64,000 nucleotides of DNA, from positions 59,472-123,471 of the forward strand of contig JANNRA010000032.1 in assembly GCA_031401035.1 (NCBI GenBank), in the 5' to 3' direction. Below are positions 1 to 64,000 of the stretch, one piece after another. The notes beneath the pieces were generated by a model. It saw nothing but the letters and a program-made list of their open reading frames with translations. It was not told the origin of the DNA and searched no databases. A program made the translations under genes and the position numbers. The DNA is from a bacterium. Lineage in GTDB: Bacteria; Desulfobacterota; Binatia; HRBIN30; CADEER01. How positions within the stretch are numbered: position 1 is the first letter of the stretch; each line of letters begins with the position of its first letter.

Positions 1-704
1 TCGCCACCGCGCCCACCGTTGCCTACCGGGTGAAGACCATCAAGGGGGAGTACATCCTGGTCGACAGCCCCGCCAAGCTGCCCGACCCAAGCCTGATCGA
101 GGTCATCGAGGAACCGTACATCCTGGCGTCCATCCACGTGCCGGAGAGCTACCTCGGCGGCGTTCTGAAACTGTGCGAGGACAAGCGCGGTCGCCAGAAG
201 GGGATGCGCTATCTCGGCGTCACGCGCGTGCTGCTCGAGTATGAGTTGCCGCTCAACGAGGTGGTCCTCGATTTCCACGATCGCCTGAAGTCGGTGAGCA
301 AAGGCTACGCATCGCTGGACTACGAGTTCATCGAATTGCGCCCCGGCGACCTCGTCAAGCTCGACGTGCGCGTCAATGGCGAACCGGTCGACGCCATGTC
401 GCTGATCGTCCACCGCGACCGCGCCTACCAGCGCGGCCGCGACGTCATCGAGATTATGAAGGGGTTGATCCCGCGGCAGATGTTCGAGGTCGTGCTGCAG
501 GCGGCGATCGGCGCCAAGATCATCGCCCGCGAGACGGTGCGGGCGCTGCGCAAGAACGTCACCGCCAAGTGCTACGGCGGTGACATCTCGCGCAAGCGCA
601 AGCTCCTCGAGAAGCAGAAGGAAGGCAAGAAGCGGATGAAGCAGGTCGGCAGCGTCGAGATTCCGCAAGAAGCCTTTCTCGCCGTCCTCAAGGTGCCTGC
701 CTGA
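1..704 (+). CDS. lepA: Elongation factor 4 (LepA), C-terminal fragment; 5' end lies outside the window
   Basis: Translation ends ...[42 protein letters not shown], the typical LepA C-terminal domain. The ORF is open to base 1. The classic lepA-lepB neighbourhood follows. Confidence 0.9.
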
Positions 705-751
705 TCGCGCGCGGGTATGGCCTGGCGATCGCCATCGCCCTGCTGCTGGCG

Positions 752-1297
752 GTGCTGTTGCGCGGCATCGCCGTGCAGGCGTTCAAGATCCCCTCCGGAT
801 CGATGCTGCCGACGCTGCAGATCGGCGATCATCTGGTCATCAACCCGCTGCGCTATGGCGTGCGCTCGCCCCTGGGGCGCGGATGGTTGGTGCGCTGGGG
901 CGCGCCGCGCCCCGGCGACGTGATCGTGTTCTCCAATCCGCGCGAAAGTGGTCAAACGTTCGTCAAGCGGGTGGTCGCCGTCGGTGGCGAACGGGTCGAG
1001 ATTCGCGACAAGCAGGTGCTGGTCGACGGCGTCCCGCGCGCGCTCCCCGGCGCCACCTTCATCGAGGGGGTCGAGCGCGTGCAATCAAGCGGTCCGCGCG
1101 ATACCTTCGGTCCGGTAGCGATACCAGCGGGTCAGGTGTTCGTGCTAGGGGACAACCGTGATCAGAGCGTCGACAGCCGTCACTGGGGCTTCGTCGACGC
1201 CAACGATGTGAGCGGCAAAGCCGCCTTGGTCTACTGGTCGATGGATGCGGATGATGGGTGGGTACGATGGGAGCGGCTGGGGCAGTTCGTGCGCTGA
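752..1297 (+). CDS. lepB: Signal peptidase I
   Basis: The N-terminal hydrophobic helix is followed by KIPSGSMLPTL (Ser box) and GDNRDQSVDSRHWGFV (box E). It lies immediately downstream of lepA. GTG is the first in-frame start; the true start may be a few codons upstream. Confidence 0.85.
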   Translation: MLLRGIAVQAFKIPSGSMLPTLQIGDHLVINPLRYGVRSPLGRGWLVRWGAPRPGDVIVFSNPRESGQTFVKRVVAVGGERVEIRDKQVLVDGVPRALPGATFIEGVERVQSSGPRDTFGPVAIPAGQVFVLGDNRDQSVDSRHWGFVDANDVSGKAALVYWSMDADDGWVRWERLGQFVR

Positions 1298-1343
1298 AGC
1301 GCGACTCCGGCGGTTGCCAGAATCACGGTAAACTACGGAGGCT

Positions 1344-3851
1344 TTGATGCGTATTCCCAGTATGGCGGCGGTGGCCGCGGTGGCGGTGATGCTCCCGGCG
1401 GTGGCGGGCGCGAACAGCGCAATTTTCCGCTCGGCGTTCACCGAGTTCACCTCGTCGGGCAATGCCACGGGCATTGCCGTCGGCGACTTCGACGGCGACG
1501 GCAGTACGGACGTCGTCACGTCGAATGCAGGCCTTGGGCGCAACGAACTCAATGTGCTGACCGGATTCGGCGACGGCACGCTGGTGTCGGCGCAGCCGAC
1601 GGTGCCCATCGACAGTTTTCCCTCGGGACTGGTGCTGGCGGATTTCGACGGCGACGGCGTCGACGATCTGATTGTCGCGCTGGCCAACGAGAACGCCGTG
1701 ACGTTCCTCAAGGGGCGGGCTGACCAGGACTTCTTCGATCTGCCCGCTGCGTCCATCCGAGTCGGCACCAGCCCGGCGGGCATGGCGGCGGCAGACCTCA
1801 CCGGCGAAGGCCAGCTGGACCTCGTCGTCGCCAACGAGGGCAGCGACGGGGCGCCCGGGTCAGTGTCCTTTCTCGCCGGCAACGGCGACGGCACGTTCAC
1901 AATCATCCTGCAGGATGACCCCGCCGAGCCTGGCGAGCAGGTCAGCGCGCTGGCGACCGACCTCGGTACGCGCGCCGTCGCACTGGGCAACCTCGACGCG
2001 GTGCCCGGTGTCGACGTGGCGGCGCTGAATCTGCGCGCCAACACCCTGACGCTGTTCCGCGGCGACGGCCAGGGCGCATTCGTCCCTGCCGGCACGTTGC
2101 CAACGGGAGCGGCGCCGCAGGACCTGCGGCTGGTCGACCTCGACGGCGACGGCAAACTCGATCTGATCATCGCCGCCGGCAATGAAGACGCGGTGACGGT
2201 GCAGCGCGGCAATGGTGATCTGACGTTCCAGGCGGCGGCCGAGTATGCCGTCGGCACTGTGCCGACGCGACTGGCGGTCGGTGACCTCGACGACAACGGG
2301 ACGCTTGATATCCTCGCCAGCAACAGTCGCAGCGGTGATGTCAGCCTGCTGCGTGGCGATGGCGCGGGCGCCTTCAGTGCGGCGCGGACGTTCGTCGCGG
2401 ACGCCGAGCCGCAGGCTTTGACGATCGCCGACCTGGACGGCGACGGGCTGCTCGATGCGATCGCCGCCACCCAGGGGGGCGACGGCGGCGCCACGGTGGC
2501 CGTGCTGCGTAATCGCGGTGAGGGGATCTTGCAGGCGGTCGAAGATCTGCCAGCCGGCAACGGCCCGTCGGCGGTGGCGTCGGCCGACATGGACGACGAC
2601 GGCGTCGCCGATCTGATCGTCGCCGGCGATGGCGGCGAGGTGCTGATCTTCCCAGCCCGAGGCGGCGCCTTCGGAGCGCCCGTGACAACCAGCGTTGGCG
2701 GGCGCACGCTGGCATTGGCCGCCCGCGATCTGAACGGCGATGCGCGTCCGGACCTCGCCGTCGTCGACAACGAAACCAACCGCGTCGCGGTGTTGCTGGC
2801 GACCGGGCCGAACCAGTTCGGCCCGACGCAGCTCTATCCGGTGGCCGAAGGACCGGGCGGCATCACGACCGGTGATTTCAACGCCGATGGACGCGTCGAC
2901 CTGGCGGTGTCCGCCATCGGCCCTCCGGGGCGTGCGTCGGTGCTCCTACAGCAACCGAATGGCTCGTTCGGGACGGCGCGCAGCACCCTGCTCGAAGGCG
3001 AGGAGACCCCGCTCGGCATCGCTGCGGTCGACGCCAATTGCGATGGGCGCGACGATCTGGTCATCGCCAATCAGGCGACCAACACCGTCAGCGTGCTGCG
3101 CAGTAACGGCGACGGGACCTTTGCGATCGTGCAGACCCTGGCCGAGGCGCAGGTCGGGCAGGGGCCGATCGGCATCGCGGTCGCGGACTTCACGCGCGAT
3201 GGGGTGGGGGACTTCGCGGTCAGCAATTCCGTCGTGCCCGGCAGCCAGCCGAGTGTGCGCGTCTTCCGTGGTGTCTGCGACGGCGGCTTCGCGCTGCTCG
3301 CGGCGCTGCGCGCCGGCGATCTGGTGTCCGCCCTGGTGGCGCGCGACTTCACCGGCGATCAGATCGTCGATCTCGGGCTGGTGAACCAGACATCGAACGC
3401 CCTGCGCGTTTTCCGTGGCACCGGCAACCCGAGTCCGGCCTTCCAGGGAAGCCAGCCGGACGCGGTGAGTCGCATGCCGATCGCCATCGCCGCCGGAGAC
3501 TTCGACGGCGACGGACGCTACGATGCCACCAGCGCCAATAGTGATCCCAGCGCCAACAACGTCTCGGTGCTGTACAATTGCGCTCGCGACGTCGGCTGTG
3601 ACCCGTTTGGTTCTCCCGGGCCGGCCGGCGCGGCGGCGCGCCGCGGCGACGGCAACGGTGACACGGCGCGCTCGGCGGCGGACCTGGTGGCGGTCGGTCG
3701 CGAAGTGATGGACGGTGACGGTCGCCAGGTGGAAGGCATCGGCTTCGGCAGCGGCTTCGCCGCGACGCCAGGCGTCGACGCCAATGGCGACGGCGTCGTC
3801 TCCGCCCAGGACAGCAGCGCCGTGGCGCACCGCATCTTCGGCGGCGCGTGA
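1344..3851 (+). CDS. Secreted FG-GAP/VCBS repeat protein with a C-terminal dockerin-like Ca-binding module
   Basis: Signal peptide MMRIPSMAAVAAVAVMLPAVAGANS. There are more than 10 repeats of the motif (V/A)xxDFDGDGxxDL(V/I)xx(N/A). The C-terminus, ...GDGNGDTARSAADLV...GVDANGDGVVSAQDSSAVAHRIFGG, looks like a dockerin type I duplicated Ca-binding loop pattern. Confidence 0.8.
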   Translation: MMRIPSMAAVAAVAVMLPAVAGANSAIFRSAFTEFTSSGNATGIAVGDFDGDGSTDVVTSNAGLGRNELNVLTGFGDGTLVSAQPTVPIDSFPSGLVLADFDGDGVDDLIVALANENAVTFLKGRADQDFFDLPAASIRVGTSPAGMAAADLTGEGQLDLVVANEGSDGAPGSVSFLAGNGDGTFTIILQDDPAEPGEQVSALATDLGTRAVALGNLDAVPGVDVAALNLRANTLTLFRGDGQGAFVPAGTLPTGAAPQDLRLVDLDGDGKLDLIIAAGNEDAVTVQRGNGDLTFQAAAEYAVGTVPTRLAVGDLDDNGTLDILASNSRSGDVSLLRGDGAGAFSAARTFVADAEPQALTIADLDGDGLLDAIAATQGGDGGATVAVLRNRGEGILQAVEDLPAGNGPSAVASADMDDDGVADLIVAGDGGEVLIFPARGGAFGAPVTTSVGGRTLALAARDLNGDARPDLAVVDNETNRVAVLLATGPNQFGPTQLYPVAEGPGGITTGDFNADGRVDLAVSAIGPPGRASVLLQQPNGSFGTARSTLLEGEETPLGIAAVDANCDGRDDLVIANQATNTVSVLRSNGDGTFAIVQTLAEAQVGQGPIGIAVADFTRDGVGDFAVSNSVVPGSQPSVRVFRGVCDGGFALLAALRAGDLVSALVARDFTGDQIVDLGLVNQTSNALRVFRGTGNPSPAFQGSQPDAVSRMPIAIAAGDFDGDGRYDATSANSDPSANNVSVLYNCARDVGCDPFGSPGPAGAAARRGDGNGDTARSAADLVAVGREVMDGDGRQVEGIGFGSGFAATPGVDANGDGVVSAQDSSAVAHRIFGGA

Positions 3852-3852
3852 G

Positions 3853-4290
3853 GTGGTCGACGAGGCCCGCCTGCAGAAGGATCTGCAGGACGCGATGCGC
3901 GCCCGCGACCGGGTGCGCCTCGATGTGTTGCGCGGTGTCATCACCGCGGTGAAACACACCAAGGTCGAGAAGCAGCTGTCCGATGTACCGGAGGCGGAGA
4001 TTCTCGCCGTGCTGCGCCGAGAGCTCAACAAGCGGGCGGAGATTGCCGACTTCGCCCGCAAAGCCGGGCGCGACGAGACGGTGGCGCAGGCCGCCGCCGA
4101 GCAGTCGATCATTGAAGCGTACCTGCCGGCGCAGATGGATGCCGCGGGTCTCGAGGCCGCCATTCGCGCCATCGCCGCCGAGCTCGGCAGCGCACAGATC
4201 GGCCCGGTGATGGCCGAACTGCGGGCTCGCCATGCCGGTCAGTTCGACGGCAAGCTGGCCAGCCAGCTGATCAAGCAGCTGCAGGGCTGA
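3853..4290 (+). CDS. yqeY: GatB/YqeY domain protein
   Basis: VVDEARLQKDLQDAMRARDRVRLDVLRGVITAVKH...AELRARHAGQFDGKLASQLIKQLQ matches the YqeY family (about 145 aa). The GTG start overlaps the stop of the upstream gene. Confidence 0.75.
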   Translation: MVDEARLQKDLQDAMRARDRVRLDVLRGVITAVKHTKVEKQLSDVPEAEILAVLRRELNKRAEIADFARKAGRDETVAQAAAEQSIIEAYLPAQMDAAGLEAAIRAIAAELGSAQIGPVMAELRARHAGQFDGKLASQLIKQLQG

Positions 4291-4326
4291 CGGAGGGGGC
4301 GGCTTCCGCCGCGCCGTCCGCCTTGG

Positions 4327-5493
4327 CTACGCCAGCGCGGCGCTGGCCGCCGCGACGCCCACCCCGGGTCGCACTGCGTACCCGCAGCTCGGCAACAACC
4401 GCTCGAGTGCGTGCAACACCAGCAGCACGTTGGCCACCGTGCTCGACTCGCCCATCAGACCGATCCGCCACACTTTCCCCTTCAGCGGACCGAGTCCCCC
4501 GCCTATCTCGAGCTGGAACTCCTCCAGCAATCCCTTCCGCAACGCCACATCATCGACCCCGGCCGGAATCGCGACGCTGTTGAGCATCCACAGCCGCCGC
4601 CCCTCCTGCGCCGCCAGTTCGAGCCCCAGTGCGGCGAGTCCGGCCGCCAGCCCCTGGTGATGTCGCTGGTGGCGCGCCCAGCGCGCCACCAAGCCCTCCT
4701 CGTGTACCAGGCGGAGCGCTTCGAGCAGCGCGTAGTTCATCGAGATGGGCGCGGTATGGTGGTAGACGCGTTCCTCGCCCCAGTACTTCTCGATCATCGT
4801 CAGGTCGAGGTACCAGCTCTGCACCTTGCTGCGGCGGGCGCGCAGCGCCGCGACGGCGCGCGGGCCGAAGGTGAGGGGCGCCAGCCCTGGCGGGCAGCTC
4901 AGGCATTTCTGCGTCCCGCTGTAGCAGGCGTCGATCAGCCACTCGTCGACGCGTACCGGGCAGCCGGCGAGCGAGGTGACGGTGTCGACGACGAATAGTG
5001 AGCCGGCCTCGCGGACGACGCGGCCGATCTCCTCGAGCGGCTGCCAGGCGCCGGTCGACGTTTCGGCGTGCACCACCGCTACCAGTTTCGCACCGGGGTG
5101 GTTGTGTAGCGCGGCGCGGATGGAGTCGGGCTCGATGACCCGGCCCCACGGCGCCTCGACGGCGACCGAACGCGCCCCGCAGCGCTCGACGATGTCAGTC
5201 ATGCGCGTGCCGAACACACCGTTGACGCCGACGATGGCCGTATCGCCCGGCTCCAGGAGGTTGACCAGGCACGCCTCCATGCCGGCCGAGCCAGTAGCGG
5301 AGATGGGAATGGTCAGCGTGTTGGCGGTCTGAAAGGTGGCGCGCAGCAGCGTCTTGGTCTCCTCCATCATGGCGACGAAGACCGGATCGAGATGACCGAT
5401 CAGGGGCGCCCCGAGGGCGGCCAGGACGCGGGGGTGAGCGGCGCTCGGGCCGGGGCCGAGCAGAACGCGGGGCGGCGGAGAGATCGTCGTCAT
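4327..5493 (-). CDS. Class V aminotransferase (alanine--glyoxylate / serine--pyruvate aminotransferase-like)
   Basis: MTTISPPPRVLLGPGPS... with the SGTQKCL PLP-lysine motif. It is about 389 aa and divergent from glcDEF. The start was placed at the internal Met that fits family N-termini; the longer ORF extension runs through the palindrome and is considered an artefact. Confidence 0.8.
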   Translation of the reverse strand: MTTISPPPRVLLGPGPSAAHPRVLAALGAPLIGHLDPVFVAMMEETKTLLRATFQTANTLTIPISATGSAGMEACLVNLLEPGDTAIVGVNGVFGTRMTDIVERCGARSVAVEAPWGRVIEPDSIRAALHNHPGAKLVAVVHAETSTGAWQPLEEIGRVVREAGSLFVVDTVTSLAGCPVRVDEWLIDACYSGTQKCLSCPPGLAPLTFGPRAVAALRARRSKVQSWYLDLTMIEKYWGEERVYHHTAPISMNYALLEALRLVHEEGLVARWARHQRHHQGLAAGLAALGLELAAQEGRRLWMLNSVAIPAGVDDVALRKGLLEEFQLEIGGGLGPLKGKVWRIGLMGESSTVANVLLVLHALERLLPSCGYAVRPGVGVAAASAALA

Positions 5494-5503
5494 GGCCAGG
5501 ACG

Positions 5504-5551
5504 GAAAACACAGATGGCGGCGGATGGCCATCCGCCGCCATCTGTGTTTTC
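5504..5551. promoter_or_regulatory. Perfect 48-bp palindrome (24+24 nt, no spacer), a putative operator or RNA hairpin, centred in a divergent intergenic region
   Basis: GAAAACACAGATGGCGGCGGATGG|CCATCCGCCGCCATCTGTGTTTTC read directly from the sequence. It starts 10 nt from the aminotransferase start at 5493 and ends 10 nt before the glcD ATG at 5562, so it is exactly centred in the 68-bp spacer. Confidence 0.5.
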
Positions 5552-5561
5552 TGCGACCCGT

Positions 5562-6989
5562 ATGCTCGCTGCACCGCTCGCCGCCGCGCTCGCCGACCTG
5601 GTCGGCGAGGAGGGGCTGATCACCCGCCCGGCAGACACGCGCGTCTATGAGTGCGACGGCTGGACGCTCGAACGGCGGGCGCCTGACGCGGTGGTGCTGC
5701 CGCGCACGGCGGCTGAGGTGGCGGCGGTGCTGCGGCTGCTGCATGCGCGCGGCATCGCCTTCGTGCCGCGGGGCGCCGGTACCGGGCTGTCCGGGGGAGC
5801 GCTGCCGCTCGACGCGTCGGTGATGATCTGCACCAGCCGCCTGAAGCGCATCGTCGACATCGACCTGGCCAATTGCCGCGCCGTGGTGGAGGCGGGGGTC
5901 GTGAACCTGGCCGTGACGCGCGCCGTGGCGGCGCAGGGGCTCTTCTACGCGCCAGACCCGTCCAGCCAATCGGCCTGCACCATCGGCGGCAACATCGCCG
6001 AGAACTCCGGCGGGCCGCACACGCTGAAGTACGGCGTCACGACGAACCATGTCCTCGGGCTCGAACTGGTGCTGCCGGATGGCGAGGTCGTGGAGCTCGG
6101 TGGAGCGGCGGAAGACGTGCCGGGCTACGATCTGCGCGGCCTCGTCATCGGCGCCGAGGGGACGATGGGGGTTGTGACCCGGGCGACGCTGCGCCTGACG
6201 CCGGTCCCGGAGGGTGTACGGACGCTGTTGGCGGTATTCGAGTCGGTCGACGACGCCTGCACCGCGGTGTCGGGCATCATCGCCGCGGGGATCGTGCCGG
6301 CGGCCCTGGAGATGATGGATCAGCTCATCGTCCAGGCCGTCGAGGCCGCCTTCCACGTCGGCTTTCCGGTCGACGCCGGCGCCGTGCTGTTGGTCGAGCT
6401 CGACGGCGCGACGGCCGAACTCGACGAACAGGCGATCGCGGTGGAGACGATCTGCCGGGCGCATGCCGCGCGCGAGGTGCGCCTCGCCGCCGACGCCGCC
6501 GAGCGCGCCGCCCTGTGGAAGAGCCGCAAGCGCGCCTTTGGGGCCGTCGGCCGCCTGGCGCCGAACTACTGCACGCAGGATGGCGTCGTGCCGCGCACGA
6601 AGGTGCCCGACATCCTGCGCGCCATCAGCGCGATCGCCACCAGGCACGGCCTGCGTATCGCCAATGTCTTCCACGCCGGCGACGGGAACATCCATCCGAT
6701 TCTGCTCTATGACGAGCGCGACGCGGACGAGGTGCGGCGCGTCATTGCCGCCGGCCACGAGATCTTGCGCGCCTGCGTCGATCTCGGCGGCAGCATCACC
6801 GGCGAGCACGGCATCGGCGTCGAGAAGATTCAGGAGCTGTCGCTGCTCTTCGGTCCCGCCGATCTGTTGGTGATGCAGCAACTGCGCGGCGCCTTCGATC
6901 CGCTCGGACGCAGCAACCCGGGCAAGATCTTCCCGACCCCGGGGACGTGCGTCGAGGTGTCGCGACCGCACCGCCAGGTGGCGCTGTGA
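5562..6989 (+). CDS. glcD: Glycolate oxidase FAD-linked subunit GlcD (FAD-binding oxidase, PCMH-type)
   Basis: It has the VVLPRTAAEVAAVLRLLHARGIAFVPRGAGTGLSGGA FAD-binding signature, is 475 aa, and is first in the glcDEF order. Confidence 0.85.
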   Translation: MLAAPLAAALADLVGEEGLITRPADTRVYECDGWTLERRAPDAVVLPRTAAEVAAVLRLLHARGIAFVPRGAGTGLSGGALPLDASVMICTSRLKRIVDIDLANCRAVVEAGVVNLAVTRAVAAQGLFYAPDPSSQSACTIGGNIAENSGGPHTLKYGVTTNHVLGLELVLPDGEVVELGGAAEDVPGYDLRGLVIGAEGTMGVVTRATLRLTPVPEGVRTLLAVFESVDDACTAVSGIIAAGIVPAALEMMDQLIVQAVEAAFHVGFPVDAGAVLLVELDGATAELDEQAIAVETICRAHAAREVRLAADAAERAALWKSRKRAFGAVGRLAPNYCTQDGVVPRTKVPDILRAISAIATRHGLRIANVFHAGDGNIHPILLYDERDADEVRRVIAAGHEILRACVDLGGSITGEHGIGVEKIQELSLLFGPADLLVMQQLRGAFDPLGRSNPGKIFPTPGTCVEVSRPHRQVAL

Positions 6990-8314
6990 GCGACGGCGCC
7001 AGCGCGTCGGTCGAGGCGGCCTGGATCGGCGAGCTGCGCACCCGCCTCGGTGAGGACGTGGTGCGCGCGGGCGACATCGTCTGGCGCTTCGCCGCGGCCG
7101 GCCTGGCGCCTGCCTGCGTCGTCGAACCGGCCGATCTGGCCGGAGTGGTGGCGGCGGTGCAGGCCGCGGCGGCCCTCGACCTCGCCGTGGTGCCGGCCGG
7201 CAACGGGACGCATCTGCACGTCGGCGCCGCGCCGCGTCGCTACGATGTCGCACTCAGCACGCGCCGGCTGCAGCGCGTGCTGGCGCATGATGCCGGCGAT
7301 CTGACGGTGACGGTCGAGGCTGGGTTGACGCTGACAGGGCTCGACTCGGTACTCGGTGAGGCCGGGCAGTGGCTGCCCCTCGACGCTCCGCGGCCCGAGG
7401 CGATGACCGTCGGCGGCGCCGTCGCGGCCGATCGCAGCGGGCCGCTGCGCTTCGGCTACGGGACGCTGCGCGACCAGCTGCTCGGCGTCCGCGCCGTCAT
7501 GGCTGACGGGGCGCTGGTGCGCGGCGGCGGACAAGTGGTGAAGAACGTCGCTGGCTACGACCTGCCGAAGCTGTTCACGGGTTCGTATGGAACCCTGGCC
7601 GTGCTGGTCGAGGCCTCGTTCAAGGTGCAGCCACGCCCCGCCGGCTGGGCGGTGTTCGAGTGGACGGCGCCCGATCTCGCCGCCGCATTGGCGCGCGCCC
7701 AGCGCGTGCGCGGATCGGACGTGCAGCCGTTGATGCTCGAGGCACTCAACGACGCGGCGGCCGAGTCTCTCGGCCTCGACAGCGGCGCCAGCGTGATCCT
7801 CGCTTGTGCCGGCGGAGCCGGGCACCTCGACGAGCAGACGCGGCGCATCGCGCACCTGAGTGCCGGCGAGGCGACGCGGCATGTGCCGGAGCGGGCCGAC
7901 GCCCTCCTGCGGGCGCTGCGCGAGTTCTCGCAGCCGGCCGACGACGGCGCGCTGGTGGCGCGCCTGAGCGGTCTGCCGACGGTACTGCCGGAGCTGCTGG
8001 CGCAACTCGAGGCGGCGGCCGGCGCGGCCGGAGTGGTGGCGGAGATCGCCGCGCACGCCGGCAACGGCGTCGCCTGGTGCCAACTGCTCGGGGCGCAGGA
8101 TGCTGAGCTGGTCGCCGCGCTGGTCGAGGCGCTGCGCGCGGCGGCGCGGCGTGCCGACGCCTGGGTGGTGGTGGAAGCGATGCCAGCCGAGCTGCGCGGC
8201 CGACTCGACCCGTGGGGCTTCGACGGCCCGGCGCTACCTCTGATGCGGCGGGTGAAAGCGGCGTTGGACCCGCGCGACCGCTTCAGTCCCGGCCGCTTTG
8301 TCGGTGGCATCTGA
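6986..8314 (+). CDS. glcE: Glycolate oxidase FAD-binding subunit GlcE
   Basis: The GTG start overlaps the glcD stop (GTGA). It contains a FAD-binding PCMH domain, ...VVPAGNGTHLHVGAAP..., VKNVAGYDLPKLFTGSYGTLAVLVEASFKV. Confidence 0.75.
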   Translation: MSDGASASVEAAWIGELRTRLGEDVVRAGDIVWRFAAAGLAPACVVEPADLAGVVAAVQAAAALDLAVVPAGNGTHLHVGAAPRRYDVALSTRRLQRVLAHDAGDLTVTVEAGLTLTGLDSVLGEAGQWLPLDAPRPEAMTVGGAVAADRSGPLRFGYGTLRDQLLGVRAVMADGALVRGGGQVVKNVAGYDLPKLFTGSYGTLAVLVEASFKVQPRPAGWAVFEWTAPDLAAALARAQRVRGSDVQPLMLEALNDAAAESLGLDSGASVILACAGGAGHLDEQTRRIAHLSAGEATRHVPERADALLRALREFSQPADDGALVARLSGLPTVLPELLAQLEAAAGAAGVVAEIAAHAGNGVAWCQLLGAQDAELVAALVEALRAAARRADAWVVVEAMPAELRGRLDPWGFDGPALPLMRRVKAALDPRDRFSPGRFVGGI

Positions 8315-8315
8315 C

Positions 8316-9587
8316 ATGGCTGGGGAACTACGCGATGCGCGACCGGCGACATTGAACGCGCCACGGCCCAGCGGCCGGGTGGCCGATGCCGCGCTCCTGC
8401 GTGCGTGCGTCCACTGCGGCCTGTGCCTGGAGGCCTGCCCGACCTACCTCGAGCTGGGGACCGAGGCGGACTCGCCGCGTGGCCGCATTCATCTCATTCG
8501 CGCCCTCGAGGACGGCACGCTCGGTCTCGATGCCGAGGTCGTGCGCCACATCGATCTGTGCCTCGGTTGCCGAGCCTGCGAGAGCGCTTGTCCCTCCGGC
8601 GTTCGATATGGAGAGATTATCGAAGAAGCGCGCGGCTACGTCGAAGAGCACGCCAGGCGTCCGTGGCCCGAGCGGCTGCGCCGGCAGGCCATCCTGGCGC
8701 TGTTCCCGTATGCGTGGCGGATGCGCGTCGCGCTCTGGTTTTCCGACCTGGCGCGCGTTATCGGCGTCTGGCCGCTGGTGACGCGCCTCGTCGCCGGGGC
8801 CGACCTCCTGCCGGCGGCGCGGCAGCGCATGCCGGACGGAGCCTTTCATCCGGCGCACGAGGGCGAGCGCCTGCGCGTCGGCCTGCTGACGGGCTGCGTG
8901 GCGGGGGAGCTGTTCGGGGAGGTGAACGCCGCGGCGGTGCGGGTGTTGAACCGCGCCGGCGCCGCCGTCGTCGTGCCGCCGGGGCAGGGATGCTGCGGCG
9001 CGCTGCATCTGCACGCCGGTGATCGGGAGTCGGCGCGCACTTTCGCCCGGCGCAATCTGGATGCCTTCCCGGACGAGGTCGACGCGGTCGTGGTGACAGC
9101 GGCCGGCTGCGGGGCGGCGATGAAGGAGTACGGGACCCTACTCGACGGCGAGCCGGGGTACGGCGAGCGGGCTCGCCGCTTCGCCGCCCGCGTCCGCGAC
9201 GTCACCGAGGTGCTCGACGCGGTCGGCGTTGCGCCCGGCACGCGACCGCGGCCGCTGCGGGTTGCCTACCACGACGCCTGCCACTTGGCGCATGCGCAGG
9301 GCGTCCGCGATCAGCCGCGGCGCCTCCTCGCCGGCGTCACAGGACTGGAACTGGTAGAACTCGGCGAGTCCGACGTATGCTGCGGCAGCGCTGGCAGCTA
9401 CAACCTGACGGAGCCGGAGATGGCGCGGCGCCTGCGCGAGCGCAAGATCGATCATATCCTCGCCAGCGGCGCCGAGTGTGTGGCGGCGGCCAATCCCGGT
9501 TGTGCGCTGCAGATTCGCGCCGGCCTGGCGGCGCGCGGCTCAACCGTGCGCGTCGTCCATCCGGTCGAGTTGCTCGACGAGTCGTAG
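8316..9587 (+). CDS. glcF: Glycolate oxidase iron-sulfur subunit GlcF
   Basis: Two 4Fe-4S ferredoxin motifs (CVHCGLCLEACPTY and CLGCRACESACPSG) are followed by CCG-domain cysteines (CCGALH, CCGSAG). The ATG lies 2 nt after the glcE stop. Confidence 0.8.
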   Translation: MAGELRDARPATLNAPRPSGRVADAALLRACVHCGLCLEACPTYLELGTEADSPRGRIHLIRALEDGTLGLDAEVVRHIDLCLGCRACESACPSGVRYGEIIEEARGYVEEHARRPWPERLRRQAILALFPYAWRMRVALWFSDLARVIGVWPLVTRLVAGADLLPAARQRMPDGAFHPAHEGERLRVGLLTGCVAGELFGEVNAAAVRVLNRAGAAVVVPPGQGCCGALHLHAGDRESARTFARRNLDAFPDEVDAVVVTAAGCGAAMKEYGTLLDGEPGYGERARRFAARVRDVTEVLDAVGVAPGTRPRPLRVAYHDACHLAHAQGVRDQPRRLLAGVTGLELVELGESDVCCGSAGSYNLTEPEMARRLRERKIDHILASGAECVAAANPGCALQIRAGLAARGSTVRVVHPVELLDES

Positions 9588-9589
9588 GG

Positions 9590-10600
9590 TCAGTCGCGCA
9601 GCAGGACGTCGGTGCCCAGTCGCAGCGTGCCGAGCCAGCGGCGTAGCAACGGCGAGCGCTGCACCACCCCGCGCAGCTTGACGATCGCCAGCCGCTCGAG
9701 GCGGTAGCGATCGAGAGCTTTCCGCGCCGGCGTCGCTCCGGCCGCGTCGGCGGCCTCGAGCGGCGCCCAGAGCCCCTCGAGCGGATGCTTCCAGGTGGCG
9801 AGGTCGGCGGGGTCTAGGCGGGCGATCATTGCCTGGCAGAGGCGTAGCCGCTCCGGCTGCGCGGCGATCTCGACCGCCCATTTGTCGACCGACACGGTGC
9901 TCGGGCGCGAGTGCTGCTTGACGCCGATGGGATCGCCGAGGCCGGCCGCGGCGGGTTCGTGCTGGCCGTACTCGACCGCCTGCGGTTCGTTCGGGACGCC
10001 GAGAAAGGTGAAGATCTCGCCCAACACGCGCTCCGGGTCGGCGACCATCTGCTCGTAGACGACGTGGTAGATCGGTACCGGCCGGGTGCGCAGGAATCGT
10101 GCGATCGCCGGCACGTAGCGCTCGAGCAGCGGGTTGTAGTCGTGCGCGGCGGGGTAGTCGCCGTTGAAGAACGACTCGGCGTAAGAGCTGAAGACGGCGA
10201 GTGGGTGGCGCGTCAGGACGACGTACCGCGCCTGCGGGTAGATTCTCGCCATGAAGTCGAGGATCAGGCCATTGGCTGGCGTCTTATCGAGTATCAGGCG
10301 CTTCTCGGGTCGGGTCGCCAGCATGCGGTGATACAGCGTGTCGCAGTAGGCGCGACACGCGTCGATGTAGTCCTGTTCGCCGCCGGGAAGGCCGGCGACA
10401 AACTGGCGTTGCGCCTCGGCGGCCAAGACGGCGTCGTACGGCGCCCTGTCGACCTTGGCGTAGTAACCCAGGTGCGCGAGCGGGGTCAGGAGGTGTGGCT
10501 CCGGGCGGCCCATGATCTGCGAGTGGGCGCCGATCATGCGCGCCAGCAGGGTGGACCCGGAGCGCGGCGGGCCGATGACGAAGAGCACCTTGTCGTCCAC
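9590..10600 (-). CDS. PAPS-dependent sulfotransferase family protein
   Basis: It has the 5'-PSB motif VIGPPRSGSTLLARM and the 3'-PB motif LTRHPLAVFSSY. It is 336 aa from a GTG start; the longer ORF upstream is the antisense of the acyl-CoA synthetase and was rejected. Confidence 0.7.
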   Translation of the reverse strand: MDDKVLFVIGPPRSGSTLLARMIGAHSQIMGRPEPHLLTPLAHLGYYAKVDRAPYDAVLAAEAQRQFVAGLPGGEQDYIDACRAYCDTLYHRMLATRPEKRLILDKTPANGLILDFMARIYPQARYVVLTRHPLAVFSSYAESFFNGDYPAAHDYNPLLERYVPAIARFLRTRPVPIYHVVYEQMVADPERVLGEIFTFLGVPNEPQAVEYGQHEPAAAGLGDPIGVKQHSRPSTVSVDKWAVEIAAQPERLRLCQAMIARLDPADLATWKHPLEGLWAPLEAADAAGATPARKALDRYRLERLAIVKLRGVVQRSPLLRRWLGTLRLGTDVLLRD

Positions 10601-10650
10601 GATCGGCGGACTGTACCAGCGGCGGTGCCGGCAATCGAGCGCCGAGTGGG

Positions 10651-12171
10651 TCAGGCGAAGAGCAACGTCACCGCCGGCTTGCGGACCTTGCCCATCGGAT
10701 TGCGGGGCAGGTCGTCGACGATGCGCAAGAGGGTCGGGACCTTGTACGGGGCGAGGTGCTGTTTGGCCCAGGCGCGCAGCTCGTCGATGGCGAGCGTCGC
10801 TCCGGGTACCAGGATGGCGGCGACGCCGACGCGCTGACCCCACTCCTCGTCGGCGACGCCGACGACGGCGCACTCGGCGATGGCCGCATGAGTCCGCAGC
10901 ACCTCTTCGATCTCGAGCGCCGAGACCTTGAAGCCGCCGGTCTTGATAATGTCGATCGAAGCGCGGCCGAGAATGCGCAGACTTCCGTGCTCGCACACGG
11001 CGACGTCGCCGGTGCGGAACCACCCGTCGGCGGTGAATGCCTCTCGGGTCTCCGCGGGCCGGCGCCAGTATTCCTGGAACACCCCACGGCCGCGCACCTC
11101 GATCGCGCCAGGCGAGCCGTCGTCGACCGGTTGGCCGGCCTCGTCCACCAGCCGCACGTCGACGCCGGGGAATGGAACCCCCACATGCCCGGGTTGCCGC
11201 ACCCCGTGCAGTGGATTGCCGAGGCCCATGCCGATTTCCGTCATACCGTAGCGTTCGAGCAGGGTGTGCCCACTGATCTCGCGCCAGGCTTCCAGCAGCG
11301 CGACGGGTAGGGCGGCGGAGCCCGAGACCATCAGCCGCAGACGTCGCGCCCCACTGCTCAGCGCCACACGACGCGGCTCGGGCGCTGCCTCCCAAGCGCT
11401 GCGCAGCCGCGCGTAGATGGTCGGGACGGCCATGAACAGCGTCAGGCTGGGGTCGGCGGCGAGGCGCGTCCAGACGGCGTCGACGTCGAAGCCCTCCTGC
11501 AACTCGCAGACGGCGCCGGCCCACAGGGCGCAGCAGAGGACGTTGAGGATGCCGTGCAGGTGGTGCAGCGGCAGAACATGAAGGATGCGGTCGTCGGCGG
11601 ACCATTCCCACGCTTCGACCACCGAGGCGATCTGCGCCGCCAGCCCGGCGTGGGTCGTGACGACACCCTTGGGACGACTTGTGGTGCCGCTGGTGTACAG
11701 GATCATGGCGCGGCGCTCGCTGGCCCCCTCGGGCAGCGGCGCCGGCGCGCGCTCGAGCAGGTGCTCGATGCTGACGAAACGTCGACCCCGCTGGCGCGCC
11801 AGCGGGGCGATGCGAGCGGCGTAGCGGGCGTCGGCGACGATGATTGCGGCGTCGGAATCGTCGATGGCGTAGCCCAGCTCCGGCGCCGGATGTGTCGTGC
11901 AGAGCGGCACCGCGACGCCGCCGGCGCGCCAGATGCCCCACTGCGCGGTCACATGCGCGCAGCTCGGCCCGACCAGGAAGGCGACGCGTGCTTCTGACAG
12001 GTCCGCGACGCCGTCGAGCAGCCCTGCCGCGACCTGCGCGGAGGTCGCGAGCAGGCGCGCGTAGTCCCAGGTCCCGTCCGGCGCGATCAACGCCGGCCGT
12101 GCGGCGAAGCGGCCGGCGCGCTCGATGATATCCATGGGCGCTCGCGCGGTGTCAGTCCCGTCTCGGCTCAC
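10651..12171 (-). CDS. AMP-dependent synthetase/ligase (acyl-CoA synthetase family)
   Basis: AMP-binding motif ILYTSGTTSRPKGV, plus ...YGMTEIG..., GWFRTGD and the C-terminal PRNPMGKVRK. An alternative start is at Met13 (12135). Confidence 0.8.
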   Translation of the reverse strand: MSRDGTDTARAPMDIIERAGRFAARPALIAPDGTWDYARLLATSAQVAAGLLDGVADLSEARVAFLVGPSCAHVTAQWGIWRAGGVAVPLCTTHPAPELGYAIDDSDAAIIVADARYAARIAPLARQRGRRFVSIEHLLERAPAPLPEGASERRAMILYTSGTTSRPKGVVTTHAGLAAQIASVVEAWEWSADDRILHVLPLHHLHGILNVLCCALWAGAVCELQEGFDVDAVWTRLAADPSLTLFMAVPTIYARLRSAWEAAPEPRRVALSSGARRLRLMVSGSAALPVALLEAWREISGHTLLERYGMTEIGMGLGNPLHGVRQPGHVGVPFPGVDVRLVDEAGQPVDDGSPGAIEVRGRGVFQEYWRRPAETREAFTADGWFRTGDVAVCEHGSLRILGRASIDIIKTGGFKVSALEIEEVLRTHAAIAECAVVGVADEEWGQRVGVAAILVPGATLAIDELRAWAKQHLAPYKVPTLLRIVDDLPRNPMGKVRKPAVTLLFA

Positions 12172-13172
12172 GGCGCGAAGGCCGACAGGATCCGCTCATT
12201 GTTCTCCCGCACGCGTTCGCTGGGCACGCCCACCGAGGGCGCGTAGAAGAGCACTTCGTCGCAGAGGCCCTCCCACTGGCGCAGCCGATCGCGCGCCTCG
12301 TCGGGCGTGCAGGCGATGGCGATCTCATCGACCATCGCGTCGGGAATAGCCGCCGCCATCGCCGCGACGTCGAAGGATGCCAGGGCCGCTCGACACGCGT
12401 CGGCGACCTGCGGCAAGCCATGCAGGCGCAGGATCGTGTGGTAAACCTTCACCGTGTAGTAGAAGCCGATCTGCTGCTTGGCATCCTGTAGCGCCACGGC
12501 GCGATCAGAGTTGATCGAGGTCAGCACGTAGGGCACCAGCCGGCAGGCGCCGGCCGGGCGGCCGGCGGCGGCCTCGGCGGTGCGCAGGGTGGGCAGCGTC
12601 ACCTCGCGGTGCCAGCGGCGCGTTGCAATCGGATGGCCGACGACGCCGTCGGCGACGGCGCCGGCACTGCGCAGCATCGGCTCGTTGACGGCCGCCACCC
12701 ACAGCGGCAGGTCCGGGCGCGCGCCGGGACGCATGTAGACGGGGATGGTGAGGTCCCAGAAACGGCCCTTGAAACGGAAGCCGAAGCCGGCGGCGGCGCG
12801 GAAGGCGGCGCGCAGCAGCTCGACGAGTTCCTTCATCCGGCCGGCCGGCTTCTCGAACGGCACGCCCCACCAGTCGACGTTCATGCGCCGTGTGCCGCTG
12901 CCGAGCCCGAGCACCATCCGCCCGCCGGACAGCTCATCGAGGTCCATCGCAGCCGTGGCGTGCACGAGCGGCGCGCGGGTGAAGGCGTTGGCGATGCCGG
13001 TGCCGATCTGGATGCGCGAGGTGGTGGCGGCGATGGCGCCGAGGACGGCGAAGGCGTGCTGGTTGAAGAACTCGACCGTCAGCACGGTGTCGAAGCCGGC
13101 TCGCTCGGCCTCTTGTGCCAGGGTCAGGTTGCCGCGTGCCGAGCCGGCGGTGAGGATCAGTCCGCGTCGCAT
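12168..13172 (-). CDS. Luciferase-like monooxygenase (LLM) class oxidoreductase, possibly F420-dependent
   Basis: The 334-aa product has LLM-family composition (...GRMVLGLGSG..., TIM-barrel length). Its stop overlaps the acyl-CoA synthetase start by 4 nt. F420 rather than FMN dependence is an inference from family and context. Confidence 0.7.
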   Translation of the reverse strand: MRRGLILTAGSARGNLTLAQEAERAGFDTVLTVEFFNQHAFAVLGAIAATTSRIQIGTGIANAFTRAPLVHATAAMDLDELSGGRMVLGLGSGTRRMNVDWWGVPFEKPAGRMKELVELLRAAFRAAAGFGFRFKGRFWDLTIPVYMRPGARPDLPLWVAAVNEPMLRSAGAVADGVVGHPIATRRWHREVTLPTLRTAEAAAGRPAGACRLVPYVLTSINSDRAVALQDAKQQIGFYYTVKVYHTILRLHGLPQVADACRAALASFDVAAMAAAIPDAMVDEIAIACTPDEARDRLRQWEGLCDEVLFYAPSVGVPSERVRENNERILSAFAP

Positions 13173-13211
13173 CGTCCTCTCCTTCGAGCCCTGATCACAG
13201 AGCCCCGGATG

Positions 13212-13955
13212 CTAGCTCACCAGTCCCAGTCCGCCGTCGACGACGACGATCTCGCCGGTCATGTAGCGCGACTGGATGACGCCGAAGATCGTCTCGGCGA
13301 TGTCCTCGCCGGTCGCCGAGCGTCCGAGCGGGGCGTTCTGTGCGACGAGCGCGTGCAGCCCGGCCCAGTCCTGGGTCCACGGCGTCGCAACCAACCCCGG
13401 CGCCACGGCGTTGACGCGCACCGGGCCAGAGACCTTGGCGAGGAGCTGGGTGAGGTGGTTGATCGCGGCCTTCGAGACGGCGTACGGAATCGAACTGCCG
13501 GTCGGTCGCACGCCGGCGACCGACGTGACGTTGACGATGACGCCGGACGGACTTCGTTTCAGCGCCGGCATGGCGGCGCGGCAGAGGTACCAGGTCCCGA
13601 GCAGGTTGACGTCGAGAATGCGGCGGAAGACCTCGTCGGTGACGGCGTCGAGATCGGCATGCGGGATGAGCTGGGTCGTGCCGGCATTATTGACCAGGAT
13701 GTCGAGGCGGCCGAAGCGCGCCAGCGTCGTGCCAATCAGCGCCTGGCAGGCGGCCTCGTCGGCGACGCTGCCTTGTACGTAACAGGCGTTGGGGAGGGAG
13801 GTGGCGACGCGTTCGCCGGCCTCGACCGACGTCGAGGAGTTGATCACCAGCGCCGCGCCGGCGGCGGCGAGGCGCCGGGCGGTCGCCTCGCCGATGCCGC
13901 TGGAGGAGCCGGTGACGACGGCGACCTGGCCGGCGAGCGCGTCGGATGCCGTCAC
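13212..13955 (-). CDS. Short-chain dehydrogenase/reductase (SDR)
   Basis: VAVVTGSSSGIGEATARRLA (TGxxxGxG), NNAG, and the catalytic S...YAVSKAA motif. The GTG start overlaps the upstream stop (GTGA). Confidence 0.8.
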   Translation of the reverse strand: MTASDALAGQVAVVTGSSSGIGEATARRLAAAGAALVINSSTSVEAGERVATSLPNACYVQGSVADEAACQALIGTTLARFGRLDILVNNAGTTQLIPHADLDAVTDEVFRRILDVNLLGTWYLCRAAMPALKRSPSGVIVNVTSVAGVRPTGSSIPYAVSKAAINHLTQLLAKVSGPVRVNAVAPGLVATPWTQDWAGLHALVAQNAPLGRSATGEDIAETIFGVIQSRYMTGEIVVVDGGLGLVS

Positions 13956-15064
13956 TGGGCGGCGACCGGCTGGTCGTTGTTCGACGTCTTCTGCATGAAC
14001 TGCATGAGCAACTGGACGAGTTCCTGCGGCGGCGTCGTCTCGGGATCCTCGACCGAATCCTTGAGATGCTCGAACTGCAGCAGGTCGAGCTTGGCGTAGG
14101 CCTCGCGCACGCGCGGGGTGAGCAGGCCAAGGCGCTTCAGGTTGGGCACGATCTTCTGGAACATCATCTGCCGGAAGCCGCGCATGAACGGGGTCGTCTC
14201 CGACCACGCCGTCCACACCTTGGGATCCCAGCCGAGGTGTTCGAATACCGGCGTCGGGACGAGGCGCTCGCGCAGCAGGTGGGTGGCTTCGATGACGAAG
14301 TCCTCGCGCTCGCGCAGCTCCGTGGCGCTCATCTGGTTGGTGTACAGATCAGACAGCGACAGGACGCCGAAGGCGACGTGGCGGGACTCGTCCTGCATGA
14401 CGCGCGTGATGAGGTCCTGGATCAGCGGCTCGTCCATCATCTGCATGCGGGTGACGCCGAAGGCCGCCAGCGCCAGGCCCTCGACCATGATCTGCATGCC
14501 GAGGAAGGTGACGTCCCAGCGCGAGTCGCAGACGATGTCGTCGAGCAGCCGGTTCAGGCTCGGCACGCATTCGTACGAGAGGCCCAGCTTCTCGGTCAGG
14601 TAGCGATGGTAGACCTCGACGTGGCGCGCTTCATCCGCCACCTGGTTGGCGGCGTAAAACTTCGCCTCTTCCCACGGCACGCCCTGGACGATCTTCGCCG
14701 TCGCCACCAGCGCGCCCTGCTCGCCGTGCAGGAACTGCGACAACATGAAGGCGTTCATATTGAGCTGGAACTCGATGACCTGCTCGTCGCTCAGCGGCGT
14801 CGGCGGGTTGAGGAGCGAGTTCATCAGCGCCGGCATGCCGTTGGCCACGCGCTGCTTCACCATGCGTTCGATGTTGACGTCGATCGACCAGTCGAGGTCG
14901 TTGGCGTTCCACGTCTGGGTCTTACCCTTCTCGTAAAGGGCGAGCAGGTTCTGCTTCTCGAGCGCATACTTCCAATCGAAGACGGTATCGATGGTGGCGC
15001 GCACCGACTCGAAGGCCGGCCCGCCCTTCCGCAGCGGCAGGGGGTTGTGCTGGGTGTACTGCAT
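13952..15064 (-). CDS. Ferritin-like diiron-carboxylate oxygenase (AurF / acyl-ACP-desaturase-like)
   Basis: Two E...EXXH ligand pairs are present: ...HGEQGA...DEARHVEVYHRY and ...MVEGLA...QDESRHVAFG. The product is 370 aa. Confidence 0.65.
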   Translation of the reverse strand: MQYTQHNPLPLRKGGPAFESVRATIDTVFDWKYALEKQNLLALYEKGKTQTWNANDLDWSIDVNIERMVKQRVANGMPALMNSLLNPPTPLSDEQVIEFQLNMNAFMLSQFLHGEQGALVATAKIVQGVPWEEAKFYAANQVADEARHVEVYHRYLTEKLGLSYECVPSLNRLLDDIVCDSRWDVTFLGMQIMVEGLALAAFGVTRMQMMDEPLIQDLITRVMQDESRHVAFGVLSLSDLYTNQMSATELREREDFVIEATHLLRERLVPTPVFEHLGWDPKVWTAWSETTPFMRGFRQMMFQKIVPNLKRLGLLTPRVREAYAKLDLLQFEHLKDSVEDPETTPPQELVQLLMQFMQKTSNNDQPVAAQ

Positions 15065-15066
15065 CT

Positions 15067-15753
15067 TCAGGTCCTCCTCCGGTCGCGCGCCGCCGGACGG
15101 CGGCGCGGCTCGATGCCCACGTAGCGGAGCACCAGGGTGGTGATTTCGCGCTGCAACTCGTCGTCGCCGAGGGCGCGGCCGCCCGCATGCGTCTCCTCGA
15201 TCAGGACATGCTGCTGCATGATGGCGAAGGCCGTCTGGATCGCCAGGGCGATCGCCAGCGGCGGATCGGGATGGGTCATGTCCTCCCGCCGCGCCAGCAG
15301 CAGGGCGCTGAGGCGCTCCTCGACGCTGCGCCGGAAGCGCAGGCCGCCAGCGAGGATCACCGGATCTTCGAGGGCGCGGGCGAGGAAGGCGGCGATCATG
15401 TGGCGCCGCTCGCGCGTCGTCGTCACCAACTCGGCCACCGCCGCCTCGACGATCGCCGTCGTCGGCGCATCGGCCCAGCGCGTCGCGTCGGCCAGGCGTT
15501 CGACGCGCTCGGAGAGCTCGAGAAAGTGCTGCTCCTCGAGGGCGCGCAGGAGCTCGTTCTTGTCGCGGAAGCGGGCGTAGAAGCCGCCGACGGACGACCC
15601 GGCGCGCCGCGCGATTTCCGGGACTGACACTGCCCGGTGGCCCTTGGCGACGATCAGTTCCTCGGCGGCCGCGAGCAGTCGGCGCAGTGTCTGTTCGCTG
15701 CGCGCCTGCTTCGGCCCGCTGACGGTCTGGAGGTGAGCTACGAACGGCATCAA
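15067..15753 (-). CDS. TetR/AcrR family transcriptional regulator
   Basis: N-terminal HTH ...LLAAAEELIVAKGHRAVSVPEIARRAGSSVGGFYARFRDKNELL. It is first gene of the minus-strand cluster 15753->9590. Confidence 0.8.
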   Translation of the reverse strand: MMPFVAHLQTVSGPKQARSEQTLRRLLAAAEELIVAKGHRAVSVPEIARRAGSSVGGFYARFRDKNELLRALEEQHFLELSERVERLADATRWADAPTTAIVEAAVAELVTTTRERRHMIAAFLARALEDPVILAGGLRFRRSVEERLSALLLARREDMTHPDPPLAIALAIQTAFAIMQQHVLIEETHAGGRALGDDELQREITTLVLRYVGIEPRRRPAARDRRRT

Positions 15754-15851
15754 GAATCCGAATCCGATTCGCGTTCGTATCTGGGTCGACGGGGATTGTC
15801 CAGGTATTCCTCGCTACGCAGGTGCGTGTGGCGGCAAGCGCTCCCGGGACG

Positions 15852-15879
15852 CGGGGCGGCGCGGCTGGCCGCCGCCCCC
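15852..15879 (-). terminator. GC-rich stem-loop downstream of the acyl-CoA dehydrogenase stop (putative intrinsic terminator, no U-tract)
   Basis: CGGGGCGGCG-cggctggc-CGCCGCCCCG is a 10-bp perfect stem with an 8-nt loop. It sits about 20 nt downstream of the 15899 stop on the minus strand. Confidence 0.25.
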
Positions 15880-15898
15880 GGGCCCATCGCGCCTCCGC

Positions 15899-17116
<1,218 letters not shown>

Positions 17117-17222
17117 TCGGTTGGGAGACTAAAGCGGACGCCTCCGTGCGTGTCCATGACGGGGCCGGCGCCAAGCGCTGTTGACCGATCCGACGCGCAA
17201 CTGTACAGACCAGTACGTACGT

Positions 17223-17936
17223 ATGGCGCGAGGGAGATACCAGAAGAGCGATATCAGCCGCGAGCGGATCCTCGAGTCCGCTATCGAGCTGTTCTCAGCG
17301 CGGGGCTATGCGGCGGCCGGCGTGGACCGCGTTGCCGAGCGTTCAGGTATCGCCAAGACGGCTATCTACTACCACTTTGGCAATAAAGAGGGGTTACTCG
17401 TCGCGGTGCTGGAGCGTGCCGCGACGCATTGGATCGAGGGTATCGAGCAGGCTGCCAGGCAGGGCGGCGAGCCACTCGAGCGACTCGACCGCGCCCTCGT
17501 CGGCATGCGCGCCATGCTCGAGGAGCGGCCCTGGATCCTCAAACTCTTCCAACTCCTGGCGCTCGAAGTCGCCGACCACAAGCCGGAGGTGCGCGCGACG
17601 CTGCAGGGGATCATTGGCAAGGCGCGCGACGCCATCGTCAACGGCATGCGCGACGCGCTTGGCGTCGCCGTGCCGGGGGCGGAGACGGTCGCGGGTCTGC
17701 TCCTGGCTCTGCTCGACGGCGTGTCCCTCGGCGCCCATATTACGCCGACGCTGCTGCCCTACGACGACGCCTTCCGCGAGATCCGGCGTCTGGTCGCCTT
17801 CATGATTGCGACGCGACTCAACCCCGAGTTGGCGGCGCTGTTCGACAAGCCCCCCGATCTGGTGCGCCTGCTGCCGGACGGGCGGCCCCCTACAGGAGAT
17901 CTGGACGATGACCGCATTGGCCAGTCTGACCGGTGA
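17223..17936 (+). CDS. TetR family transcriptional regulator
   Basis: HTH ILESAIELFSARGYAAAGVDRVAERSGIAKTAIYYHFGNKEGLL. It is divergent from the acyl-CoA dehydrogenase. The start was chosen at Met15 of the ORF. Confidence 0.8.
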   Translation: MARGRYQKSDISRERILESAIELFSARGYAAAGVDRVAERSGIAKTAIYYHFGNKEGLLVAVLERAATHWIEGIEQAARQGGEPLERLDRALVGMRAMLEERPWILKLFQLLALEVADHKPEVRATLQGIIGKARDAIVNGMRDALGVAVPGAETVAGLLLALLDGVSLGAHITPTLLPYDDAFREIRRLVAFMIATRLNPELAALFDKPPDLVRLLPDGRPPTGDLDDDRIGQSDR

Positions 17937-18129
17937 GCTGCCGCAGGCAGAGCACGAGCGCGACGACGTCGACGAGGCGTACGGCCCGGGGTCGCTCGGT
18001 GCCGAACACCTCAAGCGGGCGCTGTTCAAACCGCGCCAGCTGTGCTGGGAACTCGGCGTGCTGACCGAGGGGTGGGCAGGGCTGTGGAAGCGGTTCGGTA
18101 TCTACGCGGCGAACGGGCCGCCGGTGTGA
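17908..18129 (+). CDS. Hypothetical small protein (73 aa), acidic N-terminus and Trp-rich C-terminus
   Basis: The ATG overlaps the end of the TetR gene. It has GC3-rich coding-like codon usage: MTALASLTGELPQAEHERDDVDEAYGPGSLGAEHLKRALFKPRQLCWELGVLTEGWAGLWKRFGIYAANGPPV. I recognised no family. Confidence 0.3.
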   Translation: MTALASLTGELPQAEHERDDVDEAYGPGSLGAEHLKRALFKPRQLCWELGVLTEGWAGLWKRFGIYAANGPPV

Positions 18130-18170
18130 GACGCTGATCGCGGGCGCGGCCAGCGCCGCCCCCTCGACGG

Positions 18171-20699
18171 TCACGATCGAGGCGCGAAGAACGACTGCAT
18201 CTCGCTGAGAACCATATCGGTGTCGCCGATGACGCGGCGGGCTGGGGGCAGCGAGGCGAAGAAGACGCCGCCGTAGCGCTTGTGGACGATGCGGCTGTCG
18301 AGAATGACGACGCAACCGCGGTCGCTGCGGCTGCGGATCAGGCGTCCAAAGCCCTGCTGCAACTTGATCGCCGCCTGCGGCAGGGCGCGCTCGGCGAAGG
18401 GATTGCCGCCGCGTGCGGCAAGGGCTTCGACGCGCGCCTCCTCGAGCGGCTCGGTGGGGACGCGGAAGGGCAGGCGCGCAATGACGACGCAGCGCAGCGC
18501 ATCGCCGCGGACATCGACGCCCTCCCAGAAGCTGTCGACGGCGAAGAGCACGGACGCCGGGGTGGCGACAAAGCGCTGCAGGAGCACGGGGCGACTGACT
18601 TCGCCCTGGCGCAGTGGCAGGTAGCCGGCGTGGCGCAGGTCGTCGGCGAGTGCCGTCCAGGCGTGCGTCAGGGCGCTATAGGAGGTGAACAAGAGGAAGG
18701 TGCCGCCGCGTGTGACGTCGATGATGCGGCGGATGGCGGCGTGGCTGGCGGCGTCGTGACCGACAGCGGTCGGTTCAGGCAGGTCGGCCGGCACGGCGAG
18801 CAGAGCCTGGCGCGCGAAGTCGAAGGGCGACGCGACGCGTAGCGTCTCGACGCGCTCCGGCGGGTCGATGCGGTCGACGCCGATGCGCTGGTGCAGAAAG
18901 TCAAAGCGCCCCTCGACGGTCAGCGTCGCCGAGGTGAGCACCGTGGTGGCGAAGGGGGCGAAGAGGCCCTTGGCGAGCAACGGCCCGACGTCGATCGGCG
19001 CCTGGTGCAGCGACAGGCTGGGCCCGCTGCGGCCGCGTTCGCGGCGCTCGAGCCAGGCGCACTGCCGCGGATCCTCCTCCGTAAAGGCGAGGAGACTGGC
19101 GGCCGTGCCGCGCAGTCGAGCGGCGATGGCGCCGAGCTCGGTGGCGAGGTAGCGGATCTGCGGCGGCGCGTTCTCGGAGAGCAATTCGAGACGTTCGAGC
19201 ACGCCGCCGAGATCGGCCGCGAAACCGTCGAGCGCGGTCGCCAGGCGACCGCTGCGCTCCAGCACGACGCGCCAGAACGGGCCCTCGCGCAGCGCTTCGG
19301 TCACCCGGCGCTTCTCTTCGCGCTCGCCGGGGCGGCGGTCGGGCAGGGCCTCGAAGGCGACGCGCAGGCGGATGAAGTCCTCCTCGGCGTCGGTCGCGAG
19401 GACGCTACAGGCGGGCAGCAGGCGGCTGTCGATCCAATGCGCCGCACCGTGCGCCGCCGGGGCGTCGGCGGGATCGTCGATGGCGTCCAGCGCCAGCGCC
19501 AGCGCCGGCAGCAGTCCCTTGCCCGGATTGCGCCGGCTCTGCAGGCGGGCGAAGGCGCGCTCGATCATGCCCAGCCCCACCTGACTGCCGAAGTAGGCGG
19601 TGGCGACATCCTCGAGATGGTGCGCCTCGTCGATGATGGCGCGCGTGCTCGGCGGCAGGACGCCGTTCTGGCTGTAGTCGCCGACCTCCGCGCGCAGCGC
19701 CAGATCGGCCATCAACAGGTGGTGATTGACGACCAGCACGTCGGCGGCGGCGGCGGCGCGCCGGGCGGTGTAGAAGAAGCAACTGGAGTAGTGCGGGCAG
19801 CGCGCACGCAGGCAGTTGTCATTCTCCGATACCACGTGCTCCCACACCTCCGGGCGCGGGCGTACCGGCAGATCGGCGAGACTGCCGTCGCTGGTGCGGT
19901 GTGCCCAGTCGAGCACCTGGCGCAGCTCGCCGAGCAGCTGGTCATCGACCAACTGCGCCGGCTGCGCCGCCGCCTGCGCCGCCTTGCGCTTGCACAGGTA
20001 GTTGCCACGCCCCTTCACCAGCGCGACGCGCACCTCCAGGCCGGCGCGCTTGGTGAGCAGCGGCAGGTCCTTGGCGACCAACTGTTCCTGGAGATTGATG
20101 GTGTGGGTGGAGACGACGACGCGCTGGTGATTGGCGCGGCTCCAGAGGATTGCCGGCACCAGATAGGCGAGCGATTTGCCCGTGCCGGTGCCGGCCTCGA
20201 CGCTGAGCGCCATGTCGTCGTTGAAGGCGGCGGCGACGGCACCGAGCATGGCGAGCTGCTGCGGGCGGTGCTCATAGCCCTCCAGCGCGGCACCGACCCT
20301 CCCGCCTGGCTCGAGTAGAGCGGCCGCGGCCGTCGCATCGAGCGTCGTCGGGACGCGCTCGGCGTGCGCCTCGACGACCACGTAGACGTGCTCGACGGCA
20401 TTGTCGACGATATAGGCGCCGACGCCGCCGTTGCCGAGCGTCGAGGCGATCGCCAGATCGGCATCAGAGGGTGTCAGGGCGCCGCTGGGATGATTGTGGA
20501 TCACCACCTCGCCGGGGCGTGGTACCTGCATGATCGCCGGCGCGGCGTGACGGTTGCCACGCGCCAGGACGCGCACGCTGGTGACGAGGCGGTCCTCGAG
20601 TCCGCCGAGCACGAAGACCTCGTTGCCGCCGGCGTCGACGATGGCGGCGCGCAGCGCCGCCGCGGCCGCGTTGGTGAAATGCTCGGACACCATCGCCAT
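18171..20699 (-). CDS. DinG/XPD-family Fe-S ATP-dependent DNA helicase with an N-terminal RadC-like JAB/MPN domain
   Basis: N-terminus has VVIHNHPSGALTPSDADLAIASTLG...GAYIVD (RadC/JAMM H-x-H-P-S-G...S..D). Then come Walker A GTGTGKSLAYL, four Cys (CLRARCPHYSSCFFY), DEAH (IIDEAHHLED) and a C-terminal helicase domain (...QGFGRLIRSRSDRGCVVILDSR). Confidence 0.8.
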   Translation of the reverse strand: MAMVSEHFTNAAAAALRAAIVDAGGNEVFVLGGLEDRLVTSVRVLARGNRHAAPAIMQVPRPGEVVIHNHPSGALTPSDADLAIASTLGNGGVGAYIVDNAVEHVYVVVEAHAERVPTTLDATAAAALLEPGGRVGAALEGYEHRPQQLAMLGAVAAAFNDDMALSVEAGTGTGKSLAYLVPAILWSRANHQRVVVSTHTINLQEQLVAKDLPLLTKRAGLEVRVALVKGRGNYLCKRKAAQAAAQPAQLVDDQLLGELRQVLDWAHRTSDGSLADLPVRPRPEVWEHVVSENDNCLRARCPHYSSCFFYTARRAAAAADVLVVNHHLLMADLALRAEVGDYSQNGVLPPSTRAIIDEAHHLEDVATAYFGSQVGLGMIERAFARLQSRRNPGKGLLPALALALDAIDDPADAPAAHGAAHWIDSRLLPACSVLATDAEEDFIRLRVAFEALPDRRPGEREEKRRVTEALREGPFWRVVLERSGRLATALDGFAADLGGVLERLELLSENAPPQIRYLATELGAIAARLRGTAASLLAFTEEDPRQCAWLERRERGRSGPSLSLHQAPIDVGPLLAKGLFAPFATTVLTSATLTVEGRFDFLHQRIGVDRIDPPERVETLRVASPFDFARQALLAVPADLPEPTAVGHDAASHAAIRRIIDVTRGGTFLLFTSYSALTHAWTALADDLRHAGYLPLRQGEVSRPVLLQRFVATPASVLFAVDSFWEGVDVRGDALRCVVIARLPFRVPTEPLEEARVEALAARGGNPFAERALPQAAIKLQQGFGRLIRSRSDRGCVVILDSRIVHKRYGGVFFASLPPARRVIGDTDMVLSEMQSFFAPRS

Positions 20700-20761
20700 C
20701 GGGGCGGTGTATCAGATCCGCACCACTTCCGCCGCCGGGGCCGGTGGTGTAGCAACGGCGC

Positions 20762-21631
20762 ATGGCCCCGACGACGACCACGCTCGGCCTCGTCCAGATG
20801 CGCTGCGGCACCGATGTCGCCGCCAATCTGGCCACCGCCCTGGCGCGCATCAAGGAAGCGGCGGCCGGCGGCGCCGAGATCGTCTGCCTGCAGGAACTCT
20901 TCCGTTCGCAGTACTTCTGTCAGGCGGAGGAGACGGCGACCTTCGATCTCGCTGAATCCATTCCGGGTCCCAGCACCGTGGCGATCGGCCGCGTCGCCAA
21001 GGCCTGCCGGGTCAGCGTCGTCGCGTCGCTGTTCGAGAAGCGCGCCGAAGGGGTGTTTCACAACACGGCCGTGCTGATTGACCCCGACGGCGCGATTTCC
21101 GGGCTGTATCGCAAGATGCACATCCCCGACGACCCCCTCTTCTACGAGAAGTACTACTTCACGCCCGGCGACATCGGCTTCAAGAGCTTTGCCACCGCCG
21201 GCGCCAGGGTCGGTGCACTGGTCTGCTGGGACCAATGGTTTCCGGAGGCCGCCCGCCTGACGGCCCTGTCCGGCGCCGAGATCCTCGTCTACCCGACTGC
21301 GATCGGCTGGCAGCCGCGCGAGAAGGCGGAGTTCGGTGCCGCCCAGCACGACGCCTGGCAGACCATTCAGCGCAGCCACGCCATCGCCAATGGCGTCTTC
21401 GTCGCCGCCGTCAACCGCGTCGGCATCGAGGGCGGTCTCGAGTTCTGGGGCGGTTCCTTCGTCGCCGACCCTTTCGGTCGGGTGCTGGCCCGCGCCAGCC
21501 ACGATCAGGAAGAGATCCTCATCGTTCCCTGCGACCGCCGCCTGATCGGCGAGACGCGCCGCAACTGGCCGTTTCTGCGCGACCGCCGCATCGACGCCTA
21601 CGACGGTCTCCTCAAGCGCTACCTCGACTGA
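20762..21631 (+). CDS. aguB: N-carbamoylputrescine amidase (carbon-nitrogen hydrolase family)
   Basis: Nitrilase-superfamily catalytic residues (E..K..C: ...VCWDQWFPE...). It is adjacent to the agmatine deiminase gene. Confidence 0.8.
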   Translation: MAPTTTTLGLVQMRCGTDVAANLATALARIKEAAAGGAEIVCLQELFRSQYFCQAEETATFDLAESIPGPSTVAIGRVAKACRVSVVASLFEKRAEGVFHNTAVLIDPDGAISGLYRKMHIPDDPLFYEKYYFTPGDIGFKSFATAGARVGALVCWDQWFPEAARLTALSGAEILVYPTAIGWQPREKAEFGAAQHDAWQTIQRSHAIANGVFVAAVNRVGIEGGLEFWGGSFVADPFGRVLARASHDQEEILIVPCDRRLIGETRRNWPFLRDRRIDAYDGLLKRYLD

Positions 21632-21729
21632 CTCCCCCCTCCCGCCGCAGGGGGGGCAGGAGGACCGGAGCGTAATCCGTGATGCCCCAGGCCCCGCGTT
21701 CAAAGAGTCCCGCCGCCCTCGGCTTCCGC

Positions 21730-22788
21730 ATGCCGGCCGAGTGGGAACCGCACGCCGCGACGTGGCTGTCTTGGCCGCACAAGGAGTCGTCCTGGCCGGG
21801 CATGATCGAGCGCATCCCGCGCTACTGGGTGGAAATGACGCGAGCCCTGACCCCGGGTGAGCGGGTCGAGATCCTCGTCAACGCCGCGGCGCCGGCGGCG
21901 CATGTGCGCGCCGCTCTGGCGGCCGGCGGCGTGCCACTCGATCACGTCGGCCTGCACGAGGTGCCGACCGATGACGCCTGGATGCGCGATCACGGCCCGA
22001 CGTTCGTGACGCGCGCCGACGGCTACGCGCTGATCGACTGGCGCTACAATGCCTGGGGCGGCAAGTACCCCCCCTGGGAGCAGGACGACCGCGTTCCCGC
22101 GGCACTGGCGGCGCGCCTGGCGGCGGCGCGCTTCGAACCAGGACTGGTGCTCGAAGGGGGTTCGATCGACGTCGACGGCGTCGGCACGCTGCTCACCACC
22201 GAACAGTGTCTCCTCAACCCCAACCGCAATCCGGGCCTGGATCGCGCCGCTATCGAGCGCGCGCTTTGCGACTTCCTCGGCGTGCGCCGGGTCCTCTGGC
22301 TGGGCGACGGCATCGTCGGCGACGACACCGACGGTCACGTCGACGACATCACGCGCTTTGTCGCCCCAGCGACCGTCGTCACCGTCATCGAAGACGATCC
22401 CCGCGACGCCAATCACGGCCCGCTGCTCGACAACCTACGCCGCCTGCACGCTATGCGCGACGCCGCCGAGCGCCCGCTGCGCGTCGTCACGCTGCCGATG
22501 CCGAAGCCGATCGAGCACGAAGGGCAGCGACTGCCGGCCTCCTACGCGAACTTCTACATCGCCAACGCCGCCGTGCTGGTACCAGTGTTCGGTTGCGCAA
22601 ATGATGCGCGCGCGGTGGCGACCCTCGCGGAGCTGTTCCCGACGCGTCGCATCGTCGCCATCGATGCGACCGATCTGGTGTGGGGGCTCGGTGCCTTTCA
22701 CTGTGTCACCCAACAGCAACCTGCGGCGCCGGGCCCGGCCGCGGTGATGGCATCAACGGAGGACGCGGCGCCGTCGCGCCGCGTCTGA
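21730..22788 (+). CDS. aguA: Agmatine deiminase
   Basis: MPAEWEPHAATWLSWPH, ...DDAWMRDHGPTF..., and GDDTDGHVDD...GAFHCVTQQ (catalytic Cys) match the porphyromonas-type peptidyl-arginine deiminase/agmatine deiminase family. Confidence 0.85.
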   Translation: MPAEWEPHAATWLSWPHKESSWPGMIERIPRYWVEMTRALTPGERVEILVNAAAPAAHVRAALAAGGVPLDHVGLHEVPTDDAWMRDHGPTFVTRADGYALIDWRYNAWGGKYPPWEQDDRVPAALAARLAAARFEPGLVLEGGSIDVDGVGTLLTTEQCLLNPNRNPGLDRAAIERALCDFLGVRRVLWLGDGIVGDDTDGHVDDITRFVAPATVVTVIEDDPRDANHGPLLDNLRRLHAMRDAAERPLRVVTLPMPKPIEHEGQRLPASYANFYIANAAVLVPVFGCANDARAVATLAELFPTRRIVAIDATDLVWGLGAFHCVTQQQPAAPGPAAVMASTEDAAPSRRV

Positions 22789-22876
22789 CCCCAGCGCAGC
22801 GGCGCCACGCCCTCCACTGGCAGCGTCGGGCCAGGGCGGATAAGCACAGCCAACGCGACGATTTTCGGAGGACGAT

Positions 22877-23557
22877 ATGGGACGCATCGCAATACTCGGC
22901 GGTACAGGACCTGAGGGCATCGGGCTCGGGCTGCGCTTCGCCCTGGCGGGTGAGGAGGTGACGATCGGGTCGCGCCAGGCCGAACGGGCGCAGGAGGCTG
23001 CGCGCGACATGCAGGCGAAACTGGCCGCGGTGGGATGCCGCACCCCGGTGCACGGTGCCGACAACGCGGGCGCGATCGGCGGCGCCGACATTGTCACTGT
23101 CGCGTTTCCCTATGCCGGCGTCGCCGATCTGCTGCCTGCGCTGGCGGCGCAACTGGCGGGCAAGGTAGTGCTCGACGTCATCAATCCGCTCACCCGCATC
23201 AACAAGGTGTTCGGCTTGGCGCCGGTGGCACAGGGCTCCGCCGCCGAAGCGATTCAACAGTTATTGCCGGAGAGCTTCGTGGTGGCCGGCTTCAAGAACG
23301 AGAGCGCCGAGGAACTGGTCGAGATCGACCATCCGGTCGAGGGCGACGTGATCATCTGCGGCGATCATGGCGAGGCAAAGGGCCGTATCGTCGACCTGGT
23401 GCGGCGCATCCCCAACTACCGCGCCGTCGATGCCGGCGCGCTCCTCAACGCGCGCTTCACCGAGGGCATCACCGCCATGCTCCTGAACATCAACCGGCGC
23501 CACAAGGCCATCACCTCGGTGCGCATCCTCGGGCTCGACGGCGGCGGCGCGCACTAG
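22877..23557 (+). CDS. NADPH-dependent F420 reductase (Fno/NpdG family)
   Basis: MGRIAILGGTGPEGIGLGLRFALAGEEVTIGSRQAERAQEAA... is 226 aa and closely resembles the NpdG/Fno N-terminal Rossmann fold. A GGAGGA RBS lies 8 nt upstream. Confidence 0.75.
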   Translation: MGRIAILGGTGPEGIGLGLRFALAGEEVTIGSRQAERAQEAARDMQAKLAAVGCRTPVHGADNAGAIGGADIVTVAFPYAGVADLLPALAAQLAGKVVLDVINPLTRINKVFGLAPVAQGSAAEAIQQLLPESFVVAGFKNESAEELVEIDHPVEGDVIICGDHGEAKGRIVDLVRRIPNYRAVDAGALLNARFTEGITAMLLNINRRHKAITSVRILGLDGGGAH

Positions 23558-23613
23558 AGGGCGGCGGCCGGCCCCTGCTGGCGGCCGCCCGCCCGCCGGT
23601 CCGTCGGGGCGAT

Positions 23614-25617
23614 ATGACCACACTGACGCCGCGCCTTGAGCGCGGGCGGCTGCAACTCGGGGCCGGCGAGGTGCGCATCGACAATGCCACCTGCGCGCTC
23701 GTTGTCGAGCGCGCCTGGCGGCGGTTGACGTGGCAGGCTGACGCTCTCGTGCCGACAGGCGACGGGTGGTCGGCGCTGTGGGCCGAGACGGGGCTACGCC
23801 TCGACCTCACGGCGCAGGAACGCGACGGCGGCCTCGTGCTCAGCGGCAGCCTCGAGCATTGTGGCGACGTGCCGCTGCGCCTGCTCAGCGCCGCGCCCCT
23901 GGCAGTCGTCGGCGCGGCGGGTGTGCGCGTCGGCGCGGACGCGGCGCAGTGGTCGGTGTACCGCAACGGGTATCAGTCTTGGAGCGGCACGCGTGCCTAC
24001 GGCGTCAAAGAGGCCGATGCGGATCCGTGGTGGGAGTTTCTGCGCGACGTGCATACCGACCCGGTGCACCGCGCCGGCGGCAGCGCTGGCGCCTTCCGCT
24101 CCGATCTGGTGACGGCGATCGTCGACCGCGCCAGCGGTGCGGCGCTGGCGATCGGCTTTCTCGACACCGCCCGCTTCGTCGTCGCCGTCGAGGTGGACGC
24201 ACCGGGCGGACAGTTCGCGCGCCTGGCGGCGGTCGTCGACGGCGACCGCGTGACAATCCGTCCCGGACAGCGTCTGGCCCTGCCGGCGCTCTGGCTCGCG
24301 GCCGGCTGCGATGGTTGGTCGCTGCTCGCGCAGTGGGCGAGTGCCTGCGGCGCGGCGATGCAGGCGCGCGTGCCCGCGCAGACGCCGATCGGCTGGTGCT
24401 CTTGGTACTACTACTTCACCCGCGTCAGCGAGGTCCACGTCCTGGATGCCGTCGATTCATTGAGCCGCCTGCGCTCGCGCATCCGCTGCGATTACGTGCA
24501 GGTCGACGACGGCTATCAGTCCGCCATCGGCGATTGGCTGCAGCCGAACGCGAAGTTTCCGCACGGCATGCGGTGGCTGGCCCAGCGCATCGAAGCGGCC
24601 GGCTTCGCCGCCGGTATCTGGTTGGCGCCCTTCCTCGCGCGCCCCGAGTCGCGCCTCTTTCAGTCGCGTCCGGAATGGTTCGTCCGGACGCCGACAGGTG
24701 CTCTGCGCTGGGGCTGCTGGAACCCCGCCTGGGGCTTCGGGCGACCGGCGTACGCGCTCGACACGACGCGCGACGACGTGCTCGCCTGGTTGCGCGACCT
24801 CGCCCGCACGCTGGTGCACCAGTGGGGGTTTCGCATTCTCAAACTCGACTTCCTGTATGCCGCGGCGCTGCCGGGCGTCCGCGCCGACCCTGCGGCGACG
24901 CGCGCCGAAGCGCTGCGCCGCGGTCTCGAGGCCATCCGCGAAGGCGCGGGGCCAGACGCGTTCCTGCTCGGCTGCGGGTGCCCGCTTGGACCGGCCATCG
25001 GGATCGTCGACGGCATGCGCATCGGCGCCGACGTGGCGCCGTTCTGGGAGAATGCGGTCAGTCGCGGCCCGAATCGCGGTCGGCACGGCGTCGCGACGAG
25101 GCATGCGCTGCGCAACACCTTGACGCGCGCGTTCATGCACCGCCGGCTCTGGCTCAACGATCCGGACTGCCTCATGGTGCGCGCCGCCGACACCCGCCTG
25201 CAGCCGGCCGAGGTCCAGTCGCTGGCCACCGTCATCGCCGTGACCGACGGAATGTTGGTACTCAGCGACCGCCTCGAGGCGCTTCCGCCCGAACGGCTGG
25301 CGTGGGTCGAACGGATGCTGCCGCTGCTCGGCGGTGCGGCTCGGGTCGACGACCTCTTCGAGCGCGACCTGCCGGAGATCCTGCGCGCCCGCTACGATGA
25401 TGGTGAGGCGGTGGCGGTGTTCAACTTCAGCGCCCGCGTGGCTGATCGACGGGTTCCCGTCGACGCGGATGCGTCGACGGTCGAGGAACTATGGAGCGGC
25501 GCGTTGCTGCCGGTGATCGGCGGCGTCGTGCACCTGGCAGGTGTTCCGGCGCACGGCTGTCGCCTCCTGTGGGTGGCGCGGCCGGGGTCCGTTGATGGTG
25601 CGGCAGCGCCAGCGTAG
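23614..25617 (+). CDS. Alpha-galactosidase (GH36, melibiase family)
   Basis: ...GWCSWYYYF...VQVDDGYQ...ILKLDFLYAA...LLGCGCPLGP...RLWLNDPDC matches the GH36 catalytic core. Start is at MTTLTPRL; the long upstream ORF extension was rejected. Confidence 0.75.
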   Translation: MTTLTPRLERGRLQLGAGEVRIDNATCALVVERAWRRLTWQADALVPTGDGWSALWAETGLRLDLTAQERDGGLVLSGSLEHCGDVPLRLLSAAPLAVVGAAGVRVGADAAQWSVYRNGYQSWSGTRAYGVKEADADPWWEFLRDVHTDPVHRAGGSAGAFRSDLVTAIVDRASGAALAIGFLDTARFVVAVEVDAPGGQFARLAAVVDGDRVTIRPGQRLALPALWLAAGCDGWSLLAQWASACGAAMQARVPAQTPIGWCSWYYYFTRVSEVHVLDAVDSLSRLRSRIRCDYVQVDDGYQSAIGDWLQPNAKFPHGMRWLAQRIEAAGFAAGIWLAPFLARPESRLFQSRPEWFVRTPTGALRWGCWNPAWGFGRPAYALDTTRDDVLAWLRDLARTLVHQWGFRILKLDFLYAAALPGVRADPAATRAEALRRGLEAIREGAGPDAFLLGCGCPLGPAIGIVDGMRIGADVAPFWENAVSRGPNRGRHGVATRHALRNTLTRAFMHRRLWLNDPDCLMVRAADTRLQPAEVQSLATVIAVTDGMLVLSDRLEALPPERLAWVERMLPLLGGAARVDDLFERDLPEILRARYDDGEAVAVFNFSARVADRRVPVDADASTVEELWSGALLPVIGGVVHLAGVPAHGCRLLWVARPGSVDGAAAPA

Positions 25618-25626
25618 GGTGCTGCC

Positions 25627-26634
25627 ATGACAGAGACCGCCCCGGCGCGCAGCGGCGAGGAACTGGCCGACGCCTTCGCCCGCCTCGATCAGCCGGCCGT
25701 GTACTCGCCAGCCGCCTGTGACGCGATGGCGGCGACGATCGCCCGCATCACGGCGCTCAAGCGGGAGCGCGACGCGGTCATCTTGGCGCACAACTACCAA
25801 CGGCCCGAGATCTTCGAGGTCGCCGACTTCGTCGGCGACTCCCTCGAACTGGCGCGCCAGGGACAGCAGATGCCGCAGCAGACCATCGTGCTGTGCGGCG
25901 TGCACTTCATGGCCGAGTCGGCGAAGATTCTCTCGCCGGACAAGACGGTGCTCATCCCCGACCTGCGCGCCGGCTGCTCGCTCGCCGACAGCGTCGACCC
26001 GGAGGGCCTGGTCGCACGCCGCGACGAACTGCGACGCCTCTATCCAGACCTGCAGGTGGTCGCCTACGTTAACACCACCGCCGCCGTGAAGGCGGTGGTC
26101 GATGTCTGCGTCACGTCCGCCAACGCGGTGGCGATCTGCGCGAAACTGCCGACCCAGCACATTCTATTCGTGCCCGACGAGCATCTCGCCAACTACGTGC
26201 AGCAGGAAACGTCGAAGACGGTGATCAGCTGGAGCGGCAACTGTTACGTGCACCATCAGATCACACCCGAGAACATCCTCTCGGTGAAACGCGGCCTCCC
26301 GAACGTCAAGGTTCTGGTCCATCCCGAATGTCGCAGTGACGTCATCGCCCTGGCCGACGCGGTGCTGTCGACCAGCGGCATGGTGCGCTACGCCAAGGAG
26401 AGCCCGGCCCAGGAGTTCCTCATCGTCACCGAGTGCGGTCTGTCCGACAAGCTGCTGCTCGAGGTACCGGAGAAGACCTTCTACAAGGCATGCAAGCTCT
26501 GTCAGTTCATGAAGATGATCACGCTGGAGGCTACCGAGCGGGCGCTGACCCACCGGCAGTTCGAGGTCGTCCTGGATGAGTCCGTCCGCCAGGGCGCCGA
26601 GCGTTCGCTGCGGCGCATGCTCGAACTGAGCTGA
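25627..26634 (+). CDS. nadA: Quinolinate synthase
   Basis: ...ILAHNYQRPEI..., VHFMAESAKIL, and ...VHPEC...TECGL... give full-length NadA similarity. Confidence 0.9.
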   Translation: MTETAPARSGEELADAFARLDQPAVYSPAACDAMAATIARITALKRERDAVILAHNYQRPEIFEVADFVGDSLELARQGQQMPQQTIVLCGVHFMAESAKILSPDKTVLIPDLRAGCSLADSVDPEGLVARRDELRRLYPDLQVVAYVNTTAAVKAVVDVCVTSANAVAICAKLPTQHILFVPDEHLANYVQQETSKTVISWSGNCYVHHQITPENILSVKRGLPNVKVLVHPECRSDVIALADAVLSTSGMVRYAKESPAQEFLIVTECGLSDKLLLEVPEKTFYKACKLCQFMKMITLEATERALTHRQFEVVLDESVRQGAERSLRRMLELS

Positions 26635-26642
26635 CGCCCGGC

Positions 26643-28001
26643 GTGGCGTTCGCGGGCATCTCGCCGTCGACCTCGCGGGTCGACCTGCTGCGGATCATCT
26701 GGGCCCTTGCGTGGCCGGCGATCATGACCTTCGGCCTCGAGTCGCTGGTCGGTCTGATCGATGCGCTGATGGTCGGCCGGCTCGGCGCCGCCGCGGTCGC
26801 CGGCGTCGGGGTCGGCACGCAGGTGCTGCATGCGGTGGCGGTGATGAACATGGCGCTGGCAACCGGCACCGTCGCCCTGGTCGCTCGTCATTTCGGGGCG
26901 GGCGAACGCCAGGTCGCGGAGGGCGTCGTCGGGCAGTCGCTCTATCTCGCCGTCGTCCTGGCGTTGGGCATCGCCGTGCCGGTGTTTGTCTGGGCGCCGG
27001 AGGTGGTTGCGATCTTTCGGGTCGAGCCGGCGGTGCAGGTCGCCGGGGCGGAGTTTACGCGTGCGATCATGTTCGCCGTACCGCCCATGGCGATTGTCGC
27101 GGTCATTTCGGCCGGGCTGCGCGGTGCCGGCGACATGCGCACACCGCTGGTCATCGGCGGGCTGGTCAACCTCGTCAACGTCGTGGCGGCGTACGCGCTG
27201 ATCTTCGGCAAGTTCGGTGCGCCGGCGTTGGGCGTGCGCGGGGCCGCCGTCGCCAGTGCGCTGGCGTTCCTGGTCGGCGCCGGCGTCGGCGTGCTGGCGC
27301 TCAGGCGTCCCGGCGCCGCGCTACGGCTCGACTGGCGTCACCTGATCCCGCACGTCGCCCTGGCGCGCCGGGTGGTGGCGGTCGGTGGTCCGACCGGACT
27401 GGAGCAACTGCTGATGCAGGCGGGCTTTCTGCTCTACCTGGGCATTGCGGCACGCTATGGGACGGCGGCCGTCGCCGCCTACTTCATCGGCGTGCGCATT
27501 CTGGCGCTCTCATTCCTGCCTGGCTTCGGTTTCAGCGCGGCGGCCAGCACGCTGGTCGGGCAGCAACTCGGCGCCGGCCATCCGGACGGCGCGGCCCGCA
27601 GCGCCTGGGAGGCCAACCGCCTGGCGATGATCCTGATGTCGGCGGCCGGCATCCTCATCTTCGTCTTCGCGCGTCCCATCGTGACGCTCTTCATCGACGA
27701 CATCGCGGTGATCGACGCCGCGGTCAGTTTCATGCACGTGCTGGCGCTGGCGCAGCCGCTCATGGCGGCGGATTCGACACTTGGCGGCGCGCTGCGCGGT
27801 GCCGGCGATACGCGCTTTCCGCTCGTGACGGTGCTCGCCGGCTTTTACGGTGCCCGACTCGGACTCGCCTGGCTCTTCGCCTACGTGCTTGACCTGTCGC
27901 TGGCGTGGGTGTGGGGCGCGCTGCTCGGCGATTACCTCCTGCGCGCGGGGCTGAAGGCATGGCGTGTGCACGGTGGGCACTGGAAGCAGATCCGCGTCTG
28001 A
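26643..28001 (+). CDS. MATE family efflux transporter
   Basis: The product is 452 aa with 12 predicted TM helices. The N-terminus, WALAWPAIMTFGLESLVGLIDALMVGRLGAAAVAGVG, is typical of NorM/DinF. Confidence 0.8.
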   Translation: MAFAGISPSTSRVDLLRIIWALAWPAIMTFGLESLVGLIDALMVGRLGAAAVAGVGVGTQVLHAVAVMNMALATGTVALVARHFGAGERQVAEGVVGQSLYLAVVLALGIAVPVFVWAPEVVAIFRVEPAVQVAGAEFTRAIMFAVPPMAIVAVISAGLRGAGDMRTPLVIGGLVNLVNVVAAYALIFGKFGAPALGVRGAAVASALAFLVGAGVGVLALRRPGAALRLDWRHLIPHVALARRVVAVGGPTGLEQLLMQAGFLLYLGIAARYGTAAVAAYFIGVRILALSFLPGFGFSAAASTLVGQQLGAGHPDGAARSAWEANRLAMILMSAAGILIFVFARPIVTLFIDDIAVIDAAVSFMHVLALAQPLMAADSTLGGALRGAGDTRFPLVTVLAGFYGARLGLAWLFAYVLDLSLAWVWGALLGDYLLRAGLKAWRVHGGHWKQIRV

Positions 28002-28030
28002 GGCGCGCGCCGGCGAGTCGCGCATCGCGA

Positions 28031-28060
28031 TTGACAGTACTTCCCGGGCGCGAGTATGCA
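28031..28060 (+). promoter_or_regulatory. Candidate sigma-70-like promoter upstream of the cytochrome c/cyclase pair
   Basis: TTGACA, then an 18-nt spacer, then TATGCA; it is about 55 nt upstream of the 28115 ATG. Confidence 0.3.
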
Positions 28061-28114
28061 GCGGACGTCGTCGTCGGACCTGGCGACGTGACGACAGCCC
28101 AGGGGGGATCGGTG

Positions 28115-28567
28115 ATGCGGAACTGGAGCGGCGTGGTGGTGACGGCGGTATTGGTCGCGAGCGTGGCGGCAGCGCCAGCTGACGACCCAGGGGTGACGCA
28201 GGGGCAGCAGCTGTTCACCCAGTATTGTGCCTCGTGTCACGGGCCGACCGGCAAGGGCGATGGACCGAAGGCTGCGGCGACGACCCCGAAGGCCTCGGAT
28301 CTGACGCAGATTGCCAAGGGCAACGAGGGCACGTTTCCGTTTTACGAAACCATGCTGATCATCGAAGGCCGGACGCCCGACGCCCAGAATCAGGACACCT
28401 CGCTGCCGGGGCTACCGAAGGCGCACGGAAGCGCCGGCATGCCGGCGTGGGGCGAGGTCTTCTCGCGACAGGAATTGTCGAAGGGAACCGCGCTCGACCT
28501 GCAACTGCAGACCACCGGTAAGATCATGATGATCACCGAGTACCTGCAGTCCATTCAGGCCAAGTGA
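28115..28567 (+). CDS. c-type cytochrome (class I, single haem)
   Basis: Signal peptide MRNWSGVVVTAVLVASVAAAPA, CASCHG haem-binding motif, and a distal Met region (GMPAWG). Confidence 0.7.
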   Translation: MRNWSGVVVTAVLVASVAAAPADDPGVTQGQQLFTQYCASCHGPTGKGDGPKAAATTPKASDLTQIAKGNEGTFPFYETMLIIEGRTPDAQNQDTSLPGLPKAHGSAGMPAWGEVFSRQELSKGTALDLQLQTTGKIMMITEYLQSIQAK

Positions 28568-29289
28568 GCGATATGCCGCCGGTGCGCGCACGCGGTGGAA
28601 CCGGCGGCTCGCGGCTCGGCGGTGCGGCGCCGCGGCAGACCACGCCGCGCCCTGGTACGCGCCTGCGCGCCTGCGTCGTGATCGCCAGCCTGCGCGGGTT
28701 CGACACGCTGGCGGTGCACCTCGAGCCAAAGCGCGTCGCGCCCCTGCTGCACGAGTTCCTCGCCGCCATCGCCGACGTTGCCGTCGCACACCATGCCCTT
28801 ATTGATACGGTGGTGGGCGATGGGGTCCTGCTGCTGTACGGGGTGCCGGCGCCGCGCCGCGACGACCCGATACGCGCGGTGCGTGCCGCCGCGGCGTTGC
28901 AGCGCGCGGCGCTGGCGTTGCGCAACCGCTGGCTGGCGGCGGGCAAGACGCGCGCCGCGGAGCTCGGGCTGGCCGTGGGCGTGGCCGCGGGCGAGGTGCT
29001 GGTCGTCGATCTCAGCGCTCGCGGCGGGAGTGCGGCGACGCCAATCGGAGAGCCGCTGCGCCGCGCGGAGCGCCTGTGCGCGGCGGCGCGCGGTGGCGAG
29101 ACCCTGATCGACGAGGCGACATACGCCAGCGCCGCGACCCGCCTCGACGGCGAACTGTCGTTCTCCGCTCGTCCTCTCGGCGGCCGCGCACGTGCATCGC
29201 GCGGCGGCGCCTACCGCGCTCAGCCGCGGCGCGCCGCCCTGCGCGTCGTTGCGCCGCGTGCGGTCGGCGCCGGCCGGCTCGCCGATTGA
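28564..29289 (+). CDS. Class III adenylate/guanylate cyclase catalytic-domain protein (no sensor domain)
   Basis: The GTG start overlaps the cytochrome stop (GTGA). Cyclase-homology-domain pattern: ...CVVIASLRGFDTLA...IDTVVGDGVLLLYG...LAVGVAAGEVLV...IGEPLRRAERLCAAARGGETLI. The C-terminal approximately 25 aa overlap pepA convergently and may be over-extended. Confidence 0.6.
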   Translation: MSDMPPVRARGGTGGSRLGGAAPRQTTPRPGTRLRACVVIASLRGFDTLAVHLEPKRVAPLLHEFLAAIADVAVAHHALIDTVVGDGVLLLYGVPAPRRDDPIRAVRAAAALQRAALALRNRWLAAGKTRAAELGLAVGVAAGEVLVVDLSARGGSAATPIGEPLRRAERLCAAARGGETLIDEATYASAATRLDGELSFSARPLGGRARASRGGAYRAQPRRAALRVVAPRAVGAGRLAD

Positions 29290-30740
29290 GCGCCGAAGCG
29301 GGTCAGCCAGCGCAGGACGGTGCGCACGCCGTAACCGCTCGCCCCTTTGGGGTGGCAGGCGAAGCCGTCCGACATGACGGTGCTGGAGAAGTCGATGTGC
29401 GCCCAGGGGAGGCCGGCGACGAACTCGCGTAGGAAGAGCGCCGCGACAATGGTGCCCGAGTGCCCCTCGCCGACGTTCTTCAGGTCGGCGACGCGGCTGT
29501 CGATGTCGCGCCGATAATCCTCGATCAGCGGCAGCTCCCAGAGCATTTCGTTGGCGTCGCCGGCGGCGGCGATGAGCTCGCCGATCAGGCGCCGGTCGCT
29601 GCCGAGCACGGCGGCGCAGCGCGGACCGAGCGCGGTGCGGACGACGGCGGTGAGGGTGGCGAAGTCGAGCATGCAGTCGGGGCGGCGACGCGCCGCGAAG
29701 GCGAGTGCGTCCGCCAGCACCAAGCGGCCTTCGGCATCGGTGTTGAGGACCTCAATCGTCGTGCCGTTGCAGGCGCGTAGCACGTCGCCCGGCCGGATCG
29801 CCGTGCCGCTCGGCATGTTCTCGGCGCTAGCCACGTAGGCGCGCACCTCGATCGGCAGCCGCAGGGCGGGCAGGGCCTGCATGACCCCGAGCACCACCGC
29901 CGCGCCGGCCATGTCGCGCTTCTGCGATTGCATGGAATCGGCCGTCTTCAGCGACAGGCCACCGCTGTCGAACGTGATGCCCTTGCCGATCAGGGCGATC
30001 CGTCGTTGCGGGCGCTTCGGCGTGTAACTGAGTTCGATCAGGCAGGGCGGCGCGGCGCTGCCCTGGCCGACGCCGAGGATCGCGCCCATACCGAGGCGGC
30101 GCAGGGCGCGACGGTCGTGCACGCGCACCTTCAGCCCTGGGGCGGCGAGGCGGCGTGCGGCGCGCGCCAGATCCATCGGCACGAGGTCCGCGGCTGGCGT
30201 GTTGGCGAGGTCACGAGCCAGACAGGTCGCCGCCGCCGCCACCTGGCCGAGGCGCACCGCCTCACGCAGCAACGGGTCAAGGCGGGGAACCTGCAGCGCG
30301 ACGCTGAGCGGCGCGGCGGGAATCGGTCGCGAGCGGTAGCGTGTGAAGGTATAGCGGGCGAGTGCCAGTCCTTCGGTCACCGCCTGGACCATCGCCGCCG
30401 TCACGGCGTCGCCGAGGGCCACGCCGACCCGTGTGACGCACAGCCGGGCGGCATGCCGAACGATCGCATCGGCGGCCTCGTACCAGAGGCCCAGGGTTGC
30501 GTGCTCGCCACCGCCAAGGAGGAGGATCGGAGCGGTACCGGAGGCGCCGGCGTGCACCCAGCACTCCTGCCCACGTGCCGCGGCGAAGCGGCGGCGGTGA
30601 ATCTCGGCGGCGACTGCGCCATCGAGGGCGGCGTCGAGCGCGCGCACTCCGGCATGGTCGGCGACTCGTCCGGTCACCGGCACGACCAACAGATCGGTCT
30701 TCAGGCGGGCTAACGGGGTGGTGCTGAGAGTTACGCTCAT
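29220..30740 (-). CDS. pepA: Leucyl aminopeptidase (M17 family)
   Basis: M17 signature NTDAEGRLVLADAL, plus the ...DMAGAAVV... and ...LIGKGITFDSGG metal-ligand motifs. Start is at MSVTLSTTPL; the upstream ORF extension was rejected. Confidence 0.85.
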   Translation of the reverse strand: MSVTLSTTPLARLKTDLLVVPVTGRVADHAGVRALDAALDGAVAAEIHRRRFAAARGQECWVHAGASGTAPILLLGGGEHATLGLWYEAADAIVRHAARLCVTRVGVALGDAVTAAMVQAVTEGLALARYTFTRYRSRPIPAAPLSVALQVPRLDPLLREAVRLGQVAAAATCLARDLANTPAADLVPMDLARAARRLAAPGLKVRVHDRRALRRLGMGAILGVGQGSAAPPCLIELSYTPKRPQRRIALIGKGITFDSGGLSLKTADSMQSQKRDMAGAAVVLGVMQALPALRLPIEVRAYVASAENMPSGTAIRPGDVLRACNGTTIEVLNTDAEGRLVLADALAFAARRRPDCMLDFATLTAVVRTALGPRCAAVLGSDRRLIGELIAAAGDANEMLWELPLIEDYRRDIDSRVADLKNVGEGHSGTIVAALFLREFVAGLPWAHIDFSSTVMSDGFACHPKGASGYGVRTVLRWLTRFGAQSASRPAPTARGATTRRAARRG

Positions 30741-31024
30741 GGGGCGTCCTGTCCGAGGCTGTGCTGCCCGAGATAGGCGAGCAGCGTGCTCTGTTCCGCG
30801 GCGGTGAGGGGCGCGACGCCGCGCCGGGCGAGTTCGCCCTGCATGCGCTGCACGATCATCGTCCACATCGGTGCGGTCATCGAGCCCGGGGCATAGAGCT
30901 GGTGGCAGCCGCCGCAGCGGCTGGCGTACAGGTGTGCGCCGGGGGTATCCGCAGCGGGTAGGCGCGCGTCACACGCCGCGGCGCTGATCGCCAGCAGCCC
31001 GGCGCCGGCGAGCAGGCGCCGCAT
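30737..31024 (-). CDS. Small secreted c-type cytochrome
   Basis: Signal peptide MRRLLAGAGLLAISAAA, CGGCH motif, and downstream Met. The 4-nt overlap with the pepA start suggests translational coupling. Confidence 0.6.
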   Translation of the reverse strand: MRRLLAGAGLLAISAAACDARLPAADTPGAHLYASRCGGCHQLYAPGSMTAPMWTMIVQRMQGELARRGVAPLTAAEQSTLLAYLGQHSLGQDAP

Positions 31025-31516
31025 TCACCCTTCACGACGGTGGATGGCGTGCTGTCCGCTGGTCTCCTCGACGCCGATTTCGATCGCGTCGAGGCCTGCC
31101 ACGCCCTCTGCGACCAGTTCGCGCCGCAGCTCGCCCGAGAGGTACTGCGCCAGCTCCTCGACCGACGTGTGAGCGATGGGCAGCAGGCGGACGTCGCCAC
31201 GCGGGAAGCGGAACTCGTCCTGCTCGTAGCGCAGCACGACGCCGTCGCCGTCTTCGCGCACGCTCAGACAGTCGCTGTGCACCGGGATGAGCACGTGCTC
31301 ATCCAGGTCGTCGCAGAGGCGCCGGGCGATGCGTTTGACGATGCCGAAATCGACCACGTAGCCCTGCGGGCCGAGGGGGCCATGCAGGGCGATCGAGACG
31401 CGGTAATTGTGGCCGTGCAGACGCTCGCGAAAGCCGGGATAGGCGATGAAGTGCGCGGCCGAAAACTTGAGGTAGTCCTTGGTGACGTGGACGCGGAACG
31501 ATTCGCGGGCGCTCAT
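31025..31516 (-). CDS. 6-pyruvoyl-tetrahydropterin synthase family protein (PTPS/QueD-like)
   Basis: ...FSAAHFIAYPGFRERLHGHNYRV... has the HGH zinc motif, is 163 aa, and is directly upstream of the small cytochrome gene. Confidence 0.8.
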   Translation of the reverse strand: MSARESFRVHVTKDYLKFSAAHFIAYPGFRERLHGHNYRVSIALHGPLGPQGYVVDFGIVKRIARRLCDDLDEHVLIPVHSDCLSVREDGDGVVLRYEQDEFRFPRGDVRLLPIAHTSVEELAQYLSGELRRELVAEGVAGLDAIEIGVEETSGQHAIHRREG

Positions 31517-31648
31517 GACCTCTCTCGGGCAGCGGAGTGAGCAACGAAGGTAGCATGCGTCCGGCGCCCGCACCATGCGGCGGCAGCGCCTTCACTGGTT
31601 GCGGCACAACGGCTTGCAGGCGTACGGTAAACGCGTCACAAGGGCCGC

Positions 31649-32821
31649 ATGCGCTACGACTTCACGCCTGAGCAGACGGCGTGGCGGGACGAGGTTCGCG
31701 CCTTCATCCGTGCCAACATCTCGCCCGCGCTGCTCGACGAACAGCGCCAGGCCGGCAACGAGGGCCGCGGTCCGTTGGCGCAGCAGTTCATCGTCACGCT
31801 GCGCGACCGCGGCTACTGGGGCCTCGCCTGGCCGCAGGAGTACGGTGGCCTCGGGCGCTCGGCGATCGACCAGTGGATTTTTGTCGACGAGCTCGAGGGC
31901 GCCGGGGCGCCGATGCTGCCGCTGGCGGTGACCTCGGTGGCGCCGACGATCATGCGCGTCGGTAGCGAGGCGCAGCGCAAGCAGTGGCTGCCGCGTATCG
32001 TCTCCACCGAGGTCGATTTTGCCGTGGCGTATTCCGAGTCCGAGGCCGGCACCGACATGGCCGCGCTGCGCACGCGCGCCGTCCTCGACGGCGACGAGTG
32101 GATCGTCACTGGGCAGAAGATGTGGAACACGATGGCGCACATGGCGACGCACAACTGGGTCGCGGTGCGCACCGAGCCCGAGGCGCCGAAGCACAAGGGC
32201 ATCTCGATGATCATCGTGCCAATGGACGCGCCGGGTGTGACCGTGACGCCGATCTACGTCTGGCCCGGACTGCGCACCAACGCGGTGTTCTTCGACAACG
32301 TGCGCGTGCCGCGCGACTACCTCATCGGCGAACGCGGCATGGGCTTCTACTACGCTGCGATGGCGCTCAACTTCGAACGGCTCTCGATCGGGTCGGTGGC
32401 CATGATCCGTCGCTACTTCCACGAGCTGGTCGCCGTGGTGCGCGAGTTGACGATCGACGGTCTCCCGGTGCGTCAGCAGCCGTGGGTGCGCGAGCGCCTG
32501 GCGCGGCTGGCGGTGGACATCGAAGCGGCGCGCATGATCGGCCTGGAGACCGCCTGGGCGCTCGAACAAGGCGCCGTCCCTGCCGCCCAGTCCTCGATGG
32601 CGAAGGTGTTCGTCAGCGAGCTGGCGCAGCGGGTGGCGGACGCCGGCACCGAGATACTCGGCCTGAACGGGCAACTGCACGCGGAGGAGCCGGCCGCGCT
32701 GCTCTTCGGCCGGATGCAGTGGATCTATCGCCTGGCGCCGATGCTGGCCTTCGGCGGCGGCACCAATGAGGTGCAGCGCAACATCATCGCGATGCTGGGC
32801 TACGGCCTGCCGCGCAAGTGA
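31649..32821 (+). CDS. Acyl-CoA dehydrogenase
   Basis: ...AVAYSESEAGTDMAAL..., ...GGGTNEVQRNIIA... at the C-terminus; 390 aa. Confidence 0.8.
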   Translation: MRYDFTPEQTAWRDEVRAFIRANISPALLDEQRQAGNEGRGPLAQQFIVTLRDRGYWGLAWPQEYGGLGRSAIDQWIFVDELEGAGAPMLPLAVTSVAPTIMRVGSEAQRKQWLPRIVSTEVDFAVAYSESEAGTDMAALRTRAVLDGDEWIVTGQKMWNTMAHMATHNWVAVRTEPEAPKHKGISMIIVPMDAPGVTVTPIYVWPGLRTNAVFFDNVRVPRDYLIGERGMGFYYAAMALNFERLSIGSVAMIRRYFHELVAVVRELTIDGLPVRQQPWVRERLARLAVDIEAARMIGLETAWALEQGAVPAAQSSMAKVFVSELAQRVADAGTEILGLNGQLHAEEPAALLFGRMQWIYRLAPMLAFGGGTNEVQRNIIAMLGYGLPRK

Positions 32822-32834
32822 GGAGCGACCGGGC

Positions 32835-33920
32835 ATGCAGCTCTCTCCCAGTCCGGAACAACAGGACCTCGTCGATGCGGTGGAACGTTTCTGCCTGGAG
32901 CAGGTGACGCCGGAGCGCCTGCACACCTGGCAGGGTGCGTCGCGCGGCATCGACGCCACGACCTGGGCGGCCATCGCCGGCCTCGGCTGGTTCGGCCTCG
33001 GCGTGCCCGAGGCACGCGGGGGCAGCGGCCTCGGCCTGGTCGATGTGGCGCTGTTGCTACAGGCGTGCGCGCGCGGCCTCGTCCCGCGCGCCGTGATCAA
33101 CGCGATTCGGGCGGCGTGGGCCCTGGCTCGCCTCGACGCGGACGCACCGGAACTCGCAGGCCTCGTCAGCGGCGGGCGCGTCCTGGCACTGGCGCTGGAC
33201 GAGCAGTACGCGCGCGAGCCGCGCCAGTTCGCCACTGTGCTCGAGGGCGGCGGCCCGGCCCGCCTGCGCGGTGAGAAGTGGTATGTCGCCAACGGCATCA
33301 GCGCCGACTGGCATCTCGTGGCGGCGCGTGACGGCGCCGGGCTCTCGTTCGCCCTGGTGGCCGGCGAGACCGCGCAGCGGCAGGTGCTGCGCACTTTCGA
33401 CGGCGAGGAGCAGGCCCGCGTGCGCTACGCCGGCGTTGCGGTGCAGCGCCTGGTCGGAGCGACCGGGACCGCGGAACGGTCGCTGCGTCTGCTGCGACGC
33501 GAGGCGACGGCGCTGGCGTTAGCCGAAATGGTTGGAGGCATGCAGGCGGCCCTCGATACGACCGTCGCCTATGTCAAGGAACGCGAACAGTTCGGGCAGA
33601 AGATCGCCGTCTTTCAAGCGGTCCAGCACCAAGTGGCGGACATGGCGATCGCTTTCACGGCGGCGCGGCATCTCGCCTGGCAGGCGATCTCCCGCGTGGC
33701 GGCGGGCAGCGAGCAGGGCGGGGAGCTGGAGATCGCGGTTGCCTACGCCGGACCGGCGTTCAAGCGCATCACGTTGACGGCGCATCACCTGCACGGCGGC
33801 GCCGGGTTTGTGGTCGAGCATCCGCTGCACCACCACAGTGAGCGGGCACAGGCGCTCACCATCCGCTTTGCCCCAGAAGCGCCGGCATTGGACAGCGTTG
33901 CGAGCGCGCTCCTGGACTGA
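32835..33920 (+). CDS. Acyl-CoA dehydrogenase-like protein (probable partner subunit)
   Basis: It has the ACAD fold (MQLSPSPEQQDLVDAVERF..., ...LHGGAGFVVEHPLHHHSERAQAL) but a degenerate catalytic region, as in heteromeric FadE pairs. Start is 13 nt after the upstream ACAD stop. Confidence 0.65.
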   Translation: MQLSPSPEQQDLVDAVERFCLEQVTPERLHTWQGASRGIDATTWAAIAGLGWFGLGVPEARGGSGLGLVDVALLLQACARGLVPRAVINAIRAAWALARLDADAPELAGLVSGGRVLALALDEQYAREPRQFATVLEGGGPARLRGEKWYVANGISADWHLVAARDGAGLSFALVAGETAQRQVLRTFDGEEQARVRYAGVAVQRLVGATGTAERSLRLLRREATALALAEMVGGMQAALDTTVAYVKEREQFGQKIAVFQAVQHQVADMAIAFTAARHLAWQAISRVAAGSEQGGELEIAVAYAGPAFKRITLTAHHLHGGAGFVVEHPLHHHSERAQALTIRFAPEAPALDSVASALLD

Positions 33921-33942
33921 GCAGGCGCGCGCGGCATCGCGC

Positions 33943-34260
33943 CTAGAGGTCGGCCAGCTCGGCGTCGAGCGGCAGCGGGAGAAACGGTTCGAGCAGCGTA
34001 TCGACGGTAGCCACGGCGAAGGTGATGCCTCCGAGAATGAGCAACCGTACGGCTGTGTAGTCCGCCGCGGTGACACCCTCGATGAGCGGCAGGCCGACGA
34101 CCGCGATTCCGGCGAACACCGCGGTGACCGCGAGCGAGTTGGCAGCAAGTTTCAAGCGCAGGACGCGGCAGGCGATGGTGAGGGCCAGAAACACCCCGAT
34201 GGCGCTGAATACGTAGAACGGAATCAGGAAGAACCAATGCACGAGTGGGAGAGCCTCCAA
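33943..34260 (-). CDS. Hypothetical small membrane protein (3 predicted TM helices)
   Basis: MEALPLVHWFFLIPFYVFSAIGVFLALTIACRVL... is hydrophobic with coding-like GC3. No family was recognised. Confidence 0.4.
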   Translation of the reverse strand: MEALPLVHWFFLIPFYVFSAIGVFLALTIACRVLRLKLAANSLAVTAVFAGIAVVGLPLIEGVTAADYTAVRLLILGGITFAVATVDTLLEPFLPLPLDAELADL

Positions 34261-35453
34261 TGCGAGCCGTAGGGGTCGGGTCGGGGAAAGTCAATGTGCA
34301 ACGCGCCGCCGCGCTGCAGGCGCTCGCCGCCGCATTGCGCCGGGTCGCCTATGGGCCCGAGCGTCTGCGGGAGTGCCTGGGCGTGCGCTATCCGGACGAC
34401 GTCGGGCTGCTGAACCATGCGCCGGCTGTGGCGCGCTGCGCCGGTTCTGCTGCCGCCGACATCGCCGCGCGCCTCTTCTATCTGGAGAACCCGGAGTCGC
34501 CCGCCGCAGTGCGGCGCCTGCTGGGCGCGGCGGACACGCGCGCGCTGACCGAGGCCGGGCTGCTGCGCGCGGCGGCGGGACGCCTGCGCGCGCGCTTGCG
34601 CGTCGACGTGCACGGCGGGCTGCTGCTGCTCGCGGACCGCCGTTTCGCCGCCCCCGATGCCACCGCGCTGGGCCTGCCGCGCGGGGACATGGTGTACCCG
34701 CCGGGGACCGACTCGGTCATGCTGGCCGAGGCGGTGCCGACGCGCGAAGGGGAGCGGGTGCTCGATCTCTGCACCGGCAGTGGTATCCAGGCCCTGCAGG
34801 TCGCGCCACGCGCCGCCGGCGTGACCGCGGTCGACATCGGCCTGCGGGCGGCGGCGCTGGCGCGGTGCAATGCCGCCTTGAACGGCATCGTCGGCGTCAC
34901 GGTGCGCCAGGGCGATCTGTATGCGCCGGTCCGCGGCGAGCAGTTCGACCTGGTGATCGCCAACCCGCCCTTCGTGCCCGCGCGACGACGCGGCCCGGCC
35001 TATCACTCCGGCGGACCGCGCGGTGATCGCGTCCTGCGCCGTGTCGTCGCAGGGCTGGAGGCGCACCTCCGACCCGGGGGCCGCGCCATAGCCATCTCGC
35101 ATCTGGCGCTGCGGCGGGGCGAAACGCTGCAGAGCGCGGTCGGGCCGTGGCTGCGCGGCTTCGCCGGTCGCGCGCTGATCGTCGTCCTCGAGCGCGGTAC
35201 ACCGATCGACCTCGCCGCGGCGCAATCGCTGTTTGCCCTCGAGGAGGGCCTGGCCGCGTACGGGCGCGAGGTGCGCGACTGGCTCGCCTACCTGCATCGG
35301 CAACGGATCGGCGAGGTTGTCGCGCTGTTGCTGGTCGCAGAGCGCGGACCGCGGCGTCGCCTCGAGGTACGCGATGGCGCCCCGCGCTCGCTTCCGATCC
35401 CGCTCTCGCAGCCGCCACCGGTGATGGTGAAGAACTGGTTGGCGGGCAGCTGA
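34245..35453 (+). CDS. Class I SAM-dependent methyltransferase (HemK/PrmC-like NPPF motif) with an N-terminal extension
   Basis: VLDLCTGSGIQAL (motif I) and DLVIANPPFVPA (motif IV, N-methyltransferase type), preceded by an N-terminal domain of about 150 aa with unknown function. Confidence 0.7.
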   Translation: MGEPPMRAVGVGSGKVNVQRAAALQALAAALRRVAYGPERLRECLGVRYPDDVGLLNHAPAVARCAGSAAADIAARLFYLENPESPAAVRRLLGAADTRALTEAGLLRAAAGRLRARLRVDVHGGLLLLADRRFAAPDATALGLPRGDMVYPPGTDSVMLAEAVPTREGERVLDLCTGSGIQALQVAPRAAGVTAVDIGLRAAALARCNAALNGIVGVTVRQGDLYAPVRGEQFDLVIANPPFVPARRRGPAYHSGGPRGDRVLRRVVAGLEAHLRPGGRAIAISHLALRRGETLQSAVGPWLRGFAGRALIVVLERGTPIDLAAAQSLFALEEGLAAYGREVRDWLAYLHRQRIGEVVALLLVAERGPRRRLEVRDGAPRSLPIPLSQPPPVMVKNWLAGS

Positions 35454-35493
35454 AGCGCTGTTCGGCGTCGGCGAAACCGATTAGAGGACTCAT

Positions 35494-35934
35494 ATGAATC
35501 CACGCGCTGTTGCCCTGGCCGCTGCTGCAACCCTCATCGTGGCCGGATGCAGCTCTGTGACGCCGACGCTGTATCCGAACGACCAGTACAATCGCGTCGG
35601 CGCCGCCAGGGCGGACGAGGACGTCGCCGCCTGTCAGCAGCAAGCCGAGGCGTACGTGAAGACCGGCGGCGGCAGCGGCCCCGGCGTCGGCGAGACAGCG
35701 CGCAACACCGGCGTTGGGGCTGCGGTGGGCGCTGCCAGTGGCGCCGTCGGCGGCGCGATCGGTGGCAACGCCGGAGAGGGCGCGGCGATCGGCGCCGCCA
35801 GCGGCGCGACAGCCGGTCTGCTCGGAACTCTGTTCGGGTGGATGTTCCAGCCCAGTCAACCCAACCCCACCTATCGCGCGTTCGTCGAGAAGTGCCTGCG
35901 CGACAAGGGATACGAGCCGATTGGCTGGCAGTAG
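35494..35934 (+). CDS. Glycine-zipper lipoprotein
   Basis: Lipobox LIVAGCSS after the signal peptide. Gly/Ala zipper GVGAAVGAASGAVGGAIGGNAGEGAAIGAASGATAGLLG. The ATG is 40 nt after the upstream stop. Confidence 0.65.
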   Translation: MNPRAVALAAAATLIVAGCSSVTPTLYPNDQYNRVGAARADEDVAACQQQAEAYVKTGGGSGPGVGETARNTGVGAAVGAASGAVGGAIGGNAGEGAAIGAASGATAGLLGTLFGWMFQPSQPNPTYRAFVEKCLRDKGYEPIGWQ

Positions 35935-35972
35935 GCTGGGCCCGGCCACGGCGGGCGCCGCGCGCCGCTGAT

Positions 35973-37970
35973 CTAGTCGAACGCTTCCGTCAGCGTCATC
36001 GGTTTGAGCAGGCGGCGCGGTACGCCGTCGAGCAGCCGTGACGGCTTGGCGAGCACCAGCCCGATGCCGCGGTCGTACATGTTGATCGGGTAGGACAGGT
36101 AGAGGTGTCGCTTGGCGCGCGTCACCGCGACGTAGAGGAGACGGCGCTCCTCCTCCAACTCGTCGTCGCTGTGCATGCTGTAGGTGGACGGGAACTTGCC
36201 GTCCACCATCCAGATGACGAAGACCGTGTGCCACTCGAGTCCTTTTGCCGAGTGGATGGTCGAAAGCGTCAGCAGACCCTCGTCCTCGTCGGTCGCCAGC
36301 ACGTCGTTGACGCTGTCGTTCGGTGGTTCGAGCGCCATGTCCGCCAGCAGCGGCTGCAGCGTGCGGTAGCGCGCGGCGATACTGACGAAGTGCTCGAGAT
36401 CGCGCTGCCGCTTCGCGTGGTCGTCAGGATGGCGGCGCTTGAGCAGCGGCTCGTAGTAGCGCAGCACCGCGCCCAGCTGTTCGTCCGGTCGGCGGCCGGC
36501 GGCGCCGATGCGACGCAACAGACCGGCGAGGGCGCGCAGGTCGGTGGAATAGGCGCGGCCGGTGACCGATTCCAGGGCCGCAGGCACATCGGCGCTTCCG
36601 ACGAGACGGTCGGCGATGTCGTCGGCCGTGCGTGGCCCGATCCCTTCGAGCAGCAGGAGGAGGCGATGCCAGGAGATCGCGTCGCGCGGGTTCTCTATCA
36701 CCCGCAGGTGCGCCAACGCGTCCTTGACGTGTGCCGTTTCGATGAACCGGAAGCCGCCGCGCTTGACGAAGGGAAGATCGGCGCGCGCCAGCTCCAGCTC
36801 GAGGTCGAACGCATGGAAGCTGGACCGAAACAGGACCGCGATCTCCGGCAGCGGTACGCCCTCCTCGCGCAACTCGAGGATGCGCTGGCAGACGAACCGC
36901 GACTGAAAGTTCTCGTGTTCCGCGGCGATCAACAGGGGGGTCTGGCCGTCTCCCTGGCGCGTGAAGAGCACCTTGGTGTAGCGCTCGCGCGCCGCATCCA
37001 TGATGGCATTGGCGACGTCGAGGACCGGTTGCGTGCTGCGGTAATTCTCCTCCAGCGCGATGACTCGTGTGCCTGGAAACAGGCTGGGGAACTGCATGAT
37101 GTTCCGGAAGTCGGCGCCGCGGAACCCGTAGATGCTCTGTGCATCGTCGCCGACCGCCATCACATTGCCGTGCTCGGCGGCGAGCAGGCGGACGATGCCG
37201 GCCTGGAGGGGGTTGGTGTCCTGGTACTCGTCGACCATGAGATAGCGATGGCGTCGTGCCAGTTCTCGTCGGACGTCGGGGTGTGCTGCCAGCAGCTCGT
37301 GCAGCTTCACCAGCAGATCGTCGTAGTCGACCACCTGTCGCTCCGTCTTGTAGGCGCGGTAGGCCGCGTCCAGGGCGACCAGATCCTCTCCGTGCTCGGC
37401 GAGGTGGGCGTAGTGTTCGTCGAGCAGCACCGTCAACGTCCGATCGCGGTTGACCGACGCGCTGAACAGGTCGGCGATGGTCTGCTTGCGCGGGAAGCGC
37501 CGCTCCTTCTTGTCGAGTCCGAGTCGGGCGCGCAGCAGGCCGATGACATCCTCGCCGTCACTGCGGTCGAGGATGGTGAAGCCGCTCGACAGTCCGAGGA
37601 CGCCACCATGGCGGCGCAGCGTGAGGTTGGCGAAGGAGTGGAAGGTGCCTCCCCCGACCTGTTCGCAGCGCCCGTCGAGCAACCCGGCGGCGCGGCGCAG
37701 CATCTCGCTGGCTGCTTTGCGGGTGAAGGTGAGTAGCAACACGGCATGCGGATCGACGCCCTGCTCGACCAGTCGCGCCACCCGGAACACCAGGGTGCGC
37801 GTCTTGCCGCTCCCGGCGCCGGCGATGACCAGGACGGGCCCCTCAGTGGTCGTCACCGCGTTCAACTGCGGCGGGTTCAGGAGGGCGGCGTAGTCGAGGC
37901 GGAAACGGGCCTCGCGAGCGGGACGCCGCAGGACGTACGTGTTGGCGTCGGAGTCGGAAGGAGCGGTCAT
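35973..37970 (-). CDS. uvrD: UvrD/PcrA/Rep-family ATP-dependent DNA helicase
   Basis: Walker A AGAGSGKTRTLV, ...VDEYQDTNPLQ..., ...LEENYRSTQPVL..., and C-terminal ...HSAKGLEWHTVFV...VAVTRAK. Start is at MTAPSD. Confidence 0.85.
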   Translation of the reverse strand: MTAPSDSDANTYVLRRPAREARFRLDYAALLNPPQLNAVTTTEGPVLVIAGAGSGKTRTLVFRVARLVEQGVDPHAVLLLTFTRKAASEMLRRAAGLLDGRCEQVGGGTFHSFANLTLRRHGGVLGLSSGFTILDRSDGEDVIGLLRARLGLDKKERRFPRKQTIADLFSASVNRDRTLTVLLDEHYAHLAEHGEDLVALDAAYRAYKTERQVVDYDDLLVKLHELLAAHPDVRRELARRHRYLMVDEYQDTNPLQAGIVRLLAAEHGNVMAVGDDAQSIYGFRGADFRNIMQFPSLFPGTRVIALEENYRSTQPVLDVANAIMDAARERYTKVLFTRQGDGQTPLLIAAEHENFQSRFVCQRILELREEGVPLPEIAVLFRSSFHAFDLELELARADLPFVKRGGFRFIETAHVKDALAHLRVIENPRDAISWHRLLLLLEGIGPRTADDIADRLVGSADVPAALESVTGRAYSTDLRALAGLLRRIGAAGRRPDEQLGAVLRYYEPLLKRRHPDDHAKRQRDLEHFVSIAARYRTLQPLLADMALEPPNDSVNDVLATDEDEGLLTLSTIHSAKGLEWHTVFVIWMVDGKFPSTYSMHSDDELEEERRLLYVAVTRAKRHLYLSYPINMYDRGIGLVLAKPSRLLDGVPRRLLKPMTLTEAFD

Positions 37971-38038
37971 GCCAGACGCGTGGCGCAGTGCGGCGCGACG
38001 CGCTACGAAGTGTACCAGCAGCACCCGGGCGGGATCCA

Positions 38039-38284
38039 ATGGCAGACGAAGAAACGTCGAATGTTGGCACAGCGATACTCGATCTCCGCGGTGTGCCCTG
38101 CCCACTGAGTTGGGCGCGAGCGAAGGTACGCTTGGAGGAGCTCCGGCGTGGCGCGGCGCTGGTGCTGCTGCTCGACGACGGCCGCGGCCTGCGCGATATC
38201 CCACGCGCAGCTGAGGCACATGGCTACGCGGTCGAGCCTGCGGCGCCCGTTACCGGACACTGGCGCCTGCGCATCCTCGTCTGA
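38039..38284 (+). CDS. TusA-like sulfurtransferase (SirA/YedF/YeeD family)
   Basis: LDLRGVPCPLSWARAKVRLEEL has the conserved CPxP motif; about 81 aa. Confidence 0.6.
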   Translation: MADEETSNVGTAILDLRGVPCPLSWARAKVRLEELRRGAALVLLLDDGRGLRDIPRAAEAHGYAVEPAAPVTGHWRLRILV

Positions 38285-38501
38285 AGCGCTGCGCCCTGGG
38301 CCTGTCGGGCAGGCTCAGACGGGAACCGACACCAAGAGGGCCATCAAGCCGCTCAGGATCGCGACAACCGGCCACCAGGGCGGCAACGTCTCGTGCATAT
38401 GCCGGAACGGAGCACGATTCGAACCGTCCATGGGGCCGAGATCAGCACTGCATCGGGTGGTCGCTTCTGAGCCAGGAGGCGGCGAGCGGGTGACGAAGCG
38501 G

Positions 38502-39002
38502 CTACTCTCCGGCGGGCATCAGGTGCACGTTCTTGATGTCCTTCACCTTGGCGAGCATTTCGGACACCGATATGCCGAGCGCAGGATGGATCAGCTGCGG
38601 CGCCAGTTCGCTCAGGGGCAGCAGGACGAAGCGGCGCTCCGAGAGACGCGGGTGGGGCACCTTGAAGGTGCGTTTGTCGACGATCTCCATGTCGAAAAGG
38701 AGCACGTCGAGATCCATCACTCGGGAACCCCACTTCTTTCCCTTCAGGCGCTTACGCCCCATTTCCTCCTCAATGCCATGAAGCTTCTTGAGGAGTTCTG
38801 TGGCGCCGAGTTCGGTTTCAATCTCAAGGACGCTGTTGGCGAACCAGGTCTTCGCGTCGCCATGCGGTTCGCTCTCGTACAGAGACGATTCCTTCATGAC
38901 GCGGGTTTTCGGCAACTCGCCGATGCGGCGCTTCGCCTCACGGCAGTTGCTGCGCCGCTCGCCCAAGTTGGATCCGACTCCGATGAACACTCGGTGGGGC
39001 AT
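38502..39002 (-). CDS. folK: 2-amino-4-hydroxy-6-hydroxymethyldihydropteridine diphosphokinase (HPPK)
   Basis: MPHRVFIGVGSNLGERRSNCREAKRRIGELPKT...RVMDLDVLLF matches the HPPK family; 166 aa. Confidence 0.85.
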   Translation of the reverse strand: MPHRVFIGVGSNLGERRSNCREAKRRIGELPKTRVMKESSLYESEPHGDAKTWFANSVLEIETELGATELLKKLHGIEEEMGRKRLKGKKWGSRVMDLDVLLFDMEIVDKRTFKVPHPRLSERRFVLLPLSELAPQLIHPALGISVSEMLAKVKDIKNVHLMPAGE

Positions 39003-39079
39003 ACCATCCAGCCTCCCCGCCACACATCCACAACCGGCCCTGCCGCCGCGTGTCGCGGGACGCGGCTAAGTCGCCGCAC

Positions 39080-39108
39080 TTTTACTGCTATACGCCAGAG
39101 TATGCAAC
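39080..39108 (-). promoter_or_regulatory. Candidate promoter for folK in the comparatively AT-rich folK/dapL divergent spacer
   Basis: On the minus strand: TTGCAT, then a 17-nt spacer, then TAAAAG, about 75 nt upstream of the folK start. This is the only AT-rich stretch in the 176-bp spacer. Confidence 0.25.
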
Positions 39109-39199
39109 TGACTCGCGGAGTTGCAGGGGGCGAGCTTGAGGCAGCGGCGGCCGGGTGCTAACTCGTGCGAGCTTTAGATCTGGATACCGAGGAGACGCG

Positions 39200-40369
39200 A
39201 TGAAGTCGGCAGACCGCCTGAAGAAGATCCCGCCATATCTGTTCATGGAGCTGCGTCAGAAGATCGGGCGGGCCAAGGCGGAGGGCAGGGACGTCATCAG
39301 CTTGGCCATTGGCGATCCCGTCGAGCCGACTCCCGAGCCGGTCATCGAGGAGCTGGCGAGGGCGGCGCGGGACCCTGCCAATCATCAGTATCCGACTGAT
39401 GAAGAGAAGGGCATGTTCGGCTTTCGCGAGGCTGTGGCGCGCTGGTACCAGCGCCGTTACGGCGTCACGGTCGACCCCCAAACGGAGGTGCTCGGCCTGA
39501 TCGGTTCCAAGGAGGGCTGCCACCACTTTGCGCTGGCGCGCGTCAATCCGGGCGACGTCGTGTTGATGACCGACCCGGGGTACCCGGCGTACCGCTCGAG
39601 CATCCTGATCGCCGGCGGCGAGCCGGTGAACGTGCCGATTCGCGCCGAGCAGGGCTATCTGCCGGTGCTGCGCGACGTTCCCGTCGAGACGGCGCGGCGG
39701 GCGACCGCGATGTTTCTCAACTACCCCAACAACCCGACCGGAGCGGTGGCGACGCCGGCATTCCTTAAGGAACTGGTCGAGTTCGCCCGTACCTACGACA
39801 TTGCCATCTGCTACGACAATCCGTACATCGAGATCGTCTTCGACGGCGAGCGGCCGCTCAGCTTCCTCTCCGTCCCCGGTGCCAGGGATGTCGGCGTTGA
39901 GCTGAACTCCCTGTCGAAGCCGTTCAACATGACCGGTTGGCGCCTCGGCATGGCGCTGGGAAACCCAGATCTGATCGCCGCGATCTCGAAGGTGAAGGAG
40001 AACACCGATTCGGGGGTGTTCAACGCCGTCCAATACGCGGGCATCGCCGCCTTCGGCCGCTGCGAGGACACGGTTCCGCACATGCTGCAGGTGTACAAGC
40101 GTCGCCGCGACCTGGTGGTGGCGACGCTGCGTCAGGTCGGCATCGACTACACGCCGGCTCGCGGCACCTTCTATATGTGGGTACCGACGCCGAAAGGTGC
40201 GTCGAGTCTCGAGTTCGCCGACCGGCTGCTCGAGCAGGCAAACGTCGTAGTGGCGCCCGGGCGCGGCTACGGCGAGTTCGGCGAGGGATACTTCCGCATG
40301 TCGCTGACCGTCTCCGATGCCCGCCTCGAACAGGCCATGGAGCGCATGCGCGGCGCGTTGGAGGGCTGA
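39200..40369 (+). CDS. dapL: LL-diaminopimelate aminotransferase (DapL-type)
   Basis: MKSADRLKKIPPYLFMEL..., ...NYPNNPTG..., and the SLSKPFNMTGWRLG PLP-lysine motif. GGAG lies 8 nt upstream of the ATG. Confidence 0.8.
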   Translation: MKSADRLKKIPPYLFMELRQKIGRAKAEGRDVISLAIGDPVEPTPEPVIEELARAARDPANHQYPTDEEKGMFGFREAVARWYQRRYGVTVDPQTEVLGLIGSKEGCHHFALARVNPGDVVLMTDPGYPAYRSSILIAGGEPVNVPIRAEQGYLPVLRDVPVETARRATAMFLNYPNNPTGAVATPAFLKELVEFARTYDIAICYDNPYIEIVFDGERPLSFLSVPGARDVGVELNSLSKPFNMTGWRLGMALGNPDLIAAISKVKENTDSGVFNAVQYAGIAAFGRCEDTVPHMLQVYKRRRDLVVATLRQVGIDYTPARGTFYMWVPTPKGASSLEFADRLLEQANVVVAPGRGYGEFGEGYFRMSLTVSDARLEQAMERMRGALEG

Positions 40370-40418
40370 CCTTCGTCGCGGGCGCGTCTGTGCCGCGCCC
40401 GCCGATGCGCAGCCGCGG

Positions 40419-41228
40419 TCAGAGCCCGAGGACGTCTCGCATTGCGTAGCGGCCGGGCGCTTGCCCGGCCAGCCACAGGCCGGCGCGCACAGCGCCGCGT
40501 GCCAGGCAGTCGCGACTGTGGGCGCGATGGGTCAGCTCCACCCGCTCCCCCATCCCGGCAAACACCACGGTATGGTCGCCGACGACGTCGCCACCGCGCA
40601 GCGCAATGATGCCGATTTCTTCGTCGCGGCGGGCCCCGACGATGCCTGTACGCGCCAGACGCTTGCTGGCGTCGAAGTCGCGCTGCAGCCCGGTCGCCGC
40701 CGCTTGGCCCAGTGCCAGAGCCGTGCCGCTGGGGGAATCGACCTTGAGACGGTGATGTATCTCGACGATCTCGGGGTCGAAGCCGGGGCCGAGGACGCGG
40801 GCCGCCTGTTCGACCAGCATCAGCAGCACGTTGACACCGACGCTCATGTTGGCGGCGATGACACAGCGCGTACGCGGCGCGAGCGCGTCGAGTTCGAGGC
40901 TCTCGGCGGCCGAGAAGCCAGTCGTCCCGATGACGATACCGGCGGCGCCGGCGGCCGCGACGCGCAAATGCGCGACCGCCGCCGGGGCGGCGGTGAAGTC
41001 GAGCGTCACGGTTCCGGCGACTGCCGCGGCGGCGTAGTCGTCGCTGACACGTATGCCGAGGGCGGGAACGCCGGCGAGGCTACCGGCGTCCTGTCCGATC
41101 GTCGCGTGGCCGGGTGCCTCGATGGCGGCATGCAGGCGCGCGCCGGATTCCGCGGCAACCAGGCCGATGATGGTCCGCCCCATGCGACCGGCGGCGCCGC
41201 AGACGATGAGGGGAACTGGAGCGGTCAT
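40419..41228 (-). CDS. dapB: 4-hydroxy-tetrahydrodipicolinate reductase
   Basis: MTAPVPLIVCGAAGRMGR (NAD(P)-binding) ... EIVEIHHRLKVDSPSGTA; 269 aa. Confidence 0.9.
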   Translation of the reverse strand: MTAPVPLIVCGAAGRMGRTIIGLVAAESGARLHAAIEAPGHATIGQDAGSLAGVPALGIRVSDDYAAAAVAGTVTLDFTAAPAAVAHLRVAAAGAAGIVIGTTGFSAAESLELDALAPRTRCVIAANMSVGVNVLLMLVEQAARVLGPGFDPEIVEIHHRLKVDSPSGTALALGQAAATGLQRDFDASKRLARTGIVGARRDEEIGIIALRGGDVVGDHTVVFAGMGERVELTHRAHSRDCLARGAVRAGLWLAGQAPGRYAMRDVLGL

Positions 41229-42109
41229 CGCAACAGGCCGATCTCCTGCAGGGCGGAACGCAGGTGGGCGCGCGGCGCCTCGCTCATCGACAGGAGCGGC
41301 AGGCGAAGCTCGTCGCTGCAGAAGCCGAGCATGGCCATGGCGGCCTTGATGGGGATCGGGTTGGTTTCGAGGAAGAGGGCGCGCATCAAGGGGAGCAACG
41401 CGTAGTGACGGCGACGGGCCTCGGCCCAGTCGCCGCGCTGCGCCGCGTCCACCGCCGCCGCCCAGGCCTGTGGCGCGCAATTGCCGATCACCGAGATGAC
41501 GCCGACGCCGCCCACGGCGAGCACGGGCAGCGTCAGCGCATCGTCGCCAGCATAGACCGGCAGCGAGTCGCCGCAACAGCGGATGACTTCCATGCACTCG
41601 TCGATCGACCCGGTCGCTTCCTTCAGTCCGACGACGTGCTCCAACTCGGCCAGCCGGACGAGCGTCGTCACCTCGATCTTCGAGCCGGTGCGCCCTGGGA
41701 TATTGTAGACGATGAGCGGGAACGCCGTCGCGTCGGCGATGGCGCGATAGTGGCGGTAGATCCCCTCCTGCGTCGGCTTGTTGTAGTAGGGCGAAATCAG
41801 GAGGGCGGCGTCGGCGCCCGCCGCTTTGGCCGCCTGGGTGAGACGGATGGCCTCCGTGGTCGAGTTGGAGCCCGTGCCGGCAACCACCGGGACGCGCCCG
41901 TGGGCGCGGCCGACGACCAGCTTGATGACCTCGACGTGCTCGGCATGCGAGAGCGTCGCCGACTCGCCCGTGCTGCCGCACGGCACCAGGCCCTGCACGC
42001 CGTGCGCGATCTGGTCGTCGACAATGCGTTCAAGCGCGGCGGTGTCGATCGCCCCGTCACGGAACGGCGTGATCAGCGCGGTCAGGGTGCCCGGGAACGT
42101 TGGCTTCAT
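41225..42109 (-). CDS. dapA: 4-hydroxy-tetrahydrodipicolinate synthase
   Basis: ...LITPFRDGAID..., GLVPCGSTGESATLS, and the active-site Lys in ...VVGLKEATG. A 4-nt overlap with the dapB start. Confidence 0.9.
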   Translation of the reverse strand: MKPTFPGTLTALITPFRDGAIDTAALERIVDDQIAHGVQGLVPCGSTGESATLSHAEHVEVIKLVVGRAHGRVPVVAGTGSNSTTEAIRLTQAAKAAGADAALLISPYYNKPTQEGIYRHYRAIADATAFPLIVYNIPGRTGSKIEVTTLVRLAELEHVVGLKEATGSIDECMEVIRCCGDSLPVYAGDDALTLPVLAVGGVGVISVIGNCAPQAWAAAVDAAQRGDWAEARRRHYALLPLMRALFLETNPIPIKAAMAMLGFCSDELRLPLLSMSEAPRAHLRSALQEIGLLR

Positions 42110-42951
42110 GCGTCGACCTCGATCTCGCCGCGGAACACCTCTTCCGCGGCACCGCTCATTACGACGTGGCCGTCCGATTCGCGCCACTCGATGGCCAGAT
42201 CGCCGCCGTTCAGACGCACGGTCGCGCGACGCGCAGCGCGGCCGGTGAGCACGGCGGCGACGAGGGCGGCGCAGGCGCCGGTGCCGCATGCCGCGGTCTC
42301 GCCAGACCCGCGCTCCCAGACGCGCATGCGCAGAAGGGTCGGCGTCTCAACGTGGACGAACTCGGTGTTGACGCGGGCCGGAAAGAAGCGGTGCTGCTCG
42401 AAAGGCGGACCGAGGCGCGCGAGATCGAGGGCCTCGACATCTGCCGTGAAGACGATGCAATGCGGGTTGCCCATCGACACGCAGGTGACTTGCCAGGCAA
42501 CCCCGTCGACTTCGAGTGGTGAATCGATGACGCGCCCGACAGCCGCGACCGGGATCGCCGGCCCGTCGAGAATAGGTTCACCCATATCCACCGTGACCTC
42601 GGACACCTCGGAACCGCATACGGTAAGGTGCAGAACCTTGATCCCGGAATCGGTCTCGACATGCATCGGGTTGGCGCGCGCGAGATGGTGCTCGAAGGCG
42701 TACTTGCCGACGCAGCGGATGCCGTTCCCGCACATGGCGCCGCGACTCCCATCGGCGTTGTACATCTCCATCCGGCAGTCGGCCAGCTCCGACGGACGGA
42801 TGAGGATCAGACCGTCCGAGCCGATGCCGGTGCGGCGCGGGCTGACGCGGCGTGCCAGCGCCGCGGGGTCGGCGATGCGATGCGCGAAGGCGTCGACGTA
42901 GACGTAGTCATTGCCGATGCCGTGCATCTTCACGAAGGGCAGGAGGGCCAT
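42106..42951 (-). CDS. dapF: Diaminopimelate epimerase
   Basis: FVKMHGIGNDYVYVD and the two catalytic Cys motifs (...MCGNGIRC... and ...ACGTGACA...). A 4-nt overlap with the dapA start. Confidence 0.9.
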   Translation of the reverse strand: MALLPFVKMHGIGNDYVYVDAFAHRIADPAALARRVSPRRTGIGSDGLILIRPSELADCRMEMYNADGSRGAMCGNGIRCVGKYAFEHHLARANPMHVETDSGIKVLHLTVCGSEVSEVTVDMGEPILDGPAIPVAAVGRVIDSPLEVDGVAWQVTCVSMGNPHCIVFTADVEALDLARLGPPFEQHRFFPARVNTEFVHVETPTLLRMRVWERGSGETAACGTGACAALVAAVLTGRAARRATVRLNGGDLAIEWRESDGHVVMSGAAEEVFRGEIEVDA

Positions 42952-43001
42952 CGGTCGTCGGGAGGTAGCACGCAGAGGGTGGAATCGAAAGCTGCGGCGA
43001 T

Positions 43002-43496
43002 TCACCGATCGTCGATGGACGGCGTGCTGTCGCTTACGCCGACCGGCGTAGGCGGCGGGTCGCCGCGAACGATGTCGACGACGTTGGAGGGGTGGCTGAC
43101 GTAGCCGTCGACGGTCACTGCCAGCACCCGGTATCGGTACGATTCGCCCAGACGCAGTCCCTCATCGAGATAGCTAAAGCGCTTTTGCTGACGCAGGCGA
43201 TCGCGGTCCCCGACCGTGACGCGGCTGACAAAGGCGAAGGGCTCGCCGGGCAGCGCGCGCTCGATCACGAAGCTGTCGAGATCCAACAGCGCATTGCCAT
43301 CGGCGCTGGTGCTCGGCCGCCGCCAGCTGAGCGCGACGCCGCGTGCGGCGTTCTCCGCCTCGAGATCCCGGATGACGGCCGGTGCGACCAACTCGGGCGG
43401 GCGCACGTCGGTCTTGCGACCGCATGCGGGCAGGGCCCCCGACAGCACCAGCAGCACGACACCGGCGCAGCAGTGATGCGCGACGGCGCGGGACAT
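43002..43496 (-). CDS. Hypothetical lipoprotein
   Basis: Signal peptide plus Cys (…LSGALPACGRK). It sits between argH and dapF in the same orientation, and its start shares 1 nt with the argH stop (TGATG). Confidence 0.5.
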   Translation of the reverse strand: MSRAVAHHCCAGVVLLVLSGALPACGRKTDVRPPELVAPAVIRDLEAENAARGVALSWRRPSTSADGNALLDLDSFVIERALPGEPFAFVSRVTVGDRDRLRQQKRFSYLDEGLRLGESYRYRVLAVTVDGYVSHPSNVVDIVRGDPPPTPVGVSDSTPSIDDR

Positions 43497-44898
43497 CAGA
43501 CGCCGAGCGCGGCGAGGCGCCGCGCGACGTTGGCTGGGGCGGTCCCGCCGGGTGCCTTGCGGCGCCGCACCGCGGCTTCGTGGGTCAGCCAGCGGCGCAC
43601 GTCGCGTTGGAAAAGTGGCGAGAAGCGGCGCAACTCGGCCAAGCTGAGGTCCTCGAGCAGCCGGCCCTCGACGAGCGCGGACTGCACCACCGCGCCGACG
43701 ACGCCGTGCGCTTCGCGAAACGGGAGGCCCTTCGCGGCGAGATAGTCCGCCAGCTCGGTGGCCAGGGTATAGCCGCTGGCGGCCGCCGCGCGCAGGCGGT
43801 CGGGACGGACCAGGAGGCGGGGCACCATGGCGCTGAGAACCTCGAGTGAAGCCGCGACGGTGTCAACGCTGTCGAACAGGGGCGGCTTGTCCTCCTGGAG
43901 ATCGCGATTGTAGGCCAGCGGCAGGCCCTTCAGCATGGCCAACAGGTTCATCAAGTTGCCGTACAGGCGCCCGGTGCGGCCGCGGATCAGCTCGGCGACG
44001 TCGGGATTCTTTTTCTGCGGCATCATCGAGCTGCCGGTGGCGAACGCGTCCGGCAGCTCGACGAACCCGAACTGCTGGGAACTCCACAGGACGATTTCTT
44101 CGCCGAATCGGCTCAGGTGCATGCCGATGATCGCCAGCGCCGCGAGCAGCTCCGCGGCGAAGTCGCGGTCGCTGACGGCATCGAGGCTGTTCTCGCTTAC
44201 CGTCGGGAACGCGAGCTGGCGGGCGACGAAGGCACGGTCGATCGGAAAGGTGGTGCCGGCGAGGGCGCCGGAGCCGAGCGGCAGCACGTTGACGCGCACC
44301 AGGCAGTCGGCGAGCCGACCGTCGTCGCGGTTGAGCATCTCGACGTAGGCGAGGAGGTGATGCGCGAAGAGGATGGGCTGCGCCGGTTGCAGGTGCGTGA
44401 AACCCGGCATGATGACGGTGTCGTGCTTGCGCGCCAGGCGGCCGAGGGCCTGCCGCAGCTGGCCGATACGGCGGCGCAGCGCCGCAATGGCGTCGCGGGC
44501 GTAGAGGCGCAGGTCGAGTGCCACCTGGTCGTTGCGGCTGCGCGCCGTGTGCAGCTTCCCGCCGACGGGTCCGATGAGCTCAATCAGTCGGCGCTCGACC
44601 GCCATGTGAATGTCCTCGTCCTGGGGGCGGACGCGGAAGACGCCGGCCGCGAGCTCGCGGCGCACCCGGCCGAGGCCGGCGACGATGCGCGACGCGTCCC
44701 GCGTCGGGATGATGCGCTGCTTGGCCAGCATCCGGCAGTGCGCGATGCTGCCGGCGATGTCGTAAGGGTAGAGCCGCACATCGACCGGGTATGAGGTGGT
44801 GAACGCCTCGACGAGCGGATCTGTGGCCTCGGCCATGCGGCCCGACCAGGCCTTCACGGCGCGCGGACGCGTGCGGCGCGCCGCCGACGGCAGGGTCT

Positions 44899-44902
<4 letters not shown>
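43496..44902 (-). CDS. argH: Argininosuccinate lyase
   Basis: ...AWSGRMAEA... (WGGRF-like), ...[12 protein letters not shown]... fumarate-lyase signature; 468 aa. Confidence 0.9.
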
Positions 44903-46110
<1,208 letters not shown>

Positions 46111-46169
46111 AAACCCTCGGCGGACGAGGCGTGACCGGGGTGCGGCCACGCAGTGGGGGCTCGCGGCGG

Positions 46170-47093
46170 TTACTGGCGGGCCATCTGATTGTGCAGCCAC
46201 ACCAGCACGCCCTTCTGCAGGTGCAGGCGGTTCTCGGCCTGGTCGAAGACGACCGACTGCGGGCCGTCGATGACGTCGCTGGTGATCTCCTCGCCGCGGT
46301 GGGCGGGCAGACAGTGCATGACCACCGCGTCGGGTCGGGCCAGACGCAGCACCGCCGCGTTGACCTGGTAGTCGGCGAAGTCCTGCTGGCGGCGGGCCGA
46401 CTCGGCCTCCTGGCCCATGCTGGTCCAGGTGTCGGTGTACAGGACGTCGGCGCCCACGGCCGCCTCGGCAACCGCACGGGTCAGTACGATCTTGGCGCCG
46501 GCGGCGCGCGCCGTGGCGACGACCGCGGCGTCGGGTTCGTACCCCGCCGGGCAGGCGACGGCGACGGTGAAGCCGAAGCGGCCTGCGGCAGCGATCCACG
46601 AGTTGGCCACGTTGTTGCCGTCGCCGATCCAGGCGATGCGCAGGTCGTCGAGGCGCGCGCCCCGTTCGACCAGGGTGAAGCAGTCGGTCAGCACCTGGCA
46701 CGGGTGGCGCAGGTCGGAGAGACCGTTGATGACGGGCACGCGCGCGTGCGCGGCGAGCTCTTCGATCGTGCCGTGCAGGAAGGTGCGCGCCATGATCACG
46801 TCGACCCAGCGGTCGAGGTTGCGTGCGATGTCCGCCACCGATTCGCGCTCGCCCAGCCGGATGTCGGCCGGGGTGAGGTACACCGCATAGCCGCCGAGCT
46901 GCGTCATGCCGACCTCGAAGGTGACGCGCGTACGCAGGCTCGGCTTCTCGAAGATCATCGCCAGCGTCTTGCCGGCCAGCAGCGGTTCGCGTCGGCCCGC
47001 CTTGAGGTCGCGCTTGATGGTCGCTGCGAGGACCAGGATCTCCTCCAGCTCGGCACGGCTGAGGCCATCGAGGGTGAGGAAGTCGCGTTTCAT
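46170..47093 (-). CDS. argF: Ornithine carbamoyltransferase
   Basis: ...FEKPSLRTR... (STRT-like), ...HPCQVLTD..., and ...[10 protein letters not shown]; 307 aa. Confidence 0.9.
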
Positions 47094-48274
47094 GCCGTCA
47101 GGGCTCCATCGAGAATGGCCAGCGCCTCGTCGATCTCCGCAGCGGAGATAATCAGCGGCGGGGTGATGCGCAGGACCGTATTGGCGGTGCAGTTGATGAT
47201 CAGACCGCGCGCCAGGCACCGCTCGACGATTGGGCCGCCGCGCTGGCTGAGTTCGGCGCCGACGAGCAGGCCGCGGCCGCGCACGGCGCGGACTATGGGA
47301 TGGCGCGTTGCCAGCGCCTGCAGCCCGGCGCGCAGGCGCTCCCCCATGGCCTGACAGTGGGCGAGCACGCCCTCTTCGCCGAGCACGTCGAGCACCGCCA
47401 ACGCCACCGCACAGGTCAGGGCGTTGCCGCCAAACGTGGAGCCGTGCGAGCCCGTATCGAGTACCCCGGCGATCGGCGCGGCGGCGAGCATGGCACCGAT
47501 CGGGACGCCGTTGCCGAGCCCCTTGGCGAGCGTCATGACATCGGGCGTGATGCCCATCTGCTCGTACGCGAACAAGGTACCGGTGCGGCCCATGCCGGTC
47601 TGAATCTCGTCGAAGATGAGCAGCAGGTCGTGCCGGTCGCAGAGGGCACGCAAGCCCTGGAAGTACTCCGGCGCCGGCGTGACGATGCCCCCTTCGCCCT
47701 GGATCGGCTCGACCATCACGGCGATCGTGCGCGGCGACAGGGTCGCCTCGAGCGCCGCCAGATCGTCGTAGGCAGCGTAGCGGAATCCCTGCTGCGCCGG
47801 CTCGAATCCGACCCGTATCTTCTCCTGGCCGGTGGCAGCGATGGTCGCCAGGGTGCGCCCGTGGAACGAGTTGAGCACGGTGATGATCTCGTAGCGGCCG
47901 CCGCCTTCACAATGGCCGTACTTGCGCGCCAGCTTGATCGCCGCCTCGTTTGCTTCGGCGCCGCTGTTGCAGAGGAAGACGCGGTCGCCGAAGGAGCGCT
48001 GCACCAGCCGTTCGGCGAGACGCGCCTGTGGCTCCGAATAGTGCAGGTTCGAGACGTGCAGGATCTGCCGCGCCTGCGTCTCGATGGCGCGGATGATCGC
48101 CGGGTGCTGGTGTCCGAGGTTGGTGACGACGGTGCTGGCGAAGCAGTCGAGATAGGCCCGTCCATCGGCATCCCAGACGCGCGCGCCCGCACCCCGCACG
48201 AGCGCCAGCGGCGCTCGTGCGTAGGTCGGAAACAGATAGCGATCGGCGAGGGCGATGATCTCGGCGCTGGTCAT
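47090..48274 (-). CDS. argD: Acetylornithine aminotransferase
   Basis: Class III aminotransferase: ...[14 protein letters not shown]... and LAKGLGNG (PLP-Lys). A 4-nt overlap with the argF start. Confidence 0.85.
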
Positions 48275-48275
48275 G

Positions 48276-49235
<960 letters not shown>

Positions 49236-50585
49236 TCAGAGAATATAGCGCGACAGGTCATCGTCCTTTACCACCGCGTCGAGTTTCGCCCGCACCTGCA
49301 GGGCATCGATCTCGACGCTGGAACCCGCCATCTCTGGCGCGTCGAACGATATCTGGTCAAGCAACCGTTCCATGACCGTGTGCAGGCGGCGGGCACCGAT
49401 GTTCTCGGTGCGTTCGTTGACCTGCGCGGCGACGTCGGCAATGGCGTCGATGCCATCCGCGGTGAAACTGAGCGTGACGCCCTCGGTCTGCATGAGGGCG
49501 ACGTACTGCTTGAGCAGGGCGTTGGCGGGTTCGGTGAGAATGCGGACGAAGTCCTCGCGCGTCAGCGGCTCGAGTTCGACCCGGATAGGGAAGCGCCCCT
49601 GGAACTCGGGCAGCAGGTCGGACGGTTTGCTGATGTGAAACGCCCCGGAGGCGATGAACAGGACGTGGTCGGTGCGCACCATGCCGTACTTGGTGCTCAC
49701 CGTGCTGCCTTCGACGATCGGCAGGAGGTCGCGCTGCACGCCTTCGCGCGAGACGTCCGGTCCGCCGACCCCCTGACGGCTGGCGATCTTGTCGATCTCG
49801 TCGATGAAGACGATGCCGGAGACCTCGACGCGGCGAATCGCCTCGCGGGCGACGGCCTCGCCATCGAGCAGCTTGCCGGCTTCTTCCTGGGTCAACTGCT
49901 CGAGCGCCTCGCGCACCGAGCAGCGCCGCGTCGACGCGCGGCCCGGGAAGAGATTCGCGAAGGCGTCCTTGAGCTGCGAAGCCATGTCCTCGAGGCCCTG
50001 CGGCGTCATGACCTCGAACATCGGCGTCGCCGGTCGAGTCGTTTCGAGATCGAGTTCGCGCGCGTCGAGCGCCCCCTCGCGCAACATGCGCCGCAACTTT
50101 TCGCGCGTACCGCCGTCGCCACTGCTCGCCGCGCCGGTCATGGGCTCGATGCGGCGGTCCCCGGTGGACGGGCTTGGCAGCAGGAGGTCGAGGACGCGCT
50201 CCTCGGCGCGCTCGCGGGCGTGCACCTGCACCTTGCTGGTCTCCTCCTCCCGCACCATGGCGATCGCCAGCTCGGCGAGGTCGCGGATCATCGACTCGAC
50301 GTCGCGGCCGACGTAGCCAACCTCCGTGAACTTCGAGGCCTCGACCTTCAGGAAGGGCGCCTGCGCCAGCTTGGCGAGGCGGCGCGAGATCTCGGTCTTC
50401 CCGACCCCGGTGGGGCCGATCATGATGATGTTCTTCGGCGCGATCTCGTCGCGCAGATCCTCCGCCACCTGCTGGCGGCGCCAACGATTGCGCAGGGCGA
50501 TGGCGACGGCGCGTTTGGCGTCGCGCTGACCGACGATGAAGCGGTCGAGCTCGGAGACGATCTCGCGCGGCGTCATCTGACTCAT
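49236..50585 (-). CDS. hslU: ATP-dependent protease ATPase subunit HslU
   Basis: [37 protein letters not shown]..., Walker [17 protein letters not shown], and an AAA+ C-terminal domain. Confidence 0.9.
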
Positions 50586-51133
50586 GTCCCCGCCAGTTCC
50601 TCGACGATGATTTCCTCGTTCGTGTAGATGCACAACGACGCGGCGATCAGCATGGCTTCGCGCGCAATGGCCTGCGCCGGCAGCGCGCTGTGCTTGATCA
50701 GGGCCCGCGCCGCGGCCAGGGCGAAACTGCCGCCCGAGCCGATGGCCGTCACCGGCTCGTCGGGTTCGATGATGTCGCCACTGCCCGAGATGACCAGGAT
50801 GGCGTCGGCGCTGGCGGCGATGAGCAACGCCTCGAGTCGGCGCAGGACGCGGTCGCTGCGCCAGTCCTTGGCGAGTTCGACCGCCGCCCGCGTCAGGTTG
50901 CCCTGATGCTGATCGAGCTTGACCTCGAACTTATCGAAGAGCGTGAAGGCGTCGGCGCTCGCTCCGGCGAACCCGGCCAGGACCCGACCGGCATGCAGGC
51001 GGCGCACCTTGCGGGCGCCGCGCTTCATGACCGCCTGCCCGAGCGTGACCTGGCCGTCGCCGGCCATGACCACGCGGCCTTGGTGGCGCAGCGCGAGAAT
51101 GGTGGTGCTGCGGATGCCCGACGAAGTCGCCAT
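50582..51133 (-). CDS. hslV: ATP-dependent protease subunit HslV
   Basis: ...[21 protein letters not shown]... (N-terminal Thr nucleophile after processing); 183 aa. A 4-nt overlap with the hslU start. Confidence 0.9.
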
Positions 51134-51155
51134 GCGTTCCCGGAGACCGCCGCGA

Positions 51156-52067
51156 TCAGGCGCGCGGGTGCGCCTTGTCGTAAGCGACCATCAGCTGGTC
51201 GAGGTCGACGTGCGTGTAGCGTTGCGTGGTCGAGAGGCTGGCGTGGCCCAGCATCTCCTGGATGGACCGCAGGTCGGCGCCAGCCCCGAGCAGGTGGGTG
51301 GCGAAGCTGTGGCGCAGGGCGTGCGGGCTGATCTTCGCGGCCAGGCCGCCGCGCAAGGTGCTGACGTCGACCAGGCGTGCCACCGAGCGCACCGTCAGTC
51401 GGCCGCCGCGCTGGTTGAGGAACACGGCGTCAGCGGCGCCCACGCCATGGCGGCACAGTTGCGGCACCGCGGCGCGGTAGGCATGCAGCGCCTGTACCGC
51501 CGCGTCGCCGATCGGCACCAGGCGTTCCTTGCCTCCCTTGCCGCGCACGCGCACGACGGCGAGCCCCTCGTCGAGGTCGCTCCAGTCGAGGCCGACGAGC
51601 TCGCTGACGCGCAGGCCGCAGGAGTACGTGACCTCGAGCAGGGCGCGATCGCGCAAGCCGACTGGCGTGTCATCGGCCGGCGTCGCGAGCAGGCGGAACA
51701 TCTCATCGACCGACAGGTGCGCCGGCAGGATCTTGTCCTGCCGCGGCGCCTGGATGCCGGCGCAGGGGTCGAGCACGAGCACGCCCCGCTGCAGCAGGTG
51801 GCGCGCGAACCGCTTCACGGCCGAGAGCTTGCGCGCCACCGAGCTGCGCTGCGCGGCCTTCAGACGCTCGACCAGATAGGCGCGCACCGCGTCGCGATCG
51901 AAGGCGGAGCAGGGCACGGCTTCTGGCGCCTGGGCGGTGCGTGCGGCAATCGAGACCACCAACTGTCCCAGGTCGGCGGCGTAGGCGCGGGCGGTGTTGG
52001 GCGAGACGTTCTCCTCCACCGTCAGGGTGCGGAGAAAATCATCGAGCGCCGCCTGCAGGATCGTCAT
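51156..52067 (-). CDS. xerC: Tyrosine recombinase XerC/XerD family
   Basis: ...[18 protein letters not shown]..., ...[39 protein letters not shown] (R..HxxR..Y). It is upstream of hslVU as in the codV-clpQ-clpY arrangement. Confidence 0.85.
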
Positions 52068-52118
52068 CGCCTCTCGTCCTCGCTCGCGCGCGCCCGTTTT
52101 GCCGGCACGGCGAACGAC

Positions 52119-52457
52119 ATGGTAACAACCGATCCGCGGCGGAACAAGGAAGGCATGGCCAGGGAGAACGGACAGTGTTGGCGCTGCGGCGTCGCCATCG
52201 ACATCGTCAAGCGGATCGGCCGGCGCGACGCCTGCGCGGGCTGCGGCGCCGATCTGCGCTGCTGCCGGAACTGCCGCTTCCACGCACCGGGCCTGTCCAA
52301 CGACTGCCAGGAGCCGCAGGCGGAGCGGCAAGTCGACCGCGAGCGCGGCACTTTCTGTGAGTACTTCGCGGCCGCCGCGCACCGTGCGGCGCCTGGCGTC
52401 GCGGCGGCGGCGACACGCGCCGAGCTGGACGCGCTGTTCGGCAAGCGGCGCGGGTAG
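52119..52457 (+). CDS. Hypothetical Cys-rich protein (putative zinc ribbon), about 112 aa
   Basis: CWRCG...CAGCG...CCRNCRF...C; it is the only coding-like part of the long 50919..52457 ORF. An alternative start is at 52155. Confidence 0.4.
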   Translation: MVTTDPRRNKEGMARENGQCWRCGVAIDIVKRIGRRDACAGCGADLRCCRNCRFHAPGLSNDCQEPQAERQVDRERGTFCEYFAAAAHRAAPGVAAAATRAELDALFGKRRG

Positions 52458-52467
52458 TGGAGGGGCG

Positions 52468-52872
52468 ATGCAGGGCGTGCCGGTGAGCGAAGGCCTGTTG
52501 ACGCTGGAGGCGGGCGGGTCCCTGCTGGCGGCGCGCTGTGTGGCATGCGCGCGTTGGCACTTCCCGGCCACCCTGGACTGCCCCTACTGCTGCGCGGACG
52601 GCTGCCAGACGGGCGCCGTCAGCGGCGTCGCAACCCTCTGGCTCTACACCGAGGTGCGCACCCGGCCGCCGGGCTACGAAGGGGAAGTGCCGTTCGGGTT
52701 CGGCGTTGTCGAGCTGGCGGAGGGACTGCGCATCGTCACTCGCCTCACGCAGGGCGATTCCGCGCTGCTGCGGGCGGGCATGGCGATGCGCTTCGTCGTC
52801 GCGCTCCTCCACGTCGACAGCGAGGGCCGTCAGGTGCTCACCTACGCCTTCGCCCCGGCGGAGGCGCGGTGA
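52468..52872 (+). CDS. DUF35-type Zn-ribbon/OB-fold protein (thiolase-associated)
   Basis: CVACARWHFPATLDCPYCC (rubredoxin-like zinc ribbon) followed by an OB-fold, about 135 aa. It immediately precedes and overlaps a thiolase-like gene. Confidence 0.7.
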   Translation: MQGVPVSEGLLTLEAGGSLLAARCVACARWHFPATLDCPYCCADGCQTGAVSGVATLWLYTEVRTRPPGYEGEVPFGFGVVELAEGLRIVTRLTQGDSALLRAGMAMRFVVALLHVDSEGRQVLTYAFAPAEAR

Positions 52873-54011
52873 GCGCCGTGGTTGAGATCGCCGGCGTCGG
52901 TATGCACGCCTTCGGCCGCTTCGACGGGCTGACCGTAACCCAGCTCGGTGTCGCGGCGGTGAAGCAGGCACTGAGTGCTGCCGAGGTGCCGCGGGGCGGG
53001 TTCCAGGCGGCATTCTGCGGCACCGTGTACAGCGGCGTCGCGGCGGGCCACAAGGTGCTGACCGCGCTCGGCCTGAGCGGCATGCCGATCATCAATGTCG
53101 AGGCGGGCTGCGCGAGTGGGGGAGCGGCGCTCGGGCTTGGCGTCGAGGCGATCCGCTCCGGACGCTGCGATACCGTTCTCGTCTTCGGCATCGAGAAGAT
53201 GCCGAAGGGCATCATCCGCTCCTCGTTCTTCGAACCGTGGCGCGAACAGGCCGGCCTGGCGGTGACGCCGGCGTACTTCGCCCTGCGTGCGCAACGCCTG
53301 ATGCGCGACTCGGACGTGACGCGCGAGCAGTTGGCGGCGGTGTCGGTGAAGAATCATGGCAACGGCGTCGCCAACCCGCATGCCATGTTCCGCAAACCGT
53401 TCACGCTCGCACAGGTGCTGGCCTCGCCTGTCGTCTGCGAGCCGCTGACGCTGTTTATGCTGTGCTCGCCGAACGAGGGCGCGGCGGCGGTGGTGCTGCG
53501 CCGGGTGACGGGGGACCGGGCCGGCCGCGTCGTCGTGCGCGCCGCAACGCTGCGCTCGCATCTGCCCGGAAGCGTTCTCGGCGAGCACACGCCGATGAGC
53601 GGCCTGCTCGATGACGACCTGCCGTCGCCGACCGAGCTGGCGGCGCGGGCAGCGTACGAGGAGGCGGGAGTCGGGCCCGAAGACCTGCATGTGGTCGAGT
53701 TGCAGGACACCGATTCCGGCCGCGAGCTGCTGTCGTGCGAGGAACTCGGGCTGTGCGCCAAGGGCGGCGCCGGACGACTTGTGGCGGAGCGCCGCAGCGA
53801 AATGGGCGGGCCGCTGCCGGTCAATCCGAGCGGCGGCCTGCTCTCGAAGGGCGAGCCGCTCGGCGCCTCGGCGCTCGGACAGATCGTCGAGTTGTACTGG
53901 CAGCTGCGTGGCGAAGCCGGGGCGCGGCAGGTGCCCGGGGCGCGGCTGGGGCTCGGACACACGGTTGGACGCGGCGCGAACGCCTCGGTGGTGATCGTGG
54001 AACGTCGCTGA
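52869..54011 (+). CDS. Thiolase-like protein (SCP-x / nonspecific lipid-transfer-type thiolase)
   Basis: The GTG start overlaps the DUF35 stop (GTGA). ...NVEAGCASGGAAL... (active-site Cys) and ...PVNPSGGLLSKGEPLGASALGQ... are present. Confidence 0.8.
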   Translation: MSAVVEIAGVGMHAFGRFDGLTVTQLGVAAVKQALSAAEVPRGGFQAAFCGTVYSGVAAGHKVLTALGLSGMPIINVEAGCASGGAALGLGVEAIRSGRCDTVLVFGIEKMPKGIIRSSFFEPWREQAGLAVTPAYFALRAQRLMRDSDVTREQLAAVSVKNHGNGVANPHAMFRKPFTLAQVLASPVVCEPLTLFMLCSPNEGAAAVVLRRVTGDRAGRVVVRAATLRSHLPGSVLGEHTPMSGLLDDDLPSPTELAARAAYEEAGVGPEDLHVVELQDTDSGRELLSCEELGLCAKGGAGRLVAERRSEMGGPLPVNPSGGLLSKGEPLGASALGQIVELYWQLRGEAGARQVPGARLGLGHTVGRGANASVVIVERR

Positions 54012-54023
54012 TCAGCTGCTGCC

Positions 54024-54818
54024 TCAGCGACCGCGAAACACCGGCGTGCGTTTCTCCAGAACGGCCCGGATGCCCTCCTTGGCGTCCTCGGTCTGGAACG
54101 TCGCCTTCTGTTGCGTCGACTCCAGGTCGAGGGCATCGGCCAGGGAGTGTTCGAGGCCGCGGTAGAGGGCGCGCTTCACCATACGCACGGCGACCGGCGC
54201 CGCGGTGGCGAGCTGCTCGGTCAGCGCCTCGACCGCGCCGGGCAGGGCTTCACGCGGCACGACCTCGTTGAGCAGCCCGAGGAGTTCGGCCTCTTCGGCA
54301 TCGATGACGCGGCCGGTGAAGAGCAGGTCGCAGGCGCGCGCGGCGCCGATCAGACGCGGCAGCAGGTAGGTGGCGCCCATGCCCGGATGAATGCCGAGGC
54401 GGGTGAAGGTCATGCCCATCTTCGCATCCGACGCCGCGATTCGCAGATCGCAGGCGAGCGCGAAGCACAGCCCGGCGCCGATGGCGTGGCCGTTGATCGC
54501 CGCCAACGTCGGGATGGGCAACGTCGCCACCGACAGGAAGCGTTTGTAGAACTCGCGCGGGGGTCCGCCCATGCCGGGCGCGGCGTCACTCAGGCCGGCG
54601 TCCGCGGCCAGCATGCCGAGGTCGCCGCCGGCGCTGAAAGACTTGCCCTCGCCGGTGACGACGAGGACGCGAATGTCAGCGTCGGCGCGCACCGCCTCGA
54701 CGGCCTGCTGCACTTCTTCGCCCATCGCTGGGGACATCGCGTTGCGGGTGTCTGGGCGGTTCAGCTTCAGCGTCGCGACGTGCCCGTCGCGCAGGAGTTG
54801 GATGTGTTCGTACGCCAT
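54024..54818 (-). CDS. Enoyl-CoA hydratase/isomerase (crotonase family)
   Basis: ...VVTGEGKSFSAGGDL... and ...AAINGHAIGAGLCFALACDLRIA... are crotonase signatures. Start at MAYEHIQLL. Confidence 0.85.
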   Translation of the reverse strand: MAYEHIQLLRDGHVATLKLNRPDTRNAMSPAMGEEVQQAVEAVRADADIRVLVVTGEGKSFSAGGDLGMLAADAGLSDAAPGMGGPPREFYKRFLSVATLPIPTLAAINGHAIGAGLCFALACDLRIAASDAKMGMTFTRLGIHPGMGATYLLPRLIGAARACDLLFTGRVIDAEEAELLGLLNEVVPREALPGAVEALTEQLATAAPVAVRMVKRALYRGLEHSLADALDLESTQQKATFQTEDAKEGIRAVLEKRTPVFRGR

Positions 54819-54883
54819 GCGCGCATGCCTACTCGGGTGCCGATGGCGAGACAACTCGGCGGCGTCGGCGGACGGCTTGATGA

Positions 54884-55888
<1,005 letters not shown>

Positions 55889-55917
55889 GCGGCGGTCGGG
55901 AGAGAGGGGCAGGCGAC

Positions 55918-57081
<1,164 letters not shown>

Positions 57082-57289
57082 TCGCAGGCCTGTGGAGTAC
57101 CTGTTGAGTTCCCCGCACGGGAAGGCCCGGATCTAAGACTCGACGCCCACCCCCGCCTACGGGAGCCTGGCCACACTCCACAATACCCAAGGATTATCTG
57201 GGGCATGCAGGCTCAATGTCGACCGGATCGAGGCTTCGCGCAAAACAGCGCGTTATGGCGGGGACATTCGGCCCCTGTGGATAACGCCC

Positions 57290-58201
57290 CTAGAAATCGT
57301 GCTCGACGATCGTTTCGGTACCGCTTGAGAAGTCCATGCGGTCGCCGTCGATGTACAGTTCGGAGCGGACGCGCGCCTTCGGCTGCCCCTCCGGGCTCTG
57401 GCCGGGATTGACGGTCGCTACCGCCGCGTAGACGTCCTGCGGCCTCTCCCAGAAGAACGTCGCGGGAGTGCGGCAGTCTTCTTGGAATGGCGGCAGCTGG
57501 CATCTGGTGAGGGTGGAGGCGACGATGTCGCCGGTGGTCGCGAAGAAGCCGATGCTGGCATCTAGCGGCAGCGGCGGATGCGGATGCTTGCACGTCTCCC
57601 CTTCAGGGCAATTGCTGTCCGTCGTGCAGGTGTCCTCCGTCGAGAACGAACACTTTCCCTCCGCCCCACAGCCGATGCTCAGATCCTGCTCGCCGGTAGG
57701 CGTGCGCGGGGAACAAACTTCGACCTGCACCTGCGGGCCGCGAACGTCGCACGGGAACCTTCCGGGCGCCGACTTGCAAGGTGTCGTTGCGGGTGGCGCC
57801 GACTGAATCGTCGCGCAGGCGCCGGGTTTGATGAGGCCGGCGTCGCCGCCGCCGACGACCTGGACGATGCCGAGAAACATGTCGACCGCGATCGGGAGTT
57901 CTGAGGTGTTGCGGATCACGGCGCGAATCGGTTGGCGGGCGTTCTCGAGCACGAACAGGTGCGGCGTCTGAAAGACGCGATCGCCAAACTGGTGGTCCAG
58001 GTTGAAGCCCTGGATGCCGGTGCCATCGCTGTCGCAGTTGGCGTCTGGCGCGGCGACGAACTCGAAGGTCAGATTGGGTCCGCCGGAGACGAAGTAGAGT
58101 ACTTCGATCGGCCGCGCCTCGGCTCCATCGCCGCTGGTACCGCAGGCAGCGGCTGTGAGTAGGAGGGCGGAAAGGAGTGACGCAGACCAGCGGCGGTTCA
58201 T
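57290..58201 (-). CDS. Hypothetical Cys-rich secreted lipoprotein
   Basis: MNRRWSASLLSALLLTAAACGTS (lipobox), with more than 14 Cys in the mature part (…CDVRGPQVQVEVC…CGAEGKCSFSTEDTCTTDSNCPEGETC…). No family was recognised. Confidence 0.5.
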   Translation of the reverse strand: MNRRWSASLLSALLLTAAACGTSGDGAEARPIEVLYFVSGGPNLTFEFVAAPDANCDSDGTGIQGFNLDHQFGDRVFQTPHLFVLENARQPIRAVIRNTSELPIAVDMFLGIVQVVGGGDAGLIKPGACATIQSAPPATTPCKSAPGRFPCDVRGPQVQVEVCSPRTPTGEQDLSIGCGAEGKCSFSTEDTCTTDSNCPEGETCKHPHPPLPLDASIGFFATTGDIVASTLTRCQLPPFQEDCRTPATFFWERPQDVYAAVATVNPGQSPEGQPKARVRSELYIDGDRMDFSSGTETIVEHDF

Positions 58202-58286
58202 CTGCGAATCTCTGGCAGCAAGATCCGTCCAGTGCAAGGAAACGAGCCGGCGTTCCCAGCCGCCCGCCGGCTCGCTACAATGCCGT

Positions 58287-58655
58287 ATGGATCGTGAACG
58301 CTTCCGCGCCCTGGTCGTCGCGGCGCTCGATGAGATTCCGGAGCCGTTCCGCGCCTATCTCGCCGACGTGGAGGTCGTGATCGAGGATGAACCGGACGAC
58401 GACGTCCTGCGCGACATGGGGCTTGATCCGCGTCGCGATACAATCTTCGGCCTCTACGAGGGGGTGCCGGTGAACGAGCGCGGTCTCGACGAGGGGCTGC
58501 GGCTGCCCGATCGCATTGCCATCTACTACCGGCCGCTGGTGCGCGAGTTTCGCACCCCGGGGGCGATCCGGCGTGAGATCCGCAAGACCATCATTCACGA
58601 GGTCGGCCATGTGTTCGGTCTCGACGACGACGAGATCGAGGCGGAGGGGTACTGA
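58287..58655 (+). CDS. Small zincin-like metallopeptidase-family protein (HEXXH; DUF1025-like)
   Basis: The 122-aa acidic protein ends ...IRKTIIHEVGHVFGLDDDEIEAEGY (HExxH). It is cytoplasmic (no signal peptide). Confidence 0.55.
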   Translation: MDRERFRALVVAALDEIPEPFRAYLADVEVVIEDEPDDDVLRDMGLDPRRDTIFGLYEGVPVNERGLDEGLRLPDRIAIYYRPLVREFRTPGAIRREIRKTIIHEVGHVFGLDDDEIEAEGY

Positions 58656-58656
58656 C

Positions 58657-59310
58657 GTGGTCGCAGATCAGGGGGTTCCGTTACAACGCGCAACGCTCGA
58701 CCTCGGTGGTACGTTGGTGCCGTTGTGGCGCGCCTCATCCCTGGAGCGATTCGTCGATGCCGACTCTCTGCTGAGCGCCGGGGCGGCGCCCGAACCGCCA
58801 TACTGGATGCATCTCTGGCCCGGGGCCGTGGCGCTGGCGCGCATGGTCCTCGCCGACGCCAGCGTCGCGGCCGCGTCACGCGTGCTCGAACTCGGCGCCG
58901 GCCTCGGGTTGCCGGCGCTGGTAGCGGCGCGGCGCGGCGCGCAGGTCGTCGCCACCGATTGGCAGCGCGCGCCCTTGCGGGTGCTGGGCCGCAGCCTGGT
59001 TGAGAACGGCGTCGCCGCGGCCTGCGTGCAGATGGACTGGGCCCAGCCGGCCCTGTGCGGCGGATTCGATCTCTGCCTGGGCGCCGACGTTGCCTACGAT
59101 CGTACCGCCGAAGAGCCGTTGGTGGCGGCGCTGGCGTGCCTGCTGCGTCCGGGCGGACGCGCCTGGCTGGCGGACTCGGTGAACACCGCACGCACCAGCC
59201 TGGGTGAGAAGCTCGCGGCGCGCGGTTTCAGCGTGGCGAGCCGCGAGGTGCGTGAAGACGAGGAGGGTAGGGTAGTGTGGGTGCGGGTGATCGAGGCGAA
59301 ACTCGCATGA
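58657..59310 (+). CDS. Class I SAM-dependent methyltransferase (Methyltransf_16 / protein-lysine MTase-like)
   Basis: The GTG is 1 nt after the upstream stop. ...WPGAVALARMVLAD...VLELGAGLGLPALVAARRGAQVVATDWQ... is motif I of the FAM86/METTL21-like family. Confidence 0.6.
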   Translation: MVADQGVPLQRATLDLGGTLVPLWRASSLERFVDADSLLSAGAAPEPPYWMHLWPGAVALARMVLADASVAAASRVLELGAGLGLPALVAARRGAQVVATDWQRAPLRVLGRSLVENGVAAACVQMDWAQPALCGGFDLCLGADVAYDRTAEEPLVAALACLLRPGGRAWLADSVNTARTSLGEKLAARGFSVASREVREDEEGRVVWVRVIEAKLA

Positions 59311-60034
59311 GTATTGTGGTGTTCGATGTCGAGACCCGCGTCGACAAGGCGCTGGTGCGGGCGACGCAGTATCCCGGCGAGCGGATCGGCGACGACGAGG
59401 CCTACGAGCGTATGCGTGAGCAGCTGCGGCACGAGTCGGACGGGCGCAGCGATTTCTTCCCGCTCGGCTTTCATGTCCCCATCTCCATCGCGGTGGTGCA
59501 TGCGGGCGACGACCTCGCGTTGCGCAGTATCGAGGTGCTCGGCGCCGACCGCCTCGGCGAGGAGGGTCTGGTGCGGGAATTCTGGAGCCGCCTCGAAGGC
59601 TTCGATGGTCAGCTGGTGTCGTACAACGGGCGCGGCTTCGATCTGCCGGTGCTCGAGCTGCGCGCCCTGCACCACGGACTGTCGGCGCCGCGCTACTTCG
59701 GCGGCGAGCGCAACGGACTCCGACAGCGCTTCGGGCGGCATCTCGACCTCTTCGACTGGTTCGGCAACCACGGTGCGGTCCGGCTGCGCGGCGGCCTCGA
59801 CCTGATCGCCAAGCTGGCCGGATTGAGCGGCAAGTCCGATGTCTCCGGCGCCGACGTGCAGCGCCTGTGGGAGCGCGGAGTCTGGGACACCATCCATCGC
59901 TACTGTTTGGACGACGCCGTGCAGACCTACTTCGTCCTGCTCCGCGTCGAGCAGCTGCGCGGCCGCCTCACTAGCGATGCCGCGGCGGCGAGCGCCGCCG
60001 CGGCGCGCGCCTGGCTCGCCGCCCGCGAGACGAC

Positions 60035-60038
<4 letters not shown>
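59307..60038 (+). CDS. Predicted 3'-5' exonuclease, RNase H-like fold related to the PolB exonuclease domain
   Basis: [13 protein letters not shown]... (Exo I D-x-E), ...[13 protein letters not shown]... (Exo II), ...[10 protein letters not shown] (Exo III Y-x3-D). ATGA overlap with the upstream gene. Confidence 0.6.
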
Positions 60039-62137
<2,099 letters not shown>

Positions 62138-62318
62138 CCGGCCGCCGGCGGCGCGATCCCGACAAATGAATTGACTTCTCCATCGCCGTCCCTGTTAAAG
62201 AAGGGGGGCGGCATACTGGTCGGGCCTGGGTTCGGACGCTATGATCCGCCGGGTGAGATGGGTCGGGGGTTCCGGGCGGACGGGCAATGGCCGCGCGGAA
62301 CGGAACGGGGGACGCGAC

Positions 62319-64000
62319 GTGAGGAAGGCATTCGGGGTGTTTGGACGGGCGGTGGGCGGCATCGCCGTCGCGTTGCTGACGGTGTTCGTCGGCGGCCCGG
62401 CGCCAGCGCACGATGGCACCGGCAAGGTGCGTGGCACCTGCGAGGTGACGAACCAGGCCGGCCGCGGCACGATGACCGTTGCGGTCGAAAACCTCTGGAG
62501 CGGCTCGATCACGGACATCACCCCGTCGGACCTCCTTGCGGGAGCGTCTGGCACCGCCACATTCTTCATACAGAGTTTCCCGCGCCCGGCACGTGAGATC
62601 CTGCCCGGCAAGAGGGCATCCTTCGACTGGCGCGGCCGCTTGTACGGCGATGGCTACCTCGATCTGTCGGTTGAGGTTTTCGCGGAGTTCGAAGACGGGC
62701 ACATCGAGTCGACCGGGATCGTCAACTGCAATCGCCTGGCCGTCGGCGACCCTGGCACCCAGCAGCCGCCCACCCCCACGCCGCAGAACCGCCCGACGAA
62801 CACGCCGGGCGTCAGCCAGCCGACGGCCACGAACACCGCCGCTCGGCCGACGCGCACGCCAGTTGAGTCGCGGCCGACGCGCACCACGCAGCTAGATCCA
62901 ACCTCGACGGCAACCGCCAACCGGCCTGCGGCGACGGCGACGCGCGTCCCGGCTACGCGGACCGCGACGGCGGCACGCCCGACACGGACTCCGATCGTGG
63001 GCCGCCCGACGCGTACGCCTGTGGTGGATCCGACGCGTACGCCGAGCCGCACTCAGCCTGTGCGCCCCTCGGCAACCGCAACCGCTACGCGGCCGCAGGC
63101 GACGCGCACTCCCGTGCAAGCACGTGCGACCCGCACCCAGGGGGGCAACCCGACTCCCCGGGCCACCCGCACCCCGGACAATGTGGCGCCGACAGCGACG
63201 CCGACCGGTGGTCAGTTGCCGACGGATGGGCTGGTGGCGAATTGCAGCCTGCGGCGCAATATCGACCTCGTAACGATCACCATGGTGGTCGAGAATCGTA
63301 CCCAGTTCGAGGTGCGGGGCCTCGGCGCCAGCCCACTCAGCCTGCAGCCCGAGGGAGGCTCGCTGTTCTTCGACCGTACGGGTCCGAGTCCCGGCTCGGT
63401 GCCTCTGCTGCGCCCCGGCGCCAGCGCGGCGTTCCAGTGGAACGGCCGTCTGAGCCCGGCAGGAACCATGGGGTTCAGCGCCACCGCTTCCGGCAATGGG
63501 CCAGGCGGAGCGTTCCGCACCGGCCTCGTGGACTGCGGCGTGACGGGCGCCGACGTGGCGAACTTCGACCCGTCGAGCTTCTCCGGCACGTGCTCGATCC
63601 GCCCAGGCGAGCAAGGGGGGATGACCCTCGAACTGCGTAACGGATCGCGCGAGACGCTCGAGAATGTCGAGGCGTTCTTCATTACCAAGACGACCACGGG
63701 CACGGCGACGATGCTCGAGTTGCGCGGTCCGGCACCACGCAACGTTCGCCAGCTGACACCAGGGGCGCGCAGGGAATTCGCCTTCGAAGCGCGCTTCCTC
63801 GGCAACGGCGAGGTCAAGATTCAGTTCGAGGGCAAGGGCTCGCGTGCGACATCCGCGCGTATATCGACCGGCAAGATCGAGTGTTCCGTCCAGCTCGGTA
63901 CGGCCGGCGGTGTGCTGCCTGACCTCGGCATCGACGAGGCCGACATGCAGGACTCGATGCTGATCGAAACGCGGAATTTCGCGCCTGACCATTGCGCCGT
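62319..64000 (+). CDS. Secreted repeat protein with a Pro/Thr/Arg-rich tandem-repeat linker; 3' end outside the window (not in the ORF track because no stop is reached)
   Basis: Frame-0 ORF, read manually: VRKAFGVFGRAVGGIAVALLTVFVGGPAPAHDG (signal peptide) ... about 25 copies of (R)PTRTP/ATRTP ... two C-terminal domains. GGGGGA lies 7 nt upstream of the GTG. GC3 is high. The three listed minus-strand ORFs across this region are antisense artefacts. Confidence 0.6.
   Translation, partial: MRKAFGVFGRAVGGIAVALLTVFVGGPAPAHDGTGKVRGTCEVTNQAGRGTMTVAVENLWSGSITDITPSDLLAGASGTATFFIQSFPRPAREILPGKRASFDWRGRLYGDGYLDLSVEVFAEFEDGHIESTGIVNCNRLAVGDPGTQQPPTPTPQNRPTNTPGVSQPTATNTAARPTRTPVESRPTRTTQLDPTSTATANRPAATATRVPATRTATAARPTRTPIVGRPTRTPVVDPTRTPSRTQPVRPSATATATRPQATRTPVQARATRTQGGNPTPRATRTPDNVAPTATPTGGQLPTDGLVANCSLRRNIDLVTITMVVENRTQFEVRGLGASPLSLQPEGGSLFFDRTGPSPGSVPLLRPGASAAFQWNGRLSPAGTMGFSATASGNGPGGAFRTGLVDCGVTGADVANFDPSSFSGTCSIRPGEQGGMTLELRNGSRETLENVEAFFITKTTTGTATMLELRGPAPRNVRQLTPGARREFAFEARFLGNGEVKIQFEGKGSRATSARISTGKIECSVQLGTAGGVLPDLGIDEADMQDSMLIETRNFAPDHCA
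62760..63200 (+). repeat. Imperfect tandem repeats of about 15-18 bp (CG[GC]CCGAC[GA]CG[CT]AC[GC]CC...) encoding the PTRTP linker
   Basis: Visible directly: cggccgacgcgcacgcca / cggccgacgcgcaccacg / cgcccgacacggactccg / cgcccgacgcgtacgcct / ccgacgcgtacgccg ... Confidence 0.5.

Follow-up and report, generated by a model that had tools for sequence, protein, structure and literature searches.

The question raised by this locus is what a dockerin-like tail might be doing on an exported FG-GAP/VCBS β-propeller protein, encoded among translation and export genes near the start of a 64,000-nucleotide stretch of Candidatus Binatia DNA (‘the window’ in what follows). Nearly all that is understood of dockerins comes from cellulosomes, and for the many copies found outside them neither a partner nor a role has been assigned. 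With slightly more belief than doubt, we propose that the protein is a Sec-exported, 14-bladed calcium propeller, the product of a Binatia core gene, whose dockerin tail would contact a conserved partner. An earlier note on the same DNA had presented it as a secreted propeller with a dockerin-like tail acting as a surface adhesin; taken as a whole, the first part of that interpretation stands, whilst the adhesin is not supported.

The open reading frame at 1344..3851 is real, and ends in a stop codon at 3851. We consider the ATG at 1347 to be the likelier start, as the TTG at 1344 lies too near to the GGAGG read from the sequence just upstream, a motif whose spacing suits the ATG. From this codon the product is 834 amino acids long, and an identical protein has been called in two public assemblies (L064 and L065). 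The note’s ‘835-aa secreted protein’ is therefore shortened by a single residue; residue numbers used here nevertheless follow the 835-aa numbering (ORF from TTG 1344). Read by eye, the N-terminus (MMRIPSMAAVAAVAVMLPAVAGA, followed by NS) combines a positive n-region with a hydrophobic core and an A-x-A site, and lacks Cys; the alignment of orthologues gives the consensus MRxR...AxA at the N-terminus, and the AF2 model places a helix at residues 4-19 of this region, with pLDDT below 50. These are features of a Sec-type signal peptide, in keeping with the secretion that had been claimed, and the exported protein is probably cleaved by signal peptidase I. Coordinates for this and all other features are collected in Table 1.

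Table 1. Features of the propeller–dockerin locus, given in window coordinates.
Feature	Residues	Position	Strand	Basis
lepA, 3' part, cut by window edge		3..704	+	ORF, L001 gene table
lepB (signal peptidase I, Peptidase_S26), directly upstream		752..1297	+	Pfam on 99%-identical L001 gene
Shine-Dalgarno-like GGAGG		1337..1341	+	Sequence, 5 nt upstream of ATG 1347
Gene, exported FG-GAP/VCBS double propeller with dockerin tail		1347..3851	+	ORF, Pfam, public calls
Type-I (Sec/SPase I) signal peptide, predicted cleavage between AGA and NS	1-23	1344..1412	+	By eye
Blades 1-7	~28-395	1425..2528	+	Pfam, AF2 model, motif count
Ca loops of blades 1-7; degenerate blade around aa 200-230	48, 100, 151, 265, 314, 363
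Blades 8-14	~396-745	2529..3578	+	Pfam, AF2 model, motif count
Ca loops of blades 8-14	415, 462, 511, 563, 615, 668, 719
Linker, conserved Cys pair NCARDxGCDPF (C746, C752)	746-766	3579..3641	+	Alignment
Dockerin-family module, 67 aa	767-833	3642..3842	+	Pfam, Foldseek, conservation
Segment 1: loop D769-G-N771-G-D773...D780, helix 778-790		3648..3713	+	Motif, AF2 model, alignment
Acidic motif D790-G-D792-G793-x-x-V-E797 in unusually long inter-segment linker	790-797	3711..3734	+	Conservation
Segment 2: loop D812-A-N814-G-D816-G...D823, helix 822-832, ends in invariant F832		3777..3839	+	Motif, model, alignment
yqeY (GatB/YqeY domain), GTG start 1 nt past propeller-gene stop		3853..4290	+	Sequence, L001 table

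Searched against Pfam, the full protein returns FG-GAP_3 (PF13517; E=1.3e-79, 263 bits against a cutoff of 26.9, in 13 stretches) and FG-GAP (PF01839; E=4.3e-33, 113 bits against a cutoff of 22.1, in 12 stretches), with no domain beyond FG-GAP and dockerin found by either Pfam or NCBIfam. Counting motifs gives 13 canonical nine-residue D-x-D-x-D-G-x-x-D loops, set 47-53 amino acids apart, and a single 114-residue gap between loops that contains a degenerate blade; together these make 14 blades, comfortably above the ‘at least 10’ FG-GAP repeats first noted. The full-length AF2 model (pLDDT 90.7, pTM 0.89) is all-beta as far as residue 745 and then has two helices, the propeller region showing a regular strand pattern of 14 repeat units. 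In a whole-chain Foldseek search of the PDB the best matches are generic tandem 7-bladed propellers, the eukaryotic scaffolds DDB1 and SF3B3, which share the tandem-propeller architecture but are WD40-like and intracellular, so that with a TM-score of ~0.3 and 10-13% identity the likeness is one of architecture only. From the blade count and these tandem matches we infer two 7-bladed propellers (2 x 7). The same matches gave no functional lead.

The repeats are of the kind described for FG-GAP/VCBS ‘calcium blade’ β-propellers (Rigden et al. 2011; PMC3123361), being ~50 residues long with a D-x-D-x-D-G-x-x-D calcium loop per blade, as in other bacterial FG-GAP/VCBS proteins. Where the present family differs from those is in keeping the full calcium motif in 13 of its 14 blades, in a length fixed at 14 blades, and in an architecture and gene position that are conserved over the whole class. 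Judged by motif, the blades would offer 13 predicted Ca2+ sites. The propeller of the integrin alpha-subunit likewise has repeats of the FG-GAP type and Ca-binding hairpin loops in its blades; here, however, the chain holds two propellers, not one, and has neither thigh/calf domains, nor a transmembrane segment, nor a beta-subunit partner, such that the resemblance to integrin alpha is at the level of the repeat only.

Beyond the propellers lie the only two 12-residue EF-type loops that a motif count finds in the whole protein, D769-D780 and D812-D823. Loop positions 1, 3, 5, 9 and 12 are occupied by D769/N771/D773/S777/D780 and by D812/N814/D816/S820/D823, with positions 1, 3, 5 and 12 invariant, or nearly so, across orthologues. 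In the models both loops have a helix after them and none before, which is the F-hand arrangement. The first is preceded by an invariant R767 (position -1) and G768 (position 0), and this R(-1)-G0-D1, together with the C-terminal F832, fits the G0/D1 convention and terminal ‘clasp’ of dockerins (PMC3821032). The invariant R-G-D at 767-769 is no evidence of an integrin ligand motif, these residues being R(-1), G0 and D1 of the first loop of the dockerin. Within the acidic motif of the inter-segment linker E797 does not vary among orthologues, and D790, D792 and G793 are each kept in at least 90% of them; the DGDG..VE motif has no counterpart in the Dockerin_1 match, and we infer that it may be a family-specific element. 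A tail of this kind would bring two further predicted Ca2+ sites.

Is this tail a dockerin, an EF-hand pair, or simply another blade? The Dockerin_1 (PF00404) match spans profile positions 2-56 of 57 and is made by all 38 of 38 orthologue tails at E<=1 (best 3e-9), but for the present copy the score is marginal, at 14.7 bits on the full protein, 22.0 on a 98-aa tail and 23.1 on a 74-aa tail, with gathering at 22.9; the full-length value counts against our preferred explanation. When the tail model was compared with the PDB by Foldseek, the top 32 matches were dockerins from cohesin-dockerin complexes, with probability up to 0.97 and TM-scores of 0.6-0.78, although every E-value exceeded 0.1 and the tail-only query had a pLDDT of 66.7, both of which also weigh against that explanation. 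A single tail searched with phmmer against PDB sequences gave nothing significant (best FrpC, E=0.3), and NCBIfam found no sorting-signal or family match in the tail. A fifteenth FG-GAP blade can be rejected, as the tail loops have 12 residues, not 9, and helices after them, and as a profile of the tail scores 102 bits on the tail itself and less than 5 bits on every blade loop.

A generic EF-hand-type calcium buffer or sensor, with no docking role, would make this one more uncharacterised VCBS repeat protein. A profile search of PDB sequences speaks in its favour: it places E. histolytica CaBP2 (2e-5) and calsensin (3.5e-4) slightly above dockerins (~1e-3), putting EF-hand pairs roughly level with dockerins in a way that tells against our own explanation, and EF-hand_5 is found in 34 of the 38 tails at E<=1 (EF-hand_7 in only 13 of 38, and weakly). 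EF-hands prefer Glu at loop position 12, whereas in the tail this position is an invariant Asp; neither loop has an entering helix, so a canonical EF-hand pair (PF13499 and relatives) is not what is present, Dockerin_1 matches every tail over nearly the full length of the profile, and EF-hand structures come last in the fold search, their probability no higher than 0.05. We therefore regard the buffer as extremely improbable. By sequence and predicted fold, the tail most probably belongs with the dockerins (F-hand pairs), with a marginal Pfam score in the present copy. The note’s ‘dockerin-like duplicated Ca-loop’ in the last ~70 residues is thereby borne out, as two 12-residue loops with a Dockerin_1 match; it had also held that the idea would fall if the segment scored only as generic EF-hand or FG-GAP-like loops and there were no cohesin partners, and on the first of these counts Dockerin_1, the tail profile and the Foldseek neighbours all point elsewhere.

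Compared with non-cellulosomal type-I dockerins (PF00404), the module shares two 12-residue D-x-N-x-D-G...D loops, each with a helix, an Asp at position 12 and the G0-D1 pair, and it is likewise C-terminal, after a linker, on a secreted protein, with a predicted fold nearest to solved dockerins. Classical type-I dockerins space their loops by roughly 32-35 residues; here, loop starts are 43 residues apart, with an inter-segment linker of ~21 residues that holds the conserved DGDG..VE. At positions 10/11, where clostridial dockerins have Ser-Thr, the two segments have Ala-Ala and Ala-Gln. The present module also differs from type-I dockerins in its marginal Pfam score, and in belonging to the Binatia, a lineage with no known cohesin, and to an organism in which cellulolysis is not demonstrated.

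The two tail segments are the best-conserved part of the protein (0.77-0.80, against 0.59-0.61 in the propellers), and the strong conservation extends to positions 10 and 11, which are not ligands, pointing to functional constraint on the tail. In an exhaustive search of representatives the tail profile retrieves 1,272 of them. Ten non-orthologues were scanned, and 7 match Dockerin_1 at the Pfam cutoff, namely a CBM96 protein, a CARDB/PKD protein, a shorter FG-GAP protein and multi-/tandem-dockerin proteins; for the S8 subtilase, M60 peptidase and cadherin/Big_9 proteins the match is to the tail profile alone. The occurrence of related modules on unrelated secreted proteins argues for modularity. 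As a side observation, every protein that the tail profile brought up in a word-indexed search was shorter than 145 aa, the strong matches being fragments of the propeller-dockerin family.

The tail may not act outwards at all. It could instead serve as an intramolecular calcium clasp, in which the Ca2+-loaded module packs on the propeller(s) and locks or stabilises the double propeller with no external partner. Consistent with this, the tail segments have a pLDDT of 83-90 in the full-length model (pTM 0.89) as opposed to 66.7 when the tail is modelled alone, and the linker has a pLDDT of 73-84 with no predicted disorder; that the linker is not disordered, and that confidence in the tail rises in the full-length model, suggests that the tail may pack on its own propeller, which is a point against the explanation we prefer. 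The strong conservation of the tail would also fit co-evolution with an equally conserved propeller surface, and the linker is short in most orthologues. Against it, the alignment shows a linker that varies among orthologues by 0 to ~45 extra residues and a Cys-Cys hairpin that is missing from the most divergent of them, which argues against one fixed geometry of tail-propeller packing, and modules of the same type are found on unrelated cargo and in multi-copy arrays, as if they were independent docking units. On balance we think the clasp doubtful.

If the tail does act outwards, a cohesin would be one candidate partner. Classical cohesin-dockerin anchoring would have the tail held in a cohesin- or S-layer-linked scaffold encoded elsewhere, with the propeller displayed as an adhesin, and it draws on the membership of the tail in the dockerin family by Pfam and predicted fold, on the high conservation of helix positions 10 and 11 (cohesin contacts in type-I dockerins), and on the extracellular nature of the cargo that carries related modules (proteases, CBMs, cadherin-like and PKD domains). 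However, no PF00963 cohesin and no second dockerin was found among the window genes scanned or in the L001 table, the window scan having covered all but four genes (two of which were judged by eye to be mdh and sucC), nor did the gene tables consulted for orthologous loci list a cohesin. The absence from the scanned window genes is a difficulty for our own explanation as well. One ORF, running from 62241 to the window end, does look like a scaffoldin, in that it combines a signal or anchor with three ~100-aa modules and a long Pro/Thr linker, but it has no Pfam or PDB match even at E<=10; its candidacy as a cohesin scaffold was rejected when its homologues showed it to be the N-terminal portion of a lysyl oxidase family protein of 744 aa. 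A literature search returned no paper joining Binatia with dockerins. A 2009 survey of non-cellulosomal dockerin modules by Peer et al. is said to have found many of them in genomes with no recognisable cohesin.

The protein itself gives little encouragement to surface display. Its sequence has neither a lipobox nor a C-terminal membrane or hydrophobic segment, and no surface-anchor or outer-membrane targeting signal was found in the sequence or, for the tail, by NCBIfam. It is, moreover, the product of a single-copy, conserved core gene in a housekeeping unit, unlike adhesins, which are usually variable. The integrin-like surface adhesin that had been proposed for this protein, with its type-I signal peptide as the only export feature, is accordingly not supported, and we hold classical cohesin anchoring to be distinctly unlikely. 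Nor is this a cellulosome component, given an FG-GAP cargo with no glycoside hydrolase or CBM and lepA, lepB and yqeY as neighbours; the propeller-dockerin protein is non-cellulosomal.

That neighbourhood is widely kept. Orthologues range in identity from 98% down to ~33%. Among 24 orthologue loci, the dockerin tail is present in 24, yqeY is immediately downstream in ~21, and lepA is conserved upstream. At the present locus and the orthologous ones, only 0-4 bp separate the stop codon from the start of yqeY, to which the propeller gene appears to be translationally coupled. As far as can be judged from these loci, it counts among the core genes of Candidatus Binatia throughout the lineage, lying within a lepA-(lepB)-X-yqeY unit. 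Its reported position right after lepA-lepB is correct here, where both are directly upstream, but adjacency to lepB is not obligatory, as at least 5 genomes (L007, L014, L020-L022) have no lepB between lepA and the propeller gene, which weakens the case for a specific functional link to signal peptidase.

Synthesising these results, we return to the exported propeller with a partner-binding tail as our favoured explanation. The gene would be co-transcribed with lepA-(lepB) and coupled in translation to yqeY; the product would then be exported, and fold in a Ca2+-dependent manner. We speculate that in the periplasm or the cell envelope the propeller faces could provide a platform to which a protein or glycan binds, whilst the dockerin module may bind a conserved partner protein in a Ca2+-dependent way, a partner that need not be a classical cohesin. 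A bolder version, which we regard as highly unlikely, would see a dockerin put to a use that is specific to Binatia and independent of cohesin, in a near-universal and possibly essential envelope or export factor whose 15-site double propeller is locked or tethered; this version also includes expression with LepA/LepB/YqeY and a dockerin variant with the extra conserved DGDG..VE element. Were it true, a module otherwise known from extracellular enzyme assembly would have a housekeeping role.

This is not a new kind of system, a non-cellulosomal dockerin on an FG-GAP propeller being an already known type. What is distinctive here is that no other part of the protein is conserved as strongly as the dockerin, that the protein itself seems to have been retained in every member so far sampled of an uncultured class, and that the gene has a fixed position beside housekeeping genes for translation and export; should a partner be found, the protein would offer a tractable example of a non-cellulosomal dockerin role in a Gram-negative-type lineage. 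In databases the orthologues already go under the names ‘VCBS repeat-containing protein’ or ‘FG-GAP repeat domain-containing protein’, and to the first of these labels the present analysis adds the dockerin tail, the blade count, the start codon and the operon context.

The gene between lepB and yqeY encodes a predicted exported 14-blade calcium propeller with a dockerin-family module at its C-terminus, conserved across the class next to lepA-(lepB) and yqeY. The open reading frame proposed in the earlier note exists, but in all likelihood not from its TTG codon: a GGAGG motif sits 5 nt before the ATG that follows and only 2 nt before the TTG, so the true start is almost certainly this ATG, giving 834 aa, and the product called for an identical protein in public assemblies is the same 834 aa (residue numbers here keep to the original 835-residue count). 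The first 23 residues resemble a type-I signal peptide: they lack Cys and combine an Arg-bearing n-region with a hydrophobic core and an A-G-A preceding the predicted cleavage site. AlphaFold2 models them as a low-confidence helix. The window has a G+C content of ~69%, and its closest labelled relatives are Candidatus Binatia metagenome-assembled genomes.

Pfam bears out the FG-GAP repeats noted earlier (FG-GAP_3, E=1.3e-79, 13 stretches; FG-GAP, E=4.3e-33, 12 stretches), and the protein belongs with the FG-GAP/VCBS ‘calcium blade’ propellers (PMC3123361); its orthologues are already named ‘VCBS repeat-containing protein’ in databases. Thirteen canonical nine-residue D-x-D-x-D-G-x-x-D loops lie 47-53 residues apart, with a degenerate blade inside one double-length interval, which brings the count to 14. 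The AlphaFold2 model (input with 48 orthologues; pLDDT 90.7, pTM 0.89) is all-beta to residue 745, and its best whole-chain PDB matches are the tandem seven-bladed propellers SF3B3 and DDB1, which, at a TM of about 0.3, do no more than support a predicted 2 x 7 architecture.

The only two 12-residue EF-type loops of the protein, D769...D780 and D812...D823, both fall in its last ~70 residues. A profile made from 38 orthologous tails gives 102 bits on this tail (residues 767-833) and <5 bits on every blade loop. Dockerin_1 matches 38/38 of these tails (best 3e-9), whereas EF-hand models match fewer and more weakly; on our protein its score is marginal (gathering score 22.9 bits; the full-length protein scores 14.7, a 98-aa tail 22.0 and a 74-aa tail 23.1), with the alignment spanning positions 2-56 of the 57-position model. 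EF-hand pairs and dockerins came out about level in a profile search of PDB sequences (1e-5 to 1e-3), so the two cannot be told apart by sequence alone. Both the tail-only and the full-length models predict loop-helix, linker, loop-helix, with no entering helix at either loop, and this modelled topology is the F-hand arrangement of dockerins. When the tail model was compared with the PDB by Foldseek, the top 32 matches were dockerins from cohesin-dockerin complexes (probability up to 0.97, TM 0.6-0.78; all E-values >0.1, as expected for a domain this small), with calmodulin-type proteins only at the bottom of the list (probability 0.05 or less). Assignment to the dockerins is thus supported at family level by topology, by Asp rather than Glu at loop position 12 and by the full-length Pfam match; the duplicated calcium-loop tail suspected from the first reading is distinct from blade loops and generic EF-hands alike, and we consider it very improbable that it serves as a plain EF-hand calcium buffer.

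Across 48 orthologues (83% to 37% identity), conservation peaks in the two tail segments, where the mean top-residue frequency is 0.77-0.80 vs 0.59-0.61 for the propellers. The predicted Ca-ligand positions 1, 3, 5 and 12 are invariant or nearly so in both loops, and positions 10/11 are Ala-Ala in segment 1 (0.98/0.98) and Ala-Gln in segment 2 (0.69/0.96). Conservation extends to R767 and G768, which directly precede the first loop, and to F832 close to the C-terminus. An R-G-D tripeptide at residues 767-769 is almost invariant (R 100%, G 96%, D 98%); we rejected it as an integrin-ligand motif because dockerin architecture accounts for these positions, R(-1), G0 and D1 being best explained as clasp residue, conserved Gly and first Ca ligand. 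The loops of classical type-I dockerins lie about 32-35 residues apart, whereas those of our tail start 43 apart, and the unusually long inter-segment stretch (~21 residues) carries a conserved D790-G-D792-G793-x-x-V-E797, E797 being invariant; both features are family-specific, and the acidic motif may coordinate a third metal or provide a contact. Dockerins are stabilised by an intramolecular clasp between residues -1 to -3 and the C-terminus (PMC3821032), for which the R767/F832 pair is a candidate here.

We lean, by a modest degree, towards a joint mechanism in which the protein would undergo Sec export and then Ca2+-dependent folding, the propeller faces would serve as a platform for binding within the periplasm or envelope, and the dockerin would make Ca2+-dependent contact with a putative conserved partner. 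The main rival, possible though rather doubtful, has the tail packing on its own propeller as a calcium-dependent clasp: the tail gains confidence in the full-length model (pLDDT 83-90 for its segments, 66.7 for the tail alone) and the linker shows no predicted disorder, but linker length varies greatly between orthologues and modules of this type are spread over other proteins. The tail profile was run exhaustively with HMMER against 1.84 billion representative proteins: 1,272 match at E<=1e-3, of which 145 reach E<=1e-10, and many are 780-880-residue orthologues matched at the C-terminus. Ten non-orthologues were scanned with Pfam, and in seven of them Dockerin_1 passes the cutoff that Pfam sets. 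Of these, P0189, a CBM96 protein, has four copies and P0210 has eight; P0192, P0196 and P0199 have two or three each and show no further domain; the remaining two are P0302, a CARDB/PKD protein, and P0202, an FG-GAP protein of shorter length. Dockerin_1 was not found at E<=0.001 in the other three, an S8 subtilase (P0244), an M60 peptidase with lectin domains (P0282) and a cadherin-like/Big_9 protein (P0312), which the tail profile alone matches. Judged from these sequences, the tail appears to be a portable module on varied secreted cargo, which is how dockerins behave.

A partner is expected under the favoured mechanism, and the anchoring implied by the earlier note requires a cohesin or an S-layer protein. 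Neither a cohesin (PF00963) nor a second dockerin was found among the assigned genes of the 64-kb window, Pfam families having been given via the near-identical annotated contig, by direct scans and, for mdh and sucC, by eye, to all but two short ORFs (see table). Only one ORF looks scaffoldin-like, and it runs past the window end. It combines an N-terminal hydrophobic stretch (signal or anchor) with three ~100-residue repeated modules and a Pro/Thr-rich linker of roughly 170 aa with PTRTP repeats, and searches of Pfam and the PDB returned nothing, even at E<=10. It is the N-terminal 586 aa of a conserved secreted 744-residue lysyl oxidase family protein whose PF01186 falls beyond the window end; about 60 homologues of similar length carry PF01186, some on contigs shared with propeller orthologues, and the ORF was dropped as a cohesin scaffold. 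To our knowledge, lysyl oxidase homologues are uncommon in bacteria. Classical cohesin-mediated surface display of the propeller protein we regard as unlikely. Among the papers searched, none treats Binatia and dockerins together; a 2009 survey by Peer et al. (cited in PMC3821032) reportedly covers non-cellulosomal dockerin modules, such as the propeller protein carries, in all three domains of life.

The yqeY gene begins with GTG 1 nt past the TGA stop of the propeller gene, and both the order lepA-lepB-propeller-yqeY and the tight junction (0-4 bp) recur in a MAG with 98% identity and around orthologues that share 68%, 42% and 36% identity. A scan of one genome per species gave 24 orthologue loci, nearly all labelled Candidatus Binatia, with the tail present in 24/24, yqeY immediately downstream in about 21 and lepA upstream in most; together, tail and neighbours make this a class-wide core gene within a housekeeping unit, which is not expected of a variable surface adhesin. 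The position right after lepA-lepB holds in the window, but at least five loci (L007, L014, L020, L021, L022) have no lepB between lepA and the propeller gene, so that the association with signal peptidase as such is not a required one. Copies at L017, L018 and L023, without any lepA/yqeY housekeeping neighbours, look like paralogues. Second, tandem copies with their own tails (40-73 bits with the tail profile) occur at L004/L010 (10960-13446 in L004, directly after yqeY), L007 (6022-8502) and L023, and remoter FG-GAP proteins (Planctomycetota, Acidobacteriota, Streptomyces and others) have neither tail nor synteny. That an essential envelope/export-associated Binatia factor makes housekeeping, cohesin-independent use of a dockerin strikes us as a fairly improbable extension. 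What is new here is the family-level dockerin assignment, the 14-blade count, the corrected start codon, the class-wide operon context and the extra conserved dockerin-linker motif.

The conserved block reaches upstream of lepA, outside the window (L001, L003, L004, L005). Where enough upstream sequence exists (L003, L004, L005), a UDP-glucose/GDP-mannose dehydrogenase and one or two NAD-dependent sugar epimerase/dehydratase genes precede lepA, with a PfkB kinase and a GT2 glycosyltransferase also present; L001, the near-identical contig, has only the two epimerase genes. These may hint at a link between the unit and envelope polysaccharide synthesis.

Features of the window discussed in the text
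Feature	Position	Strand
lepA, upstream of the propeller gene	3-704	
lepB	752-1297	
GGAGG	1337-1341	
Propeller gene, from TTG 1344	1344-3851	+
Favoured ATG start	1347	
R-G-D tripeptide	3642-3650	
Acidic inter-segment motif	3711-3734	
TGA stop of propeller gene	3849-3851	
Di-iron protein, 370 aa	13952-15064	-
DinG-type helicase, 842 aa	18171-20699	-
High-G+C ORF, 362 aa	40317-41405	+
Lipobox-like protein, 164 aa	43002-43496	-
Cys-rich ORF, 315 aa	57290-58237	-
Short ORF, outside Pfam assignment	58155-58655	
Short ORF, outside Pfam assignment	59277-60038	
Scaffoldin-like ORF	62241-64000	+

Elsewhere in the window, the DinG-type helicase (Helicase_C_2, DEAD, DEAD_2) has an N-terminal RadC-like JAB match exactly at Pfam cutoff, an unusual fusion, and the ferritin-like di-iron protein, with sub-threshold matches only (DUF455; AurF, p-aminobenzoate N-oxygenase), adjoins a TetR regulator and an acyl-CoA dehydrogenase. 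The Cys-rich ORF has a lipoprotein-like N-terminus (LLLTAAAC) and no Pfam match even at E<=10, while the 164-aa protein, between argininosuccinate lyase and diaminopimelate epimerase, combines a lipobox-like N-terminus (LSGALPAC) with a weak fibronectin type III match (E=6e-4, below cutoff). Pfam finds nothing in the 362-aa ORF, whose third-position G+C is high and which overlaps the opposite-strand dihydrodipicolinate synthase gene at the latter's 5' end; it may be a spurious high-GC ORF.

Follow-up and report, generated by a model that had tools for sequence, protein, structure and literature searches.

A perfect 48-bp palindrome between divergent aminotransferase and glcDEF genes as two mirrored copies of a candidate start-codon-proximal regulatory module

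In an uncultured bacterial lineage that is known only from metagenome-assembled genomes and is Binatia-like by its closest named homologues, a perfect 48-bp palindrome lies at the center of the 68 bp that separate a class-V aminotransferase gene from the divergent glcDEF genes. Comparison with related loci indicates that this palindrome consists of two conserved 24-nt modules abutted head-to-head with no spacer, and that the conserved feature is the module tied to each start codon, not the dyad. We consider it somewhat probable that the two mirror copies act as gene-proximal cis-regulatory modules, exerting promoter-proximal control at the DNA level, with their arms kept alike by template switching. 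Overall, the element is real and conserved and probably regulatory, and it most likely represents a shared promoter/operator region of a familiar kind.

The window, by which we mean the whole 64-kb stretch of DNA analyzed here, was compared with related loci that carry L numbers below. Of the loci closest to it, L004 is a contig of GCA_031404875.1 whose aminotransferase is 99% identical, and L011 is a 185-kb JGI metagenome contig whose aminotransferase is 95% identical. The genes flanking the palindrome are as follows:

4327-5493, minus strand: class-V (alanine/serine-glyoxylate type) aminotransferase, 388 aa, Pfam Aminotran_5
5562-6989, plus strand: glcD, 475 aa, Pfam FAD_binding_4 and FAD-oxidase_C, with orthologues called at 475 aa
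6986-8314, plus strand: glcE, 442 aa in L004, Pfam FAD_binding_4 and FAD-oxidase_C, start set from the L004 gene call
8352-9587, plus strand: glcF, 411 aa in L004, Pfam CCG and Fer4, start set from the L004 gene call

Homologues of the aminotransferase are named alanine-glyoxylate aminotransferase in their sources and run to 386-391 aa; this agreement in length, together with that of GlcD at 475 aa, supports both start codons. The taxon labels of the close homologues are inconsistent, ranging over Deltaproteobacteria, Candidatus Binatia, Candidatus Dormibacteraeota and plain "bacterium" (P0122, P0125, P0005, P0073). Convergent with glcF lies a minus-strand cluster (9590-15753) encoding TetR-family, DUF455/AurF-like, SDR, luciferase-like, AMP-binding and sulfotransferase proteins. 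Its TetR-family ORF (15067-15753) is the regulator nearest to the palindrome and the sole one within about 10 kb; it stands 9.5 kb away in a separate cluster, which it probably serves. In the neighborhood of the window locus and in L004-L008, we found no regulator that adjoins the glc locus or is specific to the clade, GntR-family regulators included.

The palindrome and its parts, with their immediate flanks, are:

5504-5551, no strand: perfect palindrome of 24+24 nt with a loop of 0 nt, read here as two mirror copies of the conserved module
5528-5551, plus strand: glcD-proximal 24-nt module, CCATCCGCCG + CCATCTGTGT + TTTC, ending 10 nt before the glcD ATG
5504-5527, minus strand: aminotransferase-proximal 24-nt module, the identical minus-strand sequence, whose end is 10 nt from the aminotransferase ATG
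5528-5537, plus strand: distal degenerate 10-nt unit CCATCCGCCG, with its mirror copy at 5518-5527 (minus strand)
5538-5547, plus strand: proximal 10-nt repeat unit CCATCTGTGT, with its mirror copy at 5508-5517 (minus strand)
5494-5503, no strand: variable 10-nt flank from the palindrome to the aminotransferase start; position 5496 is C, T and G in the window, L004 and L011, respectively
5552-5561, no strand: variable 10-nt flank from the palindrome to the glcD start; positions 5558-5559 are CC in the window and AT in L011

The two arms, 5504-5527 (GAAAACACAGATGGCGGCGGATGG) and 5528-5551 (CCATCCGCCGCCATCTGTGTTTTC), show 100% complementarity and abut directly (0 nt apart), so that the two distal units meet as a central GGATGG/CCATCC (the slash marks the center). 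The ATG codons lie at 5493 (aminotransferase, minus strand) and 5562 (glcD, plus strand), which leaves exactly 10 nt on either side. Neither gene is preceded by a Shine-Dalgarno-like motif, and such motifs are patchy across the genes of this lineage. At 69% GC and a per-pair match probability of ~0.286, we calculate that ~6e-9 perfect 24-bp palindromes would be expected per 64 kb. With up to 3 mismatches allowed, the half-site matches the window nowhere else, none of 100 shuffles contained any match, and all other short-range inverted repeats in the 64 kb reach at most 89% complementarity. The palindrome is thus far beyond chance and unique in the window. An assembly artifact is ruled out by its presence in three independent assemblies (the window, L004 and L011), with the same 48 bp in both L004 and L011.

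The initial annotation had described a perfect 24+24 palindrome without a loop, centered in the 68-bp spacer and 10 nt from each start, and alignment of the arms bears this out; its statements that chance is a very unlikely origin, that neither gene has an obvious Shine-Dalgarno sequence and that no regulator gene is adjacent likewise hold. It had also dismissed the reading frames that run through the palindrome. Each arm contains an in-frame ATG, giving extended ORFs at 5514-6989 (plus strand) and 4327-5574 (minus strand), and gene callers use this codon: glcD is called at 491 aa in GCA_031404875.1 (L004 8505-9980) and, on the L011 contig, the called aminotransferase (P0121) has 411 aa. Since a further relative, L089, has ACC/GGT where the arm ATG stands, the resulting small ORF or N-terminal extension MAADGHPPPSVFS is spurious, as the annotation had judged, and the extensions are annotation artifacts. 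By starting at the arm ATG, gene callers therefore make both flanking genes too long in public annotations. A similar over-extension affects the aminotransferase of L006/L007, which is called at 391 aa from an ATG inside the box.

The divergent aminotransferase/glcDEF arrangement is widespread among relatives, where its spacers fall into two types. One type defines a clade of at least 82% protein identity that comprises the window, L004, L011, L089, L005, L006/L007, L009, L090, L091 and L092. At any spacer length, the box CCATCTGTG[G/T]TTTC ends 9-10 nt before the glcD ATG in this clade, and its reverse complement lies 9-10 nt before the aminotransferase ATG. When the 50 nt upstream of each start were right-justified across nine lineages, a consensus module, CCATC[C/T]G[C/T]GNNCATCTGTG[G/T]TTTC, was found to precede both genes. 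It does so 9-10 nt from each ATG in the window, L004, L011, L005, L090, L091 and L092. In L009, the module stands before the aminotransferase start, and the contig stops at the glcD-side box. L089 has a variant form in which the CATCTG core of the proximal unit is lost from both arms, and L006/L007 have variants that retain only TCTGTGGTTTG or TGGTTTG from the box. The aminotransferase-side arm of the window (5504-5527) most closely resembles the aminotransferase-side modules of L005, L091 and L092, and the counterparts of the distal unit in relatives read CATCCGCGC, CATCGGCG or CATCTGTG.

The DNA between the two modules measures 0 nt in the window clade and L089, about 55-100 nt in L005 and L090-L092, and more than 130 nt in L009; it is unrelated in sequence among lineages, and its center is not conserved. 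Because the distance varies from 0 to more than 130 nt, the modules belong each to its own gene and not to a fixed dyad. A mismatch-tolerant search of 645 kb of related loci found no module outside these spacers.

The module itself is repetitive. On the glcD side of L090, L091 and L092, the CATCTGTG unit occurs in 3-4 tandem copies with a 10-nt period (3.8-4 copies by TRF), and a 20-nt super-period outscores the 10-nt period in the same three loci. The aminotransferase side of L090-L092 holds 2-3 more degenerate units. The window arm corresponds to two units, that is, one 20-nt pair (CCATCCGCCG + CCATCTGTGT) plus TTTC, and the CATCTGTG motif occurs nowhere else in the window. Tandem repeats with a period of ~10-11 bp next to a promoter, the signature of a direct-repeat box, are thus present at this locus. 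In L090 (1898-1937), L091 (191-229) and L092 (2882-2920), the 10-nt units alternate between …GTGGC and …GTGTT, a pattern that fits pairwise recognition.

The arms are also conserved beyond what neutral change allows. Between the window and L011, the palindrome shows 0/48 differences, while the four-fold sites of the flanking genes differ at 122/529 (23%; 22-24%); the corresponding four-fold divergence between the window and L004 is 2-6%. Among the window, L004 and L011, 3/20 flank positions vary. By our calculation, zero change in 48 neutral sites at 23% divergence has P ~3e-6, or ~2e-3 if the palindrome is counted as 24 independent sites. This disparity between palindrome and neutral sites indicates purifying selection on the arm sequence.

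L089 is more distant, at 88% protein identity and with 40% divergence at four-fold sites, and its 68-bp spacer contains a palindrome that is perfect over 46 bp. Relative to the window, GAT is replaced by ACC in its left arm and, in exact mirror image, ATC by GGT in its right arm: three adjacent pairs have changed on both sides, none on one side only, 20 are invariant and the outermost one is broken. Shuffling reached this mirrored pattern in 5/500 trials, in a test that comprises only four sequences and one event. Mirrored multi-nucleotide changes with no one-sided intermediates, as expected of inverted repeats homogenized by template switching, are therefore seen in these four sequences and this one event. 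The arms thus evolve in concert, and template switching may be what keeps them identical. This process is documented to perfect quasipalindromes in E. coli (PMC7202029). One such event can create or preserve a perfect stem while changing several bases in a compensatory way (PMC8794818), and inverted repeats in promoters have their arms homogenized by it (PMC13100816). Upstream of the module, the junction in relatives reads GGTGG/CCATCC, and this quasipalindrome could have been the seed of the perfect short form.

The second type of spacer points to where a promoter might lie. Sister-type spacers (L008, L013, L015, L093 and also L012) lack the module, and the sister lineages carry a sigma-70-like promoter, TTGAGC-N17-TAGC(G/T)(T/A), that ends 9-11 nt before the glcD ATG. 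A promoter this close to the ATG implies a very short leader and a near-leaderless glcD mRNA in these lineages. The canonical promoter upstream of glcD is found at:

L008, 5893-6000
L013, 636-687
L015, 1858-1916
L093, 477-528

The -10 hexamer TAGCTA of L008 and L013 is itself palindromic and might act bidirectionally.

In the module clade, the module sits where the core promoter lies in sister lineages. Since all else in the 68-bp spacer varies, any promoter within it must lie in the palindrome. A scan of 5300-5760 found no sigma-70 consensus in or around the palindrome, and no -10 element of the form TAnnnT on either strand. The hexamer at the position of the sister -10 element is TGTTTT (or TGGTTT), which has no A at position 2; an A at this position is near-universal in -10 hexamers. 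The missing consensus and the missing A count against the proposed promoter role. Read by eye as a sigma-54, ECF-type, CRP-like, GntR-like or LysR-like site or as a DnaA box, the motif fitted none, and we know of no transcription-factor site that it matches.

From these comparisons we infer protein binding, a promoter role and co-regulation of the two units. One copy of the module would serve the aminotransferase gene and the other glcDEF, the two being fused head-to-head in the window. Each module would consist of one 20-nt pair of 10-nt direct repeats (CCATCNGNNN; best-conserved form CCATCTGTG) followed by TTTC, 9-10 nt before the start. These helical-turn-phased repeats would be bound by a putative trans-acting factor, probably an oligomer that binds direct repeats, which would sit at or overlap the core promoter of each gene. 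In this manner, the conversion of glycolate to glyoxylate by GlcDEF and of glyoxylate to glycine by the aminotransferase could be switched together. The perfect symmetry would have two causes, namely purifying selection on each arm and concerted evolution of the arms, the latter through intrastrand template switching in a replication hairpin that copies a change from one arm to the other. We favor a role at the DNA level because the primary sequence is kept in a fixed register with the start codon and the repeats are one helical turn apart. Two further points weigh against this model: no candidate regulator is encoded nearby, and strict sequence-specific recognition is awkward to maintain because L089 has lost the CATCTG core and L006/L007 keep so little of the box.

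An unlikely alternative, though the likeliest of those considered, is that the palindrome acts as RNA. If one or both promoters lay past the palindrome, in the opposite gene, each mRNA would open with a 22-24-bp hairpin, 10 nt before a start codon that lacks a Shine-Dalgarno sequence, and this hairpin would stabilize the 5' end or gate the ribosome. The predicted hairpin of the 48-mer is very stable on both strands (-41 kcal/mol, z = -9.7). Moreover, each clade spacer folds as one long hairpin (z = -4 to -8) and sister spacers do not (z ~0 to -2), with the exception of L012, which has a separate palindromic insertion. The mirrored substitutions in L089, the different near-perfect palindrome in L006/L007 and the failure to see a sigma-70 promoter in the spacer would fit the same explanation. 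Much of the clade-wide fold, however, follows automatically from mirrored arrays of one motif, and template switching alone predicts mirrored changes equally well without selection on RNA (PMC8794818). An RNA role also leaves the 10-nt and 20-nt direct-repeat periodicity unexplained, requires both promoters to lie within the opposite coding region when the glcD promoter of sister lineages adjoins the ATG, and does not account for sequence kept across lineages beyond pairing or for long forms that are mismatched every 4-5 bp. In a permissive Rfam search nothing exceeded the gathering threshold, the best hits being miRNA-precursor models at 37 bits against a threshold of 100 bits.

A terminator scan flagged the same hairpin at 5520-5545 (plus strand) and 5535-5510 (minus strand), where it is followed by GTTTTC. 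We rejected an intrinsic bidirectional terminator: the T-run is 4 nt here and 2-3 nt in relatives against the 5-6 nt or more that is needed, and the element lies upstream of both genes. We consider the flag a false positive.

Less likely than an RNA role is a bolder version of the DNA-level model, in which the palindrome is a self-mirroring promoter-operator. One 24-nt module would then be the whole control region of two divergent units, read by a putative uncharacterized factor or by a non-canonical promoter specificity; hairpin copying would maintain the symmetry, and cruciform extrusion driven by the supercoiling of divergent transcription would provide feedback.

Less likely again is a single dyad operator, in which the whole 48 bp, or its central GGATGGCCATCC, is bound by a single symmetric dimer or tetramer as the repressor of both promoters. 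The perfect symmetry, the compact 12-bp palindrome at the center and the position between divergent genes are what such an operator would look like, but across orthologous loci the half-sites show no fixed spacing (0 to >130 nt), the halves are separated in module-bearing relatives by variable, unrelated DNA with no conserved center, and a dimer needs neither 24-bp half-sites nor a perfect center. The initial annotation had offered an operator for a dimeric regulator and, if transcribed, a 5' hairpin as its two readings, of which the first is partly supported and the second is weaker. From the first we retain a cis element that is not random, is probably functional and would control both genes together; the single 48-bp dyad falls with the variable module spacing. 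Of the second, the stable predicted fold stands, and its function as a hairpin is disfavored by the sequence conservation, the mismatched long forms and the 10-nt periodicity.

We regard it as very unlikely that the palindrome persists as a neutral, functionless by-product of an inverted duplication or of template switching. Template switching readily perfects quasipalindromes (PMC7202029, PMC8794818), and unrelated palindromes have arisen in the same spacer in L006/L007 and L009. Against this, the palindrome shows no change where neutral sites have diverged by 23%, concerted evolution by itself does not slow substitution, and the module is kept on both sides in at least seven lineages.

The spacer does appear prone to palindrome formation. 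In L006 (5414-5497) and L007 (3929-4012), another near-perfect 17+17 palindrome, GCCGCCAAGACGCCAAG-GG-CTTGGCGTCTTGGCGGC, lies between remnants of the outer boxes, and its sequence is unrelated to the interior of the window palindrome. The spacer of L009 (1-164) exceeds 160 nt, with the contig ending within it; its outer boxes are perfect, and its interior forms a stem of ~36 bp with three GTGAGCC repeats per arm. In L012 (2861-3139) and L014 (upstream of 435), a 278-nt spacer forms one long hairpin upstream of an otherwise canonical glcD promoter. It contains the repeats GGCGTTCGGCGTTCC / GGCGAACGCCAAACG and GCGGCTGCGCCGC, and it may represent a lineage-specific insertion of REP or MITE type.

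That the window palindrome is itself a REP-, BIME- or MITE-like dispersed element, here by accident, can scarcely be credited: it resembles one as a GC-rich hairpin flanked by A- and T-runs, and the L012/L014 and L009 spacers hold other palindromic insertions, but it is single-copy with no partial copies in 64 kb, occurs across the 645 kb of related loci in this spacer only, keeps an orthologous position and a fixed register to both starts across lineages with 40% neutral divergence, and lies between divergent start codons and not at gene 3' ends or between convergent or co-directional genes. When 185,579 reference genomes were searched with 20 nt of the half-site, three single, one-sided matches appeared, all in unrelated taxa and attributable to chance, and no viral contig matched the element; the dispersal that the initial annotation had named as weakening an operator is therefore not seen.

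If the module-based model is right, glycolate oxidation and glyoxylate transamination would be co-regulated from one symmetric region with no adjacent regulator, unlike in the GlcC/GlcR paradigm. The spacers of this locus form a series from a canonical promoter through long imperfect mirrored arrays to a 48-bp perfect palindrome, and provide a clear natural example of regulatory inverted repeats arising, contracting and staying symmetric through concerted evolution.

Several known systems share individual features with this element. Regulation of glcDEF by GntR/FadR-family regulators encoded beside the operon is established for GlcC in E. coli and GlcR in Paracoccus denitrificans (PMC11323563). 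As in those systems, a short divergent region upstream of glcD would here hold the regulatory sites of glycolate oxidase. In GlcC/GlcR systems, glcDEF diverges from the gene for its own regulator, and the sites are short palindromes of the GntR type. At our locus an aminotransferase gene takes that place, no regulator lies nearby, with no GntR-family gene beside glcDEF in the window neighborhood or in L004-L008, and the sites are paired direct-repeat modules. Winged-helix response regulators such as PhoB (at the pho box) and OmpR bind head-to-tail units about one helical turn apart, beside or across the promoter and often as ~20-22-bp pairs. Our module recalls such boxes in its 10-nt and 20-nt periods, a likeness that does not imply membership, and it differs from them in its motif, in arrays that come as close as 14 nt to the start codon and in being mirrored for two genes. 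Bidirectional promoters can arise from sequence symmetry through overlapping AT-rich -10 elements (Warman et al., bioRxiv 10.1101/2020.01.31.928960; PMC12825309), and one symmetric segment would similarly drive two divergent genes here, although this palindrome is 48 bp long, GC-rich and without a recognizable -10 element. REP/BIME elements and bidirectional terminators are likewise GC-rich hairpins with A- and T-runs, whereas the element described here is single-copy, locus-specific and placed between divergent rather than convergent genes, with a T-run of 4 nt. With template-switched inverted repeats (PMC8794818, PMC13100816, PMC7202029) it shares perfect arms, a mirrored multi-nucleotide change and a location in a promoter region, the process in our case being judged from four sequences. 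Overall, the element is best filed in the broad class of inverted-repeat cis-regulatory regions between divergent genes, of which it would be a lineage-specific member with unusually clear homogenization of its arms.

Follow-up and report, generated by a model that had tools for sequence, protein, structure and literature searches.

Six adjacent genes of an uncultured Binatia bacterium, at positions 9590-15753 of the window (i.e., the whole 64-kb stretch of DNA analyzed), encode a TetR-family regulator, a diiron protein, an SDR, a luciferase-like oxidoreductase (LLM1), an acyl-CoA ligase, and a PAPS-type sulfotransferase (ST). The question raised by this locus is whether the six genes form a single pathway. 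The initial annotation had proposed one TetR-controlled operon, in which the ligase activates an acid, the diiron protein, SDR, and LLM1 oxidize and reduce it, and the ST sulfates the resulting lipid or metabolite. In this work, we found that the contiguous array is present in this genome alone and was created by a recent lineage-specific deletion of 1.8 kb. The array is probably a mosaic of three independent units located in a Binatia (Binatota) housekeeping region: unit A (tetR-diiron-SDR), unit B (LLM1 and ligase), and unit C (the ST).

Gene content and junctions of the array

All six ORFs are full-length and co-directional on the minus strand, as had been described (Table 1). The enzyme families assigned from the sequence were essentially right, and HMM searches found TetR_N, adh_short, Bac_luciferase, AMP-binding, and Sulfotransfer_3; the exception is the AurF/desaturase assignment of the diiron protein, for which the matches were below cut-off or absent. 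The packing is looser than the four overlapping or at most 2-nt spacers that had been counted among the five. TetR (start codon TTG 15753 or, more likely, ATG 15750) and the diiron gene are separated by a 2-nt gap with the ribosome-binding site GGAGGAGG. The GTG start of the SDR gene overlaps the diiron stop codon (GTGA at 13952-13955, as annotated), and this 4-nt overlap is retained in loci L003-L006, L008, and L172. At 12168-12171, the letters read GTGA rather than the ATGA noted earlier. The ligase may start within this overlap at GTG 12171 or, more likely, at ATG 12135, which is favored by the N-termini of homologs and by the gene call in L172 (494 aa, 32 nt past the LLM1 stop codon) and would leave a 32-nt gap. 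The SDR/LLM spacer is 39 nt (13173-13211) and the ligase/ST gap is exactly 50 nt (close to the 50 nt estimated before), so that no more than three of the five can be counted as tight.

Upstream of the array, an acyl-CoA dehydrogenase (ACAD) gene would be a seventh co-directional member; its orthologs (78-90% identity) are found upstream of TetR in L003, L004, L006, L008, L012, L013, and L172. At the other end, the glcF-like gene is convergent with the ST gene, with 2 nt between the stop codons.

Table 1. Features of the six-gene array and its flanking regions, with window positions.
Feature	Position	Strand	Basis
TetR-family regulator	15067..15753	-	TetR_N 52.9 bits (Pfam)
Ferritin-like (R2-like) diiron-carboxylate protein	13952..15064	-	Invariant ligand set, Foldseek
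Classical SDR, GTG start	13212..13955	-	Pfam adh_short and adh_short_C2
SDR/LLM spacer, deletion scar	13173..13211		blastn against L172
Luciferase-like oxidoreductase LLM1, probably F420-dependent	12168..13172	-	Bac_luciferase 200 bits
MatB-like acyl-CoA (dicarboxylate-type) ligase	10651..12171	-	AMP-binding and AMP-binding_C (Pfam)
Extended -10-like element TGGTACAGT	10610..10618	-	9 nt upstream of ST start codon
PAPS-type sulfotransferase (ST), stand-alone	9590..10600	-	Sulfotransfer_3 112 bits
Promoter-like TGGACA and palindromic operator-like element	15754..15802	-	Kept in relatives
Acyl-CoA dehydrogenase (ACAD), context gene	15899..17116	-	Pfam Acyl-CoA_dh_N/M/1
glcF-like Fe-S subunit, last gene of glcDEF	8298..9587	+	Pfam CCG and Fer4

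Origin of the contiguous array by deletion

The closest relative of the window is L172 (ST 92% identical). According to blastn, the window is collinear with positions 1-3603 and 5400-9598 of L172, and these two blocks abut in the window, such that the L172 segment 3604-5399 (1,796 bp) is missing. This segment holds a strong hairpin following the SDR gene (-52 kcal/mol, z = -5), a GntR gene, an NMO gene, and most of the LLM upstream region. In the window, the SDR/LLM spacer has no significant structure (z = +0.7). The deletion junction lies between 13202 and 13201; of the scar, approximately 10 nt come from the sequence following the SDR stop codon and approximately 29 nt from the proximal LLM upstream region. 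The latter part includes a ribosome-binding site (AAGGAGAGG) and a decayed copy of the palindrome GAATCnCTGATCAGnGATTC that is kept in the NMO-LLM1 spacer of relatives. The window LLM1 is a full-length ortholog of the LLM1 in these relatives (84-88% identity), which ruled out a chimera with LLM2.

The contiguous array was found in no relative. In all seven relatives with the same genes, SDR and LLM are kept apart by a GntR-NMO pair of opposite orientation. The order GntR(-)-NMO(-) separates SDR from LLM1 in L172, L006, L008, L012, L013, and L003; on the short contig of L093, the SDR gene is followed by GntR(-) and then the contig end. Because the window is metagenome-assembled, an assembly error is, in theory, another possible source of the deletion.

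Unit A: TetR, diiron protein, and SDR

A TGGACA element (15802-15797) and a palindromic operator-like sequence, CGAACGCGAATCGGATTCGGATTC (15777-15754), precede tetR, with the palindrome ending directly before the start codon. The arrangement TGGACA...cATATAcGAATCCGAATCGGATTCTGATTC is kept in L003, L004, L006, L008, L012, and L013. Furthermore, the operator core GAATCCGATTC is also found in L001 and L002, whose TetR is only ~60% identical. A consensus scan for sigma-70 sites found none. This conservation suggests a promoter and an operator in front of tetR, and unit A may be a self-repressed operon, in which TetR would bind the ~23-bp palindrome overlapping its own promoter and be released by a probably hydrophobic or acyl ligand. 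The TetR-diiron pair recurs across many lineages: TetR is encoded immediately upstream of the diiron homolog in at least 31 of the 58 metagenomic loci with enough flanking sequence. The SDR gene follows the diiron gene in close relatives only.

The diiron protein belongs to an R2-like, uncharacterized, and highly conserved family. Its ligand set (E115, E145xxH148, E195, and E226xxH229), with two ExxH motifs (DEARH and DESRH), is invariant in 29 homologs. The best Foldseek matches were RNR R2 and R2lox (E ~5e-4; query model of moderate confidence, pLDDT 69), with which it shares the four-helix-bundle diiron-carboxylate fold and the canonical E/ExxH/E/ExxH ligands. It differs from R2lox in its length of 370 aa, in having N- and C-terminal regions of its own, in being paired with TetR, and in NCBIfam scores for R2lox models of 20-37 bits against cut-offs of 194-315. 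The best PDB sequence match was 5uxg, a "hypothetic aldehyde deformylating oxygenase" (3.7e-6). Similarity to the ferritin-like diiron AurF/CmlI arylamine N-oxygenases (PF11583) is weak, covers the C-terminal two thirds, and scored 20.7 against a gathering cut-off of 29.6; DUF455 was likewise below (25.9 vs. 34.3), and the Pfam search gave no acyl-ACP-desaturase match. The best homologs of this protein, as well as those of the ST, carry the name Candidatus Binatia. For the SDR, the adh_short scores were 164-173 bits. In terms of chemistry, the diiron protein may perform an O2-dependent oxidation, and the SDR would interconvert the resulting alcohol and ketone.

Relatives have a genuine AurF-family gene (240 bits) beside a second TetR gene, TetR2; only a remnant is present in the window.

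Unit B: LLM1 and ligase

The suggestion that LLM1 may be of the F420 type agrees with its family matches. The best NCBIfam matches are all F420-type LLM families, yet the top score is under cut-off (TIGR03617, 199 bits vs. 278); the best PDB match is the F420-dependent Mer (7e-30). Use of F420 is further supported by npdG (NADPH-dependent F420 reductase; score above its own cut-off) located ~7 kb from the array. In some relatives, unit B contains a second LLM of the FMN type. The ligase had been read as activating a carboxylic or fatty acid; we rejected a long-chain fatty-acid ligase, as the best PDB matches are the malonyl-CoA synthetases 4fuq and 3nyq (1e-75 to 5e-71). It shares the full-length AMP-binding architecture of these MatB malonyl-/methylmalonyl-CoA synthetases but does not reach the equivalog cut-off of either PRK07514 or PRK07787.

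In relatives, unit B would be a separate unit, divergent from GntR and the FabK/NMO-like flavoenzyme. The deletion took away the hairpin that follows SDR, along with GntR, NMO, and the distal part of the putative LLM promoter region, and no terminator-like structure remains between the array genes. With these elements lost, transcription from the TetR promoter most likely now continues into unit B, and the contiguity made by the deletion renders a TetR-headed transcript plausible. Thus, of the single TetR-controlled operon that had been proposed, co-transcription of the six genes probably holds in this bacterium; the arrangement is not conserved in relatives.

Eight genomes of the lineage to which the window belongs share the order unit A, unit B, ST, an observation that goes against the mosaic. 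TetR-diiron, NMO, and LLM1 are also neighbors in the more distant L001, where the TetR-diiron pair lacks the SDR and the NMO and LLM1 orthologs are 3-5 kb downstream (diiron 76%, NMO 71%, and LLM1 69% identical). Because this neighborhood is kept, even rearranged as in L001, units A and B may be functionally related despite being separate transcription units. A stronger reading joins ACAD, TetR, diiron, SDR, GntR, NMO, LLMs, and ligase in a single catabolic island that acts on an organic or fatty acid-like substrate and is controlled by both TetR and GntR, with the ST as an unrelated neighbor. We consider this possible, though doubtful. The adjacency of units A and B in the window, L172, L006, L008, L012, L013, and L003 is consistent with it, and ACAD, a CoA ligase, and oxidoreductases are a set typical of CoA-dependent catabolism. 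The NMO-LLM1 spacer palindrome repeats the GAATC/GATTC half-sites found in the TetR operator, but with different spacing, so the resemblance may be coincidental. However, L004 and L005 (diiron 88%) have TetR-diiron-SDR but neither unit B nor the ST within 10 kb, and L002 (diiron 74%) has TetR-diiron alone, with unit B absent over the same distance. A survey of 80 metagenomic diiron loci found no neighboring ortholog of LLM1 or NMO.

Unit C: the sulfotransferase

The ST has 336 aa, including a conserved C-terminal extension of ~120 aa. The PAPS-binding motifs pointed out earlier (PRSGST and RHPLAVFSS) are present and intact, as are the catalytic motifs; P12-T17, E34, H36, and R131-S139 are invariant among homologs. 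The ST would transfer sulfate from PAPS to its acceptor through a catalytic Glu/His motif like those of the CurM ST and TPSTs. Sequence matches in the PDB (4gox, 1.3e-16; 4gbm, 4.5e-14; TPSTs, ~1e-5), with the same ranking by Foldseek, place the ST in the branch of CurM/OLS-STs and TPSTs, as judged from sequence and predicted fold. The PRSGST 5'-PSB loop and the 3'-PB region are shared with the CurM/OLS domains, and the PE-HLL motif aligns with their PELHLL. Unlike these domains, the ST stands alone rather than being flanked by an ACP and a thioesterase within a PKS; no PKS context was found in the window or any related locus examined. The tyrosylprotein sulfotransferases TPST1/2, of which RaxST is a bacterial counterpart, belong to the same fold branch, with Foldseek E-values equal to that of the CurM ST; an Arg for Lys in the 5'-PSB loop and a Glu-type catalytic motif are common to them and the ST. 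They differ in their low sequence similarity, and the vicinity of the ST lacks genes for a candidate peptide substrate or for secretion.

Of 83 ST loci, 17 have a TGnTAnnnT motif whose end lies 3-12 nt ahead of the start codon, and nearly all of these belong to the group in which ST identity is at least 64%; in randomly placed 40-nt windows from the same set of loci, the rate is 0.17%. The motif occurs whether a ligase or a hydrolase gene is upstream; loci with a divergent histidine kinase there have only looser TGnTA variants. These patterns suggest that the ST has its own -10-like element, which may act as a promoter. The framework CN-hydrolase - helicase - TetR2 - [insert] - ST - glcF is conserved. 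The most consistent neighbor is glcF, adjacent to the ST in L006, L012, L015, L029, L032, L035, L037, and L172 and not detected beside it in L016 and L027. In L015, L016, L027, L029, L032, and L037, the insert is a histidine kinase only. Six other Binatia have the ST at this chromosomal position without the other five genes, and in one 4.77-Mb contig (L032 and L001) the ST (~4.45 Mb) and diiron gene (~0.46 Mb) are ~4 Mb apart in contig coordinates. The ST may therefore be viewed as a conserved lineage gene with a fixed position by glcDEF, functionally separate from units A and B.

Evaluation of a sulfated-lipid pathway

A conserved sulfated-lipid pathway is not supported. Since the 1,796-bp deletion joined three units, the six genes are not dedicated to one, and we regard the single activate-oxidize-reduce-sulfate route as improbable. 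The co-directional genes with three tight junctions, the gene order kept in related genomes, and the intact ST motifs are consistent with such a route. A ligase-ST link is also possible given that, in another clade of STs (50-55% identity; L052, L059, and L081, probably also L065, L069, and L079), the gene immediately upstream encodes an AMP-ligase. Against it, besides the GntR-NMO pair and hairpin of relatives, the ST found alone, and the malonyl-CoA-synthetase-like ligase, orthologs of the ST, ligase, or LLM (at least 40% identity) are absent near the diiron gene in all 80 of the metagenomic loci. The commonest genes directly upstream of the ST encode a monoacylglycerol-lipase-like hydrolase (24 loci) or murB (15 loci); these arrangements occur in other lineages. 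Furthermore, the 64-kb window contains no PAPS-supply genes (cysC/cysN had been named as a check), nor carrier-protein, PKS, or lipid-export genes. Mycobacteria have sulfolipid and sulfomenaquinone systems (Stf0/Pks2/PapA/MmpL8; Stf3/Cyp128). The locus resembles these in having a PAPS-dependent sulfotransferase amid a neighborhood rich in lipid metabolism; it differs in lacking PKS, acyltransferase, MmpL transporter, and P450 genes, in the Sulfotransfer_3 affiliation of the ST to the CurM/TPST branch, and in the weak fold similarity of the ST to Mtb Stf1 (2zq5; Foldseek E = 1.5e-4).

Alternatively, the ST could be a stand-alone "activating" enzyme that sulfonates a beta-hydroxyacyl thioester from the adjacent ligase, after which a hydrolase frees a terminal alkene by decarboxylative elimination, the role described for CurM/OLS STs (PMC3903477). 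The OLS and CurM ST domains as the closest solved structures, the presence of ST domains within proteins of 1,000-2,900 aa among the nearest relatives outside the family, the ligase upstream in two ST clades, and the alpha/beta-hydrolase gene abutting the ST in the 24 loci (with another after the ST in L008) point in this direction, but we judge it very improbable, as this hydrolase is a homolog of monoacylglycerol lipase (Mtb MGL, 1.8e-56; CurM thioesterase, only 7.8e-8) and none of its kind adjoins the ST in the window, ACP and PKS are absent nearby, TPSTs match the fold equally well, and the ST shares only 22-25% identity with its CurM and OLS counterparts.

The mosaic of three units thus appears to be the probable explanation of the array. 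The remaining interest of this locus lies in two uncharacterized and highly conserved families, namely, the CurM/TPST-like ST and the R2-like diiron protein.

Gene Content and Organization of the Array

We found six full-length open reading frames arranged head to tail on the minus strand, as the initial annotation had described, and Pfam and NCBIfam profile scores largely agreed with its enzyme-family assignments. These genes encode a TetR regulator, a ferritin-like diiron protein, an SDR, a luciferase-like oxidoreductase (LLM1), an AMP-ligase, and a sulfotransferase (ST). The five junctions, read straight off the sequence, are looser than the tight packing in four of five that had been claimed: SDR and LLM1 are 39 nt apart, ligase and ST 50 nt, and LLM1 and ligase possibly 32 nt. 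The LLM1/ligase overlap, reported as ATGA, reads GTGA.

Coordinates, profile matches, and junctions of the features in the window
Feature	Position	Strand	Evidence	Junction with next array gene
TetR regulator	15067-15753 (ATG at 15750 is the likelier start)	-	TetR_N 52.9 bits	2-nt gap; ribosome-binding site GGAGGAGG
Ferritin-like diiron protein	13952-15064	-	DUF455 (PF04305) 25.9 vs. cut-off 34.3; AurF (PF11583) 20.7 vs. 29.6; both below cut-off	GTGA overlap
SDR	13212-13955	-	adh_short 164 bits	39-nt spacer with AAGGAGAGG
LLM1	12168-13172	-	Bac_luciferase 200 bits; best NCBIfam TIGR03617, 199.4 vs. cut-off 278	GTGA overlap, or 32-nt gap if the ligase starts at ATG 12135 as in homologues
AMP-ligase	10651-12171	-	AMP-binding and AMP-binding_C	50-nt gap
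ST	9590-10600	-	Sulfotransfer_3 (PF13469) 112.4 bits vs. cut-off 27; Sulfotransfer_1 33.4 vs. 22
ST C-terminal extension	9590-9960	-	residues ~215-336
Convergent glcF/ST stop codons	9587-9590		2 nt apart
-10-like element before ST	10610-10618		TGGTACAGT
Junction of the two L172-collinear blocks	13202/13201		blastn
Decayed palindrome before LLM1	13176-13203		decayed copy of GAATCnCTGATCAGnGATTC
Operator-like element before tetR	15754-15802		TGGACA and GAATCCGAATCGGATTCTGATTC
TetR2	17181-17936	+	diverges from the ACAD gene
AurF-family remnant	~17707-18129		residues 195-325, 33% identity; no Pfam match
npdG	22844-23557	+	TIGR01915, 192 bits vs. cut-off 150

The window (~70% G+C) is an ordinary chromosomal, housekeeping region that extends from lepA to uvrB and also includes genes for an FG-GAP protein, glcDEF, a DinG-like helicase, a CN-hydrolase, agmatine deiminase, nadA, pepA, acyl-CoA dehydrogenases, uvrD, dapA, argH/D/B, xerC, and mdh. 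Genes for PAPS supply (cysDN/cysC), carrier proteins, PKS/NRPS, or lipid exporters were absent from its 64 kb. For both the diiron protein and the ST, the closest homologues show 74-92% identity, and the named ones belong to Candidatus Binatia. Sulfotransferases, F420, and ferritin-like proteins go unmentioned in the Binatota genome paper, and literature searches on 5UXG, on R2lox with TetR, and on Sulfotransfer_3 found nothing relevant. A scan of positions 9300-17300 for consensus sigma-70 promoters and intrinsic terminators found none, so we infer promoters solely from conservation across genomes, and all other regulatory features of the array are likewise sequence-based predictions.

Comparison With Relatives

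The closest relative found is a JGI metagenome contig (locus L172) with an ST 92% identical to that of the window. Its gene order is ACAD-TetR-diiron-SDR-GntR(-)-NMO(-)-LLM1-ligase-ST-glcF(-), where ACAD is an acyl-CoA dehydrogenase and NMO a FabK/NMO-like flavoenzyme. By blastn, the window is collinear with L172 positions 1-3603 (87.7% identity) and 5400-9598 (91.6% identity), and because these two blocks abut in the window, 1,796 bp are absent from it. The absent segment comprises a hairpin that follows the SDR gene, the GntR gene, the NMO gene, and the distal part of the NMO-LLM1 intergenic region. In L172, this GC-rich hairpin lies directly 3' of the SDR stop codon (3595-3655; -52 kcal/mol, z = -5) and is a candidate bidirectional terminator, whereas the 39-nt SDR/LLM1 spacer of the window is unstructured (z = +0.7). 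The hairpin lacks a T-run and is located between the convergent SDR and GntR genes; the window has no counterpart of it.

Among all relatives that have these genes (L006, L008, L012, L013, L003, and L172), GntR(-)-NMO(-) is located between SDR and LLM1, and on a short contig (L093) the SDR gene is followed by GntR(-). The contiguous six-gene set was not found beyond the immediate lineage, and the GntR-NMO pair interrupts it in all relatives. The only sub-blocks that recur beyond the window are TetR-diiron(-SDR) and (LLM-)ligase-ST. As judged from these alignments, the array appears to be a fusion made by a deletion in this genome only. In the long-read MAG that carries L013 (CAVWTK010000001.1, 1000-7200), the matches to TetR, diiron, GntR, NMO, and LLM1 are fragmented, which probably reflects frameshift errors and not pseudogenes. 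A second, FMN-type LLM (LLM2) is present in some of the relatives with GntR-NMO. The possibility that the LLM of the window is an LLM1/LLM2 recombinant was ruled out, as it is a full-length LLM1 orthologue (84-88% identity) and only ~27% identical to LLM2.

In the interpretation with the most support, the array consists of three adjacent but independent units. Unit A would be an autoregulated TetR-diiron-SDR operon, unit B a GntR-associated LLM-ligase unit, and unit C a conserved ST with its own promoter. A 1.8-kb deletion, restricted to this genome, would have eliminated what separated units A and B (the terminator-like hairpin, the regulator, and the distal promoter region), such that a TetR-headed transcript may run through the LLM and ligase genes and possibly into the ST gene. 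The loss of these three elements makes TetR-headed read-through plausible here, and the ligase-ST spacer showed no structure. The initial annotation had proposed a six-gene, TetR-headed operon for a sulfated lipid or metabolite. Its operon remains plausible and its enzyme families are right, but we found no support for the sulfated-lipid pathway. Judged by the refuting condition that the initial annotation had itself set, the synteny is accidental for the most part, given that the genes are co-localized only in the immediate lineage, where they are always interrupted, and that the ST and diiron genes are separate elsewhere. The six-gene arrangement is an evolutionary accident and not a conserved pathway, and the array combines known kinds of enzymes in an ordinary mosaic.

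The TetR-Diiron Unit

The association of the diiron gene with tetR extends well beyond the array. Two loci (L004 and L005) have TetR-diiron-SDR with no LLM, ligase, or ST gene within 10 kb, L002 has the TetR-diiron pair alone, and L001 has the pair without SDR, followed 3-5 kb downstream by orthologues of NMO and LLM1. A metagenome scan with the diiron alignment recovered 80 loci (44-83% identity). Among the 58 with enough upstream flank, the diiron gene is directly preceded by a same-strand TetR-family gene in at least 31, and no orthologue of the ST, ligase, or LLM1 (≥40% identity) was found near the diiron gene in any of the 80. In the most divergent group (L121-L171; 44-48% identity), a TetR-family gene is directly upstream in 13 loci, and dapA-like and RNase-J-like metallo-beta-lactamase genes follow in 9-11 loci each.

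In nine loci, tetR is preceded by TGGACA, an A/T-rich -10-like stretch, and a palindrome, GAATCCGAATCGGATTCTGATTC, that reaches the start codon. The palindrome core, GAATCCGATTC, is kept even at ~60% TetR identity. Such a combination is characteristic of TetR operons with autoregulation, and the adjacent tetR together with a conserved predicted operator suggests that unit A is a TetR-regulated operon.

The ligand residues E115, E145xxH148, E195, and E226xxH229 are invariant among the diiron homologues. The AlphaFold model is helical (pLDDT 69), and its top Foldseek matches are RNR R2 and R2lox (E ~5e-4); the best PDB sequence match is a "hypothetic aldehyde deformylating oxygenase" (3.7e-6). 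The E...ExxH...E...ExxH ligand pattern and the predicted four-helix-bundle fold are those of the ferritin-like diiron-carboxylate superfamily. In addition to its sub-threshold AurF and DUF455 scores, the protein falls below R2lox cut-offs (NF006199-202; at most 36.6 vs. at least 194) and has no match in Pfam to acyl-ACP desaturase (PF03405) at E ≤ 0.01. It belongs to an uncharacterized ferritin-like family.

In relatives (L003, 1379-3047; L004, 6006-7671), another TetR gene, TetR2, is followed by a diiron gene that does belong to the AurF family (PF11583, 240 bits). The window keeps only a C-terminal remnant of this gene, which suggests that the gene has decayed or that a second deletion occurred locally.

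The LLM-Ligase Unit

The ten best NCBIfam matches of LLM1 are all F420-type, and its best PDB match is the F420-dependent Mer (7e-30). Assignment as Mer itself was ruled out by the scores (142 and 132 bits vs. cut-offs of 276 and 349). The above-threshold match of the window gene npdG, for an NADPH-dependent F420 reductase, makes F420 use by LLM1 credible, and this gene content indicates that this Binatia organism probably uses coenzyme F420. The closest solved relatives of the ligase are MatB malonyl-CoA synthetases (1e-75), followed by oxalyl-CoA and feruloyl-CoA ligases and FadD13 (1e-46); its score against the MatB equivalog PRK07514 (354.9) is below the cut-off of 558.

Upstream of LLM1, a palindrome, GAATCnCTGATCAGnGATTC, is conserved in the NMO-LLM1 intergenic region of L006 (~6200-6240), L008, L012, L003, and L172. 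A decayed copy persists in the window, which has lost GntR. This palindrome and the operator-like palindrome before tetR have GAATC/GATTC half-sites in common, so cross-regulation between the two units is possible. Furthermore, units A and B are adjacent in eight genomes, one of which is the more distant L001. Taken together, this adjacency and the shared half-sites make it conceivable that the two units could be parts of one catabolic island.

The Sulfotransferase

A scan of species-representative genomes recovered 80 ST loci (49-83% identity), whose surroundings were compared by tblastn and de novo clustering of open reading frames. The conserved framework is CN-hydrolase(-)-helicase(+)-TetR2(-)-[insert]-ST(+)-glcF(-), with glcF not detected beside ST in L016 and L027. 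In L015, L016, L027, L029, L032, and L037, the insert consists of a histidine kinase gene alone, and in the lineage of the window it is the block from ACAD to the ligase. On one 4.77-Mb contig (L032 and L001), ST is located at ~4.45 Mb and TetR-diiron at ~0.46 Mb. With just 2 nt between the convergent glcF and ST stop codons, a terminator could not fit there.

In loci where a ligase or a hydrolase gene precedes ST, an extended -10-like element, TGnTAnnnT, has its end 8-10 nt before the start codon of ST (17 of 83 loci vs. a background of 0.17%); the histidine-kinase loci have only looser TGnTA variants. No Shine-Dalgarno sequence was found before the ST start, which together with this element suggests a promoter close to ST and a very short leader, with transcription predicted to begin 5-7 nt before the GTG.

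Two other upstream neighbors recur. An alpha/beta hydrolase gene lies directly upstream (14-158 nt) in 24 loci with ST 64-73% identical (L010, L011, L019-L026, L030, L031, L033, L034, L038-L043, L048, L050, L066, and L090), within a shared block, GlnE-Aminotran_4-rhomboid-hydrolase-ST-LysR. The hydrolase is a monoacylglycerol-lipase homologue (Mtb MGL 6eic, 1.8e-56; CurM thioesterase 3qit, 7.8e-8). This context hints at a lipid-related acceptor but may simply be a result of common descent. In 15 loci with ST 49-55% identical (L047, L049, L051, L053-L056, L058, L061, L064, L071, L072, L074, L080, and L083), murB is ~80 nt upstream. The gene murB functions in peptidoglycan precursor synthesis, and the MAGs with murB-ST have mixed labels, Myxococcota, Proteobacteria, and Enterobacterales among them. 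More generally, ST homologues down to ~49% identity occur in other MAGs labeled variously as Myxococcota or Proteobacteria. In about six further loci, another AMP-ligase (31-34% identical to that of the window) is upstream of ST; with an AMP-ligase thus preceding ST in two ST clades, a weak functional link between ligase and ST is possible.

The PRSGST (5'-PSB) and RHPLAVFSS (3'-PB) motifs noted initially hold up: P12-R13-S14-G15-S16-T17 and R131-H132-P133...S138-S139 are invariant in 16 ST homologues (69-92% identity) and align with the motifs of the CurM and olefin-synthase (OLS) STs. E34 and H36 (RPEPHLL) are also invariant and align with PELHLL of both; E34 we take to be the catalytic base, as in the CurM ST and TPST2. 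By profile, motifs, and predicted catalytic base, the protein is a putative PAPS-dependent sulfotransferase. Its best solved relatives are the OLS ST domain (4gox, 1.3e-16) and the CurM ST (4gbm, 4.5e-14), followed by tyrosylprotein sulfotransferases (TPSTs), and a fold search with the model (pLDDT 77) gave the same ranking. Among 1.84 billion representative proteins, only 118 clusters matched at 1e-30, and the more distant matches include ST domains within proteins of 1,000-2,900 residues.

The resemblance to CurM and OLS would permit a speculative role as an "activating" ST. However, STs of that type are embedded within a PKS module, downstream of an ACP, and a dedicated thioesterase follows them, whereas this 336-aa ST stands alone, with no PKS or ACP nearby in the window or related loci. 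Also, STs of this family share an Arg-rich extension at the C-terminus (DRYRLER...RLGxDVLLRE; predicted helices at residues 298-335) that is invariant among them and absent from CurM/OLS ST domains and TPSTs. We consider it very improbable that the ST is a stand-alone relative of these activating enzymes that acts on a thioester, such as a ligase-made 3-hydroxyacyl-CoA, or on a conserved envelope lipid. A free-standing CurM-like ST-thioesterase olefin module formed by ST and hydrolase was rejected as the main model, since the hydrolase is monoacylglycerol-lipase-like and none adjoins the ST of the window.

Implications

The reading as three independent units makes this array a clear case of operons fused by a deletion, and the candidate sulfated-lipid pathway dissolves on comparison with relatives. 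For genome mining, this case cautions that tight co-directional packing in a single genome can stem from a recent deletion and not from common function. It also represents a natural rewiring experiment, in which an LLM-ligase unit that is GntR-associated in relatives is now behind a predicted TetR promoter. If the ST acts on a thioester, these uncultured hydrocarbon-associated bacteria would be able to make sulfated or olefinic lipids without a PKS, and if the activating reading is true, such an enzyme would have newly come under TetR control in this genome. Furthermore, the comparison provides two highly conserved families without assigned function for characterization in an uncultured phylum. 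One is the TetR-partnered R2-like diiron protein, which has a well-defined predicted operator and occurs in several lineages; the other is the stand-alone CurM/TPST-like ST, which occupies a fixed chromosomal position in Binatia.

Follow-up and report, generated by a model that had tools for sequence, protein, structure and literature searches.

A stand-alone chromosomal RadC-like DinG, a predicted Fe-S helicase with a tethered JAB hydrolase

Gene layout and domain identity

The window, that is, the whole 64-kb stretch of DNA that was analyzed, carries on its minus strand a gene in which a RadC-type JAB/MPN domain, a variable linker, and a DinG/XPD-type helicase are encoded as one polypeptide, in the neighborhood of genes for TetR, acyl-CoA dehydrogenase, CN-hydrolase, agmatine deiminase, NadA, and MatE. 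The features of this gene are listed below, with conservation counted over 73 representatives that share at most 50% pairwise identity.

18171-20699, minus: whole gene, RadC-like DinG, 842 aa plus the stop codon at 18171-18173
20355-20699, minus: RadC-type JAB/MPN domain, residues 1-115
20619-20621, minus: codon of E27, the Glu predicted to act as general base in the JAMM site, invariant (73/73) and aligned with its likewise invariant counterpart in canonical RadC
20457-20498, minus: JAMM zinc motif H68-N-H70-P-S-G-A-L-T-P-S78-D-A-D81 (HxHx7Sx2D), with H68, H70, S78, and D81 in 73/73
20280-20354, minus: variable linker, residues 116-140, two short helices by secondary structure, mean identity 0.26 vs 0.49 for the JAB core
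18174-20279, minus: DinG/XPD-type SF2 helicase, residues 141-842 (HD1 with Fe-S insertion, Arch, HD2), Helicase_C_2 at 1e-42
20172-20192, minus: Walker A/motif I, G170-T-G-T-G-K-S176, K175 in 73/73
19779-19994, minus: Fe-S insertion, Cys236/296/301/307 (C-x59-C-x4-C-x5-C), all four invariant in alignment A1
19620-19631, minus: DEAH box/motif II, D357-E-A-H360, from sequence motif and alignments
19065-19514, minus: Arch domain, residues ~396-545, long helices by secondary structure, lowest conservation (mean identity 0.20)
18333-18356, minus: motif VI, Q782-G-F-G-R-L-I-R789, R786 and R789 in 73/73

The reading frame contains zero internal stops across its 842 aa, and GC3 is 0.87 in the N-domain vs 0.89 in the helicase, so that codon usage is uniform over the domain junction and the continuous, coding-like frame described in the original prediction holds. 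That prediction had placed the frame at exactly these coordinates; its strand is minus, the plus-strand frame being interrupted by stops. Identical or near-identical proteins are already deposited in NCBI, where the identical entry (P0001) starts two codons further downstream and counts 840 aa.

The larger part of the protein is, as had been proposed, a complete DinG-like helicase, in which motifs I, II (DEAH), and VI, the four-Cys insertion in HD1, and the Arch domain are all present. Among the Pfam models that had been suggested as a check, Helicase_C_2 matches strongly, DEAD_2 stays just under its cutoff (19.8 bits vs 21), and RadC PF04002, at 22.1 bits over 26 aligned residues (65-90) of the full protein, equals its gathering cutoff of 22.1. 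The NCBIfam YoaA and DinG models match the helicase body at 426-588 bits, but none of the equivalog cutoffs is reached, neither for YoaA (NF053712, the best match, 588 bits in two stretches vs 680) nor for the E. coli-type (NF008729, 426 vs 598) or Bacillus-type DinG (NF005981, 467 vs 789), and function is therefore not transferable from DinG or YoaA. In structural comparisons by Foldseek, the top match of the helicase body is E. coli DinG (6fws, TM 0.76, 25% identity), the second-closest solved structure is S. aureus ExoDinG, and XPD and CasDinG are also among the matches. Both E. coli DinG and YoaA differ from the present protein in being stand-alone Fe-S helicases without a JAB head. The four Fe-S cysteines are found in 70 (C236), 59 (C296), 73 (C301), and 73 (C307) of the 73 representatives, and residues 292-311 have low pLDDT in the predicted structure, as expected since the model contains no Fe-S cluster. 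The last three cysteines of E. coli DinG have the same C-x4-C-x5-C spacing.

With regard to the N-terminal domain, the stretch VVIHNHPSGALTPSDAD reads H68-N-H70-P-S-G-x4-S78-x2-D81 and has E27 upstream, which together give the E...HxHx7Sx2D motif of JAMM/MPN+ proteins on a JAB/MPN fold; the RadC-type JAMM announced for the first ~110 residues is indeed intact. PF04002 scores 25.6 bits (E=1.2e-5) on the isolated N-domain, and the NCBIfam RadC models give a short match of 23 bits against a cutoff of 180. The RadC-type identity is nonetheless settled, because a profile-profile alignment by hhalign to canonical RadC JAB domains (98.4% probability, E=5.6e-15, 85 columns) and a PDB profile match to the RadC homolog 2qlc (E=2e-6) are stronger than the marginal Pfam score and establish homology over the whole domain. 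A GAYIVD hydrophobic-D box, also pointed out originally, is present, but its D99 is not the conserved residue (D in 52 and N in 19 of 73); the following N100 is (68/73). From these residues we infer a complete single-zinc hydrolase site, in which H68, H70, and D81 would bind the metal, E27 would be the general base, and S78 completes the set.

Membership and conservation of the RadC-like DinG family

The fusion of a RadC-type JAB domain to DinG/Rad3 helicases was first described by Iyer et al. (2011; PMC3239186), who proposed a nuclease role for the JAB domain on the ground that a 3'-5' exonuclease holds the same position in related DinGs, a proposal restated later (Iyer et al. 2017; PMC5512222), and the subgroup was named "RadC-like DinG" and illustrated by an AlphaFold3 model in a 2025 review (PMC11981726, section 3.8). 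On its sequence, the present gene is an ordinary further member of this published family. Its JAB domain (1-115) lies directly before the helicase (141-842) in one polypeptide, and the order JAB, linker, MD1 with four-Cys Fe-S insertion, Arch, and MD2 leaves no architectural difference from the family. The head shares with the family the conserved Glu, the two His, and the Asp of the putative metal centre, and the N-domain is homologous to those of Desulfuromonas soudanensis A0A0M4DKS9, the reference protein of the review (50% identity, E=7e-39), and Kuenenia A0A2C9CFG9 (45% identity, E=1e-37). The claim of a distinct repair or defence architecture therefore fails as a novelty, the fusion having already been covered in these papers. 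The lineage of the present copy is uncultured, with 69% GC, and is not among the orders that the review drew from KEGG (Desulfuromonadales, Brocadiales, and others). Organisms with RadC-like DinG are reported to be without HolC, the partner of YoaA, from which the review argues that the YoaA-like C-terminal helix serves another role (PMC11981726). Our literature search found no experiments on RadC-like DinG, and none on whether RadC is catalytically active.

Whether the fusion was local or conserved across a clade had been left as a check, and it proves to be conserved across a large clade spanning several phyla. A homologue search returned 6,919 matches, of which the best 120 are all ~840-860 aa long with ~100% coverage, and a single-sequence phmmer search found the N-domain in 583 cluster representatives, the full-length ones measuring 810-980 aa with the JAB domain at the extreme N-terminus; the 150 best of these 583 clusters comprise either complete fusions or short fragments. 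Binatia, Dormibacteraeota, and plain "bacterium" are the labels borne by the nearest named relatives, and a Geobacteraceae fusion is 44% identical end to end over 834 aa. Sampled genome loci from Geobacteraceae, Deltaproteobacteria, Fusobacteria, Treponema/Spirochaeta, and Gemmatimonadaceae, at 35-68% GC, hold the fusion intact in 12 of 13 cases. All five JAB catalytic residues (E27, H68, H70, S78, and D81) are present in 73/73 representatives and in 12/12 intact loci; mean identity is 0.49 in the JAB core and 0.44-0.57 in the motor domains, compared with 0.26 in the linker and 0.20 in the Arch domain. The spacing from JAMM to Walker A is 102 residues in 42/62.

Relative to canonical RadC/YicR (HhH plus JAB, ~220-250 aa; 2qlc), the JAB domain is homologous and bears the identical HNHPSG-x3-PS-x2-D signature with the upstream E-x-F, but it is N-terminal instead of C-terminal behind a helix-hairpin-helix, so that the helicase would supply the DNA engagement, and its subfamily has D/N-N where canonical RadC has a conserved D-H after the last strand. 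As judged from sequence searches, this JAB subfamily is divergent from canonical RadC, phmmer reaching only 583 clusters. Compared with the JAMM/MPN+ isopeptidases (Rpn11, CSN5, AMSH, PfJAMM1, Cap3, and BilC), it amounts to a minimal core of ~115 residues and, unlike them, is not accompanied by genes for ubiquitin-like, E1, or E2 partners at the 15 loci compared.

A proposed coupling of the motor with a tethered hydrolase

The nearest point of comparison for how the two parts might work together is ExoDinG of Bacillus/Staphylococcus (PDB 8zef, 9ii8), which also bears an extra catalytic N-domain before its DinG helicase. Residues 135-837 of the present protein align with positions 249-928 of the 931-position ExoDinG-type model PRK08074, and because the helicase core aligns only from position 249, the JAB domain sits at the place of the exonuclease. 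The two heads differ in kind: that of ExoDinG is an RNase H-fold DEDDh (DnaQ-type 3'-5') exonuclease with demonstrated activity, whereas the present one has a JAB/deaminase-like fold and a single-zinc HxH...D hydrolase site predicted from sequence. With a JAB domain in place of the DnaQ-type exonuclease, helicase and head most likely form a coupled machine. We thus read the gene, with a probability of about 80%, as a stand-alone chromosomal RadC-like DinG whose Fe-S DinG/XPD-type motor presents a DNA-borne substrate to a tethered JAB hydrolase. The ATP-driven [4Fe-4S] helicase would move 5'-3' on ssDNA, as expected from its homology to DinG/XPD-type helicases, would track the ssDNA of damaged or stalled replication/repair intermediates, and would bring the DNA-borne substrate to the zinc hydrolase held by the variable linker of ~25 residues. 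What the sequences establish is the gene, its domains, the intact and strongly conserved catalytic residues, the place in the family, and the lack of partner genes; the polarity of the helicase and the nature of the substrate, as well as the binding of zinc and catalysis of any kind, are our inference.

As for the chemistry of the head, hydrolysis of an amide-type (C-N) bond appears the likeliest, ahead of a nuclease, although we favor it only tentatively. The Ser that accompanies JAMM isopeptidase sites is invariant here and in canonical RadC, which is a point for amide chemistry. Moreover, single-zinc Glu-base sites of this fold class, as in JAMM peptidases and deaminases, are known to attack carbon and are not known to attack phosphorus. 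The head might then trim whatever protein, peptide, or adduct is attached to the strand being translocated or stands in its way, and the fusion would be analogous to the pairing of a helicase with a DNA-dependent metalloprotease. Against the amide reading, RadC-type JAB domains are reported without the groove for a ubiquitin tail and with DNA-binding fusion partners throughout (Iyer et al., PMC3239186, PMC5512222), so that a nucleic-acid substrate is favored. E. coli and pneumococcal radC mutants show no DNA-damage phenotype (cited in PMC3239186 and PMC11981726), and a repair role of RadC-type JAB domains is accordingly no more than putative.

The main competitor of amide hydrolysis, in our view a serious but somewhat unlikely one, is that the JAB domain is a nuclease that would functionally replace the DnaQ-like 3'-5' exonuclease of ExoDinG and would degrade or trim the helicase-unwound strand. 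This is the published argument from non-homologous domain displacement (Iyer et al., PMC3239186, PMC5512222), and it agrees with the DNA-binding character of the other partners of RadC JAB, namely HhH, ArdC-N, and primase (PMC3239186). It is also in keeping with the exonuclease-like position of the head, with ExoDinG being second among solved structures, and with the finding that none of the 15 loci has a ubiquitin-like, E1, or E2 gene beside it. However, the full peptidase-type residue set, S78 included, is invariant, and the literature has reported no activity since the 2011 prediction. To our knowledge, moreover, there is no nuclease with a JAB fold.

To return to hydrolysis of an amide bond, the JAB zinc site could more specifically be a helicase-coupled DNA-dependent peptidase that clears DNA-protein crosslinks or tight roadblocks ahead of the 5'-3' motor, which we consider rather unlikely. 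In eukaryotes, a Fe-S helicase and a DNA-dependent metalloprotease are paired in FANCJ with SPRTN. If true, the peptidase reading would provide a single-chain bacterial counterpart of this pairing, as well as a first biochemical function for the near-universal, enigmatic RadC family.

A less probable alternative is that the JAB domain is silent in practice, serving as a DNA-binding, protein-docking, or autoinhibitory module on a plain DinG/YoaA-like helicase, as could be suggested by the radC mutants without phenotype and by fusobacterial versions in which the zinc ligands are gone (Iyer et al. 2011; PMC3239186). Yet the five catalytic residues are without exception in the representatives and in the intact loci, including the sampled Fusobacteria MAG, and the domain matches the ATPase core in its degree of conservation. 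Scaffold MPN domains, by comparison, typically lose their catalytic residues.

The discovery value of this locus is small, the architecture having been published since 2011 and named since 2025, and what remains is a handle on the old question of what RadC-type JAB domains do. In RadC-like DinG, the JAB domain is fused to an enzyme with a known substrate, ssDNA at forks and gaps; this, together with the invariant catalytic residues and the stand-alone gene, which would allow a clean deletion, makes the family suited to a decision between nuclease and peptidase, to which the present copy, from an uncultured organism, contributes nothing special.

Chromosomal surroundings and the integrity of the fusion

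The gene is stand-alone and chromosomal, in housekeeping surroundings. An all-against-all BLAST of flanking ORFs and the gene tables of 15 loci revealed no operon partner conserved across lineages: synteny is found within lineages only, between the window and a relative (L001) and among three Treponema loci, and the one cross-lineage cluster of neighbours, a short-chain dehydrogenase, is taken as chance. With this local synteny, the family looks vertically conserved. No conserved palindrome that could be an SOS or other operator appears in the 62-nt divergent intergenic region compared with the syntenic relative. A motif search for a second radC in the 64-kb window gave only chance matches elsewhere; canonical RadC is also found, at lineage level, in Binatia and Geobacter MAGs (L059, L070), and the fusion is therefore not obviously a replacement for radC.

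These surroundings bear on the suggestion, part of the original prediction, of a defence role, in which the protein would be an anti-phage or anti-plasmid helicase like CasDinG with the JAB domain as effector. Its top PADLOC match is indeed a "typeIV_DinG / CAS-IV-A associated" model (437 bits), but this match spans the generic helicase body only (138-828), and the TIGR03117 score of 91 stays under its cutoff of 400. The 64-kb window has no direct-repeat array; cas/csf genes are likewise absent, none of 8 proteins encoded nearby matches PADLOC, and neither a tRNA nor an integrase lies by the gene as a sign of a mobile element. Furthermore, the housekeeping surroundings are unrelated in five lineages, with no conserved partner, the family is vertically conserved with local synteny, and the four-Cys Fe-S domain is intact, whereas CasDinG has pseudo-FeS domains (PMC11981726). 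A defence role is accordingly not borne out and seems very improbable.

Finally, that a sequencing error joined an adjacent radC and dinG is hardly conceivable given the uniform codon usage through the junction and the same continuous architecture in hundreds of independent assemblies from several phyla, even though short N-domain-only proteins exist in databases. These short proteins were considered as stand-alone versions of the JAB subfamily and rejected, since they are fragments at contig ends; of the two checked on long contigs, P0287 lies on a contig where several genes around it are interrupted as though by frameshifts, and P0279 is what is left of a decayed gene, its sequence still continuing into a truncated Walker A.

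The gene and its two domains

The original prediction had placed one continuous open reading frame at 18171-20699, and these coordinates prove exact for a gene on the minus strand that starts with ATG and encodes 842 residues with no internal stop, the plus-strand reading of the interval being the one that contains stops. GC3 is nearly equal over the first 133 codons and the remainder of the gene (0.87 vs. 0.89), which fits one gene throughout, in a genome of 69% GC. The predicted motifs are all present, namely the JAMM motif (E27 and H68-N-H70-P-S-G-A-L-T-P-S78-D-A-D81, signature E...HxHx7Sx2D), Walker A (G170TGTGKS176), the four Fe-S cysteines (Cys236, Cys296, Cys301, Cys307), the DEAH box (D357EAH360), and helicase motif VI (Q782GFGRLIR789).

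In Pfam, the expected RadC match of the head is a marginal pass: PF04002 scores 22.1 bits, exactly its gathering threshold, over residues 65-90 only, and 25.6 bits (E=1.2e-5) against the isolated N-domain; Prok-JAB reaches 14.9 bits. For the body, Helicase_C_2 is clearly found (1e-42) and DEAD lies above threshold, with the anticipated DEAD_2 falling slightly short. Among NCBIfam models, YoaA leads with 588 bits, followed by Bacillus-type DinG with 467 and E. coli DinG with 426; each score lies below the equivalog cutoff of its model. Since the PF04002 score is borderline, the RadC homology of the head was checked further by independent means. The profile of the N-domain family aligned by hhalign at 98.4% probability (E=5.6e-15) with a profile built from 25 canonical RadC JAB domains drawn from genome loci, the 85 matched columns running from the Glu strand to the helix following the zinc motif; against solved structures, it matched the RadC homolog 2qlc at E=2e-6, and AfJAMM gave a weak match. 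The full-length structure model (pLDDT 79.7, low solely around the Fe-S loop, modelled without its cluster) best matches E. coli DinG 6fws (target-normalised TM 0.76, 25% identity), followed by S. aureus ExoDinG, a DinG with an N-terminal DnaQ-type exonuclease, and then XPD and CasDinG, in concordance with the sequence-level search. The domain assignment of the original prediction, a RadC-type JAB head on a DinG-like Fe-S helicase, is right.

Recurrence and family membership of the fusion

Whether the fusion was clade-wide or local had been left to a database search, and it turns out to be real and conserved. The full-length protein retrieved 6919 matches, the best 120 of which are ~810-940 aa long, 60-100% identical at ~97-100% query coverage, and in many cases already carry precomputed PF04002 and helicase domains. 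An exhaustive phmmer search of 1.84 billion cluster representatives with the N-domain only returned 583 clusters (416 at E<=1e-10), whose full-length members (810-980 aa) bear the domain at their extreme N-terminus. In species-representative genomes, at least 13 loci match the whole N-domain, and 12 of the 13 listed are intact fusions, with a JAMM motif followed ~100 residues downstream by Walker A. Their hosts are Geobacteraceae, Deltaproteobacteria, Treponema/Spirochaeta, Fusobacteria with 35% GC, and Gemmatimonadaceae with 68% GC.

We aligned 73 sequences, namely the window protein and 72 full-length representatives of pairwise identity <=50%. E27, H68, H70, S78, and D81 are kept in 73/73 sequences, as are the helicase residues K175, D357, E358, R786, and R789. 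Mean identity places the JAB core (0.49) on a par with the motor domains (0.44-0.57) and far above the linker (0.26) and Arch (0.20), and 42 of 62 sequences share a JAMM-to-Walker A distance of 102 residues. As a separate observation, the C296 column (window 19812-19814) holds Thr/Ser in place of the second Fe-S Cys in 14/73 sequences, and C236 is missing from 3/73; these deviations could reflect an alignment shift or genuine three-Cys cluster variants of the kind mentioned for other DinG subgroups (PMC11981726).

The architecture, originally put forward as distinct, had already been published (PMC3239186, PMC5512222) and its subgroup named RadC-like DinG (PMC11981726). Membership is directly shown by the identity of the window N-domain to the Table S1 references of the latter work (Desulfuromonas soudanensis, 50%, E=7e-39; Kuenenia, 45%) and of the whole protein to a Geobacteraceae fusion (44% over 834 residues). 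The window protein, encoded by an uncultured lineage of high GC content, is therefore a further member of this known family.

Short database proteins holding only the N-domain are fragments, two of which we examined on long contigs. The contig of the first (P0287) carries frameshift-split genes. The second (P0279, 199 aa; L007:5001-5600 and L008:1318-1917) is a decayed fusion remnant, in which an intact JAB is followed by a Walker A region breaking off into unrelated sequence and then by a P-type ATPase gene; its presence in two independent JGI samples looks like real gene truncation rather than assembly error. In a complete-chromosome MAG (OZ244870.1; L017:6001-6345), a tblastn match to the N-domain (45% identity) starts in a frame open for only 55 aa, with no JAMM or Walker A motif within, and reflects a pseudogene or else a frameshift in the long reads. 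The source labels of close homologs also conflict at phylum level (P0004, P0028, P0032, P0088, P0119), the names being Dormibacteraeota (77% identity), Binatia (61-70%), and Deltaproteobacteria (60%), so some of these MAG labels may be unreliable.

Candidate activities of the JAB head

Judged from sequence, a complete helicase and a complete, strongly constrained putative single-zinc hydrolase site are tethered in one chain, which homology predicts to translocate 5'-3', carry an Fe-S cluster, and bind zinc. The general picture with the best support would be that of a repair or replication-stress helicase passing on a DNA-borne substrate to the hydrolase head it carries. As to the chemistry of that head, two options are serious, and we lean slightly towards amide-bond cleavage over nuclease activity, with a probability of about 0.4, because the JAMM isopeptidase residues are all invariant, serine included, and because of the chemistry of structural relatives and single-zinc enzymology. 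In general, single-zinc, Glu-base sites of the JAB-type fold attack carbon centres and are not known to attack phosphorus; to our knowledge, every catalytically characterised structural relative is either an amide-bond hydrolase or, at greater distance, a base deaminase. A peptidase coupled to the helicase, stripping the tracked strand of proteins that block it or are crosslinked to it, would be consistent with this.

That the head is a nuclease, the other serious option and in our view only slightly less likely, was proposed by Iyer et al. 2011 (PMC3239186), who placed RadC-JAB/DinG helicases close to versions with a 3'-5' exonuclease and argued from non-homologous domain displacement, an argument restated in 2017 (PMC5512222). 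In support of a nuclease, the JAB head occupies the position of the ExoDinG exonuclease (window residues 135-837 align to 249-928 of the 931-position PRK08074 model), and other RadC domains have DNA-binding partners. A silent scaffold is unlikely, given catalytic residues kept in 73/73 sequences. Literature searches found no experimental work on RadC-like DinG or RadC catalysis, and the window copy gives no special leverage on the JAB-substrate question already posed there.

Genomic neighbourhood

The helicase gene is monocistronic, and its surroundings are as follows.

Genes and open reading frames around the helicase gene (window positions)
13952-15064, minus: 370-aa ORF, sub-threshold DUF455 (25.9 vs. 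34.3 bits)
17181-17936, plus: TetR gene, downstream of the helicase gene, convergent
Also downstream: acyl-CoA dehydrogenase gene
20762-21631, plus: CN-hydrolase gene (PF00795, 2.9e-63), upstream, divergent, 62 nt apart
21679-22788, plus: agmatine deiminase gene (PAD_porph, 4.9e-127), after the CN-hydrolase gene
22877-23557: F420_oxidored ORF, 226 aa, overlapped by the next
23035-25617, plus: 860-aa ORF, weak partial Melibiase match (5e-10, residues 495-606)
More distant: luciferase-like monooxygenase, SDR, NadA, MatE, and cytochrome c genes

The CN-hydrolase and agmatine deiminase genes look like a pathway from agmatine via N-carbamoylputrescine to putrescine, and their arrangement is kept in GCA_019637795.1, a 75% identical relative that has synteny in common with the window. 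Remoter homologs adjoin succinate dehydrogenase/deoxyhypusine synthase genes or an Mla operon; when the flanking ORFs of 15 loci were compared all-against-all, no partner recurred from one lineage to another. No conserved operator was found in the promoter region of the helicase gene, no tRNA in its vicinity, and no second RadC-type motif in the rest of the window. Genomic context and recurrence together effectively exclude an assembly artefact. A defence role, raised in the original prediction, is likewise effectively excluded by the housekeeping, partner-less context and the recurrence of the fusion, and the 64 kb window holds no CRISPR-like repeat array, with PADLOC giving 0 matches on eight neighbouring proteins.

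In three Treponema/Treponemataceae loci (L010, L013, L016; about 6 kb upstream of the helicase), five or six same-strand genes are conserved ahead of the fusion; the two nearest it in L013 encode a FlaA flagellar sheath protein and, immediately upstream, a RelA_SpoT small alarmone synthetase carrying fused TPR repeats. This block is probably lineage synteny, not a functional link. As for the 860-aa ORF, its overlap with the F420_oxidored ORF suggests that the true start is probably further downstream, and its homolog in GCA_019637795.1 is called at 672 aa. In that relative, an AurF-family (diiron oxygenase) gene (L001:8623-9609) adjoins a TetR gene, in a position comparable to that of the 370-aa ORF.
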